DNA of 64,000 nt from Takakia lepidozioides (Eukaryota; Plantae; Bryophyta). The first letter of the stretch is position 1. Every line of letters begins with the position of its first letter. Below are positions 1 to 64,000 of this stretch, in pieces. The translations under genes and the position numbers were made by a program. A model generated the notes under the pieces. The model was not told where the DNA came from, ran no database searches, and worked only from the letters and a program-made list of their open reading frames with translations. Location of the stretch: the NCBI GenBank assembly GCA_030704615.1, contig CM060734.1, positions 21,700,001 through 21,764,000 on the forward strand, read 5' to 3'.

Positions 1-613
1 ACAGGCACCGCATCTTGCCAGTTACAGCTGGCCGCACTGCAGGGCGCTACCTAGTACGTAGTAAGTATGTTGTAATCATGAAGTTTATCTAAACATGTGT
101 GGCATAGATTTGTACACACAAACTGTTTGCTACATCCCTGTGGAAGTGTCAGAATAAATCATTTCTTTGATTTCAACAAATTGCTTAGCATCTCGGTACT
201 TAAATTCAAATCAGATCTTACCATTGGGACTACTTTGGAACCAATCTTTCTATCTAAGCAAAAACTAGACTAATCAATCCTACTTCAGTTACCGGTGGGG
301 GCAAATTTCTGCCCCCCCCTTCTCTTTGTCATCTTTGTGCTTTGAGTGATCAATTGTTTCTTTCTTTGTTCCTTTGCTTCACTGGTCTGGTCTAAAATCT
401 GTCAGCTGTATGCAGCTTGGAAGAGTATCAACTGCAACAAAGTGGTTTCATTTGTTAAATCTGGAAGCAGGGAGGATCTGGAATCAGTGTCCAGTATGGG
501 CTATCCTTAGATCTCTCACCCTCTGGCATCTGTGGAAGGTTCGGTTTGCAAAGGTGTATGATAGGAAGTCGCCCTGCCTTTCCCAAGTTCTGCATAACAT
601 ATATATATTGTAC

Positions 614-3600
614 TCATAAGGCGTTGTTTGCCGTAGCCTTGTGGCCATTGACCCCGCGCCCAGTTTGAGCGGGAACAAAAGGGACAGAACCTACCTCTGT
701 CAGGGGCTGACGTTGGTAGTAAGACTTACCTCCATATAAAGAATCAATCCGGGTTTTCCAGATATCCTCTAGAAATCCCTTCACACAAGCATCAATCTGC
801 TGTGTGTGATTTGCCCAAAAACTAGGCCACAGGAGGGCCTGGGCTTTTGGCTCAGCCTCGAGACTTTCAAAGTTGGTAAACAGGGGTACAGGCACAATTC
901 CCTTAATAGATTTGAAGAGAGCGTCTCTTTGGTGAGAGAACCCCGGACAGTGTTGCTGTTCAAAGGTAGGCTTCCTGCCCTGAGTTTAAATTTCAGTCTA
1001 GTGCCGAGAGTGGGTAGACCCTTGAGGTCATCCAAGATGTCCTCCCCCATGTCACAGACTGGAAACAAGTTCAGGGAAGTTTTCTGCCTAACTTCATTTT
1101 CATCAGACAATCTCATGGCAACAGACATGGCTGAGGACACTACAGCCTCTAAGTCAGATTTATCCAGCAGGGTCAAGACTTGCGGATCCAGGTCCAGGTC
1201 CTTGAGGATCTCTTCTACTCTCTTCTGCCAGGACTTAGCCTGTTTGACAGGGCGGTCCTGTTTCCAAGATATAGAGTCGATTAATTTAGGATATCTGGTG
1301 TTGGGCATATGTTGCAGCTGACCCCACCATCTGACCTTGAATTCATCTCGTCGGGAGCTTAAGGACGGAATGCCAAACTCACCCCGAACAGCCACATTGG
1401 CTGTTTTGGAGCATGCTGACATACACTCCTTAAGCACCCCCACTTGAATGGATTCTAGAGACTTAGCCTGGTTGGAGTTATCAACCCATATAGCAGATCC
1501 GTACTCCAAGGCAGGTCTAATAACGCGGCAAAGCATGGTTTTCTTAACCTCAGAGTTGACCCCTCTGCAGTGGAAAAATTTAGTGAGCCCCAGAGCTTTG
1601 CCCTTGCCAGTTTGAACAACTTTCCGGATATGTGCATCCCAATTACAATTGGAGGAGAACTCAACGCCCAGGTAAGTGTAGGAAGGGAGGACCGGGATCT
1701 CTTGGCTACCCCACTGCCACTTAAGATCACTTCCTCCCTCTCCTCTGTCGTTGAATGCTACCACTGCACATTTGCTGACATTAGCCTCTAGCCCCCAAAG
1801 ATCAAAGTATCTCTTCGTGCAATCAATCAACTCCTGGAGATTGGTTGGAGTCTCCCCTATGCCTGCGAAGTCATCCGCAAACATAAGGGCTGGTATGGTG
1901 GTATCACCCACCCTTAACCCAAATCCATCACTTTCCACATCCTCTTCTCTGTCACCCTTCTTGTATAGATTGACAATGACCCCCTGTCGCCAGCGAAAGG
2001 GGATCATTTCAGTCTTCCAGATGAGGTTAAAGAGGAGAACTAGGGCCTCTATCATGGGATCGCCACCGTGCTTGATAAGCTCGTTGACAATACCATCAGG
2101 TCCACCAGCTTTATATCCATTTAAATGTTCAATTGCTTCCACAATCTCAGAAGAACTAATGGGAGCATTATAAGCCATTGAAATATACTCCAGTTCATCA
2201 GGGCTGTTTTGAATCATAGGAACAGTTTTTCCAACTGTGTCCCTCCATTCAGCAGAAGACCCCTCACTGTTAGACCTAGAAGTTCTGCCAAGGATACTGT
2301 AGTGAGTTTCAAAGGTTTTGACAATGTCAACCGATGAAGTCACCACTGCACCTTTAGTAGTCTTCAGCGCTTGTACTTGCTGACCGTTTTTTCGGTTTGT
2401 ACAAACGTTGAAGGGCCAACCAGAATTTCTTGTCATTACCACCATGGTGGTTTGAGTTTATTTCACTGTATAACTTGTCCCAGTATAATTTCTTCTGAGA
2501 CCTAACAAGCTGATTGATATCTTTACGGAGCTGGTAGTACCTCGCCCACAATTCTCTGTTGGTTTCCAAATTGCAGCACTCTTTATAGAGGGCTCGTCTC
2601 TCAGCTATCTTGAGTTTAATCTCATTAGTCCACCAATTAACTGCTCTACCGCAGACAATTAGTTTCCTCCCAATGATCTTGTCAGCCACGGAGGAAACGA
2701 AACTCTCCCAAGAGTCCACTGCTCTTTCGACTTCATTTCTTGCGTTAACAGAGCGTGACTGAAGTTCTTGGAGCGATTGGACAAAATGAGGGAGAGCCTC
2801 TTGCAAGGCCTGGACGAACTCAGCCTTGACCTCCTCATTGTGGAATTTTTCTATGCGCCACTTCCGAATCGAACGTTTCACAGATCTCTTGGTGATGGGA
2901 AAACACCTTTTGATCTCAGTCCAAACCAGGAAGTGGTCTGAGGTACCAATATCAGTTCTGTCGATCAACACATTGGCACACTGGGGGAACAAAATTTTGT
3001 CCATTATGATATAGTCCACAATGGAACGTTCCCCAGTTTGGGGTTTCTCACGAGTCCACTGCACTTGGTCACCTCTTGTCCTGTTATTCAAGGTCAAAAG
3101 CTGAAGCTCTTCTAGACAGTTAATTAACCGTCTGCCATTAGAATTCAGGTCTTCCTCACCAAAAGGTCCAATGATATCGTCCTGATGGATCCCTTTGCCC
3201 ACCCGGGCATTGAAGTCCCCCAATAGTACCACCTGACCTATGGCAAGGAACGAAGCACAGTCCAGCTTTACATCTTCGAAGGCCTTGTCTGCGTCAGCAC
3301 TAAGGGTCCCCTCTGTGGGCATGTAAACACAACCAACAAAGAGGTCCTTTGTACTCATGCCGCCCTTCAAATTCAGTTTTAGCCAGATACTATGCTCGTA
3401 CCTCAAACCCTTGTTGATAATTTCACAATTGTCAAACAAGAAATCACGGACAAAGAATCCGACCCCTTTTTGACCGCGTTTGGCAGAGGCTGCCTTGAGA
3501 GTACACATCTTACCTGCCCATTTATAACCAATGACATCTCCAACCAGTTTATCCGACGTTTCCCATGTTTCCTGCCCAGCACAGATATGAATATCATTAG

Positions 3601-4618
3601 TCCAAAGAACTTGGCCCACTTCAAGTTGTTTGGTCAACCCTGAGAAGTTGAAAGTGGCCAGCCGCAAGCCAGCCCTTTGCGTGTGAATTGTTTGTCGTCT
3701 AGGTAGCTTGTGATTGCTCCTGGACGGCCAACCGTTCTGCAAAGGGGTGACAGTTACCCCATGTGTAGATTTTGCTCGTCTTGTGTAAACTTTGAGAATT
3801 GGTAAACCATTCAGGGTACCAAATCTTTCAGTTACACGACGCACAGGCTCCGCACACATAGGGGCAGATTGTCCGTCAGACTGCTTGGAGACAATTACCC
3901 CGTGTATAGATTTTGCTCGTCTTGTGTAGACTTTGAGGATTGGTAAACCATTTAGAGTACCAAATCCTTCAGTTACACGACGTTCAGGCTCTGCACACTT
4001 AGGGACAGATTGTCCATCTGACGGCTTGGGGACAATTACCCCGTGTATAGAATTTGTTCGTCTTGTGTAAACCTTGAGGATTGGTAAACCATTCAGAGTA
4101 CCAAATCCTTCAGATTCAGGACGTTCAGGTTCCGTACACTTAGGGGCATCTTGTCCTTCTGGCTGTTTGGATTCAACCTCATCCAGAGCATCAAACCGAT
4201 TAGAAACTCTCAAGTTGAAGTTGTTGCCCTTGGTTGTCTTCCTAGAGCGCCCCATTGAATCACCAATGTCTAAGACAGCTCTCCAGCCAGTCAAGGGACG
4301 AACTTCTTGGAGATTGAATTGATGCGGGACTCTATTAGAAGCACTTTTGGTCATTGCAACCTTCAACGTACCCCTGTTATCAAGTCTCGAGATGGTACCA
4401 TTAGCCATGAAATCCAAGCCTAAGCTAGAGCATGTAGTTTTAAAGGACACATCGTCCATCCTGGGATTCACCCCAAAAACTACACATGAAGCCCTAGATT
4501 TGGCATAAGTAACCAATTCCCAGGGATCACCCTGAGGAGTGTTGATGTTGATAGGAGCTAAATTTTTGATTGTTTTCGCAGGCCATAAGTTTAAGCACAG
4601 GAACCAACCCGAGCCCAA
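614..4618 (-). pseudogene. LINE ORF (N-terminal repeats + APE endonuclease + RT), frameshifted and internally deleted
   Basis: ORFs 2354-4618 (APE), 781-2445 (RT) and 614-895 (C-terminus FLEDIWKTR) are linked by frameshifts at the T6 run ~2387-2392 and at ~900. The RT jumps from KKGDREE straight to ...LMFADD near 1940. Confidence 0.88.
3750..4160 (-). repeat. Three in-frame 141-bp (47-aa) tandem repeats in the LINE ORF N-terminus
   Basis: TTGGTAAACCATT recurs at 3799, 3940 and 4081. Peptide P(K/M)C.EP.R...E.FGTLNGLPILKVYTRR..S.HGV.V occurs three times. Confidence 0.95.
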
Positions 4619-5761
4619 GTGCCGAGTATGCTAGACAGAGCATACGACTGCCCAATTTGGGCGGAGGGGCTGCCCCCAAGCGGTAGGAGTCCGCTTGTTA
4701 CCATTCAGAGATCACACTCCAGGGAGTTGCAGGGAATGGCCCGTGTAGGCATATTCTAAAGAGGGAAAGGCCCCAAGCTTTCCAACTAAATCCAATGCAC
4801 TACCTTACCTGAAGCAAAGCGCTTCAGGTCGAAACAAACAAGGACACGAGGTCACAAGGCCGGCATTTAGTCACAGAGACATTAATGTACTCCCATTTCA
4901 AGTCCACCCAATGTCAATAGGCTTCCTAGAGGACAGGGAGAACATAACATATATATAGACCTACTAACAGAGGGCAGCATGGTGTGGGTGACATTGAATG
5001 CAGCTTTACTCCGATGTTCTCAAGACAAAAGGGCTAAATTCTTGGGAGCTTCGATCACTTCTGGGGACGGAGTGACATCCTTTGTACAAGAACAGGTTGT
5101 GACTGCAGGTTCCGAACAAGTGGACTCCCTCCCTTGCCAAATCTGTGGTAGGAGCACGAAGATGACATTAATTTGGAGGCACAGGAAAAATCGAAACACT
5201 AAGATAAAGGAGCATCTTATTTTCAAACAGCTTTACTCCGGAGTTGGCTCTTTTTCTAGGTGTTCTCTAGAAGGAGCTTCTCTTTCTCCCCTTTCGGTGG
5301 CAGGATCTTGGAAGGCATTGTTAGATCTTGAGGAGAGTTGTCAATCTCTGTTTTCCTGCAGGGTGGAGACGAGGATCGTTGGCTTGCTTTGTTTTAGTGA
5401 TCCTGTTGTTTGCTGACAGTTCCCCCCGTGTGGAGGTTTTCTTTGTCTCCCATGGAGTGTTGAATCATTCCAACTCCTGTTGCCCTCCCAGTGTGGGACA
5501 GGGTATGTTGACCCATCTTGTAAGCCTCATCATTCTCACAAGGTTAATTTTCCTTGTCCTTGTATGTTCAACTTATGATTCCTCAAAGTTCAAATGCATA
5601 TGATACTAATGTCAAAATCATTAAAACTTTTTCCAAAAAATAGTTAGGTTATTATTTTTAACATTGTATAAAGATGTTAATAGATGTTTAAAAAACAAAT
5701 AGAGAAAAACAATTTTTGAATTAAACGTTGGATTGGAACCAACTCCCTCCGCTCATGGCAC

Positions 5762-5803
5762 TTAACCCTTAACTGCCTATGCGACCCCAAATGGGTCGCG
5801 GCA
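5762..5803 (+). other. Possible lone piggyBac-like terminus
   Basis: TTAA|CCCTTAACTGCC followed by hairpin GCGACCC-caaat-GGGTCGC. No partner end or transposase recognised. Confidence 0.3.
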
Positions 5804-8800
5804 TGTGTGAAAAAAGCCAGTCGTGAGAAAAGCCAGTCATTTGTTCAGATTTTATTTTTTCCAAAAAGCATATTGGCAATTTTTATTTTTTATTTTTTAT
5901 TTTTTTGGCAATTATGTTTGTGACCAGATGGCCCACCCTCTTATGGTCCATATCTTACAATAAAACAAATTTCCCCAAACCAAAGGAGTTCTAATTTTAG
6001 TTCATTTTTCCTGAGCATGACACATAGTTGGCTGCTTACCTTAAATAGACATTACTGTTACCACCAGACTTTGCATGCAAACCTAATTATTTACTGCTTG
6101 CGCCTGTTAATAACAATTGCTTTAAGGCTATGGTGCAGCCCTTCTATTGGATGGCAATGAGGAGTGGGGCAAGCTTCTATGGTATACAACAGGGGTTGTT
6201 CAGAGAAGCAGTTGAGGCAAATTCAAAGTCAATGAAATAGAGCTCGCATAGTGGGGAGTACACTTGGCAAGGGGTCCATACAACGAGCAGTTTGTACGTG
6301 AACTTTGCCTACGTAGATAAGAAGGTAAATGCAATGCATCTCAATCTTCTTTGATGGTATGATCCGTTTAGAGGTACCCCAAACCTCTAGGTCGCAACCT
6401 AACGTTTCTGGTAAATCATTGCCACTGTTAAGAGTCAGCCATGCCTAGTCTCTCACACTTAGCACTCTCACCACATCTTATCCCCAAATTTATGGTCCAG
6501 AATTGTCATCACACATCTGTCTCCTCACGTCTAGTTTCGAAAGCAATTTTAGAATGTCTGGCGGATGACTGTGTGAACAATTGCTCTACTGATCCAAATT
6601 TCTTTAAATGGCCTTGGATAACATTGCAACAGTACTTCCATCAAAGCCCAAGCAATGACTCCTGAAAATCATTCAAGAATCTTTTAATTTTATCACAACA
6701 GCCCCACTTCAGAAACTCGACAGCAGGAATGAGAGCAGTAATGTGAATGCAAAAAAGGCTTTAAATCTCTGCTAGCCCATCTTCTATGGACAGGGAAACT
6801 TGAACTGTTCAACCTTTTTTTACAGACTTTAATCAAAATAATTCACTTTCAGAATTTTGAACAACAGACAATGATGCACTATTCAGTAGCTAGGTGCCGA
6901 GCAATACCCACTTAGTGGAGGATATGCTCAGCTTTACTTGCTACTGGGTTCCAACAATTGGCTACATAAAGATGTAAATCTAAATCTGTAGGAAAGCACT
7001 GAATCCGAACACTAATACATCCGACACAAAAAGGGCAACTGTTATCACCATCCTCTAAGTTCCTTGACTCTTTCAAGAAGTAAACTGTAGACTTTCTGCT
7101 TTTTCTTCATGGCTCTCTTGACCACACCAAGCTGTGTGCTTGCAAGTTCAGGCATCGCTCCTTTTGGCAGTTGCACCTGTTTATCTCGAGCTGCTCCAGA
7201 GTCATCGTTTACTTTCTGTTGGTTTTCTCCTGCCATATACAATGAGAACAGTTTCATATTCATCACGCCATTGTCAATTCCCTTGTACTCGTCGGTTTCC
7301 ATTCTTGCAATCTCATGCACTCTCGAATCAATGCAATTGGTGGCTCCCTTGAACTATATCTTGATCTCATCTAACCTTCAGATGCCAGATGAAGGAAGTT
7401 TTGGGTTGAGTATAAGCCACTAGCAAGGGAATAGCACAATGCATCAGACTTCAGAATGACAGAATGTGGATCACATAACTGGCTTTCTACTTGGACTTGT
7501 GAGTTGTTTACCAGGGGGCTTGTCTGATGGCTCTGATGATGCAATGGCGGGTGACGGGGGTGGAGTCAAAGAGCTCTTCTTAGCTCACTCAACGATGGTT
7601 GGTTTCCTCGCTTTCCTGCACTCTCCACTCCAGTAGACAACCTGTGGAAGGAGTTTGATGCCCCGCCTCTTTCTCCAGTTCTTGCAAAAGCAGGGCGCAC
7701 CATTGGCAGCTCCAACATCTTGGCACATGGCATCTCAATGGCACCTCTCTGCGAAGGAGAACATATTTTAATTGTTACAAAAGACGTCATGCCAACAAAA
7801 GCCGTTGGTTGATGCACAAGTTACAAGACACTTAAGTTAACCCTCAAGATCATGTATCAGCCGTAAGTCTACATGGTGTGCATGATAAGGGTTAGCAGAT
7901 TCATAAGCATATTTCTTGGTGTCCCAGATAGCATAGTCCATTTTGCATTTCCAGTCGCAAGAGGTGGAATCAGGCCACATTTGTGGTTCCTCGACTAGGT
8001 AAGTGAACCAGACTGGACCCAACAACAACAATCATAATTATCTTGGCCAGGCCAGACCAGCTGTAACAACAATGCAACATGGGACTAAACAGGTTGTGTC
8101 CAAAGCGAATGCATTGCTGAGAGTATATAGGTCTATGGTAAAATGTCTGGCAACTTGAAGAAAGTACAACCTCAAGCAATAGCAATATCAGAAGTTAGAA
8201 GGTAACCTTGGAGGCAGCTGGGAGACTCCACATATTTGTTTCCATATCCCACATTGATGAAGCACGCAAATCTCTTGATCTTCGCGCAATATGATTCGCC
8301 TTCTCCTACCGGAGGGATATCTAAACATGACAATGGAAAAGTAGGTTAGGAGGCGAGGGCCATGCTGGCAAACCTATAAACACTTAGCTCAATGGATAGT
8401 CCAATGCTAAAAATTTGGGGATTCCCACTAGGTATCTTGTTAATTTTCAGTTTAAATAATCGAGGAGTATTCTCAAATGCATCGAGCTCATGATCGGGAA
8501 GACTCCAAAATGACAATACCTAGAGTCCACCTCTGGCTTCATGGCCCGACAAATAACAAGATGTTGATAATAAAATACCGATAAGTGCATAATAGAAGAG
8601 AGAAAGAGAGAAGACTCCGGCCGAAGCTGCCGTAACTAAGAGCCACTTCGCCTCGCGGCTACTGCCCTTTTTTAGGGGTGGGCCCTATGTGAACAAAAAA
8701 CCAGTGTCCAGGGGACACCATGTAACCGACGGGAGGAAGGTACATGTGGGGCAATGGGTACCACTGGGTACACATGGTACCCTAGAAAGCAGGTTGGGGG

Positions 8801-8824
8801 GGGGGTGGTTTCTAGTTGTCTCTT

Positions 8825-9180
8825 TGTCAAGTTAAATAAGCACAGTGTGAAAACAACTAGAATAAAGCTAGTTATTTGTATTTAACACTTGGATTTAGGT
8901 CAAGTGTTAAATCAGGTGTCAAGTTTAGTTTGACACCTGAACCGCCTTATCTTCACGAGAGCGGCAGTCGCGCAGCTCATCTCTCTCGAGTTGAGCCTAC
9001 GCGACCGAGCTCCTGCATCTTTTAGGACTGAGTGTGCTTATGATGGGAGTACAAGTTGTTGTGGGGTGGAGTCCCCATAGCTTGGGGTGCCCCTGGCTCG
9101 ACTTCTGTTTTAACGAGTGATAGCGATGGATTTCATGTTGTTTCTGGTGTGAACAGTGTGTCTCTTAGCTTGTTCTATCA
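8825..9180 (+). repeat. Terminal repeat A1 (354 bp + CA)
   Basis: Near-identical to 20293-20646 (about 8 mismatches by eye). Ends ...TTCTATCA. Confidence 0.95.
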
Positions 9181-9195
9181 CTCGAGAGAGATGAG
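9180..9195 (+). promoter_or_regulatory. Putative self-priming primer-binding site
   Basis: ACTCGAGAGAGATGAG is the exact reverse complement of CTCATCTCTCTCGAGT (8976-8991) inside A1. No TGG-type tRNA PBS is present. Confidence 0.65.
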
Positions 9196-10279
9196 TTTGC
9201 ATCTGTGAGTGCAAGATGTGAGCTTAATTAGTTTTTAGCACTTGTGGGTTTTGTGTGAAGATGAGAGAGAAACACGAGGGTGCAATGGCAAGTTAGGCTT
9301 ATGTGTGTTGAAAGCGGTAACACGAAAGTGCATGGGTATTCTCCCTTTATAACGGTCACTGGCTGAGCGGCAGATTGAGAGCCGAGCATGGTGAAACGAT
9401 CAGCATTATTGTTGTCTCGCAAGGCTGGGATGCAAGCCTTCATTGTCTTGGTGGTTAGAAGCGGAGGTGCAGCTGGTTACGCGAGTAGGTGGACCGTGGT
9501 CTTCGACTTCAGCTGCAGAGATAAAAATACCATGCTATAGGTAATTCCTGAGCAGACTGATGGTTTCAGACCTGCACATAGTGAGCAGCCAAGGTGTTGG
9601 ACTGGTTGATGGGCTCATGTCTACAAGTCGTCGTGCCAATGTTATATCGGTATTGATGACAAACGATTTGGTGAAGTTGTTCATGGCATATATCATGGTG
9701 TGCAATCAGTAAAGACCGAGTTGAGAAGTTGGCTGGCTATCGTTGGTTTTCTTGGTCAGCGAGCAGGGACAGGCTGGCATGAAGGCAGATTGTGCCGTCG
9801 TTGGCTTTCATGTGGAATAGTTACAGCAGAACCGGTGGGAATATTTGTAGTCAAATAAGATCAACAAGCAAGTGAGGCTTGGTGATTATGCTTGAGGAAT
9901 TCGATCTTGGACTTGGACAGGTCTGTAATAATTTTTATAAAAAAATGAGCATGGATGAACTGGCCAAGTGGCGATGGTGTTGTCCTCGATTAGCTGTGGA
10001 TTGCAATAGGACAAGGAGAGCAAGAATAGGGTGATGAAGGGGTGCAGACAACGATACCTAGTTCCATCAAGGCTTGGTTAAGGTCTCCAGGCCTCTTTGC
10101 ATCCATCAACTGTGTGGCTAGAGCCCATAAAGCTTGACTATAGCTGATGTTTTGTTAGAAGATATGGCTCGTAGCCTGCAGAGAACACAAATAACATTGC
10201 CATCCACCACTGGGACTGCATGCTAGAAAGCCATGGAGGCGATGGCACCTGCCATGTAGTTGCCAGTGCAGAAGAGGTT

Positions 10280-10660
10280 GAGGGAGAAGCCATGAAGCAG
10301 CGTCAGCCACGGTAGTTTGATCATCATCCTTCAACAAGTCGCTACATTCAGTTTCAGGCACTGCAGCAACGAAGTTGTTAACGCGGGCCTCTTTTACAAC
10401 ATTCGGACAAAGGAGTGACTGATACATGCTCATGCCGACAGGCAAGTGAGTTGGCTGAATGGATATCTGTGTCGCCTGAAACGCAAAGTGCAGCTATATC
10501 GTCCTTACAAGTGACAACGGCTTGAGCTAGCCCACACACCTCGCACATCCACACACGCCAGCTTGTTTATGCCATGCACCTTGTCATCGCAACCTACACA
10601 CAAAAATGCTGCATCTGCCCTGCAGTACATAGCCATGCTTGACGCATGACAAGACGTGTT
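10280..10660 (-). pseudogene. Captured CONSTANS-like (COL/BBX) gene fragment: tandem B-boxes plus AASWLL motif
   Basis: [33 protein letters not shown], then after a small deletion and frameshift [49 protein letters not shown], then ...DAASWLLPQP. No CCT domain recognised. Confidence 0.85.
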
Positions 10661-11333
10661 TGTGGTAGCCAGGCTTCCTGAACGAGGGAGAAGGACGTCG
10701 GTGCACGTTTGAGGACAGACAATCCCTGCACAGCAACTCCCGAAGTTGAAGATTTCTCCAAAGAACGAGCAGCAATGGCCATAGTTACCAAAACGGCTGG
10801 TAGAGTTGTAACGACCATGCTTGCAAGATAGCATCTCGGATTTAACGAAACAGGTTCGGGATGAACTGACTCCCTTGTCATTCCTTCCAGGATTCTTGCT
10901 GTGAGTGAGATCTTCACATTCTATAAGGGAGGCCGGACGGAGTGGATCGTAGCCCAAGATATTTTCGTGCTGGGAGCTCAAAAATGTTGTTTATAGTGGA
11001 GAACTTAGAATTCGCAGGGAACCAGGGAACAGGGAACCAAGACGGATTATTGGAAATAGATTTTTCATTTGAATGACATATATTTTGTTTAAAGAGCCTG
11101 TTTGGCCATAACTTTGTCATACAAAGGCTGTTTGACCTCAAATTTGCGCGAGGACCTGCAGATTGTGGAAATCTACATATTCAGACCTGGTTTTAGTTTT
11201 TTGGACTCTGCTAAAAATCTATGGAATTTTTTTGAGTGTGAGTGTGTGGATGCTATGAAAGATCCACAATTCTGTTTCAGCTAGAACCTGTTGTGGTCTA
11301 CATGAGAGACAAGTTTGTGGATGTCCTCCTTGT

Positions 11334-12083
11334 ATGGCTGGGGGCAATGAGGACGTAATTGAAGGGCAGGTCTCTTCTCTTAGCCTATGCACACACGGAG
11401 ACAAGATTTATGTTTCTCAAGGAACTCAGACTGATTTGAGTGGAGAGCAGTTGGACGAGTTGATTGCATACTGGGAGTCAGGCATTAGCAATAGACAACA
11501 AACTGTTGTAGTTGGCGTTGAGGGCCTCAATATTGTTTTGGCCAGTTAGAACTCTGTTGGAGCAAGCAGTTCTACAGCTGTAGGTGAAATACCAAAGTGG
11601 GTGAAAGCTAGGCTTGGAACACAGCCAAAGACAGCCTCAAGGACCAAGGTGTTCAGCCACAAGGCCGTGGTGTACTGGAGCAAAGGAGCAGGAGCTGCAC
11701 AAGTTTGTGCAATCAGACATGGTTGCAGCCGGATACGCTCTGCACAAGGCAACCACAAGCGAGGGTTCATTAGCAATGACAAGTTTGTTTTGCTTGAAGG
11801 AGATGCAGTCATTCGCAATGAGGACACCCGCAACCGTCTCAAAGCTTTCGAGTTGAGAGACTATCAGACCCTACCTTTGTTTTCTTTAGTGTTCAATGAG
11901 CGGGAGATAGGGGAGTATTGCTTTGTCTCTACCTGGCAGAAAGAGGAGGAGGGTTGGTTAGAGCGAGCTACTATAGCTTGGGACAAGGTTAGTGGCAGGT
12001 TTCTGGACATAGATATACCTCCTACACCTTACCATCATGCAGAGCGAGGCACTTTGAGAGAAGTCTGGCAGTTGATAGCATAG
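11334..12083 (+). pseudogene. Unknown accessory ORF0 (~249 codons, one in-frame TAG) upstream of gag
   Basis: ORFs 11334-11549 and 11601-12083 are in the same frame and separated only by TAG at 11547-11549. Same strand as gag-pol. No family recognised. Confidence 0.55.
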
Positions 12084-12561
12084 ATCAGGATTAGATCTTG
12101 CTTGGGCGGGCTTCTATTCTTCCCCTCCATCTCTGTACTATTTTCATTACCTTGTACTCGTAGTTGCCAAAGCCTCTCTTGGTGGAGGCCAGTCAGTCCG
12201 GGGTTTTGGGCTGGGATATTCTGCAGGTCAGCACTGCAGATGGATTTTGGTGTGGGGGTGTTGATGTTTTGATTTCTTGTGTTTGGATCCCCCCCAACAC
12301 TTGCATGCTTGACTGTGCGCCATGTTGGTTTTGTGTGGGCGCTTGCTTTCATAGGGATTAGGCCGGATTTGATCACCGGTCAATCCTAGAGTATGTTGTC
12401 GGTGGTGAGGCTGGAGTGATGACCAGCAAGACCACCAGTGTTTCTTCTATGGTGAGACTGGGTTGATGACCAGCCAACCATAGGAGTTCTTGCGGTGGAT
12501 GCAGGTGCAGGTGCCCTGAGCCACTGGGATATGACCCTTAAACTGCAACAGGTGCCTACCC

Positions 12562-14100
12562 GTGTCACTATTAGAATTAGTAATAGAGCCTTATAGTGTC
12601 ACGTGGGGGAGGTGCACATTTGTGAGTGTCATCACGGAGTTACCCAGGGGTTCTGAGGGGAGTACGGCTACAGGCAGTAGAAGTGAGAGTGGGTTCACCA
12701 GACGAGGTGTTCGTTTCAGACCACCTTCACCTCCACCCTCAACTAGTGCAGAGTCAGACACAGACTCGGAGGCTTCATCAACAGGTGTGCAGTTTCATTC
12801 GCCATTGTTGTGGGATGACATGGAGGAGATGTATGGAGCTACCAAGGGGCCTTGTAGGTACTCTGGAGCTGTGGGCACAATCGAGTTGGATGACTTTATC
12901 CAGGAGTTCGACAGCTGGTGTGATTTGCAGCAGATGCGCAATCCACAACTATTCACCCCATTCATGGCGTGGAAGGGACTATTCCAGCATTTGGAAGGCC
13001 CGCCTATGGATGATTACCACGAGTTCAGGCGAGGACATGAAGCAGAGATTGAGGAGTGGAGGATGTATTGGTCACCTGACTACGTCTCCATTACTCGAGG
13101 CACGATGCGACCAGTAGCTGCATCAGTACCAATATCTCCCACTGCCAGCACTAGTAGTGGAGCAAGTAGTGCCGGTACTTCTGCAGGTGGTACCAGTTCA
13201 AAAGGTGCTACTACTCCTCCTGCCACGACTACAACACATGTGCCTAGACTCAACCCGGTGGTGGAGTTCTTCTAGGAGTTACGGAGGAACTACCAAGGTG
13301 TACGGACAGAGAAGCTGCGAAGTTTGCAAGACTTCCAGCGCAAACCCAGTGAGAGCCTGCGAGAGGCGTACACTCGTATGAGGCGCTTGATAAGTGTGAC
13401 CCAAGGGGTTACTGAAGCTCAGGCAATCCAATTTTGGTATGGAATTCTGGACAAGGAGCTCAAGAGAAGGGTGCGAGATGCAACCCTGTTACAAGCAGCC
13501 CAACCCACATTAGCAGATGTGTTTTTGCTGGCTGAGCGGATTGAGCTCAACATGGTGGAGGAGCGAGTTGTTACCATTGGATTTGGCAAGGACATGCCTG
13601 CACGAGGCGCAGCTGCCAGCCCATAGGCACAATGGACTGCCCAACAGCGTGGTCAGGGGGGCAAGGTTTCCCAACCCAAGTTCCATGGAGCTTACAGGGG
13701 ACCTCAGATGCAGATGCCCGTGGCATCTTTTGCAGGCCAACAACAACCAGGGGTGATATGTTGGACATGTGGAGGACCCCATGTCAAGAGAGATTGCCCA
13801 GAGAGTGGCAGAAGGCCGGCACAAGCACAGCCTGCACAGTTGCAGTGTGGGCATTGTGGCAAGTATGGGCATGGAGATGCCCAGTGTTATGACTTGCATC
13901 CTGAGTTGCGCCCAGGCCAGTTCCAAGGGAACAATGGTGGCCGGGGGCAAGGTGGACCAGCCCAGAGAGGACGAGGTGGTCGGGCACGAGGTGCAGGCCA
14001 AGGGCAAGCTCAACATGGCCAAGGACGCGGTGGTCAGGGTATTGACCAAGGCATGGCCAACCGGCTTCAGCAGCTAGAGCAGAGGCTCGTTGCAATGGCT
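12562..14100 (+). pseudogene. gag: Gag (capsid-like region + two CCHC zinc knuckles)
   Basis: LDDFIQEFDSWC; LQDFQRKPSESLREAYTRMRRL; CWTCGGPHVKRDC and CGHCGKYGHGDAQC. One frame with TAG stops at 13273 and 13624. Confidence 0.85.
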
Positions 14101-14759
14101 ATAGCTCAGGCGGTACCAGCTCCCAGGCGGGATGGTCCACCTCCTGCTCATGAGGGAGGAGATATAGGAGGCATGGGATTCACGTGCGGAGCAGCACTAC
14201 CATTAGTGCAGGTGGAGTCTGCTACGGCCGTGACTCGAGGAGCAGCACGAGTTCCTGAGCCACGAGGTGCAGAGGTGGAATTGGATCCACAGCGTGGGGA
14301 GGCAAGCCGTCAGGCAAGGCTTCCTCAGTCATTCACATTGACGGAGACTGTGTCGACGCCATCCATGGCACCTAGTTCTCGCCCGACTGTTACCGAGGCG
14401 GAGGTTACTATGCCATTGGGGAGAGCTACACGTGCAGCACTGACACCTGCTACCAAGGCTAGTGCAGCTGGTGTGTTATTGGGGGCAGCCACCTCTGTGT
14501 GTCAAGCCCCACTGTTCTCGGCAATCATAATTGCGACGCCGGGGGTAAGGCCAGCTGCAGTATTCAGACTAGCAGCAACACTCTGTGAGAGTGAGGAGGT
14601 CACTTCATCTTCTGCGGAGTTACTGGAAGGTGTAGTGGCAGAGGGATCCTCAGATTTGAGGGTCAAGACTGCCACGGCTGCGCCATGGCAAGCTGCAGCT
14701 GCCAGGTTGACGGAACTGCCAGCTAGGCCAGCCTTTGAGCGCGCCATGGTGACACCTGG

Positions 14760-15200
14760 AGTTGTCTTGTTAGACAACCAGGATGGCATTTTCTCTTTGA
14801 GTGGACCGGCAGGCAAGAAGTACCGGCCACTGTGGGTCTTGTTGGACTCGGGAGCTCAGCCACTGATGTTGGGCAGAGCTGCTATTGCAGGTTTGGGCCT
14901 CATATAGGTGGATATGGAGCCTTGTCCTTTCCAGATACAGACATCTCTGGGAGGATCAGAGGATCAGAGGCTCGGGGCATGACACGGCGTGAGTTGGCCA
15001 TTGGACTACAAGCAGATCATCCTGTAGATGGCTCAGTGATGCGAGCCAAGGCCATTGTGACAAACACGGTCTCTTACAATGTCCTCGTTGGTGGGGCAGT
15101 GTTATATCCCATGGGCTTCACCCTGGACTTTTGGGAGGAGTCTGCATCCTACAGGCCTGGATGGCAGTCAGGGGATGGTTGTTGTGCACAGCTCCCTGTG
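14760..15200 (+). pseudogene. Retropepsin-type aspartic protease
   Basis: VLLDSGAQP...YNVLVGG. Interrupted by TAG at 14905 and an 8-bp duplication (GGATCAGA x2, ~14953-14968) whose removal joins the gag and pol frames. Confidence 0.8.
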
Positions 15201-15559
15201 ACATTCATTGGGGGTATTGCGGCTGCCCAACGGGGCAAGATGCCAACACTAGCCGCCTTTACAGCTGCAGTTAGTTGACCTGGAGAGTTGCTGGAGGGCA
15301 ATGCCCATGCAGAGGATGTACCACCTCCAGCAGAGCAGGATGACATGCATGGTATGGCGGAGTTGCCTGCCATGGTTGCTCACACTCCATTGTGGGGTAC
15401 GAGCAAAGATTTGTAGCAGGCTGCTGATGGACGGGTGCAACAAGCTTGGGTAGAAGCTTTCGTACCGTCAGGAGAGGAGGAGAGTGCGGTGATTGCACCA
15501 GGACCACCCCAATTGTCGCCATTGGACACCACACCTCTTGTGTGGCAGTGCCCGGATGA

Positions 15560-16530
15560 AGGCATATGCCTTCTGGACTTGTTTGGCGGGATCAGCACTG
15601 GATTGGCTGCAGTGCTGCAGACAGGTGTACGAGTTCAACGTTACCTATATGTGGAGAGGGATGAGACTGCACGACGCGTCTCACTGCGCCATGTTGATCA
15701 GTTGGTACAGCAGTACCATGTTTTGTTGCCAATGTCTGCAGTTCGTGGATACCAACAAGCCTTGCCAGCAGACATTTCGTTGTTGGGGGCGCAGGATTTG
15801 GAGCAGGTTGGCTCCATTGATCTGGTAGTGGCAGGTTGGCCCTGCCAAGGGCATTCATCAGCCGGGCATGGCAATGGATTGCGAGATTCGAGGACGGGTC
15901 TGTTTTGGGAGATGATGCGGGTTTTGCGCCACTTGCAGCTTCATCAAGCTGTATCTCCAGCATACATCTTGGAGAATGTGCCACTGATGGGTGATTCTCG
16001 GGCCAGGGTGATGGCCAGTGTGCATCAAGTCCGGTCGTGGCTTGGGTCAGCAGTGTTGCTGGATGCAGCTGTAGTGGGGTCACGGGCTCATCGTCCACGG
16101 CTTTGGTGGACTAACTTGATGCCACCCGCACTGCTCAAGCGTGCATTTGATGGGGTGCAGCGGCCAGCACACCTCACCGTGGATGGCATTTTGGACACAG
16201 GGAGGCAGTCTCAACGTGTGAGACATGATGACCATTCGCCTTTGGCAGTGGTCAACAGGATGGGTCAACCACGAGCAGCATTACCTACACTGCTCAGCTT
16301 CCCAGGATCCCATGCTTTTCGGGATGGTGGACCTGGCCTCTTGTGGGATAGCCAGTTGCAACAGTTAGTGGAGCCTAATGCCAACGAGCGAGAGTGGGCT
16401 ATGGGATTTTCCACTGGGACCACGGCGGTGCCTTCTCTTTCTGAGGCATCACGTCGTCAGGTGTTGGGGCAAGCAATGGATCTCAATTGCTTGACCTGGA
16501 TTATCAGCTTGGCTATGGCTGAGCAACGTA
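15560..16530 (+). CDS. C5 DNA cytosine methyltransferase domain (DNMT3/DRM-like) within the polyprotein
   Basis: Motif I LLDLFGGI, IV GWPCQG, VI ENV, VIII AHRPRLWW, IX ERE.AMGF and X LGQAM in ORF 15435-16811. Same frame as RT. Confidence 0.92.
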
Positions 16531-16970
16531 GAGTGCGGAGTGCACTTCCCTTGACGGTCTCTCTGCCTACCGAGACGGTACAGGCAGCGAGTGGGGGTGA
16601 GCCGGTGAGGACCACGGGGTGTAGACATCCATGGCACACGTGGGAGGTGCTCGAGGTTCAGAGGGAGTTGGCAGCCAAGGCAGCTGTGATGGATGAGGTT
16701 GGGGATTCTTCTCGGGATGAGGAGGTTCTCAATGATGAGATGATGGGGCAGGATGAGGCCTTGTCATTGATTGAGCAGGAAGGGAGTACTGCTCAAAAGG
16801 TTGCAGCATAGCAACCACGGGACGCGTCTTCTACCTCTAAGCCCACTAGACTTAAGGTCGCAGTTACGGAGGACAATTGGGAGCCTGACATTGGACCCAT
16901 TGTCACCGGAGGAGAGAGACAATGTATACGGCGGTTCCTGAGGGCTTATAGGAATTGCTTTGCCTTCAGT

Positions 16971-18310
16971 TTGAAGGACTTAGGAGCATTGAAGGGTCAA
17001 GAGATCCGTATTGAGTTGGCCACTGACACGCCAATCTTTCGGAGACCCTATAGATACAGTGACATGGAGAGGTCTTTGATTCAGATGAGGACTCAAGATC
17101 TCTGGGAGGCAGGTTTGGTGGAGCTCTCTGGTGGAGAATATGCTTCAGCCACAGTGATGCCAGCCAAGAAGGATGTCTATGGCAATTGGACGGAGAGACG
17201 TATGTGCGGTGATTACTGGCCTGTAAATCGTCAGACCAAGTCCGATAGGTATGCCATGCCGACACCAAAGGAGATCTTTGATGCCATAGGGCATTCCAAG
17301 GTCTTTAGCACGTTGGATTTACGATCCGGATATCACCAGTTGCCGATCAAGGAGGCGGATAAGCAAAAGACGGCATTCTGGGGGATCAATGAGCACGGGA
17401 AGGATTGCCTATACCAATGGCGGTTCTTACCATTTGGGCTTAAAAATGCTCCCGCTGAGTTTCAAAGAGTCATGGACAAGATTCTAGCAGGGGTGGAGTT
17501 TGCTCGGTGCTACATAGATGACATCATCATCTTTAGTGCTATGGTGGAGGAGCATGAGAGACACCTTCAGGGGGTATTTGAGCGCTTGAGGACGCACGGA
17601 TTGAAGTTACATCCGGGCAAGTGCAAGTTTTTCCACAACCAGATTGAGTATTTGGGTCACATGATATATCCTGGAGGATTGGGGGTACAGCAGACTAAGG
17701 TAGAGTCCATTGCACAGGTTCCACGCCCCACGGATGTGAGCCGAGTTCGAGCTTTCATGGGGTTAGCAAACTATTACAGACGGTTTGTTAAGGGATTTAG
17801 TGCCATTGCAAAGGCTCTAACCAAGCTGACCAAGGTGGACCAGGAGTGGCAGTGGGAAGATGAGCAAAAACAAGATTTTCAAGAGCTCAAGGCGAGGTTG
17901 ACCTCGGCGCCCATCTTGAGACGACCTATCAGGGGGCGTCATTTTCAGCTGCATACAGATTGGAGCATGCTGGGGCTTGGAGCGGTGCTCACATAGGTGG
18001 TTGATGAGGGAAGAGAGTTCGTAGTGGCTTATGCTAGCCGCTCGAACAATGCTGCAGAGTCTAAGTATAGCTCATATGAGGGAGAATGCTTGGTTGCAGT
18101 GTGGGCCGTGGCACACTTCAGGTGCTATCTATACGGCAATCTCTTCACTCTTGTCATGGATCACCAACCACTCAAGTGGTTGATGGAGTCAAACAAGCTT
18201 ACGGGGAAGCTTGCACGGTGGGCACTCATCCTTCAAGAGTATGACTTTCAGGTGGTGCATCGACCGGGTTTGGTCAATCGCAATGCAGATGGGTTGAGTC
18301 ACAATCCATG
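16971..18310 (+). pseudogene. pol: Ty3/Gypsy reverse transcriptase + RNase H
   Basis: RMCGDY, LDLRSGYHQ, LPFGLKNAP, YIDD, YLGH. RNase H motifs HTDWS..GLGAVL, YSSYEGE, DHQPL, NADGLS. TAG at 17994. Confidence 0.95.
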
Positions 18311-18689
18311 CACGAGCCAGCAGGATGACACTGGAGCTCGGTGGCATGGTGAGACGGACGAGGAGATGGTGCCCGGATGGCATGCATCTGCATTTCTGTG
18401 TATCTTGGCAGCGGAAGGCCAGGTTGGACCTGCAACAGGGATGACTATAGATGGAGTGTCTGAGGACCCTGAGGCCAGCAATGAGCAAGGTGGCGCCAAA
18501 GATATACATGAGGATTCAATTGTGTTGGACTACCTCCGCACTGGAGACACTGCAGCCACTGTGACTGCCAAGGAGAGGGATCAGATCCTACAACGAGCCA
18601 AGAGGTTCAAGTGGGAGGGGACACACCTGCTCCGAGTGTGGGAGGATGGTCGAGTGAGGATTGTGCCTCACCCAACACAGCGGGCACGG

Positions 18690-19945
18690 TTAGTGCGGCA
18701 TGCCCATGAGGAGTTGGGGCATTTTGGGATACGACGCACTCATAGTCTACTACAGGGGCAGTATTGGTGGCGTGGTATGCACACAGAGGTGCAACAATTT
18801 GTGGCTAGGTGCATGGTGTGTGACAGGGTGCGTGCTTCATTCAATGCCCCTACTCCACAATTGCACCATCTTCTGATCATGGGATTGGGCTACAGGTGGA
18901 GTCTTGACTTCGCAGGGCCATTGCCACTGACCATGCGTCACAACAAGTACGTGTTGGTGATGGTGGAGCACTTCTCCAAGTGGATTGAGTTGGTTCCATT
19001 GCCTGTGAGGCTAGTGAGGGAGCTGCGTATGCATTCTTGGATTGTGTGCTTAGCCGATTTGGTGCTCCAACTGAGGTACTCACGGACCAAGGGAGAGAGT
19101 TCTTGGGGGAGTTTCAGGCTTTGTGTGACAAGGCCTTGATAGACCACCGCACCACTTCTCGGGATCATCATGAGGCCGATGGCTTGGCAGAGAGAGTTGT
19201 TCAGATAGTAAAGAGGGATTTGTGCAAGTATGGCTTGCAGAAGGGACACCTAGGAGATTGGGACCTTCAGTTACCCTGGTTAGCCATGGGCTACAGGTTC
19301 AGCAAGCAAGCATCACTTGCCTCCTTCTCACCATACTTTCTTCTCTTTGGCCGAGAGCCGGATTTGCCTGCATCCATTTGCAGAGAAGCTGCTGCAGTTC
19401 TTAACCTTGACGATCCGGACGTGTGGGCACGTGCATGTGAGCAGCGTGCAGAGTTGTTCAAGAATGTCATGCCCATGGCTTTCGAAAACCTTGCCATCGC
19501 ACAACACCGTGATACGTTGAGGTATGCTACCATACGTGGTGGGGGCTATCGTCCTGGGGTTCGGAGATTCAACCCTGGTGACTATGTTTACCTGCAGCAG
19601 ACTGCTCCTACGACCTTGGATGTGACTGCAGGACGTGTTATTTTGAGGATTCGAGAGGTTTTGCCCTCAGGCATCTTGGTCTTGAAGGGTCGGGATGGCA
19701 TAACTTGGAAGGACCATGTGCGTAATTGTGTGTCATGTCACCTTCCGAATGTCGATGGCAGGATTGACCCAAACCTGGCACTGGTATCTGCAGGTTTGAG
19801 GTGCATGTTGTGTGGGTCTGCTAGAGGGGCAGCCACCATGCTGGTGTGTGATCGATGCTCTAGAGGTTGGCATATGGGCTGCTTGACTCCACCTCTTGAG
19901 ATGGTTCCGGATGGGGATTGGTTATGTCCACATTGCATTGGATAG
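18690..19945 (+). pseudogene. DDE integrase with C-terminal PHD finger
   Basis: HEELGH..CMVC zinc finger, SLDFAGP, TDQGREF, GLAER. Frameshift ~19005. PHD CMLC..MLVCDRC..GWHMGC..WLCPHC at ~19800-19940. No tyrosine recombinase seen. Confidence 0.93.
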
Positions 19946-20190
19946 TGGGAGTGGATACAACCATGGAGGGCTAACAAGAAACGCAAGGCCAAGCTACTAG
20001 GGGACCTTGAACACACGAGGTCTTGACTCAAGTTCATAGATTGCAAGACGGCAACTAACGATGGGGCTACTCTTGTACCCGGCCTCTTGGTCTATAGAGT
20101 TTGAGTACAACAGGGACAGTGATAGAGGACTTAGTATGGCTGTGGCTATTACATCTTGTAGCTATCTGGAGGTAGAGGGACCTATCCACC

Positions 20191-20205
20191 AGCTAGGGGG
20201 GCGAT
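20191..20205 (+). promoter_or_regulatory. Polypurine tract
   Basis: AGCTAGGGGGGCGAT immediately before TGTGG (start of B1). Same motif in copy 2 (23281-23298, -). Confidence 0.75.
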
Positions 20206-20731
20206 TGTGGCAGACTACTTTATTGTGCATATATGTGTGGTGTGGTTTGGACAGCGCTGTAGTTATGTAGCGATACGTCTGCGCACGACAGCTGTCAAGT
20301 TAAATAAGCACAGTGTGAAAACAACTAGAATAAAGCTAGTTATTTGTATTTAACACTTGGATTTAGGTCAAGTGTTAAATCAGGTATCAAGTTTAGTTTG
20401 ACACCTGAACCGCCTTATCTTCACGAGAGCGGCAGTCGCGCAGCTCATCTCTCGCGAGTTGAGCCTACGCGACCGAGCTCCTGCATTGTTTAGGACTGAG
20501 TGTGCTTATGATGGGAGTATAGGTTGTTGTGGGGTGGAGTCCCCATAGCTTGGGGTGCCCCTGGCTCGACTTCTGTTTTAACGAGTGATAGCGATGGATT
20601 TCATGTTGTTTCTGGTGTGAACAATATGTCTCTTAGCTTGTTCTATTGTGGCAGACTACTTTATTGTGCATATATGTGTGGTGTGGTTTGGACAGCGATG
20701 TAGTTATGTAGCGATATGTATGCGCACGACA
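20206..20731 (+). repeat. Right-end block B1 (20206-20290)-GC-A2 (20293-20646)-B2 (20647-20731)
   Basis: B1 and B2 are 85-bp direct repeats (TGTGG..CGACA, ~3 mismatches). A2 matches A1. Palindrome GACAGCTGTC at 20287-20296. Confidence 0.95.
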
Positions 20732-21034
20732 TCTTGTTTGTGATGATAGCCGTAAGAGAACAAGGCGATGTGAGGTGTATGGCTTTAAAGCATTTATGTA
20801 TAGAGGTGATGGGGAGTTTAAAATTGTTTTGAAGCGCAAAGATGCTCGCATTATGGATGCCGCCTCTGATGCCGGTAGTGATGACGATAAGTGGGCCTGG
20901 CGGATGACCAAGATGAGTGGTGCGTATTTCTGTCATTTTTCGAGAGTGGAGGTGTCGGGAAAGCGGTCATGGCAATAGGTGAATTCAATGAAGTGTATGG
21001 TGAGTGCTTGGGTCGAGTCGATGGGTGGGGGAGT

Positions 21035-21390
21035 TGTCATGCACCTAAGCATCGTACCACAACATATATCGTTGTCCAAACATAATCTAAGCACACAATC
21101 CTAGAAAGCTATGCCACAATGATAATGAAAAGTGAACACAATTTGGAAACACTCCACTCATGAATCCACTCAATCACATAAACTAAGTCAAGCCAAGGGC
21201 ACCTTTGCCAAAGGAATCCACCCTACAAAGCCCTCACCACACTCCCTCTCAATACCTAGAGCTATGGAGGTGGGAGAGGCTCATGGAGGCTCAACTACAA
21301 GAAGATGAGCCTCCTCAACCCTCACAAGGGGAAAACCCATCCCCATGTCCCAAGTGAGACTTGACACCTCACTTGGCATATGAGACCACA
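21035..21390 (-). mobile_element. Diverged, truncated right end (A2-B2) of a third member of the split-repeat Gypsy family
   Basis: B-like 84 bp (21035-21118) ending ..ATGACA on minus; junction TTATCA|TTGTGGC; GGCTCA..TGAGCC motif; hairpin 21350-21376. Confidence 0.65.
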
Positions 21391-21780
21391 ACACCTTGGG
21401 AGTGTAGAATTAGAAGTGAAGATTGGCTTTCTCGTCTGGCTTTATTGATTACTCTGTTATCAATCAGAAAAGTATGCTACACTAGTTATGTCTTCAAAGA
21501 AGGCTGTTCAAACTATGAATATTGTCATATGATCATAGAAGCAGTAGAGTACTGGATACCCAAAGACTTGTTACAGGTCAGATACACTGAGAAGGACAAA
21601 TGGTATTATTGTACCCATTAAAAGATTGGTGACCAATCAGTAATGAAACATTAAGTTGTGCTACGGATTCTGACAAGATGTGGTAATCTTGTAGAAAGGG
21701 TAGGGACCACTATAATTTTCTTTACTGACAGACCAAGGCCTATGAAAGGGTACTAAAAGAATTCCATATATGATGTGGGA

Positions 21781-22598
21781 ATGAATGAAGAAAATAGGGA
21801 AAAAGCTAAGCAAGATAGAGCTGAGAGATTAGTAAGATACGCATCAGAAAGGGAAACGCGATTGAAAGTAGAATTCCCATAACTACATAATCTTAATATT
21901 CTTCAAGGAGAGACATCAGGACAAGCTGACACTAATAATCCAGAAGATCGGGAGACCAGATCTCCAGAAACTGAAAATACCACACCAGAAGGAGCTGCGA
22001 GTAATACACTCAACGAATGGTTATCACAAAAAAGATATGAAGCACCTTCCACAGTAACAAGCCCAAATCGAGGTTTTACGGAATTATTGGAGGAAAAATT
22101 TGAGGATCTTTTAAGTTAAGAAGGCGAAAGAATTGAAACCGCTTCTCCAAAGAAAGTAAACCGAACAGCACTCAAAACTTTTAAATATTCATTAAGTTCA
22201 GTTGGGACAGCAGCTAGCAGGCGGCTATCCTTGGGACAAGGGCCTCCTAGTTTCGAATCTCTCTTTGGAAGACAAACACCAGCAACACCACTAGTATTGA
22301 CAATCCCAACACCAACATCATCAACAGCGGCTGGACCATTTCAGTTTGGACAACCTGCAGCATCAGTTGCACCTGCAGTAGCAGCAAGCAAAACCCGACC
22401 ACCATTCCCTCTGTATGATGGGAAATCTGATCCAAATATCCATCTTAATCAATTTGAGAACATGTGCACTATTTACAATGAAGCCACGGATCAGGAAAAG
22501 ATCTGATTGTTTCCATGTTCAATGGCCAGGAAGGGCATTGAATGGTTGGCAACATTCCCAGCCAAGCATTTTGCAACCTGGGATGATATGAAAGCGGT
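21781..22598 (+). pseudogene. gag: Gag N-terminus of a different Gypsy (Retrotrans_gag, Tat/Athila-like), cut by insertion at 22599
   Basis: FPLYDGKSDPNIHLNQFENMC..KI*LFPCSMARKGIEWL...TWDDMKA with several stops. Confidence 0.75.
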
Positions 22599-23451
22599 TG
22601 TCGTGCGCATACATATCGCTACACAACTACATCGCTGTCCAAAACCACACAACACATGTGCACGCCACACACTAGTATATCACTAGTCCACCACTAGTCC
22701 AACCACTAGGCTACAACTAGTCAGTCACGAGGCTGCCACTATGCTGCCCACTATGGCAGTCACTAGTCCACACAATGATAAAGAAGAAAAATACAAGCAC
22801 AAGCTCATGCGAGCTCACAAAGCTGAAGCATAAACTCATGCATATATAACCTCATCACTCAAATACAAGTCAAGCCAAGTGCACCCCACGCCATGGGGAA
22901 TCCACACTATGGCACCATAGCTAGGCGCGGTGAGGCTCAGCTCGAGAAAGATGAGCCTCTTGCGCTTGCCGTGAAGATAACCACTCCAGGGCCTAAATCT
23001 GCCTTGACCCCTGGATTGACACTTGGGCCAATCCCAAATGTCAATATGTAAAAGCTAGCTATTTTCTAGCTAGTTTCACACTAGTGGTAAAATAACTTGA
23101 CAGCTGTCGTGTGCATACATATCGCTACACAACTACATCGCTGTCCAAAACCACACAACACATGTGCACGCCACACACTAGTATACCACTAGTCCACCAC
23201 TAGTCCAGCCACTAGGCTACAACTAGTCAGTCACTAGGCTGCCACTATGCTGCCCACTATGGCAGTCACTAGTCCACACAATCGCCCCCCCTAGCTGGTG
23301 CTTAGGTCCCTCTAAGTCCTGGTAGCCACAAGATGTGATAGTGACAATAGCCTCACTAAGTCCTCCACCATTGTCCCCACTACACTCAAACTTGATAGAT
23401 CAAGAGGCCGGGTGCAAGAGTTGCCCCATCGTTAGTCGCCGTCTTGCAACC
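22599..23451 (-). mobile_element. Right end of a second, diverged split-repeat Gypsy: 3' region-PPT-B1'-GC-A2'-B2'
   Basis: B2' 22599-22774 and B1' 23105-23280 (176-bp direct repeats); A2' ~22775-23102; GACAGCTGTC at 23099-23108; PPT 23281-23298; 23300-23450 homologous to 20040-20190. Confidence 0.92.
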
Positions 23452-23975
23452 TGTGTCCAATGATGCACATTCTCACCATCTCATACAATCATAATTATTC
23501 AATCATTACATTCAGAATTGGATTCACATTCCATCATTCCATTTCTTCACACAAAATAGATTGAATTGAACTTCCTTCTTTTCCTTGTCTTCTTCTATTT
23601 CTCCATACACATCATATTGCAGAATCACATAATTAATCTACCATTGAAAATTACCTTGTCTTCTATTTCCTACACACACACACTCACACACTCTCTCCAC
23701 CTTGGTCACAGCTCATCTGATCTATTGTCCTGCAGCTCAATTATAACAATCTGTCTCAACAACTTCTATAACCGTCTAACTTCTTCTAGTCATCCAGAAT
23801 GTTCGTTCATCCATTTTCTTCATTATCGATTAAAGTTAGACTATTGATCGTCATAAAATATCGAGCAATATTACTATATCGAATCTGTATCGATAGTATC
23901 AGAGAATATATCGAGCAGGAAATGCACTAAATAGTCCTAAAATTAAATCTTAACCAAAATTTCTATTATTCTACA
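23452..23975 (-). mobile_element. Truncated 3' LTR of another Gypsy element, with PPT at ~23976-23990
   Basis: Minus strand AGGAGTGGGGTTA|TGTAGAATAA. 23462-23715 is similar to 61285-61525. Confidence 0.7.
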
Positions 23976-24027
23976 TAACCCCACTCCTAGTTGTGCAGCG
24001 ACCCCGCAAACACTAAGGCGTCTGCTC

Positions 24028-26649
24028 CTACCTAATTCCTAGGCTTCTTGGTCTGTCTGCCATCAGGGTCATGCGATCGGCAATGTCGAGCTCGATCAGC
24101 TGCTTCCCTCTGTGCCTTGGTGAACGCAACGTAAGGGTGAAATCGGGATCCCCCCCAATCGTCATAGATCGTAGAATCGGTTGCTGAATAAAACCCGTCA
24201 AGCACATCAATTCAAACACTCGAATCCATCTGGCTGGATGGTGCAATATCTTGGCCACAAGTCCAAACTCATAGCCACCCAACATCGGCTGGTTCACATC
24301 AATGGAAAAACCAAACTGGAGACACCACTTTGCCAACACTCCACAAAAATATCGATGCCATGAAGCACAATGGATCAGTATGCGTCTGGTGGGTGCGATG
24401 GAAATCCTGGTAAGATTTATTACAAGAGTCGAGTGTGTTGAAATCACCTGGGATATACGGCCAATTATAAGGAAATGATACAAGCCCTTCATTTTCCTTC
24501 CATTGACCCCGGCGTGGGCAGGCACACACCCCAAAGCTACCAACAATGCTCTGAGGCCATGGGGTATGGTTTGCTGGTAATCGATTGCCCAACGCAGTAA
24601 GCCATCCTGCAGTGGCAGTATGATGATAGTCCCGCCCCATCCATAACATTACCTCCCATCCAGGCATCATCTTATCGTCTGAATCTCGATAGGCTCGATC
24701 GGGGTCTCCAACAATATCCGAGTGTTCCCAATCAGTGGGGAATCGATAGCGCTCGAATAACCCCATCCCCACCTGAGCAATATCGGCTGTTGTGGGCCAA
24801 TTGATAGACAAGTCCACCGCCCAGTCATCTGTCAAAACCTCTGGCCAAGACTTCGCCTGGAGCCATGATGTCAATCGATTCTTAATAGCTGTCAACGTCC
24901 AGACATATGCAGCTCCATGCAAATCCCTAATGTTACTCCTCCAATACCTGTAATAGGACTTCTCAATCATAATCCGAAACTTCTCCTCCTGTAACACAAT
25001 AGCCACCAAGGCTTGCACCTTCTCCAAATAGGGGGACAATTCCTCTTCCTTAGGCATAGGCAATGCTGACAAAAATGCACAACTTGGGTTTCGATTCCAT
25101 GTGATATTGGCAGTCATCTGTCCCCTCCACGCTTCCAATCAATTTTCTAACTGCTGGTAATACAGAAAGCATCGAGAGGTAGGATCACCTACTGTGGCAA
25201 GGAACTTAGTAGGATCGACCACATCCAGATCGCCCTGAATAATCATTTCTACTGCCAAATTCTCCATCTCATAGTCACACAAGAATGGCCACTCTTCCTC
25301 CAAATCGATGGGCCCTTCTGCTCCATTGAGATCTGCCTTCAAAATATTATTGTCATAAATGTAACCTTGACTGAGTGTGTCAGCATAGCAAACATCCCGC
25401 CAATCGACAAGAATCTGGGTCCCCAACAAAAATGGAGCCTGCACTGGAGTCTCTCTCAATTGGTCCAACTCCTCCAATTGTGCCTTACCAGCACTTTCCA
25501 ATTCTCTCATATCACCTTCAGCCATCAATTTGAACTTTGCAAAGGCTGTTTCCAATTCTTTATACCTTGCATCTGGATCTGCTTGCTCAGCAGGTCGTTT
25601 CTCCAACTCTGCTTGCTGTCGTAATGCCTCAGTCAATTGCTGCTCCAATTCGGCAATTCGATTGTCCTTATGTTGCGATCGATTGGCTTGCAGCTGAATC
25701 AAATCGTCCTTGTCGGCAATTGTGTTCACATATTGTGCCTCCTTCCCTCTCCACTTTTCCTTGATTGCCTGGAGCTCCTTGGCATCAGCATCCGATTTCT
25801 TCTTCAATTCATCCCATCCTCACTACCAGGTTGCAAAGACGCATTGTAAAGGAAGGGTTTGTCTGACTCCCTACATCCTTGCCTGCAGAAGCAACGATAG
25901 CCATGTTTGCATTGGGGGCTGCACTGATCTTCTCCCCTTGAGCACTGGACTCAGCGTTGTTTGTCCTTGGCACCTCAACTTCATCGGGAGGGGGTACTTC
26001 CAATCGATACTGAAATGATCATAGAAAGATAATTCGCACAGAGCAGACTGTCAGCCTTCGATGCCCGCCTCTTTTGGAACAACTCTTCATGAATTTTTCC
26101 ACATAAGAACTCGGCCCAATTGAGACACAAGCCTTCATACGATGCTATTGCCGCATTCAATTGCCTACCCGCTACATAAGTAGCAAATTTCTTCAATGTC
26201 AATCGGCTTACTACAAATTTCAACCATTCCATCAGCTCCGGACTCATCGCTTTGGCAATTGTCCAACCTCCTGTTTGATTGCATGCGTCCGGCTTGAAAT
26301 AATTGTCCGGATTGAAATTTTCATCTCTGAAACCATCAACCTCTCCTTCTGCTCCAGGTACTTTGAGAATCTCTGTAATTGTGCGTGCATCCACCATAAT
26401 TTCCACTCCATTGACAATACCACTCCTTCTATTATGATCGTAGATGCGATAATACTGCATCACTACCGCCATGATCGGCTTCGGCAGAGTAGCAGATAAG
26501 AGCAAAAACTCAAACAATGTTGACTGTCTCCACTTCTGTTTCTGTGCAGTATTGCCCAAAATCAATGGAACGTCGCAGAATTTCAACTCTGCTGCCATTA
26601 TCCCAACTGCCGGTGGTAATTGTGGTATCACCTTCCCTCCTGTCGGCAT
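24028..26649 (-). pseudogene. Large extra ORF of a Tat/Athila-like Gypsy (plant-transposon/mobile-domain-like N-terminus, coiled coil, unknown C-terminal domain)
   Basis: Consecutive minus ORFs 25981-26649, 25809-26003, 25139-25807, 24299-25138 and 24028-24546, directly upstream of the PPT/LTR. Motif CLNWAEFL..KIHEEL. Family call is inference. Confidence 0.6.
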
Positions 26650-26766
26650 CGTGCGTTAAAAAAGAAACAGCTTCACAGTCAATCAATCGCTCTTCACACT
26701 TGAACACTGCACAGCGCTTACCTCTTAACCAGAAAGAGAAAAATCGACAATTGACAATGAGGGACT

Positions 26767-27440
26767 CACTACAGGAAAAGGGGGGCTTTTGCGACGCCGC
26801 GGCGTCAGAAAAATGCCCATCCCAAGCACGGGGCAGGTGCCTTATTTGCGACGGCCGGCCGTCGCCAAAAAGAGGTCGCAAAAATGCGACGTATGGGGGT
26901 CATGAGCCCCCGCCCCAACTCCCGCGACTGCTGGACGTCGCTTTTCGGGCCGTCCACGCCGATGGCAGGGGCGAGCGACGACTCGCCGTCGCTGCCCTCC
27001 AGCCGACGACATTGGTGGGGGCGACGGCGCGGCGTCGCATCCCCTTTTTTTCTAACCTGCCCGGGAGTCCCATCCTAAAATCCAAAACACGTGGCGTAAG
27101 CCGGGTGGTACGCCAGTGCGTCGCTGCAAGCGACTATTGGGCGTGGCAAAAAAAAAAACAGAAGGAGCTGGAGTCGGGCTCCACGATGCCCGTGCATGAG
27201 TTCCCGCGACGGTTTGGCGTCGCTTTCTATATATTCAATCAAAAAATAAAAACACATGGCGTAGGCAGGGTGGTGGGATCCGTGACGCCAGGGCGTTGTG
27301 GCTTGCGACCCCCGGACCCAAAAAACCCGGGGGGGTCGGGTGTTGCTGCCTGTAAAAGGGATTTGCGACGCCGGGGCGTCGCGGCTTGCGACCCCCGCCA
27401 AAAAAACCCGTCGCCAATGCCGACGCCCTGCAGTCGCGAG
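26767..27440 (+). mobile_element. CACTA (EnSpm) left terminus with GCGACG/CGTCGC subterminal repeats
   Basis: CACTACAGGAAAAGGGGGG at 26767 followed by many GCGACG/CGTCGC motifs in both orientations. Confidence 0.85.
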
Positions 27441-27720
27441 GCCAACCTGGTGGGGGGGGGGGATTGGGGGTTGATTTTGGGGGTGAATTGGGGGTGGTTT
27501 TTGTTTTTTGCCCGGTTTTTTTGGGGGGGATGGGAGACCTTACAGCTTCCATTTCTCTTATTTAGCAGGTATACAATTGAGCAAGCATGAATCGAGGGTG
27601 AGGACGGTGCGACACATGAATAAGATGGAAGATGGAAATATGGAAATATATTTACAAGAAATGAGCTGAAAAGCTCACAAGGGTTCAATAGGCTGACCCT
27701 GGGACCTACATGGACTAGGA

Positions 27721-30006
27721 CTAGTCATCCTCATCCTCATCCTCAGTGGAGGACTCAGAGCTATCCGATGAGCATGATGACTCCGCGCCCTTTGCCAGAG
27801 CACCTAAAGGAGGCGGCGTTCCCCTAAGTTCCATAGGGCTTTCATCCAATCCTTGGCCTTGACCCCCGCCCTCATCCATACTAGTGCCATGTAGTGCACT
27901 CATCCCCTCCGTATTAGCCATGTTCTTTATGAGGGATTGCCAACCATGCTCCTTGGCGTAGTTGTACTCTACCGGAGATGGCTTCCTCTCAAACGCGCGT
28001 TGCTACACATGCCACAAATTAAAGTCAGTTCTTCACGATGATGGAGCCAGAAAGAAGACATAACAAAATACATAGGGAAATATGACTTACAAATCGCAAG
28101 ATAAAACCCTTGGATCCGCCGACGCCCCGCTTGTGTGTGGATTCGTGCTTGTCAAGGCGGACTGTTGTTGCTTCACGTGCCCGCTCAAATTTGGCCTTGT
28201 TTGCGGCATCATTCTCTCCCGCAATGAGTGCATCCCACGATACCTATGCCCCCCCCCCCCCCAACAATTAGTGAATTACACACATACGTTGCATCGAATC
28301 CACCTCATTAATGCGCATGCGACAAATGGAAGGTGAAATGATTCAAGATTTGCCAACCTGTGTAATTCCATAAGGTGGTTTGGGTATGGCCCCCTTTTCC
28401 ATTGCCCTCCGAATGATCCGTCTGGCACGGTACCTCCTGTCCTTCAAGTTCCGCCCCACCATCCATTACCCTTGTGTCACTCCAATTGCCCGGAAACCGG
28501 CGCTCTAACTCACAGGCATACGCCCGCTTCGCGCCAAAGTGCTGATCAGCCCACTCAATGTGCAAAGGGAACCACCTCATTGCGAGTTCGAAGGCTGGCT
28601 TCTTCATAGCCTCCCAGAACACACCATAGGGATCACCATGGCAATTCACCCACCGGTGGCACCACGATCTTTGCCAACTCCACGTCCTCTATCGCCAAGG
28701 ATTTCTTCTTCTTCCCACCCTCTCCCTTCTTTGTAGCCTCCTTCCCCTACTCCTTTGTTACCCCATTGCCCTCCCCCGCATGCACACTCACCCCTTCCTC
28801 TCCATGGGACTTCTTCTTCTTCTTTTCCTTCCCCTTCTCCACGACCATCTCCTTCCCCTTCCCCGCTACTTCTTCTCTCTCCTTCTCCCTCTCCCTTCTC
28901 TCTCTCTCCTCGGCAGCCCCTTCATTGATGGTAAAAGGGATCTCGGGAGGTCGAGGCCTCTTCTTCTTATCTTTGGTGTTCGGGTCCTTCATGAACACCA
29001 CGTGCTCTCCCTCAGTGGCAACCCCACCAGACTGCACCAATGAGGCCTGCCATGTTGTTGCCTCCTGAAGGCAAATAACCCCCCCAAATTCAAAAAAAGA
29101 AACAAACAACAAAGAAAATCATGCATGCAAAGGAAATGACAAAACATGGAACAAGGTACAGCAGCTATACCTTGTGAAACTTGGCTGACTTGGCCTCGGT
29201 GTCACCCGATGTGGTAGGAGGCCCCGTTGCCGGATGTGCCCGCGTTATCCCTCCCGAAGCGCCACTAGAAGTAGATTCCAGATGTCGAACATAGCCGCTG
29301 CCAGCGCCCTGTAGTCCAAGCCCTTCTTTGCTGACCGCTCAGGCTCAGGGGGCAGTGTCGCTGATCGGCTAGGCCGCTCTAAACCGGCCCATACCTCCTC
29401 CTCCCCTGCTCCCCCCAAATGCGTAGCAGGGTAGAAGCCCTCACCCGGCTTGACTACTTCGAGGCGCTTCGCTATCTTGGCCACTTCATTGGCCCTCCTC
29501 GTCTCCTCCTCCCTCATCGACAACATTGGGATAGCAACGACCACTTCCAAAGGCCCTTGAACCTGACCTTGGGCCTTGGCAAGTGCAGCCTTCGCTACGG
29601 AGGAAGGGGTCGCTATGGGGGTGACATCCAAAAGTTGCCCATACCAGGCCCCCGAACGGGTGATGTGCTTGCCAAGGTACATTTCACCCGTCTTGGTGGC
29701 CGGAGGTGTGCTCAACTGAGCATCCGGCTCAGCAACAACCTCCCGAATAGGAGAGCTGGCTGAGCCGGCCCCTGGCGCATCCAAGATGGGGACAAGAGGG
29801 GGGGTACTGGCTCGGGGGGGCAGACAAGCCCTCCGGCTGCGGTTGTCAACGGGGCTGGTAAACCGTGAGACGCCCTGGCGCGTCACACGTGCCGGCAGAG
29901 CAAACGGATTCTCCGGCCCTTTCTTTGGGGCAGGGGACTTCTTCTCTTTTCCCAGAAGCCTGGCACCTGTCATGCAAACCCACAAGTTGGCCTCATTAGG
30001 AAACAA
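27721..30006 (-). pseudogene. Intron-containing, degenerate CACTA accessory (TnpA-like) gene reading toward the left TIR
   Basis: Minus ORFs 29245-30006, 28747-29112, 28308-28649 and 27721-27921 with K/E-rich, W-rich and acidic tail segments and apparent splice boundaries. Function is inferred from position. Confidence 0.5.
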
Positions 30007-30080
30007 CCTCTACATTCTAGATCAAAAACAAAAAAAACCAAGCATGTCGGGGGCTGAGAGCAACAAATGTTGGGGGTCTC

Positions 30081-30250
30081 GAGAAGGGGCAACAAAGGGA
30101 AAAATAAATAAATAAATTGGGGGGGGGGGGGGGGGGGACTGAGCAGCAGCAGCTGCTCAGTCACCCCCCACCTTTTTTTTTTTTTTTTTCTTTCCTGATC
30201 TCACCCTCTCACACTCTCTCTCTCCCTCTCTCTCCCTCCCTCTATGGATC
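30081..30250 (+). repeat. Left copy of ~170-bp inverted repeat (partner 50866-51055)
   Basis: GGGGCAACAAAG..G-run-GACTGAGCAGC..GCTGCTCAGTC-C-run-T-run-TTTCCTGATCTC-(CT)n matches the reverse complement of 50866-51055. Confidence 0.8.
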
Positions 30251-33200
30251 TGGTTGGTTCTTTTAAAACTCGATAGTTTAAGACCAGTGGTATGTTACCT
30301 AATCCCTAATTAACCTTGTTGGAATTTGGTTAATTTTGGTTATTTACATTACCCGGATTTTGGTATAAGGTCAGGATCCTAATGGAGCCATCCTATTATT
30401 TAATTTTTTCATCCATAAATGGATGTCATCCTCAGAGGATGACACAGATGAAAAATCGAGAGACAATTTCATCCAACGCGGATGAAATCACGATAGATTT
30501 CATCCTGCGTGGTAGAGTTCATCCCGTGTGTTGGATTTCATCCCGAATGGATAAAATCGCGGGAAATCGCGCTTCATCTCTTCCCTGCCCTAACCCTCTG
30601 CACGACGATCGTGCTTAAGGGATGGCTGGAGCTGAGAGATGGTGGCGGGGGGCGCATGGAGCTCGATTCAGGCGCCCTTGAATGCTATGGAGCTGCGCCA
30701 TTAAGGCATTTAGGTGTTCTGGCAAGATTCGGTACCTTCTTCCCCTCTTGGGGTGCGTAATGCGGCAGTACCTGCAATTTCCCTGTGGCGGTTGTCTCTA
30801 ATGCTTGGCGGGCGATCTACCTGTGTTGTGGTTGTTTGTTGTGACCTTCATTGATCATTAAGATACAAGCGGCGATCTTAAGGCCTCAGAGAAGTGTCTG
30901 AACTCTTTAAGTTTGGGCGATTCACTTTCTTTGTGCATGCTTTGTACATTTTGTTGTGCATTCTTGTTTGCTGGTCTTGAGAGCTATGGCGCAGGCCTCT
31001 CTTCCACAAGCCATCAAGGTATTGGCTTGCATATGCTCTGTTTCATTTCTGCCCCTGCTTTGTATTTTCCAAAATGGTAAGACATTGGTAGATGTGAAGA
31101 GAATGATTCAGGCATTGTATTCAAGTTGCTTTAGGATAAATAATACCAAAGTAACCTGTAGGCCTGATGGGACGAGCAATTCAGATTCTTTGTGTTTCCT
31201 ATGGATGATTGCATGGCATGTAAATCTGATTACAGCCTGTTATGGTAATGATTTCCCTACCCCAGACATAGAACTTGGTCTTGGGGCATGGAATAAGAGG
31301 TGGGAATATTACTCTACCCTGTCATTGAAATTACACACCAGCCCCAGATCTAAAACATATCATGGGGCAAAAAACATGGTGTCAATAAGTGACTTGATGT
31401 GCAAAATAGGGCAGTTGATTATACCCTGTTGTATAAGCTGCCAAATATCAGTCTGTAACCTGCTTTGGTGATGTTCTCTATGTAAAGAAATGCTCTTATT
31501 TTGTTCTTAAGCCTTCTATGATCATAAATGGCTTTTTTTAAGACAAACAGACATTTTCCAGCCAGAACAGTGATCAATGGATCTTTATTGGACATGGATA
31601 CTTACTGCTCAGTCACTTTTGTATGTCCAATGATACAAAGAACCCAAAAACTATACTAGTTTTTGGGCCAACAATAAATTAGGATGGTTGGTTATGCCTT
31701 GGTATGTAAGCTGACCCAAAAAATACAGATTGAATGACATGGCATGTCATGAATGGCACTTTTTAGCATGGTGAACAATGGTTTCCTGCTATGAACAGTG
31801 GTAATCGAGTCTCTAATTTTTCCCACCCCCCCACCCAGACATTTCATTGACTTTGAAGTTGGGATTTGTCATAAAGCTGACTTGTGAATGAAGAATGGTT
31901 GATAATGCCTTGTTATGAGGCTGATTGTCGTTAATTTTACAATGACCTTGTCAGGTCTTTGTCCATGTCTCGACAAGACATAAGTATCTTCCCTCTCTGA
32001 TTTAGACCAGTGTACTTGGTGGTTCTTGTACACATTATCAACCAATCTCCCTTCTGTTTTCAGTTTTATGTTTGATTTACTAACGCCTTGGTCTGAGCAT
32101 GACAAAAGGTTATCAAATATGTTCCTGATTGAAGTGATGAACCCAAGGCAATGGGAAGGCCAAGCCATGAGATATCAGCCTCCTCTCCCGCCATGACCAT
32201 GGTGTGGAGCAAGTCCTTCATAAGGTACGATTTTCTCCAGCAAAAATATGTTGGTTAATTGGGCATGGGAGAATAAGGCATCCTTGAAGGTACCTAAGAT
32301 AAGCATAGAACATCTATAGGGCTTCTGAATGCTGAAATTTTGAGCTAGGCCTTGGTAAGACAGCTTGCTGGAGTGGACGTATACACCTTATACATGATCC
32401 GGTCAATGCACATTACTCTTGTTTGCCGGTCCCCTGTAGCCGATGCCTTATGTCAGATTTAGATACCTTATGATAAGAATGAGTTCCATTTCTTTGGCTC
32501 AAATGTTTCTATATTTCTCCTGGTTATGGCTTTGCTCTTTTTAGCACCATAGAAAAAACCCAATTTTGATATGATGCTGGTAGATGTTTTGTCTGAATAC
32601 CAAGGGGTAAACCCCTGCCAGACTTCATTACCTAAGTCCCAATACCTGGCCACCTTTGGTTTTGTACACATGTTGTACCCAAAACAAGGGGTGGTGTTAA
32701 ACACTAAAAGTCTGATATAAGATTCTTTCCTGATTGTTACTTTATGACCTGGGAATTGAGGGTTCTTTCACTGGCCTCTTCTTCCGGTCACCAAAGCTTA
32801 TATATAAGCTAAAAGATAAAACTCTACATTTTGATGTATGGTTGATGTACCTTCGTTTGTCACAACTTGCCAACTTGGAACATACCAATGGCAGAAAATT
32901 CATTACCTAAACCTGTCCCCGTTGGTTTTGTACACATGTGGTACCCAAAAACATGGCTAGGTAAACACTAAAGGGTTGATAAAAGTTTCTTTCTTGTTTG
33001 TTGCTTCATGAATTTTGGAGTTAAGGTCCCTTCATTGGCCTCATTTTCCATTACCAGAGCTTATGTGTAGCTAAAAGGTAAAACTCTACATCTGATGTAA
33101 GTGTTGATGTACCTTTGTTTGTCACGACTTGTTTTGTTTTTTGACCTTGGAGAGTTGAGATTGTAGGCATGTTTATTTCTATGGTTCCTTTGTAACCAGA

Positions 33201-36200
33201 AGTAAAAGCTACAAAGAAGAAGGAGGTCATTTATGTGATGGGGTCTGGTATGCACTCCCTTACGGGTGAGTGCATGACACACTCACTCCATAAGGAGTTG
33301 CCATACCAGGGGATGGTTGGTGGGTTCCCTCTCTCTCCCTCCCTCCATGGATCTGGCTGGTTCTTTTAAAACTCGATAGTTTAAGACCAGTGGTATGTTA
33401 CCTAACCCCTAATTAACCTTCTTGGAATTGGTTAATTTTGGTTATTTACATTACCCGATTTTTTGGTATAAGGTCAGGATCCTAATGGAGCCATCCTATT
33501 ATTTAATTTTTTCATCCATAAATGGATGTCATCCTCAGAGGATGACACAGATGAAAAATCGAGAGACAATTTCATCCAACGCGGATGAAATCACGATAGA
33601 TTTCATCCTGCGTGGTAGAGTTCATCCCGTGTGTTGGATTTCATCCCGAATGGATGAAATCGCGGGAAATCGCGCTTCATCTCTTCTTTGCCCTAACCCT
33701 CTGCACGACGATCGTGCTTAAGGGATGGCTGGAGCTGAGAGATGGTGGCGGGGGCGCATGGAGCTCGATTCAGGCGCCCTTGAATGCTATGGAGCTGCGA
33801 GCTGCGCCATTAAGGCATTAGGTGTTCTGGCAAGATTCGGTACCTTCTTCCCCTCTTGGGGTGCGTAATGGCGGCAGTACCTGCAATTTCCCTGTGGCGG
33901 TTGTCTCTAATGCTTGGCGGGCGATCTTGAAGAATGGTTGATAATGCCTTGTTATGAGGCTGATTTGTCGTTAATTGTACCATGACCTTGGCAGGTCTTT
34001 GTCCATGGTCCACAAGACATAAGTATCTTCCCTCTCATGATTTAGACCAGTGTACTTGTTGTTCTTTACACATTAGAAACCAATCTCCCTTCGGTTTTCA
34101 GTTTTATGTTTGATTTACTAACGCCTTGGTCTAGCAATAACAAAGGTTATCAATAATGTTCCTGATTGAAGTATGAAACCCAGGCCATGGGAAGGCCAAG
34201 CCATGAGATAGCAGCCTTCCTCTCCCCGCCATGACCATGTGCGTGAGCAAGTCCTTCATAAGGTACGATTTTCTCCAGCACAAATATGTTGGTTAATTGG
34301 GCATGGAGAATAAGGCATCCTTGAAGGTACCTAAGATAAGCATAGAACATCTATAGGAATTGGCTTCTATGCTGAAATTTTGAGCTAGGCCTTGGTAAGA
34401 CAGCTTTGCTGGAGTGGACGTATACCCTTACATGATCCGGTCAATGCACATTACTCTTGTTGCCGGTCCCCTGTAGCCGATTCCTATGTCAGATTTTAGA
34501 TACCTTATGATGAAGAATGAGTTCCATTTCTTGTCTCACATGTTTCTATATTTCGCCTGTTTATGGCTTTTGCTCTTTTTTAGCACCATAGAAAAAACCC
34601 CACTTTTGATATGATCTGGTAGATGTTTTTGTCTGAATACCAAGTGTAAACCCTGCCGACTCATTACCCTAAGTCATAACCTGCCCCCTTTGGTTTTGTA
34701 CACATTTGTACAACCAAAACCAGGGGTGGTTAAACACTAAAGTCTATATAAGATTCTTTCCTGTTGTTACTTTATGACCTTGGGAATTGAGGTTCTTTCC
34801 ACTGGCCTCTTCGGCTTCCGGTCACCAACTTATATATTACGCTAAAAGGTAAAACTCTACATTTTGATTTATGTGTTAGAGTACCTTCGTTTGTCCACAA
34901 ACTTGCCAACTTGGAACCTACCAATGGCAAAAAATTCTTACCTAAACCTCTGTCCCCGTTGGTTTTGTACACATGTGGTGAAGAATGGTTGATAATGCCT
35001 TGTTATGAGGCTGATTTGTCGTTAATTGTACCATGACCTTGGCAGGTCTTTGTCCATGGTCCACAAGACATAAGTATCTTCCCTCTCATGATTTAGACCA
35101 GTGTACTTGTTGTTCTTTACACATTAGAAACCAATCTCCCTTCGGTTTTCAGTTTTATGTTTGATTTACTAACGCCTTGGTCTAGCAATAACAAAGGTTA
35201 TCAATAATGTTCCTGATTTAAGTATGAAACCCAGGCCATGGGAAGGCCAAGCCATGAGATAGCAGCCTTCCTCTCCCCGCCATGACCATGTGCGTTGAGC
35301 AAGTCCTTCATAAGGTACGATTTTCTCCAGCACAAATATGTTGGTTAATTGGGCATGGAGAATAAGGCATCCTTGCAGGTACCTAAGATAAGCATAGAAC
35401 ATCTATAGGAATTGGCTTCTATGCTGAAATTTTGAGCTAGGCCTTGGTAAGACAGCTTTGCTGGAGTGGACGTATACCCTTACATGATCCGGTCAATGCA
35501 CATTACTCTTGTTGCCGGTCCCCTGTAGCCGATTCCTATGTCAGATTTTAGATACCTTATGATGAAGATGAGTTCCATTTCTTGTCTCACATGTTTCTAT
35601 ATTTCGCCTGTTTATGGCTTTTGCTCTTTTTTAGCACCATAGAAAAAACCCCACTTTTGATATGATCTGGTAGATGTTTTTGTCTGAATACCAAGTGTAA
35701 ACCCTGCCGACTCATTACCCTCAGTCATAACCTGCCCCCTTTGGTTTTGTACACATTTGTACAACCAAAACCAGGGGTGGTTAAACACTAAAGTCTATAT
35801 AAGATTCTTTCCTGTTGTTACTTTATGACCTTGGGAATTGAGGTTCTTTCCACTGGCCTCTTCGGCTTCCGGTCACCAACTTATATATTACGCTAAAAGG
35901 TAAAACTCTACATTTTGATTTATGTTTTAGAGTACCTTCGTTTGTCCACAAACTTGCCAACTTGGAACCTACCAATGGCAAAAAATCCTTACCTAAACCT
36001 CTGTCCCCGTTGGTTTTGTACACATGTGGGTACCCAAAAACATGGGCTAGGTAACACTAAAAGGGGTTGATAAATTTTTCTTTCTTGTTTGTTGCTTCCA
36101 TGAATTTCGGAGTTAAGGTCCTTCATTTGGCCCTCATTTTTTTTTTTTTCCATTACCAGAGCTTGTGTAGCTAAAGGTAAAACTCTACATTCTGAGTAAG

Positions 36201-39200
36201 TGTTGATGTACCTTTGTTTGTCACGACTTGTTTTGTTTTTTGACCTTGGAGAGTTGAGATTGTAGGCATGTTTATTTCTATGGTTCCTTTGTAACCAGAA
36301 GTAAAAGCTAACAAAGAAGAAGGAGGTCATTTATGTGATGGGGTCTGGTATGCACTCCCTTACGGGGTGAGTGCATGACACACTCACTCCATAAGGAGTT
36401 GCCATACCAGGGGATGGTTGGTGGGTTCCTCTCTCTCCCCTCCCTCCATGGATCTGGCTGGTTCTTTTAAAACTCGATAGTTTAAGACCAGTGGTATGTT
36501 ACCTAACCCCTAATTAACCTTCTTGGAATTTGGTTAATTTTGGTTATTTACATTACCCGGATTTTTGGTATAAGGTCAGGATCCTAATGGAGCCATCCTA
36601 TTATTTAATTTTTCATCCATAAATGGATGTCATCCTCAGAGGATGACACAGATGAAAAATCGAGAGACAATTTCATCCAACGCGGATGAAATCACGATAG
36701 ATTTCATCCTGCGTGGTAGAGTTCATCCCGTGTTTGATTTCATCCCGAATGGATGAAATCGCGGGAAATCGCGCTTCATCTCTTCTTTGCCCTAACCCTC
36801 TGCACGACGATCGTGCTTAAGGGATGGCTGGAGCTGAGAGATGGTGGCGGGGGGCGCATGGAGCTCGATTCAGGCGCCCTTGAATGCTATGGAGCTGCGC
36901 CATTAAGGCATTTAGGTGTTCTGGCAAGATTCGGTACCTTCTTCCCCTCTTGGGTGCGTAATGGCGGCAGTACCTGCAATTTCCCTGTGGCGGTTGTCTC
37001 TAATGCTTGGCGGGCGATCTACCTGTGTTGTGTTGTTTGTTGTGACCTTCATTGATCATTAAGATACAAGCGGCGGCGATCTTAAGCCTCAGAGAAGTGT
37101 CTGAACTCTTTAAGTTTGGGCGATTCACTTTCTTTGTGCATGCTTTGTACATTTTGTTGTGCATTCTTGTTTGCTGGTCTTGAGAGCTATGCGCAGGCCT
37201 CTCTTCCACAAGCCATCAAGGTATTGGCTTGCATATGCTCTGTTTCCTTTCTGCCCCTGCTTTGTATTTTCCAAAATGGTAAGACATTGGTAGATGTGAA
37301 GAGAATGATTCAGGCATTGTATTCAAGTGCTTTAGGATAAATAATACCAAAGTAACCTGTAGGCCTGATGGGACGAGCAATTCAGATTCTTTGTGTTTCC
37401 TATGGATGATTGCATGGCATGTAAATCTGATTACAGCCTGTTATGGTAATGATTTCCCTACCCAGACATAGAACTTGGTCTTGGGGCATGGAATAAGAGG
37501 TGGGAATATTACTCTACCCTGTCATTGAAATTACACACCAGCCCCAGATCTAAAACATATCATGGGGCAAAAAACATGGTGTCAATAAGTGACTTGATGT
37601 GCAAAATAGGGCAGTTGATTATACCCTGTTGTATAAGCTGCCAAATATCAGTCTGTAACCCTGCTTTGGTGATGTTCTCTATGTAAAAAATGCTCTTATT
37701 TTGTTCTTAAGCCTTCTATGATCATAAATGGCTTTTTTTAAGACAAACAGACATTTTCCAGCCATGAACAGTGATCAATGGATCTTTATTTGGACATGGA
37801 TACTTACTGCTCAGTCACTTTTGTATGTCCAATGATACAAAGAACCCAAAACTATACTAGTTTTTGGGCCAACAATAAATTAGGATGGTTGGTTATGCCT
37901 TGGTATGTAAGCTGACCAAAAAATACAGATTGAATGACATGGCATGTCATGAATGGCACTTTTTAGCATGGTGAACAATGGTTTCCTGCTATGAACAGTG
38001 GTAATCGAGTCTCTAATTTTTCCCACCCCCCCACCCAGACATTTCATTGACTTTGAAGTTTGGGATTTGTCATAAAGCTGACTTGTGAATGAAGAATGGT
38101 TGATAATGCCTTGTTATGAGGCTGATTTGTCGTTAATTTTACAATGACCTTGTCAGGTCTTTGTCCATGTCTCGACAAGACATAAGTATCTTCCCTCTCT
38201 GATTTAGACCAGTGTACTTGGTGGTTCTTGTACACATTATCAACCAATCTCCCTTCTGTTTTCAGTTTTATGTTTGATTTACTAACGCCTTGGTCTGAGC
38301 ATGACAAAAGGTTATCAAATATGTTCCTGATTGAAGTGATGAACCCAAGGCAATGGGAAGGCCAAGCCATGAGATATCAGCCTCCTCTCCCGCCATGACC
38401 ATGGTGTGGAGCAAGTCCTTCATAAGGTACGATTTTCTCCAGCAAAAATATGTTGGTTAATTGGGCATGGAGAATAAGGCATCCTTGAAGGTACCTAAGA
38501 TAAGCATAGAACATCTATAGGGCTTCTGAATGCTGAAATTTTGAGCTAGGCCTTGGTAAGACAGCTTGCTGGAGTGGACGTATACACCTTATACATGATC
38601 CGGTCAATGCACATTACTCTTGTTTGCCGGTCCCCTGTAGCCGATGCCTTATGTCAGATTTAGATACCTTATGATAAGAATGAGTTCCATTTCTTTGGCT
38701 CAAATGTTTCTATATTTCTCCTGGTTATGGCTTTGCTCTTTTTAGCACCATAGAAAAAACCCAATTTTGATATGATGCTGGTAGATGTTTTGTCTGAATA
38801 CCAAGGGGTAAACCCCTGCCAGACTTCATTACCTAAGTCCCAATACCTGCCCCCTTTGGTTTTGTACACATGTTGTACCCAAAACAAGGGGTGGTTAAAC
38901 ACTAAAAGTCTGATATAAGATTCTTTCCTGATTGTTACTTTATGACCTTGGGAATTGAGGGTTCTTTCACTGGCCTCTTCTTCCGGTCACCAAAGCTTAT
39001 ATATAAGCTAAAAGGTAAAACTCTACATTTTGATGTATGTGTTGATGTACCTTCGTTTGTCACAACTTGCCAACTTGGAACATACCAATGGCAGAAAAAT
39101 TCATTACCTAAACCTGTCCCCGTTGGTTTTGTACACATGTGGTACCCAAAAACATGGGCTAGGTAAACACTAAAGGGTTGATAAAAGTTTCTTTCTTGTT

Positions 39201-42200
39201 TGTTGCTTCATGAATTTCGGAGTTAAGGTCCCTTCATTGGCCTCATTTTTCCATTACCAGAGCTTATGTGTAGCTAAAAGGTAAAACTCTACATTCTGAT
39301 GTAAGTGTTGATGTACCTTTGTTTGTCACGACTTGTTTTGTTTTTTGACCTTGGAGAGTTGAGATTGTAGGCATGTTTATTTCTATGGTTCCTTTGTAAC
39401 CAGAAGTAAAAGCTACAAAGAAGAAGGAGGTCATTTATGTGATGGGGTCTGGTATGCACTCCCTTACGGGGTGAGTGCATGACACACTCACTCCATAAGG
39501 AGTTGCCATACCAGGGGATGGTTGGTGGGTTCCCTCTCTCTCCCTCCCTCCATGGATCTGGCTGGTTCTTTTAAAACTCGATAGTTTAAGACCAGTGGTA
39601 TGTTACCTAACCCCTAATTAACCTTCTTGGAATTTGGTTAATTTTGGTTATTTACATTACCCGGATTTTTGGTATAAGGTCAGGATCCTAATGGAGCCAT
39701 CCTATTATTTAATTTTTTCATCCATAAATGGATGTCATCCTCAGAGGATGACACAGATGAAAAATCGAGAGACAATTTCATCCAACGCGGATGAAATCAC
39801 GATAGATTTCATCCTGCGTGGTAGAGTTCATCCCGTGTGTTGGATTTCATCCCGAATGGATGAAATCGCGGGAAATCGCGCTTCATCTCTTCTTTGCCCT
39901 AACCCTCTGCACGACGATCGTGCTTAAGGGATGGCTGGAGCTGAGAGATGGTGGCGGGGGGCGCATGGAGCTCGATTCAGGCGCCCTTGAATGCTATGGA
40001 GCTGCGCCATTAAGGCATTTAGGTGTTCTGGCAAGATTCGGTACCTTCTTCCCCTCTTGGGGTGCGTAATGGCGGCAGTACCTGCAATTTCCCTGTGGCG
40101 GTTGTCTCTAATGCTTGGCGGGCGATCTACCTGTGTTGTGGTTGTTTGTTGTGACCTTCATTGATCATTAAGATACAAGCGGCGATCTTAAGGCCTCAGA
40201 GAAGTGTCTGAACTCTTTAAGTTTGGGCGATTCACTTTCTTTGTGCATGCTTTGTACATTTTGTTGTGCATTCTTGTTTGCTGGTCTTGAGAGCTATGGC
40301 GCAGGCCTCTCTTCCACAAGCCATCAAGGTATTGGCTTGCATATGCTCTGTTTCCTTTCTGCCCCTGCTTTGTATTTTCCAAAATGGTAAGACATTGGTA
40401 GATGTGAAGAGAATGATTCAGGCATTGTATTCAAGTTGCTTTAGGATAAATAATACCAAAGTAACCTGTAGGCCTGATGGGACGAGCAATTCAGATTCTT
40501 TGTGTTTCCTATGGATGATTGCATGGCATGTAAATCTGATTACAGCCTGTTATGGTAATGATTTCCCTACCCCAGACATAGAACTTGGTCTTGGGGCATG
40601 GAATAAGAGGTGGGAATATTACTCTACCCTGTCATTGAAATTACACACCAGCCCCAGATCTAAAACATATCATGGGGCAAAAAACATGGTGTCAATAAGT
40701 GACTTGATGTGCAAAATAGGGCAGTTGATTATACCCTGTTGTATAAGCTGCCAAATATCAGTCTGTAACCCTGCTTTGGTGATGTTCTCTATGTAAAGAA
40801 ATGCTCTTATTTTGTTCTTAAGCCTTCTATGATCATAAATGGCTTTTTTAAGACAAACAGACATTTTCCAGCCATGAACAGTGATCAATGGATCTTTATT
40901 TGGACATGGATACTTACTGCTCAGTCACTTTTGTATGTCCAATGATACAAAGAACCCAAAACTATACTAGTTTTTGGGCCAACAATAAATTAGGATGGTT
41001 GGTTATGCCTTGGTATGTAAGCTGACCAAACAATACAGATTGAATGACATGGCATGTCATGAATGGCACTTTTTAGCATGGTGAACAATGGTTTCCTGCT
41101 ATGAACAGTGGTAATCGAGTCTCTAATTTTTCCCACCCCCCCACCCAGACATTTCATTGACTTTGAAGTTTGGGATTTGTCATAAAGCTGACTTGTGAAT
41201 GAAGAATGGTTGATAATGCCTTGTTATGAGGCTGATTTGTCGTTAATTTTACAATGACCTTGTCAGGTCTTTGTCCATGTCTCGACAAGACATAAGTATC
41301 TTCCCTCTCTGATTTAGACCAGTGTACTTGGTGGTTCTTGTACACATTATCAACCAATCTCCCTTCTGTTTTCAGTTTTATGTTTGATTTACTAACGCCT
41401 TGGTCTGAGCATGACAAAAGGTTATCAAATATGTTCCTGATTGAAGTGATGAACCCAAGGCAATGGGAAGGCCAAGCCATGAGATATCAGCCTCCTCTCC
41501 CGCCATGACCATGGTGTGGAGCAAGTCCTTCATAAGGTACGATTTTCTCCAGCAAAAATATGTTGGTTAATTGGGCATGGAGAATAAGGCATCCTTGAAG
41601 GTACCTAAGATAAGCATAGAACATCTATAGGGCTTCTGAATGCTGAAATTTTGAGCTAGGCCTTGGTAAGACAGCTTGCTGGAGTGGACGTATACACCTT
41701 ATACATGATCCGGTCAATGCACATTACTCTTGTTTGCCGGTCCCCTGTAGCCGATGCCTTATGTCAGATTTAGATACCTTATGATAAGAATGAGTTCCAT
41801 TTCTTTGGCTCAAATGTTTCTATATTTCTCCTGGTTATGGCTTTGCTCTTTTTAGCACCATAGAAAAAACCCAATTTTGATATGATGCTGGTAGATGTTT
41901 TGTCTGAATACCAAGGGGTAAACCCCTGCCAGACTTCATTACCTAAGTCCCAATACCTGCCCCCTTTGGTTTTGTACACATGTTGTACCCAAAACAAGGG
42001 GTGGTTAAACACTAAAAGTCTGATATAAGATTCTTTCCTGATTGTTACTTTATGACCTTGGGAATTGAGGGTTCTTTCACTGGCCTCTTCTTCCGGTCAC
42101 CAAAGCTTATATATAAGCTAAAAGGTAAAACTCTACATTTTGATGTATGTGTTGATGTACCTTCGTTTGTCACAACTTGCCAACTTGGAACATACCAATG

Positions 42201-45200
42201 GCAGAAAAATTCATTACCTAAACCTGTCCCCGTTGGTTTTGTACACATGTGGTACCCAAAAACATGGGCTAGGTAAACACTAAAGGGTTGATAAAAGTTT
42301 CTTTCTTGTTTGTTGCTTCATGAATTTCGGAGTTAAGGTCCCTTCATTGGCCTCATTTTTCCATTACCAGAGCTTATGTGTAGCTAAAAGGTAAAACTCT
42401 ACATTCTGATGTAAGTGTTGATGTACCTTTGTTTGTCACGACTTGTTTTGTTTTTTGACCTTGGAGAGTTGAGATTGTAGGCATGTTTATTTCTATGGTT
42501 CCTTTGTAACCAGAAGTAAAAGCTACAAAGAAGAAGGAGGTCATTTATGTGATGGGGTCTGGTATGCACTCCCTTACGGGGTGAGTGCATGACACACTCA
42601 CTCCATAAGGAGTTGCCATACCAGGGGATGGTTGGTGGGTTCCCTCTCTCTCCCTCCCTCCATGGATCTGGCTGGTTCTTTTAAAACTCGATAGTTTAAG
42701 ACCAGTGGTATGTTACCTAACCCCTAATTAACCTTCTTGGAATTTGGTTAATTTTGGTTATTTACATTACCCGGATTTTTGGTATAAGGTCAGGATCCTA
42801 ATGGAGCCATCCTATTATTTAATTTTTTCATCCATAAATGGATGTCATCCTCAGAGGATGACACAGATGAAAAATCGAGAGACAATTTCATCCAACGCGG
42901 ATGAAATCACGATAGATTTCATCCTGCGTGGTAGAGTTCATCCCGTGTGTTGGATTTCATCCCGAATGGATGAAATCGCGGGAAATCGCGCTTCATCTCT
43001 TCTTTGCCCTAACCCTCTGCACGACGATCGTGCTTAAGGGATGGCTGGAGCTGAGAGATGGTGGCGGGGGGCGCATGGAGCTCGATTCAGGCGCCCTTGA
43101 ATGCTATGGAGCTGCGCCATTAAGGCATTTAGGTGTTCTGGCAAGATTCGGTACCTTCTTCCCCTCTTGGGGTGCGTAATGGCGGCAGTACCTGCAATTT
43201 CCCTGTGGCGGTTGTCTCTAATGCTTGGCGGGCGATCTACCTGTGTTGTGGTTGTTTGTTGTGACCTTCATTGATCATTAAGATACAAGCGGCGATCTTA
43301 AGGCCTCAGAGAAGTGTCTGAACTCTTTAAGTTTGGGCGATTCACTTTCTTTGTGCATGCTTTGTACATTTTGTTGTGCATTCTTGTTTGCTGGTCTTGA
43401 GAGCTATGGCGCAGGCCTCTCTTCCACAAGCCATCAAGGTATTGGCTTGCATATGCTCTGTTTCCTTTCTGCCCCTGCTTTGTATTTTCCAAAATGGTAA
43501 GACATTGGTAGATGTGAAGAGAATGATTCAGGCATTGTATTCAAGTTGCTTTAGGATAAATAATACCAAAGTAACCTGTAGGCCTGATGGGACGAGCAAT
43601 TCAGATTCTTTGTGTTTCCTATGGATGATTGCATGGCATGTAAATCTGATTACAGCCTGTTATGGTAATGATTTCCCTACCCCAGACATAGAACTTGGTC
43701 TTGGGGCATGGAATAAGAGGTGGGAATATTACTCTACCCTGTCATTGAAATTACACACCAGCCCCAGATCTAAAACATATCATGGGGCAAAAAACATGGT
43801 GTCAATAAGTGACTTGATGTGCAAAATAGGGCAGTTGATTATACCCTGTTGTATAAGCTGCCAAATATCAGTCTGTAACCCTGCTTTGGTGATGTTCTCT
43901 ATGTAAAGAAATGCTCTTATTTTGTTCTTAAGCCTTCTATGATCATAAATGGCTTTTTTAAGACAAACAGACATTTTCCAGCCATGAACAGTGATCAATG
44001 GATCTTTATTTGGACATGGATACTTACTGCTCAGTCACTTTTGTATGTCCAATGATACAAAGAACCCAAAACTATACTAGTTTTTGGGCCAACAATAAAT
44101 TAGGATGGTTGGTTATGCCTTGGTATGTAAGCTGACCAAACAATACAGATTGAATGACATGGCATGTCATGAATGGCACTTTTTAGCATGGTGAACAATG
44201 GTTTCCTGCTATGAACAGTGGTAATCGAGTCTCTAATTTTTCCCACCCCCCCACCCAGACATTTCATTGACTTTGAAGTTTGGGATTTGTCATAAAGCTG
44301 ACTTGTGAATGAAGAATGGTTGATAATGCCTTGTTATGAGGCTGATTTGTCGTTAATTTTACAATGACCTTGTCAGGTCTTTGTCCATGTCTCGACAAGA
44401 CATAAGTATCTTCCCTCTCTGATTTAGACCAGTGTACTTGGTGGTTCTTGTACACATTATCAACCAATCTCCCTTCTGTTTTCAGTTTTATGTTTGATTT
44501 ACTAACGCCTTGGTCTGAGCATGACAAAAGGTTATCAAATATGTTCCTGATTGAAGTGATGAACCCAAGGCAATGGGAAGGCCAAGCCATGAGATATCAG
44601 CCTCCTCTCCCGCCATGACCATGGTGTGGAGCAAGTCCTTCATAAGGTACGATTTTCTCCAGCAAAAATATGTTGGTTAATTGGGCATGGAGAATAAGGC
44701 ATCCTTGAAGGTACCTAAGATAAGCATAGAACATCTATAGGGCTTCTGAATGCTGAAATTTTGAGCTAGGCCTTGGTAAGACAGCTTGCTGGAGTGGACG
44801 TATACACCTTATACATGATCCGGTCAATGCACATTACTCTTGTTTGCCGGTCCCCTGTAGCCGATGCCTTATGTCAGATTTAGATACCTTATGATAAGAA
44901 TGAGTTCCATTTCTTTGGCTCAAATGTTTCTATATTTCTCCTGGTTATGGCTTTGCTCTTTTTAGCACCATAGAAAAAACCCAATTTTGATATGATGCTG
45001 GTAGATGTTTTGTCTGAATACCAAGGGGTAAACCCCTGCCAGACTTCATTACCTAAGTCCCAATACCTGCCCCCTTTGGTTTTGTACACATGTTGTACCC
45101 AAAACAAGGGGTGGTTAAACACTAAAAGTCTGATATAAGATTCTTTCCTGATTGTTACTTTATGACCTTGGGAATTGAGGGTTCTTTCACTGGCCTCTTC

Positions 45201-48200
45201 TTCCGGTCACCAAAGCTTATATATAAGCTAAAAGGTAAAACTCTACATTTTGATGTATGTGTTGATGTACCTTCGTTTGTCACAACTTGCCAACTTGGAA
45301 CATACCAATGGCAGAAAAATTCATTACCTAAACCTGTCCCCGTTGGTTTTGTACACATGTGGTACCCAAAAACATGGGCTAGGTAAACACTAAAGGGTTG
45401 ATAAAAGTTTCTTTCTTGTTTGTTGCTTCATGAATTTCGGAGTTAAGGTCCCTTCATTGGCCTCATTTTTCCATTACCAGAGCTTATGTGTAGCTAAAAG
45501 GTAAAACTCTACATTCTGATGTAAGTGTTGATGTACCTTTGTTTGTCACGACTTGTTTTGTTTTTTGACCTTGGAGAGTTGAGATTGTAGGCATGTTTAT
45601 TTCTATGGTTCCTTTGTAACCAGAAGTAAAAGCTACAAAGAAGAAGGAGGTCATTTATGTGATGGGGTCTGGTATGCACTCCCTTACGGGGTGAGTGCAT
45701 GACACACTCACTCCATAAGGAGTTGCCATACCAGGGGATGGTTGGTGGGTTCCCTCTCTCTCCCTCCCTCCATGGATCTGGCTGGTTCTTTTAAAACTCG
45801 ATAGTTTAAGACCAGTGGTATGTTACCTAACCCCTAATTAACCTTCTTGGAATTTGGTTAATTTTGGTTATTTACATTACCCGGATTTTTGGTATAAGGT
45901 CAGGATCCTAATGGAGCCATCCTATTATTTAATTTTTTCATCCATAAATGGATGTCATCCTCAGAGGATGACACAGATGAAAAATCGAGAGACAATTTCA
46001 TCCAACGCGGATGAAATCACGATAGATTTCATCCTGCGTGGTAGAGTTCATCCCGTGTGTTGGATTTCATCCCGAATGGATGAAATCGCGGGAAATCGCG
46101 CTTCATCTCTTCTTTGCCCTAACCCTCTGCACGACGATCGTGCTTAAGGGATGGCTGGAGCTGAGAGATGGTGGCGGGGGGCGCATGGAGCTCGATTCAG
46201 GCGCCCTTGAATGCTATGGAGCTGCGCCATTAAGGCATTTAGGTGTTCTGGCAAGATTCGGTACCTTCTTCCCCTCTTGGGGTGCGTAATGGCGGCAGTA
46301 CCTGCAATTTCCCTGTGGCGGTTGTCTCTAATGCTTGGCGGGCGATCTACCTGTGTTGTGGTTGTTTGTTGTGACCTTCATTGATCATTAAGATACAAGC
46401 GGCGATCTTAAGGCCTCAGAGAAGTGTCTGAACTCTTTAAGTTTGGGCGATTCACTTTCTTTGTGCATGCTTTGTACATTTTGTTGTGCATTCTTGTTTG
46501 CTGGTCTTGAGAGCTATGGCGCAGGCCTCTCTTCCACAAGCCATCAAGGTATTGGCTTGCATATGCTCTGTTTCCTTTCTGCCCCTGCTTTGTATTTTCC
46601 AAAATGGTAAGACATTGGTAGATGTGAAGAGAATGATTCAGGCATTGTATTCAAGTTGCTTTAGGATAAATAATACCAAAGTAACCTGTAGGCCTGATGG
46701 GACGAGCAATTCAGATTCTTTGTGTTTCCTATGGATGATTGCATGGCATGTAAATCTGATTACAGCCTGTTATGGTAATGATTTCCCTACCCCAGACATA
46801 GAACTTGGTCTTGGGGCATGGAATAAGAGGTGGGAATATTACTCTACCCTGTCATTGAAATTACACACCAGCCCCAGATCTAAAACATATCATGGGGCAA
46901 AAAACATGGTGTCAATAAGTGACTTGATGTGCAAAATAGGGCAGTTGATTATACCCTGTTGTATAAGCTGCCAAATATCAGTCTGTAACCCTGCTTTGGT
47001 GATGTTCTCTATGTAAAGAAATGCTCTTATTTTGTTCTTAAGCCTTCTATGATCATAAATGGCTTTTTTAAGACAAACAGACATTTTCCAGCCATGAACA
47101 GTGATCAATGGATCTTTATTTGGACATGGATACTTACTGCTCAGTCACTTTTGTATGTCCAATGATACAAAGAACCCAAAACTATACTAGTTTTTGGGCC
47201 AACAATAAATTAGGATGGTTGGTTATGCCTTGGTATGTAAGCTGACCAAACAATACAGATTGAATGACATGGCATGTCATGAATGGCACTTTTTAGCATG
47301 GTGAACAATGGTTTCCTGCTATGAACAGTGGTAATCGAGTCTCTAATTTTTCCCACCCCCCCACCCAGACATTTCATTGACTTTGAAGTTTGGGATTTGT
47401 CATAAAGCTGACTTGTGAATGAAGAATGGTTGATAATGCCTTGTTATGAGGCTGATTTGTCGTTAATTTTACAATGACCTTGTCAGGTCTTTGTCCATGT
47501 CTCGACAAGACATAAGTATCTTCCCTCTCTGATTTAGACCAGTGTACTTGGTGGTTCTTGTACACATTATCAACCAATCTCCCTTCTGTTTTCAGTTTTA
47601 TGTTTGATTTACTAACGCCTTGGTCTGAGCATGACAAAAGGTTATCAAATATGTTCCTGATTGAAGTGATGAACCCAAGGCAATGGGAAGGCCAAGCCAT
47701 GAGATATCAGCCTCCTCTCCCGCCATGACCATGGTGTGGAGCAAGTCCTTCATAAGGTACGATTTTCTCCAGCAAAAATATGTTGGTTAATTGGGCATGG
47801 AGAATAAGGCATCCTTGAAGGTACCTAAGATAAGCATAGAACATCTATAGGGCTTCTGAATGCTGAAATTTTGAGCTAGGCCTTGGTAAGACAGCTTGCT
47901 GGAGTGGACGTATACACCTTATACATGATCCGGTCAATGCACATTACTCTTGTTTGCCGGTCCCCTGTAGCCGATGCCTTATGTCAGATTTAGATACCTT
48001 ATGATAAGAATGAGTTCCATTTCTTTGGCTCAAATGTTTCTATATTTCTCCTGGTTATGGCTTTGCTCTTTTTAGCACCATAGAAAAAACCCAATTTTGA
48101 TATGATGCTGGTAGATGTTTTGTCTGAATACCAAGGTTAAACCCCTGCCAGACCCAAGCTCTCTACCCACTACCTGCCCCCTTTGGTTTTAAACACATGT

Positions 48201-50250
48201 TTGTCCCTCCGTCCAGAGAGAGTCTGCCTTAGCCCTAACCCTCCCCCCTCTTCGTGCTCCATCCCTTCTCTGAATTGTTACTTTTGGACCGAGCTTTGAG
48301 TGTTCTGTGGACTCCGTTCTTCCTCCCAAAGCATTATATAGAGCTAAAGGTATTTCTTTACTGGAGCTATGTTGGGTGGCGACCTTTGTTTTATCGACTT
48401 GCCATGTCCAATGGTGAGATTAAATTCATTCCTAAACCTGTCCCCGTTGGTTGGTTTGGTACCCATATGATAAATATCGAAAAACATGGGCTAGGTAAAC
48501 AGTTAAAGGGTTGATAAAAGTTCCTTTCTCTTTTTTTCATGACTTTTCCTTTTAAGGTCTCCTCATTGGCCTCATTTCCCTTCCAGAGCTTATGTGTCGT
48601 CGTGAAAAGGTATAACTCTCTATGTTTCTGATGTAAGTGTATGATGTTTTTTTCTTGTCACGACTTGTTTTTTTTTTTGACCCTGGCCTAGTGTGAGGGT
48701 ATTGGATTCTAGCATGTGTCTTCTATGGTCCCCTGTTGTAACCAGAAGTAAAAGGCTTACAAGAAGAAGGAGGTCATTTATGTGATTATTGGGGTACTGC
48801 ACTCCCTACAGGGGGTAGCAGCTTGACCGACTGGTAAGGCATGACACCCCCCACTCACTCCATAAGGAGTTGCCATACGCCGGGATGGTTGGTGGGTTCC
48901 TCTCTCTCCTCCCTCCATGGATCTGGCTGGTTCTTTTAAAATCGATAGTTAAAGACCAGTGGTATGTTACCTAACCCCTAATTAACCTTCTTGGAATAAT
49001 TGGTTAATTTTGGTTATTTACATTACCCGGATTTTGGGTATAAGGTTCAGGATCCTAATGGAGCCATCCTATTATTTAATTTTTCATCCATAAAGGATGT
49101 CATCCTCCTCATGCAGGGATGACACAGATGAAAAATCGAGAGACAAGTTCAAACCAACGCGGATGAAATCACACGATAGTAGATTTCATCCTGGTGGTTA
49201 GAGTTCATCCCGTGTGTTTGGATTCATCCCGAATGGATGAAATCGCGGGAAATCGCGCTTCATCTCTTCTTTGCCCTAAACCTCTGCACGACGATCGTGC
49301 TTAAGGGATGGCTGGAGCTGAGAGATGGTGGACGGGCGGGCATGGAGCTCGATTCAGGCGCCCTTGAATGTTGAGCGCGCGCCACATTAGGCATTGTAGT
49401 GTTCCTTTAGGTGTTCTGGCAAGATATAGGTACCTTCTTTCCCCTCTTGGGGTGCGTAATGGCGCGGCAGTACCTGCAATTTTCCCTGTGGCGGTTGTCT
49501 CTAATGCTTGGCGGGCGGTATCTACCTGTGTTGTGGTTGTTTGTTGTGACCTTCATTGATCATTAGATACAAGCGGCGATCTTAAGGCCTCAGAGAGTGT
49601 CTGAAATCTTTAAGTTTGGGCGATTCACTTTCTTTGTGCATGCTTTGTACATTTTGTTGTGCATTCTTGTTTGCTGGTCTTGAGAGCTATGGCGCAGGCC
49701 CTCTCTTCCACAAGCCATCAAGGTATTGGCTTGCATATGCTTCTGTTTCCTTTCTGCCCCTGCTTGTATTTTCCAAAATGGTAAGACATTGGTAGATGTG
49801 AAGAGAATGATTCAGGCATTGTATTCAAGTTGCTTTAGGATAAATAATACCAAAGTAACCTGTAGGCCTGATGGGACGAGCAATTCAGATTCTTTGTGTT
49901 TCCTATGGATGATTGCATGGCATGTAAATCTGATTACAGCCTGTTATGGTAATGATTTCCCTACCCCAGACATAGAACTTGGTCTTGGGGCATGGAATAA
50001 GAGGTGGGAATATTACTCTACCCTGTCATTGAAATTACACAGGTAAACATTCAAGGGCATATAACCAAGGACCAGATTTGGCCTCAAAAGATCCATCCAT
50101 ATCAGTTTGCCAGCCCCAGATCTAAAACAGATCGTGGGGCAAAAAACATGGTGTCAATAAGTGACTTGATGTGCAAAATAGGGCAGCTGATTATACCCTG
50201 TTGTATAAGCTGCCAAATATCAGTCTATAACCCTGCTTTGGTGATGTTCA
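30225..50250 (+). repeat. Tandem array of ~3110-bp units (~6.4 copies)
   Basis: The ORF track repeats with an exact 3110-bp period (38044/41154/44264/47374). Unit starts at ~30225, 33328, 36429, 39534, 42644, 45754 and 48899. Unit 2 is rearranged. Confidence 0.97.
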
Positions 50251-50429
50251 CCGCCATCGCCTTTAAGAGCTCGCCCAGGCGTCGCGCACAGGAGCCATAA
50301 ACACTCAACGATTGGCAGCTCAAGGTATCTGCAGCACGAGCACCATCGCTCCTCACAAGCCGCCATCGTGCGCGCTCTCGCAGCGCAAAAAGAAAGACAT
50401 TAGGGTTGCGCAGGGTTTTCCCCTGCCTG

Positions 50430-51650
50430 GCCCGTCATCCATCCTTCTCAGGATGAAAAACATCCGCCAGTCTGTCGGTCCGACGGACGTCGTCCGTTTC
50501 TCATTCGTGGAAGATGAAAGACATTGTGCTTTCATCCTGTCTTGCACTTCAACGGATGTAGTCCGTATTTTATCTAGGTTAGATGAAAAACATGGGGGAT
50601 TTTATATATTAAAAAAAAATGTTTTGCCCTGTATTTAGGTCATGTCAGATGAAGTCCTTTTTTCATCCAGGTTGGATTGAAAAAGTAGAAACTGACGGGA
50701 ATTTCACAGTTTTTTACTGAAGAAATATTTCACTAAAAATATAATTTTTTAATTTTTTTTAAAAAATTGGATAAAGAACATCCAAAATTCCCTGCAACCC
50801 AATTTGGCAATTTTTTTCAATTTCCTCAAGGATGGAAGTCGGGACAAACATTCCATAAGCCCACTGTCCAGAGGGGGAGAGAGTGAGAGAGAGGGAGAGA
50901 TAGAGGGAGTGCGAGGGAGAGATCAGGAAACCCAAAAAAAAAAAAAAAAAAGTGGGGTGGGGGGGGGGTTGACTGAGCAGCTGTTGCTCAGCAACTGCAG
51001 CTGCTCAGTCCCCGCCCCCCCCACATTCTTTTTTTCTTTGTTGCCCCCTCTCTCCCTCTGTCTCCCTCTCTACTGGGAATTGGCAGTTTGCTATCAGTGT
51101 TGACTTCTTGTTTTCTCATCCTCTATTAGGTTTTTTCATCCATACCGGATGAGCCACCAGGATGGACAATGAATTACCTTTAGGATGGTTCTTTTGGCCT
51201 TTTCATTCCTCCTTTATTGACTCTAATCCATACCGGATGAGTCACCATGGAAGAAAAGAATTACCTCTATGGAGGTTGCCAACAACATCTTGTTTTTCCA
51301 TCCGTACCGGATGAAAAACTACCAGGGTGATAATTTTTCATCCTCTTCTATTGACTCTTTTTATCCATACCGGATGGTCTGGTGAGGAATGATAGAATTA
51401 CCTAGATGGAGGTAAGACGCTGCCACGGATGATATTCCCTACTTTTTCATCCTGACACAAGTGATCTGTCTATGGATGATGTGATTATAGTCTGGAATTG
51501 ACCCCTAATTATGATTAATTACGGTGGAAACCCTAACCCCTACCCCAAAACCTATTTTTAACCCTGCTACGGATGAGATCCGTCAGGGTATACGGATGCG
51601 TCCTACTATTTTTCATCCACGGATGAATAATCGGGGGACAACCCTATGTC
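50430..51650. repeat. Clusters of TTTCATCC/GGATGA motifs (DNA-transposon subterminal-repeat-like)
   Basis: Dense CATCC/GGATG motifs at 50430-50680 and 51130-51630. The same motifs occur at the start of each array unit (e.g. 30405-30580). Confidence 0.6.
50866..51055 (-). repeat. Right copy of the inverted repeat bracketing the array
   Basis: See 30081-30250. Confidence 0.8.
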
Positions 51651-53143
51651 ATCTCTCTCGCTGTCAGAAGCACGCGATGTGCTTCTGAGCTCGCGAGGAG
51701 AGTGTTATGGCGGACGTGCTTCGGTGGCTGCCCCGTTTGTGGTGTCGTACCCATGCTGGACGAGCGCCTTGTCTCTCTTGCAGCGGGAAACACCGCTATG
51801 AATGCAGTGGCATCTTCCCTCCTTTGGCTTTTTCTGTGCTTAGCAAGGATGCTTATGATGGGAAGTTCTCTCCCTCCTTTCTAGTGCCTTGCGATTGTGC
51901 CTGCTTTGCTTCATTGCTTATGTGCTTTGTGGAGGCGGCTTGCTGCGGGTGGTGATGGCGCATAACCCTCTTCCCCAATCGCTTAAGGTGCCTTTGGAGT
52001 TTAGGGTTCTCATGTTCTTATCTCTTTCTCTTGCTTTTGAGTTTCTTAGTTGACATCGATGACAGGTGTGAGGGTCTGTGATTCACCTGGGGTTCCACAA
52101 TCCTCACTAACCTGTTGGTTTTGTGGGGGCTTGTGATGGGACCAGGTGAGGATTCTCACCTACTTTGAAGTTTCTTGAGCGTGCAGATTGGGATATGGGC
52201 TGAGGAGACCTAGGGGTTTGTGCGCTGTGAGGTGGCTGTTGCCTGCAGCCCCGATTTCAACCCGACTGCCCCTAGCTTGACATGCTACAGCCTGCGTTCT
52301 GGCCTTTGTCGTTCTGCCGCCGATGCGCAACTTGGCCTGACTGGCCTGTTTCCTGAGGCTTGCATACAAACCATACCCTACCTTTTGATCTTTGACAGCA
52401 AAGCCTGTGGATTATTAAGCTAGGTTGTAAGTTCTTTTGGCCAAAGAGGATCTGGTTTTTGGTGGTATGTTTTTGGCGGTTTTGGGTATCTATGGACCTG
52501 GTGGCCTTGAAGTTTAAGGCGGCAGCCTGGTAGGGTACTGCCCTGCTCCTTTTCAGGCCTACATCTGATGTGTCCTGGATCGTAGTAAGGTGTTCTTTAC
52601 ATGTCTTAGCATGGAACTCTTGAAGGATGAGGATGGTAAGCTGCAATGGGATCCTACCTATAGTTTTGGATCTATCATGACATCAGGCCTATGACCTGCA
52701 ATCTGGTTTTTTATATACAAAAGAGGCTGGATCTCAGCTGTTCATGCTGCTTGTTGGTACAAGTTTTGAACCTGCAATTTGACAGGCTGCATTCACATTC
52801 CCTTGATACCTTGTATGATCACATGTCTCGGGGTGAATACAAATGATATGGAATCTACTTCATCTTGCTCAAGTTGGACTGCTTGGTGGCATACTGAGAT
52901 TTGAACAAACTGCAGGCTAGTCCTTATGCCTTGGCTGATGCATGACCTACCATAATTAATGGCTGAAATGGAGGTCGGGGGCTGGAAGCCCGTCGGGAAT
53001 ATCCACAACTACGAGCTCGCATGCAAAGGGTTTCTTCTCCCCGTTCACCCACACTGCCTATTGTCCATATTCATGCTTTCGTCAATGCAAGCATGAATAC
53101 GCATGCTGCATGAATACGTGGTGGAAATATTACATAAAATTAC

Positions 53144-53752
53144 ACTCTTGGTTAGTTAACGCAAGCCTGAACAGTCTGAAACCAGTCCCCTTTCCTACAA
53201 TCTTTCCCCAATCCAAGGAAAATGCAAACCCCAGGTCTCACATCCCATGACTCCCAGGACTCCAGAAAGATTACATAAAATTACAGTCTTGGTCAGGCTT
53301 AACGCAAGCCTGGGTTTCAGACCAGTCCCCTTTCCAAAATACAAAAAAAAACCAAAAAAATAAAATAAAATAAAATAAAATTACTCTTGGTCAAGTTTGC
53401 ATTAACGCAACAGCCTGAACCCTGGTCATCAGGGTTTTTCGTTGTTAAGAAAAAAACAAAAAAAAACCAAAAAAAACAAAACTCTTGGTCAGGCTTGCAT
53501 TAACACAAGCCTGAACCCTGGTCTGAAACCAGTCCCCCTTCCCCCAACACCCCCCCCCCAAAAAAAAAAAAAAAAAAAACTCTTGGTCAGGCTTGCGTTA
53601 ACGCAAGCCTGAACCCTGCTCTGAAACTAGTCCCCTTTCCTACACTTGTGCAAATCCAAGAAAGCCACAATGTGTGCACATAAACGTCTGTGATACTAGG
53701 GTACGTAGTCACATCAAATATTGTAATCAAGCTTGCGTTAATGCAAGCTTGA
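53144..53752. repeat. Array of palindromic repeats, core TCAGGCTTGCGTTAACGCAAGCCTGA
   Basis: Five units of the form CTCTTGGT-palindrome, most followed by ..CCAGTCCCC, at ~53144, 53286, 53383, 53481 and 53579. A lone variant palindrome lies at 53727-53752. The perfect 26-bp palindrome is at 53587-53612. Confidence 0.9.
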
Positions 53753-53869
53753 ATATAGAGTGCAATCGGGTCTAAAAAGAAGCAAATGCAAATGGGAATG
53801 CAGTTCCATTCTAACCTGTAAATGGCTCACTTCATTGCCTGCTCCCCATTGTACTGCGCATTGAACAGG

Positions 53870-54330
53870 TTAGAGGGCAGAATTCCCCCTCTCTACTGTG
53901 AATTCACGGAAGAAGGCATACTTCCAAACAATCTCTTTCCACCTCCGAATGAAAGTGCCGAAAGATTCATCGGGCTTAGCCACCTCGATTTTGAAGTCAT
54001 GAAGAGTTTGCTCGATAACTTCCAAACCCCTCTCCTCCAGCTGCCAAGACACAAGCTTGTGTTATGATGCGTTTACAAACAATTGTAATTTCAATGCAAG
54101 TTATTGCGAGGACAAAGGGATGATGACTTCTGCACCTGGCACCAGAAAGTCACTTTATGGAGCCACTTGTCCCAGTTGACATCGCTGAAAGGCCCAATGA
54201 AATGAAAGTTGTTTGCCTGACGGAGGACAGGGTCAGAGTTCCATATCTTAAGCCATCGCACCTTGACTAGGATCCGAAGCTGTTTGGTGAACGTTGTGAC
54301 AACGTTTTTGCGGCATAGGGCTATTGCTTC
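53870..54330 (-). pseudogene. Degenerate unknown coding fragments divergent from the CACTA transposase
   Basis: Protein-like segments in ORFs 54091-54429 and 53870-54052. No family recognised. Confidence 0.35.
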
Positions 54331-54421
54331 GTTGATTGATGCATGCACACATTGAAAGTTGTTGTTTGCATTTCGCTTATAATAAGTTGTATGGTTGCAA
54401 TGACACATTATATTTGCCCGT

Positions 54422-57400
54422 ATGTTCATTTGTTCGTATCAGGACTTTGTCCATCCCTTCCCGGTGCTTTCTTGGGGGACCCCATCCGAAAACAACCCAA
54501 ATACATTAGGTGGGAGCCGTGGGCGAGACGCCGCCCCCACCGTTGATCAAGTACCGAACGATGATGACGATGACAGTGACATTGATAGCAGCAGTGAGGA
54601 TGGAATTAACCAAGAGGATGTGCAAGCTATGGAGGATCTCTTAATGCATCATATAGATGCTGATGCAACCCATGGAGAAGAAACCAGGCCAATCGTTGAT
54701 CCGGAAATGGGCCCCTCAAATGACATGGAGAGAGAGAGGCGAGAACTCCCTTGTACAAAGGGGCAAATGTGAGTCGACTTTCAACAATCTCACTATTGCT
54801 CAATCTTCAAGTTCGATACCCAAGATGCCACGGTCGCGGAAAGAGGTGCGCAAAGTGTTGGACTCCGTGGGGATGGGCTATAAGATTTTTCATGCATGTC
54901 CATGTGATAAAACCCTATATTACAGAGAAGATTCGCGTCTCACCAAGTGCCCAAAGTGCAAGGAAGACCGATATCGGGATGATGTCCAAGGGAAAAAAAT
55001 ACCACACAATGTATAAGCGTCATTCCCCCTCGCATGGAAATTTTCTTCTTTAATCTTGTCAATGCATGTCAAGTCTGTTCCACAAAGTTTAGGGTTTAGA
55101 GAGTAGTACTCATGCAAGATCTGATTGTGGCTTTGGAAGGAGTGAGTAATACTAGCGACGTTCGGTTTTGACCATTCACGCCCAAATGAGGGAGAGGCTG
55201 TATAAAGGGAAAGACATAAGGGTGTTGTATTATGTGTCATAATGGGATGATTATATGTGGGGGACGTGGGGTATTTCATCCTAGAAAATGCATTACTTTC
55301 CATTCATCCCGCGATTGAAGGCACACTACCGAAGCCCGGAGTTGGCAACACTGATGAGACGGCACGCTTCGCATCGGAGCCCCCCGGGAAAGGTGTGCGG
55401 GCCACAAGGTTCACAAGCATGGAGGCATACTGAAGAGATGTGGCCTTTTCTCTCAGAGGACCCACGACATGTCCGCCTCGGCTTCTCCTCGGATGGGGTC
55501 AACCCATACTCTGTCCAGTCATGTAGTCATTCCACTTGGCCGGTGACCTTGGTGAATTACAACATCCCTCCGTATCTTTCAATAAAAAAAATGCCATATC
55601 ATGTTGGCTGCCATTGTACCAAGGGAGTGTTCCCATTTCATGCTTATTATTCCCTTGGACTTTACATTAATCGTATAATCTCTGGCGCAATTCGGATGCA
55701 AGATTGATGAGTGACATAATCATGGAGTAAGACGTGTAATTCATTATGTAGTATAATTTGCATATTGGTGGAGCATTGAAACAATGATGTGAATGCCTCA
55801 TAGGGAAAAAACAAGTGGCAAACATGGACACGTACTTGCGACCTCTGGTTGATGAACTTAATGAGCTATGGAGGGGGTCCCGGCATTGGATGCTTCACTT
55901 GACCCAATGGCCGGACAATCTTTTCAAATGAGAGGCATATTGCTTTGGACAGTGCATGATTATCAGGTATATTATGTTCCCCATAAATCAAGGCCGGATA
56001 GTCTTGTCAAGGCGACAATCTTGTGCACCGCAGTGGGGTAGATGGCACTATGGGCCATTCACATGAGAACTTCTTGTCTTGGCTAATGTAGCGGGATGTG
56101 TACAGGACTAACTGTTTGCTCGGGGTTAAGCACCAAAGGGTACCATGCGTGCTTGCATTGTGGCGATGATCTTGATGCACATAGCTCCCGCCATCTTCGC
56201 AAGATGGTGTATCCCAACTACCGCAAGTTTCTTCCTATGAGCCATCGATGGAGAAGAAGAGAGAAACATTTGTTTGATGGCAAAGAGGAGGTACGTCCCC
56301 CCCTGTGATACCATCCAGGCAGTTTTGGGAAGACCGATGGAAGGAGGCCCATGCGGGCACGGTCAGTGAAGTGGACGTGCCCGGCATGAAGCGACTTTCA
56401 ATCTTCTACGAGTTGCCATATTGGGCGGTACGTATTCCACAAAAACACCATCAATATCCATATGCATGCATGTGATATTGCACATTTGGTATGCGTTGCA
56501 TTGTCACTTTCACGTCAAAAAAATTGTGTAAGTATTTGTGGGTGGGGATATATATAGGACCTGAAGATTCGCCATCTTCTAGATCCCATGCATATTGAGA
56601 AGAATGTCTGCTCGTCCTTTTTTCGGGTTCTTCATGGCACGCCGGCAAAGAAGAGAACGGCTGCAAAAGGAGATTCTCTCGGTATTAGAAAGTAGCTTGA
56701 GGAGCAGGGTCGCATGCGCCATCTAGGGCCGAACAAAATGGTGTGGACCCAAAGGGTGTTGTACGGTGGAAGTATAGGTGCGCACCTTGGCAATGGACAA
56801 AGGAGGAATACAAGAATGTGATGTGCTATCCGAACACCAACTGGTTATGGGTCATCTCTCCGTATGAAGTTCAACGAAGACGGGGTCCATGGTTTGAAGT
56901 CTCATGACTACCACAATATTTTGCAAGACATCTTGCCCATTGCAATACGTGGGACATTGACTCCCGAGGTTCGCGAGACAATCTACAGATTGGGAGGCTT
57001 GTTCCGGTGGATTTGCTCCAAAGAGTTGGAGGAAGCGGATTTTCCACGCATGAAGAAGGAGGCGGCGGAGGTAATGTGTATGTTGGAGATGAACCTTCCT
57101 CCCTCCTTCTTTGACATCCAAGTGCACTTGGTAGTGCACTTAGTGGAAGAGGCTTTGATTGTCGGCCCCGTTCATTCTCGGTGGATGTGCTTCCTTGAGC
57201 ATTACATGAAGGGAAAGCATTTGTAAGACAAATGGCACACCCGGAGGGTAGCATGGCGGAGGGGTATACATTGCAAGAAGCTATGTTCTATTGCATGGAG
57301 TACATGGCAAGGGTGGATGAGGAAGCCCCTCGGATGTGGAAGGAAGAGGAGGATGCACGAACCAAGAACATCGTTTTGCCCAAAAAATCGAAGAGGGTAA

Positions 57401-58567
57401 AATTGCCGACCTTGGTTATTGAGCAAGCGCATGACTTCATACTAAAGAACACCCCATCCATACATGAGTGGGAGGCAAGATACAATAACCTTGTTCAACA
57501 ACAAGAGGAGGAGACGCTTGCATAGAGGCGGAACCATCCTTGTCATGCATTTTGATGAAAGACATAAATCATGTAAATAGCTGAATGTGGATCTAGAAAC
57601 TAGCTTACTAGACGCCGTCAACGAGGAGCGGGCCGCCGGAATGTTCCTTCACAAGATTTTCTCGTGGAATTGCAGCCTCTAAGTTCATTCCAATAGTGGC
57701 TCAAGACTTCAGTTTATGACGTCGTTTCTCAAGGTGAGGTGGTTTCAGATATGGTGCAAGACCTTGCAAGGGGCCCCTCTCAATTCGCGACCTCATATAC
57801 AGCGGTTTGGGATCACGGTCATCATTTCCGCATTCGTGCTCTTGACTTGAAGCGCAAAACAACGTTTGATTCTGGCTTGTGTGCCACATATTGGCAAGAC
57901 TCCATGTGGGGCAAGGGAGATACACAACCTGCTATGAGAAAACTTGAGTACATTGGAGAGCTTGAGAGCTATTCCAACTTCAGTATACAAGGTACTGGCC
58001 TCTTCTCTTCAAGGGAAGGTGGTTCCAGCCACATCTTATGGGGCCCTCCGCAACACTAGTGCGAGATGATTGTGGTTTCATGCGCATCAATGCAGACAGA
58101 CTCAACCCTACTCATCGTCCCTCCGATGAGCCTTTTGCATTTCCTTCAGACATGGAGCAAGTTTTCTTCTTTGATGACAAACAAGAGGGGGAAATTGGAA
58201 GGTGGTTGTGCATGCTCAGCCAAGAGGAAGACGTATCTATCATGGTCTCGGATCTCCACGGGGTAAGGCAATTACGGTGGAGGGACGGACTGGTCATAAT
58301 GATGCTGATGATGGAGGTTGGGTAGAGGGGGTAGAAGAGGATGATGACGCCTCGGAGAATGCATCCCGGACCCTATGTGATGAAGCTCCAGAAGATACGG
58401 ATGTTGGACAAGGAGATGAAGACACGACCATTGACAACAAGGTGGAGGATGACTCGGAGGTGCCTTTTGAGGGCCGGACCATTTATGACGATGACTCCAA
58501 TGACCAAGAAGACTTGCAGCTTGATGAGGATAAAGAAGCTCCGGATGATGATGTTCAAGTTGATTAG
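54422..58567 (+). pseudogene. CACTA/EnSpm TnpD-type transposase (Transposase_21, DUF4218, DUF4216-like), intron-containing, decayed
   Basis: IFHACPC..CPKC..RY; YFPFIPRL; DPRHVRLGFSSDGVNPY..STWPV..NYNIPP; GYHACLHC; GLKSHDYH; PPSFFDIQVHLVVHL..GPVHSRWM; HPEGSMAEGY; DEPFAFPS..QVFF. Confidence 0.93.
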
Positions 58568-58683
58568 ACATGTAATCAAAGCTACATAATAATTCTCGCA
58601 CCGAACTGTATCCATCCCTTCAATTTATTGTACATGTATATGCATATTGTAGCTTATTTCTATGATTCATCAATGGTCTTGCA

Positions 58684-58687
<4 letters not shown>

Positions 58688-58738
<51 letters not shown>

Positions 58739-58788
58739 ACAAATCTATTAACAACCAAGAGAGAGAGGGAGAGAGAGAGAGAGAGAGA
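58688..58788. repeat. (TC)n followed by (AG)n microsatellites
   Basis: Directly visible. Confidence 0.9.
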
Positions 58789-58879
58789 TGGAGGGGGACA
58801 AAGAAAGAAAAACAGAGAGGTGGGGGCCCCCCCCTAGAGTCCCATCCCCCGTCCTCACCCCCTCTCCTTGCCCCTTAAC

Positions 58880-59303
58880 TCAAAGAAAAAGACTGCCCCC
58901 CTTGCCACCCCCCGCCATGGCAAGCCAAAAAAACCCGTCGCAATATCCCCTTGCCACGCCCGGCCGTCGCAAAGGCCTTTTCCCCCTTCAAGCCATCTTG
59001 CCACGCCCGAGCGTGGCAAGTGGGGCCGCCCCTTTTGCGACGGCCAGACATGGCAAGAAAGGGCTACCTCTTGCCCTTGAGGCCACCTTGCCACGTCCCG
59101 GCGTCGCAGGATGATCCCGGCGTTGGGGGCGACACCTGGGCGCAGGGTTGCGACGCGGCGGCGTCAGAAGCATCGCCGGGGCGCCGCCGTGCCACGCCTC
59201 GGCGTTGCAAATCGGCGCCGTGGTGCCGGCCTCGCACGCTCAGCGCCGCGCAGGGCGTGGGGGGCGCGGCTGCCGTCACTAACCCCCACTTTTTGCAGTA
59301 GTG
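58880..59303 (-). mobile_element. CACTA right terminus with subterminal repeats
   Basis: ..CCCCCACTTTTTGCAGTAGTG ends at 59303. TTGCCACG and GCGACG repeats upstream. Confidence 0.85.
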
Positions 59304-59777
59304 GCAGCTCTTGTTGGTGTATGAAGGCGAGATGGAGCTGCAGAGGAAGATCCAGAAGGCCTATCGAAAGTATGAGTTGGCGAAGTCCGTGTTGCGGGAC
59401 TTGAGATTAGGGGTTAAGTCGCAGTTCCACTTGCACAATGGACTACTCCGGTACAAGCAAAAATGTTTCTACGTGCCGAAGGGAGGGCTCAAAGATTGTT
59501 TTTTGAGATAATGCCATGATGGCCCGCTTGCCGGCCATGGCGGGGCCAAGCGCACCGCGGCACTCTTGAAGAAAGTGTATTTCTGGCCCAAACTGAGGGA
59601 AGAGGTTAAGGAGTATGTCAAGACATGCACCACATGCCAGCAAAATTGGAGCGAGTACAAAAAGCAAGCAGGGCTGTTACAACCCTTGCCCATTCCAGAG
59701 GGGTCTTGGGAGAGTGTTTCAATAGATCTCATGACGGCTTTGCCGCTGTCAAAGGGATTCGATGCAATCATGGTGGT
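59304..59777 (+). pseudogene. Fragment of another Gypsy pol: integrase zinc finger and start of core
   Basis: CHDGPLAGHGG..VYFWP..VKTCTTCQ..AGLLQPLPIPEGSWESVSIDLMTALP..GFDAIMVV. Confidence 0.85.
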
Positions 59778-60456
59778 CTGCTGCAAATAAACATAGTCAC
59801 CAGGGTTAAATCTCCGAACCCCAGGACGATAGCCCCCACCACGTATGGTAGCATATCTCAACGTATCACGATGTTGTGCAATGGCAAGGTTATCGAAAGC
59901 CATGGGCATGACTTTCTTGAACAACTCCGCGCGCTCATCACAAGCACATGCCCACACGTCCGGATCGTCAAGGTTGAGGACTGTAGTAGCGTCTCTACGA
60001 ATGGATGTAGGCAAATCCGGCTCTCGGCCAAAGAGAAGGAAATATGGTGAGAAAGAGGCAAGTGATGCTTACTTGCTGAACCTGTAGCCCATGGCTAACT
60101 AGGGTAGCTGAAGGTCCCAATCTCCGAGGTGTCCCTTCTGCAAGCCATACTTACGCAAACCCCTCTTAACCGTCTGCACAACTCTCTCTGTTAGGCCATC
60201 AGCCTCGGGATGGTCCCGAGAAGTGGTGTTGTGGTCTATCAAGGCTTTGTCACATAATGCCTGAAACTCCCCCAAGAACTCTCTCCCTTGGTCCGTGAGT
60301 ACCTCAGCTGGAGCACCGAATCAGCTAAGCATACGATCCAAGAATGCATACACAACCCCCTCACTAGCCTTGTCAGGCAATGGAACCAACTCGATCCACT
60401 TGGAGAAGTGTTCCACCATCACCAATACATATTTGTTGTGGCGCATGGTCAGTGGC
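59776..60456 (-). pseudogene. Integrase core fragment of the DNMT/split-repeat Gypsy family
   Basis: Highly similar to 18925-19603 (MRHNKYVLVMVEHFSKWIELVPLP..TDQGREF..RYATIRGGGYRPGVRRFNPGDYVYLQQT). Confidence 0.92.
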
Positions 60457-61530
60457 TGTAGAATAAAACTATAATCAACCCTATAGAAAATGATCAACCA
60501 GTCTAGAGTTTGTTCGATGGGGAAAGCACTATACGACTGCAAAATAATGATGCTTTACTACTCTATTTCTCCTCATTCCCTCTACAGAGAGTTTCTACCA
60601 CTACTTGCCTCAATCTAAAGCAACTAGACCCTTCCAGTTTCAATGATATTCCTTCCATCCTCTATCAACTCTATCCCATTGGCTGAGATCAAATACCATT
60701 GTTCATCTAACTCTCTCCTCCAGTAATCTGCCTGATAGGGCCAATAACTCTCGACACCATCCTTTACTCACGAGCCATAGATTGATTCTCTCTATGTCAC
60801 TACATCGCAGTCTTTTAAAGATATCTATCGACAGACTATTAGTAATCCAGTAATTAATTCTATATGATCTTCTATCCGTTCTTCTCCACACATCACTATC
60901 GATTGCTCTTCACCACCAATCTTGTTTCTTCAGTTGCTCCAGGGACTTTTCCTCATCGTTGCTCTCTGCCATGCAAATGATTTTACTTCACTGTTATACT
61001 CTCCCAATTAATCCAATCGAAGACTTTCTATCTTCATGTCCTTAATCTGCTCCTTTATGAACTTTGGATAACCATCTATCGGACAGCACCACATACCGAT
61101 CCATTTACGTCTCAAATGACGATGTTCATATAGAATTGATAATTCCTTTCTCTAGGCTTTACCCACACTTTCTATTCGAACTAGCTCTGCCTCATTGCAG
61201 GATAAACTCTTAAATATCCAAATCGATTTTTCTCTGGGTAAACCAAGAATTAGTTCCCACTCATAATCTTTATCCTCTCCATTTATGCACATTCTCACTA
61301 TCTCACATAATTGTAATTCTTCAACCACTACATTCAGAATCAGATTCTCATTTCATTATTCCATTCTTCACACAACACAAAGTGAATTGAACTTCTTTTT
61401 TCTCCTTCTTCTCTTCTATTCATTTACAAACACAACATCACAAGAATGCAGTACTAATCTACCATTGAAGAATAAGTCTATCTCCTAACTCCTACTCACT
61501 CTACTCTGCTTCGGTCACGGCTCTCTGGCT
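60457..61530. mobile_element. Truncated LTR related to 23452-23975
   Basis: Begins TGTAGAATAA, an inverted match to the ..TTATTCTACA end at 23975. 61285-61525 is similar to 23462-23715. Confidence 0.65.
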
Positions 61531-62212
61531 CAACTGACACCGTCTGCTTCCTTAAGGTACTGGGGTAGGGTTTTTTTTTTTCCTTTATGGTGCTGGGTTT
61601 TGGGTTTTGGATTATAGGTTTTGGTTTGAAAAAGAAAAACCCTAGGAACCCCAAAAACCATTAAATCCTAAACCAAAAAATAACCCCTTATTTGCCTACT
61701 TTACAAGGCTGAGGGAAGGCGTGTCTTTGCGACGGCCGGGACAGTGTGTCACTGTGATGGGTTTTTTTTATTGTGACGCAGGGGGGTCGCTAGTAAACGC
61801 CCCAATTTAAAAAAAAGGGCGGGGCACCTCTTGCGATGGTCAGGCGTTGCACGCAGGCGCCCTGCCTTCTTTTTTTGCTAAGTGCCTGAAGCACCTCCTC
61901 TTTCCCCCCTCTTTTTCGCGTTCTACTTTGCTCAAGCAGGAGTGGAGAGACTAGGGTTTAGGGTGGAGGAGAAACAAACCTGGTGTGAAGCGCCCGAGCT
62001 GCTTGCAAGGTCAAAAGGAGAATCGAGGCGCCGCCCCAAGCGTTGCGACCTCCACCGCTGCGCAGGTAAGCCGCGCCTCTCCTTGCTCTTTTGCTTTTCA
62101 AAATCGCCCTAAGACCATGTCCTCGCAACTCACCTCTCTCTATCTTCTGTGGTAGAAGCGCCGCGCAGAGGCGGGGAGCAAACGAAGGGGCAGAGACACA
62201 TTTTTTGCGGGG

Positions 62213-62250
<38 letters not shown>

Positions 62251-62532
62251 CGGGGGTTCGCTGCGCCAACGTTGGCAGCAGCGGCTGAGGGCGGTGGCAG
62301 CGGCGACAGCAGCAATGCTTGGATTGAGGTAAGTTCTCATTCCTCCCTCCCGGCCCGTCCTCTCAAGAATGGAGGGACACAGTTGGCAAAACTGTTCCTA
62401 TGATTCAAAACAGCCCTGATGAATTGGAGTATGATTCAAAGGCTTACAACTCTCTCCCAATTCCCTCCAGAACACTCAACTGTCCCTGAGCTGAACTACC
62501 TCCCTCTTGGCCAAAACTTGCAACCCATACGC

Positions 62533-62614
62533 GAGATTGAGGAAGCAATTGAGCATTTAAACGGATATAAAGTTGGTGGTCCTGATGGCATGGTCAACAA
62601 GCTTATGAAGCACA
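62533..62614 (+). pseudogene. Short RT fragment of the same LINE family as 608-4942
   Basis: EIEEAIEHLNGYKVGGPDGMVNKLMKH versus EIVEAIEHLNGYKAGGPDGIVNELIKH. Confidence 0.8.
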
Positions 62615-62949
62615 GGGTGGACAGGTGGTCTATGGCTCCACCTCTGGTCATGTGAGATCAAGGGAAAGATGTGGAGAGTTGTCCATAACTTGTATGCTCA
62701 CACCAAAAGTTGTGTCATTGTTCATGGAGAGAGGGAAGATATTTATGTCATGTCAAGACATGAACAAGACCCAATAGGGTCACTATTAATTAAAGATATA
62801 AACAGCCCAAAACAGGGCACCATCTAACACTTCCATTCTTGTCATAGCCTACCAATTGACATCACCCAATCATTCATGATAAAACAGGGTGGGAGGGCGG
62901 GGTTAATTCATGTGAGGGATATGATAACATGTTGCTGCAGTCATGCAAG

Positions 62950-63602
62950 AGGCAAGGCGTCTGAACCAGCCTGTAATTTTTCCTAGAATCAATACATGCA
63001 TCCTAGCAAGGGTCTTGGAAAAGGCAACAAAGATCATAAATACCCTAGGTCATGCACCAAGCAAAATATCTTGAGCATCTGAATCAGCCTGCCACATTGC
63101 AGATCCAAGACATGTCTTCAAATAAACAATCTTGGGCATGGCAAAACAGGTTGCAACATCCTATCATATCAGTCTTTTTATTACCCAAGACATGCATCAA
63201 GCAAGGCATCTTGGTTAGATGGACCGGCCTACAGTTTTTCAGATTCCAGACATGCAACCAAGTAACTTTCTTGGGCATGACAAGACAGATTGCAGCCTCA
63301 TTCTATATCATTCGTAATTACCCCAAGACATGCATCATGCAAGGCATCTTGGGCAAGTAAGAACAACCTGTCATATTACAGATTCAAGATATGTACACAC
63401 AAGCATCTTGATGGACCAGCCTGCAGTTTTTCAGATTCCAGACATGCAACCAAGTAACCCTCTTGGGCATGACAAGACAGATTGCAGCCTCACTCTATAC
63501 CATTCGTAATTACCCCAAGATATGCATCGTGTAAGGCATCTTGGGTATGTAAGAACAACCTGCCATATTATAGATTTAAGATATGTACACACAAGCATCT
63601 TG
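62950..63602. repeat. Minisatellite, ~192-bp units built from degenerate subunits
   Basis: 63221-63412 is similar to 63413-63602. CAAGACATGCA and CATCTTG motifs recur from ~62950. Confidence 0.85.
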
Positions 63603-64000
63603 AGTACCCGAGACCCGGCCCTCTTGGCCAAAAAGAAGTCCATACATTGCAGGTCACTGGCCTGATGGCATGACAATGCTAGAATCTACGGCAAAAGTCC
63701 ATTAAAGCTTACCACCATTGTTTTCCAGGAGGCTTATGCCAGGGTTCGCAAAAAAGCCTCACTATGCTCCATTCCACACCAGACTCAGGCCTGAAAGAGG
63801 CATGGCAGTGCCTCATCAGGCTTCCATCTTAAAATTCATGGTCTCCTCGTCCTTAGAGATTCACTTCAGCTACTTCAACTATTTTTGTTTATGTATATTT
63901 TTTCGCTTGTCATCTCATTCATACCCTCGACGCAAATGTTGACTAATGGGATGTGTAGATTAGAGTACATAGAATCACCTCAGGGTGTCGCATCGAGCGT

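Follow-up and report, generated by a model that had tools for sequence, protein, structure and literature searches.

Permuted terminal repeats in bryophyte Gypsy-DNMT3 retrotransposons and a proposed route of integration through DNA with joined LTRs

The 64-kb window of Takakia lepidozioides DNA analyzed here (the whole stretch under study, 64,000 nucleotides) contains a Gypsy-type retrotransposon, el1, whose termini lie inside what reverse transcription would make as its LTR, raising the question of how an integrase comes to act there. By inspection of the sequence, el1 spans 8825-20731 in the order A1-PBS-gag/PR-DNMT-RT-RH-IN-PHD-PPT-B1-GC-A2-B2, between two copies of TCTT (Table 1). The initial annotation had described split repeats A1..B1-GC-A2-B2 with TCTT duplications, and all of these features are found in the sequence. 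The element ends that it proposed are also borne out: TGTCA (8825-8829) on the left and CGACA (20727-20731) on the right are the two halves of an intra-LTR palindrome, with the central GC lost and a 4-bp target-site duplication (TSD) outside. It gave the unit defined by reverse transcription as TGTGG..TATCA; the composition, B+A, is correct, but the limits are instead ATTGTGG (20204) to ..TATC (9179), the unit stopping short of TATCA because the primer-binding site begins at A9180.

Table 1. Features of el1 and of two further copies in the window; the A/B boundary in el1 is ambiguous by 2 nt.
Feature	Position	Strand	Remarks
Left TSD, TCTT	8821-8824	+	Same as 20732-20735
A1	8825-9179	+	3' part of U3, R and U5; starts TGTCA; 97.7% identity to A2
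Self-primer segment AGCTCATCTCTCTCGAGT	8974-8991	+	Complementary to 9180-9197; followed by conserved TGAGCC
Primer-binding site ACTCGAGAGAGATGAGTT	9180-9197	+	Tf1-type self-priming; directly after A1
Leader, no recognizable gene	9198-12274	+	About 2.2 kb longer than that of the Calypogeia copy
gag and presumed protease, decayed	12535-14904	+	Weak Retrotrans_gag match
C5 cytosine DNA methyltransferase domain in pol	15417-16808	+	PF00145, E = 2e-12
Reverse transcriptase and RNase H	16812-18240	+	RVT_1, RT_RNaseH, RT_RNaseH_2
Integrase, H2C2 zinc domain and D,D35E core	18670-19500	+	Integrase_H2C2, rve; frameshift near 19000
C-terminal PHD finger	19802-19942	+	PF00628, E = 6e-11
Polypurine tract AGGGGGGCG	20195-20203	+	Inside block CCAGCTAGGGGGGCG; directly 5' of B1
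B1	20204-20290	+	5' part of U3; ends CGACA; 96.6% identity to B2
Palindrome GACA-GC-TGTC, GACAGCTGTC	20287-20296	+	Proposed internal attachment site
GC dinucleotide	20291-20292		Between B1 and A2
A2	20293-20644	+	Second A; lacks final 3 nt (ATC) of U5
B2	20645-20731	+	Second B; closes element with CGACA
Right TSD, TCTT	20732-20735	+	Same as 8821-8824
el2, diverged second copy	22599-23455	-	3' end only, rest missing; internal remnant kept
el2 PPT	23292-23283	-	
el2 B1	23282-23105	-	
el2 GC	23104-23103	-	
el2 A2	23102-22777	-	
el2 B2	22776-22599	-	
Third copy, isolated integrase fragment	59469-60456	-	80-90% identity to 18923-19700

el1 belongs, in decayed form, to the streptophyte Gypsy-DNMT3 lineage (named as such in bioRxiv 10.64898/2026.05.21.726589), with the order gag-PR-DNMT-RT-RH-IN-PHD. 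Homology to the Calypogeia copy, L001, begins only at 12275; none of the ORFs tested in the leader matches a Pfam entry, nor was a tyrosine recombinase found there. The gag and protease region is homologous to L001 8074-10579, and the same regions of relatives contain zf-CCHC and Asp_protease_2 domains. The methyltransferase domain shares 66-72% identity with bryophyte proteins, the RT/RNase H has Ty3 as its best relative among solved structures, and the PHD finger is also present in relatives P0100, P0108, P0110, and P0114. As the initial annotation held, this Gypsy-type element has a DDE integrase: the D,D35E triad is canonical and, together with the H2C2 domain, is conserved across mosses and liverworts, and the motif LDF..TDQG..LAER, kept in all copies, aligns to the Ty3 IN of 7q5b. 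The Phage_integrase domain of tyrosine recombinases is absent from every copy searched. Decay is seen in all copies examined, and in el1 there are in-frame TAG or TGA codons at 13273 and 13624 (both TAG, in the gag/protease region), 15276, 15414, 16809, and 17994, as well as the frameshift in the integrase.

Judged from the integrated copies, the permuted layout is a family trait and not peculiar to el1, being shared by el1, el2, and copies from Calypogeia, Riccia, Sphagnum, and metagenome contigs derived from mosses. Both ends are present in six copies, five of them flanked by exact 4-bp TSDs at TGTCA../..CGACA (TCTT in the window, AGGT in L001, ATTC in L003, AATG in L005, and AATT in L021), five such matches being expected by chance with a probability of about 1e-12; the sixth, L023, matches at three of four positions. 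The right end, PPT-B1-GC-A2-B2, is also present in el2, Riccia L004, L008, L009, and L028, and no copy examined has a B upstream of A1. Two of the six complete copies (L021 and L023) have the form A-int-B with both ends, and L001 is A-int-(B.GC.A)x2-B with three copies of B, the extra B-A unit having a divergence like that of its A1/A2 pair and looking as old as the insertion. Nested or rearranged copies also exist (L022 and L026). Independent copies in other species share the layout, 4-bp TSDs included, so that it is not the product of chance, assembly error, or a one-off rearrangement.

All B-A junctions examined, whether from liverworts, mosses, or Haematococcus, contain the palindrome GACA-GC-TGTC, and the longer CGACA-GC-TGTCA is also found in a metagenome PHD-Gypsy (L025) and the Haematococcus relative (L026). 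Within the 64-kb window the 12-mer CGACAGCTGTCA occurs only at two B-A junctions, 20286-20297 (+) and 23098-23109 (-), the chance expectation being 0.21 matches when up to one mismatch is allowed. An alignment of seven B-A units has four conserved blocks: the PPT, with CCAGCTAGGGGGGCG conserved in all seven; the last ~50 nt of B with GC-TGTCA; GGGGTATA; and the primer with GTTGAGCC. The second of these, CGACA-GC-TGTCA with the ~50 nt preceding it, is the best conserved part of the LTR. The ends defined by reverse transcription are not conserved among the aligned units, and in Calypogeia they are not TG..CA.

Relatives have a TATA box inside A, 31 nt upstream of the self-primer segment, and the U3 part of A1 in el1 has a degenerate TATA region near 8945. 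From these positions, transcription most likely starts within A, about 30 nt below the TATA box, and the transcript probably begins with the self-primer segment. Its opening 12-18 nt are complementary to the sequence that directly follows A1, the arrangement of Tf1-type self-priming. Primer and PBS covary: compensatory changes are found in five lineages. Predicted RNA folds pair the self-primer with the PBS (z = -4.8 in el1) and form a second stem next to it, between GTTGAGCC and GGCTYGAC. With transcription starting inside A, the PBS placed directly after A1 and a conserved PPT before B1, the LTR must therefore be built as B+A and the linear product is BA-int-BA. The chromosomal form, A-int-B.GC.A-B, is a circular permutation of this reverse-transcription product.

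We consider it fairly probable that the integrase cuts the internal palindrome in cDNA whose LTRs have been joined to each other, a 2-LTR circle being the simplest such form. The ends of linear BA-int-BA cDNA would be joined first, most simply by end-joining into such a circle, and the D,D35E integrase would then nick each strand of the PBS-adjacent LTR's palindrome 3' of CA. The resulting break, staggered by 2 nt, would leave ends like those of retroviral DNA after 3' processing, the CA-OH being recessed and the GC forming a 5' overhang; strand transfer across a 4-bp stagger would follow, and repair would then remove the GC. The intact B1-GC-A2, lying within the transcribed region, would hand the attachment site to the next generation. 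We infer the joint-bearing intermediate entirely from integrated copies. A 2-LTR circle holds two identical palindromes, and the sequence gives no reason why only the PBS-adjacent one should be opened.

Closure into a 2-LTR circle had been proposed in the initial annotation, and the A2-B2 joint does look like a circle junction, but the same joint is expected from a linear concatemer in which two cDNAs lie head to tail (BA-int-BA joined to BA-int-BA) or from a jump of RT from the U5 end to the start of another U3. The attachment site and chemistry would be unchanged, with the integrase acting on the half-sites TGTCA, in the first LTR, and CGACA, in the LTR directly past the joint. The joints had been expected to vary slightly and are mostly exact instead: all five copies in which both the U5 end and the U3 start can be inferred (L001, L003, L005, L008, and L009) have exact U5-end/U3-start fusions, such as an end-to-end template jump would yield, and in el2, L004, and L028, whose own U5 ends are unavailable, the B side begins exactly at the U3 start. 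Blunt end-joining and an RT end-to-end jump fit these near-always exact joints equally well. The 3 nt missing at the el1 joint, however, resemble an end-joining loss. The extra, insertion-aged unit of L001 suggests a three-LTR intermediate, beyond what a simple circle predicts and easier to obtain by repeated jumps or multimers, although early unequal crossing-over could also produce a single three-unit copy. A linear substrate would also account for the absence of the sister product A-B-A-int-B, which was not found among the six complete copies, a weak test. Against this, unprocessed retroviral and retrotransposon cDNA is well documented to end up as 2-LTR circles through intramolecular end-joining, whereas we know of no concatemer or jump product documented for Gypsy elements, and we regard a concatemer or jump as rather unlikely. 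A different substrate, the one-LTR circle, could be the usual one, opened at its single palindrome to give A-int-B, with A-int-BAB a rarer by-product that alone is replication-competent. Among retroelements, one-LTR circles are usually more numerous than two-LTR circles, and L021 and L023 have the A-int-B form with TSDs, but recombination between B1 and B2 in an integrated A-int-BAB would give the same form, so that these two copies do not discriminate. We think this quite improbable; it would refine the 2-LTR circle model in relative frequencies without contradicting it.

Readings that dispense with the integrase or with the permutation fare worse. Split direct repeats of the type A1..B1A2B2 are the distinguishing mark of PAT and Ngaro elements, a point also made by de Mendoza et al., and a tyrosine recombinase encoded at another locus could act in trans on a circular intermediate, the DDE integrase being vestigial. 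This is very improbable: no copy has a Phage_integrase domain and the Calypogeia copy is too compact to accommodate one, the termini are TG..CA, the D,D35E and H2C2 features are conserved in mosses and liverworts, RT and RNase H are Ty3-like, and the exact TSDs in five copies contradict conservative site-specific recombination, which makes none. That an ordinary BA..BA element was altered after insertion by nesting, unequal recombination, or misassembly, or lost part of its 5' LTR, has a negligible probability. The copies are all old and mutated and some are nested or rearranged, but the breakpoints are nucleotide-identical, with matching TSDs, in independent insertions from at least four genera and separate assemblies, and B never lies upstream of A1; secondary rearrangement of an ordinary BA..BA element is refuted by this recurrence with TSDs.

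DNA with two joined LTRs is usually held to be a dead end, and if the 2-LTR circle model is true, this form would be the integrase's route. The repeat layout itself is not new. The initial annotation knew of no such Gypsy lineage, which is not quite so: the Fig. 4c legend of de Mendoza et al. (2018, PMC5890265) notes DIRS-like A-coding-B-A-B repeats with Gypsy domains in KnitGypsy-Dnmt3 of the charophyte Klebsormidium. By that description it resembles the bryophyte elements in being Ty3/Gypsy, with a DNMT domain inside pol and the order A-coding region-B-A-B; the paper does not report its ends, TSDs, a palindrome, the mode of priming, or how it integrates. We found no published integration mechanism for permuted-repeat Gypsy elements in the literature. 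The PHD-finger Gypsy-7a_cRei of Chlamydomonas, active in laboratory strains (Craig et al. 2022, PMC9940879), is a lead only, its figure-legend description matching the appearance of a very short B.

The el1 family shares with PAT-like and Ngaro elements (DIRS order) the split A1-int-B1A2B2 repeats, the internal B1-A2 junction that copies the joined termini, and an inferred circular or joined-end intermediate. However, those elements have a tyrosine recombinase, no TSD, and a DIRS-type RT, whereas the el1 family has a DDE integrase, 4-bp TSDs, TG..CA ends, and a Ty3-type RT/RH. The likeness to Tf1/sushi Ty3/Gypsy elements is in the priming layout, a transcript 5' end complementary to a PBS directly after U5 and a second stem beside it; Tf1 has a chromodomain and inserts with full LTRs of the conventional kind, while the el1 family has permuted termini and a PHD finger as its C-terminal module. 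Copy-out-paste-in elements of the IS3/IS30/IS911 type also have a DDE enzyme acting on a circular intermediate whose abutted ends have a spacer of 2-3 bp between them, but they are bacterial DNA transposons without reverse transcription and take the spacer from flanking DNA, whereas the GC spacer of the el1 family would be inherited through RNA. PFV and HIV-1 integrases are reported to cut the palindrome at which two LTRs meet, and integration can draw on 2-LTR circles (PMC1180852, PMC1905944, PMC4372172); there too a DDE integrase cuts a ..CA-NN(NN)-TG.. palindrome on both strands to give an integrable product. In retroviruses, however, the palindrome is created when the two LTRs are joined, and integration by this route is a side path, whereas each LTR of the el1 family has its own internal palindrome, the newly formed joint would not be cut, and the route appears obligatory.

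All of the sequence features that the initial annotation had listed are present in the main window element, el1: the split repeats A (3′ U3, R and U5) and B (5′ U3), the GC spacer, the palindrome that surrounds it, the termini (TGTCA at the left, CGACA at the right), and TCTT on each flank as a target site duplication (TSD). The left end consists of A alone and the right end of B-A-B, so that el1 does not have the two complete identical terminal LTRs of a Ty3/Gypsy element; its TG..CA termini and 4-bp TSD, exact in five copies, are within the Ty3/Gypsy pattern of TG..CA ends and 4-6 bp TSDs. Only two sites in the window match the 12-mer CGACAGCTGTCA: the el1 junction and that of another copy, el2.

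Features of el1 and of related copies (int, coding interior; PPT, polypurine tract; PBS, primer-binding site; flanks are left / right)
Copy	Source	Feature	Position	Details
el1	this window	A1	8825-9179	97.7% identical to A2
el1	this window	A2	20293-20644	97.7% identical to A1
el1	this window	B1	20204-20290	96.6% identical to B2
el1	this window	B2	20645-20731	96.6% identical to B1
el1	this window	GC spacer between B1 and A2	20291-20292	
el1	this window	palindrome formed by B1-GC-A2 junction	20287-20296	GACAGCTGTC
el1	this window	primer segment	8974-8991	AGCTCATCTCTCTCGAGT
el1	this window	PBS	9180-9197	ACTCGAGAGAGATGAGTT
el1	this window	A-int-B.GC.A-B		flanks TCTT / TCTT
L001	Calypogeia fissa	A1-int-PPT-B1-GC-A2-B2-GC-A3-B3		flanks AGGT / AGGT
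L005	Calypogeia fissa	full form, spacer changed to AC		flanks AATG / AATG
L003	Sphagnum troendelagicum	full form		flanks ATTC / ATTC
L021	Sphagnum-type scaffold	unit-length A-int-B		flanks AATT / AATT
L023	Sphagnum troendelagicum	unit-length A-int-B		flanks GCTT / GCTC
el2	this window	right end, PPT-B1-GC-A2-B2	22599-23455, minus	second, diverged window copy
L004	Riccia	right end, PPT-B1-GC-A2-B2		
L008, L009	metagenome contigs	right end, PPT-B1-GC-A2-B2		
L028	moss-like contig in cyanobacterial MAG	right end, PPT-B1-GC-A2-B2		B1 and B2 100% identical
L001	Calypogeia	primer segment / PBS		AGTTCTCTAAGT / ACTTAGAGAACT
L005	Calypogeia	primer segment / PBS		AGTTCTCCAAGT / ACTTGGAGAACT
L022	Calypogeia	primer segment / PBS		AGTTCTTCAAGT / ACTTGAAGAACT
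	Sphagnum	primer segment / PBS		AGTTCTTTGAGT / ACTCAAAGAA..

The interior of el1, on the plus strand between the repeats, starts with a weak match to gag and continues with domains for C5 DNA methyltransferase, reverse transcriptase (RT) and RNase H; an integrase with H2C2 zinc domain and rve core follows, and a PHD finger forms the C-terminus. RVT_1, RT_RNaseH, Integrase_H2C2 and rve follow one another in the Ty3/Gypsy pol order, the integrase is of the DDE type with the N-terminal zinc domain of that group, and the PF00145 methyltransferase domain sits between the gag/PR region and RT, as in Gypsy-DNMT3 elements. The best solved relative is Ty3 Gag-Pol (7q5b), to whose integrase that of el1 can be aligned, and the D,D35E signature (LDF..TDQG..35 residues..LAER) is kept in five copies, el1 and those of Riccia, Sphagnum and Calypogeia. 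In all copies the integrase core reads VMVEHFSKW where Ty3 has VVVDRFSK, a non-catalytic, lineage-specific Asp-to-Glu change beside the first catalytic Asp. The expectation of a DDE integrase and no tyrosine recombinase was borne out: PF00589 has no match among the ORFs tested, which came from the element and from its long leader, from either strand wherever there were any (six-frame coverage of the short ORFs being partial), and the compact Calypogeia copy has no space for such a gene. The leader between PBS and gag (9198-12274) is ~3.1 kb in el1 versus ~0.9 kb in Calypogeia L001, and contains no recognisable gene; its extra length may come from a nested insertion or from an expansion.

Identity to the methyltransferase piece of el1 reaches 72% among proteins from liverworts (Calypogeia fissa, Marchantia and Riccia) and from Sphagnum mosses, and one Logan fragment matches it at 90%. 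On these matches the window would most likely derive from a bryophyte, probably from a liverwort. The el1 copy itself is dead: TAG or TGA codons interrupt it in frame at six places, and the frame shifts near 19000. An alternative genetic code was considered for these stops and rejected, because their mixed nature, the frameshift, and a background that is CpG depleted and TG/CA enriched all fit decay by methylation.

Six copies have both ends visible, and the predicted 4-bp TSD is exact in five of them, with L023 differing at one position; the chance probability of five exact matches is ~1e-12. When all matches to A and B were mapped across all loci, there was neither a B upstream of any A1 nor any copy of the conventional BA..BA form, a majority of which, according to the initial annotation, would have refuted its reading. 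Because the same layout recurs with TSDs in other genera, chance or an assembly artefact was rejected as its explanation. No B/A structure is recognisable in L002, from Marchantia, or in L024, a contig with an intact ORF. Loci L011-L020 represent a single locus sampled in many metagenomes and were not counted as independent copies, and from L022 and L026, as nested or rearranged copies, only the junction sequence was taken.

One metagenome scan yielded five loci, a scan of viral contigs for the family gave no match, and a scan of genome contigs gave two moss-like contigs, L027 and L028 (CADCWO010000201.1 and CADCWO010000148.1), within a MAG filed as 'uncultured Synechococcales cyanobacterium'. 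Since they carry this plant retrotransposon, these contigs are eukaryotic (moss-like) contamination of the bin; protein P0028, named Candidatus Obscuribacterales, is a similar case. The order int-PPT-B-A-PBS-int in L025 and L027 was not counted as evidence of circles or tandems, because short-read assemblers yield that path whenever A1 equals A2. The divergence of A1 (5741-6078) from A2 in L003 was likewise dropped as a clue to mechanism: C>T and G>A changes in A1 make up nearly all of the 32 differences, there are 3 differences between B1 and B2, and hypermutation of A1 alone explains the pattern. The promoter-bearing 5′ repeat of L003 thus seems to have been hypermutated selectively.

Within the window, the A of el2 is ~70-74% identical to that of el1 and the last 58 nt of B are ~90-95% identical, with B extended to 178 nt by ACTAGTG-like repeats. 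The el2 interior ends at 23455/23456, where a different repeat starts that is also found at 61278-61420. An isolated integrase fragment at 59469-60456 (minus) is 80-90% identical to el1 18923-19700 and has no repeats close by. Other features of the window include a LINE-type element at 781-4618 (minus), with two long ORFs giving weak endonuclease-reverse transcriptase and RVT_1 matches; a GC-rich block at 24299-30006, where GC reaches 55% and its skew is negative, with several ORFs of 220-360 aa that have no Pfam match, which is probably another repeat; and a region at 30223-35867 with direct repeats of ~600 bp lying 3.1 kb apart (30223-30818 and 33326-33927), followed at 33928-35867 by a 1051-bp unit tandemly repeated at 100% identity, an older related copy of which is at ~31925-32785.

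Alignment of seven B-A units reveals four conserved blocks: the polypurine tract, CCAGCTAGGGGGGCG, directly before B; the final ~50 nt of B plus GC-TGTCA; GGGGTATA within A; and GTTGAGCC together with a short variable segment ahead of it. Of the LTR blocks the most conserved is the end of B (~50 nt, window 20240-20290), which contains two CGAT(R)T(R)TGT-like motifs just ahead of CGACA and may be a binding site for integrase or a host factor; on the A side of the palindrome TGTCA alone is conserved. The variable segment is complementary over 12-18 nt to the sequence directly after A1, and this primer/PBS pair covaries across lineages, with compensatory changes in five of them. A TATA box is positioned 31 nt upstream of the start of the primer segment, and in RNA folding predictions the 5′ segment base-pairs with the PBS, at z = -4.8 in the window copy. 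This is self-priming of the Tf1/sushi type, with the transcript start deduced from sequence. The self-priming site and the PPT together set 9179 as the last position of U5 and 20204 as the first of U3, so that the LTR built by RT is B+A and the linear product should be BA-int-BA. With the core promoter lying within A, A1 alone can drive transcription.

The RT-defined ends are not conserved and in Calypogeia are not of the TG..CA form (GTTGG..CGTTT); the chromosomal ends, as the initial annotation had predicted, are always TGTCA and CGACA. The A2/B2 joint is the exact inferred U5 end abutting the exact inferred U3 start in L001 (both joints), L003, L005, L008 and L009, and in el2, L004 and L028, where the copy's own U5 end is not available, the B side begins exactly at the U3 start. 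Slight variation among the joints had been anticipated and was not found; the window copy alone departs, lacking 3 nt (ATC) at the joint, with an AT microhomology. With exact U5/U3 joints, each full copy contains a look-alike of the 2-LTR circle junction of unprocessed blunt cDNA.

In the proposed pathway the element is opened at the palindrome of the PBS-adjacent LTR. Nicks 3′ of CA on both strands of CGACA-GC-TGTCA would produce a break with a 2-nt stagger, leaving at each end a recessed CA-OH and a 5′ GC overhang, the same form as a 3′-processed retroviral end; strand transfer with a 4-bp stagger, followed by repair, would remove the GC and create the TSDs. PFV and HIV-1 integrases have been described as cutting the palindromic LTR-LTR junction, and 2-LTR circles as able to feed integration (PMC1180852, PMC1905944, PMC4372172). 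Because B1-GC-A2 is part of what is transcribed, every cycle restores the site in both LTRs, and A-int-B products, having no 3′ R, would be dead ends. Two A-int-B copies do exist (L021 and L023), but recombination between B1 and B2 explains them too.

The interpretation in the initial annotation, that integrase opens a 2-LTR circle at an intra-LTR palindrome, is the best available, but it is proven only as far as integrase cutting a palindrome inside the LTR, on cDNA in which two LTRs are joined. The closed circle is only the simplest source of that joint, and a head-to-tail concatemer or an end-to-end jump by RT would give the same one. Calypogeia fissa L001 has an extra B-GC-A unit at 15454-16429, giving three B copies and two internal A copies; A2 and A3 differ at 8 positions versus 6 between A1 and A2, a divergence as large as that of the A1/A2 pair, so that the extra unit may be as old as the insertion, which hints at a multi-LTR intermediate at that time. 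A symmetric circle should also produce A-B-A-int-B insertions, and none is present among the six complete copies, a weak test of the circle given so small a number.

A search with the Riccia RH-IN piece against 1.84 billion representative proteins gave many relatives, with identities of 45-55%. The polyproteins inspected among them have the order CCHC-DNMT-RT-RH-IN or RT-RH-IN-PHD, and one of the clusters comes from Haematococcus lacustris. In L025, the contig of the best hit, the PPT is followed by B ending CCGCGACA, GC, and A beginning TGTCATGCAG, and the Haematococcus locus contains ACAACGCGACA-GC-TGTCACAAC downstream of a PPT-like tract. The presence of the palindrome junction in both means that it appears to predate the chlorophyte/streptophyte split. 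Three relatives (P0108, P0110 and P0114) have an insert of 600-750 aa that matches no Pfam family and separates RNase H from the zinc domain of the integrase. It is quite possible, if somewhat short of probable, that an ancient Ty3/Gypsy clade with PHD-finger integrases, including the bryophyte DNMT carriers and their chlorophyte relatives, moved its attachment site to an intra-LTR palindrome and so needs LTR-LTR-joined cDNA (the 2-LTR circle) as its normal precursor.

The initial annotation knew of no described Gypsy lineage that works in this way, and this requires amendment, as the odd repeats have been noted before, though with no mechanism. De Mendoza et al. 2018 (PMC5890265) described KnitGypsy-Dnmt3 of Klebsormidium, and their Fig. 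4c legend gives it a DIRS repeat structure with Gypsy domains, the A-coding-B-A-B arrangement also seen in el1 and its relatives; the main text and supplements contain nothing on ends, TSDs, priming mode or mechanism. By comparison with that description, el1 probably belongs to this known lineage, for which a 2026 preprint (bioRxiv 10.64898/2026.05.21.726589) uses the name 'Gypsy-DNMT3' in streptophytes. Judged from its description, the active Chlamydomonas PHD-finger element Gypsy-7a_cRei, whose LTRs have 'subparts' and whose left LTR stops 8 bp short of the end of the right one (Craig et al. 2022, PMC9940879), could be another case of this arrangement, one in which B is very short. Full-text searches on split direct repeats with integrase and Gypsy, or on the family names, found nothing more, and there seems to be no earlier description of the attachment-site logic, the TSDs, the exact joints, the self-priming or the deep conservation. 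Self-priming and the PHD finger are thereby added to the description of this methyltransferase-carrying lineage. LTR finders assume two equal LTRs, TG..CA ends and TSDs at their outer edges, and should therefore mis-delimit, mis-date or miss such elements in bryophyte and algal genomes.

The usual view of retroviruses and LTR retrotransposons is that integrase acts on linear cDNA and that 2-LTR circles are by-products that lead no further. The sequence logic here seems to need the opposite, with RT-defined ends that are never the chromosomal ends and a U5/U3 joint in every full copy; if confirmed, this would be a natural system for integrase cleavage at an internal palindrome. Complementarity between the inferred transcript start and a PBS adjoining U5 is shared with Tf1/sushi elements, but that chromovirus clade has a C-terminal chromodomain where these elements have a PHD finger. 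The split direct repeats A1..B1A2B2 are shared with DIRS, PAT and Ngaro elements, which however encode a tyrosine recombinase rather than a DDE integrase and make no TSD, whereas five copies here have exact 4-bp TSDs. Confirmation would explain the independent origin of split direct repeats in DDE and tyrosine-recombinase retroelements, and if the reading of an ancient clade is true its members would exemplify in nature the circle-junction pathway that was at one time put forward for retroviruses and later given up, and with their DDE integrase would form a convergent counterpart to retroelements that use a tyrosine recombinase.
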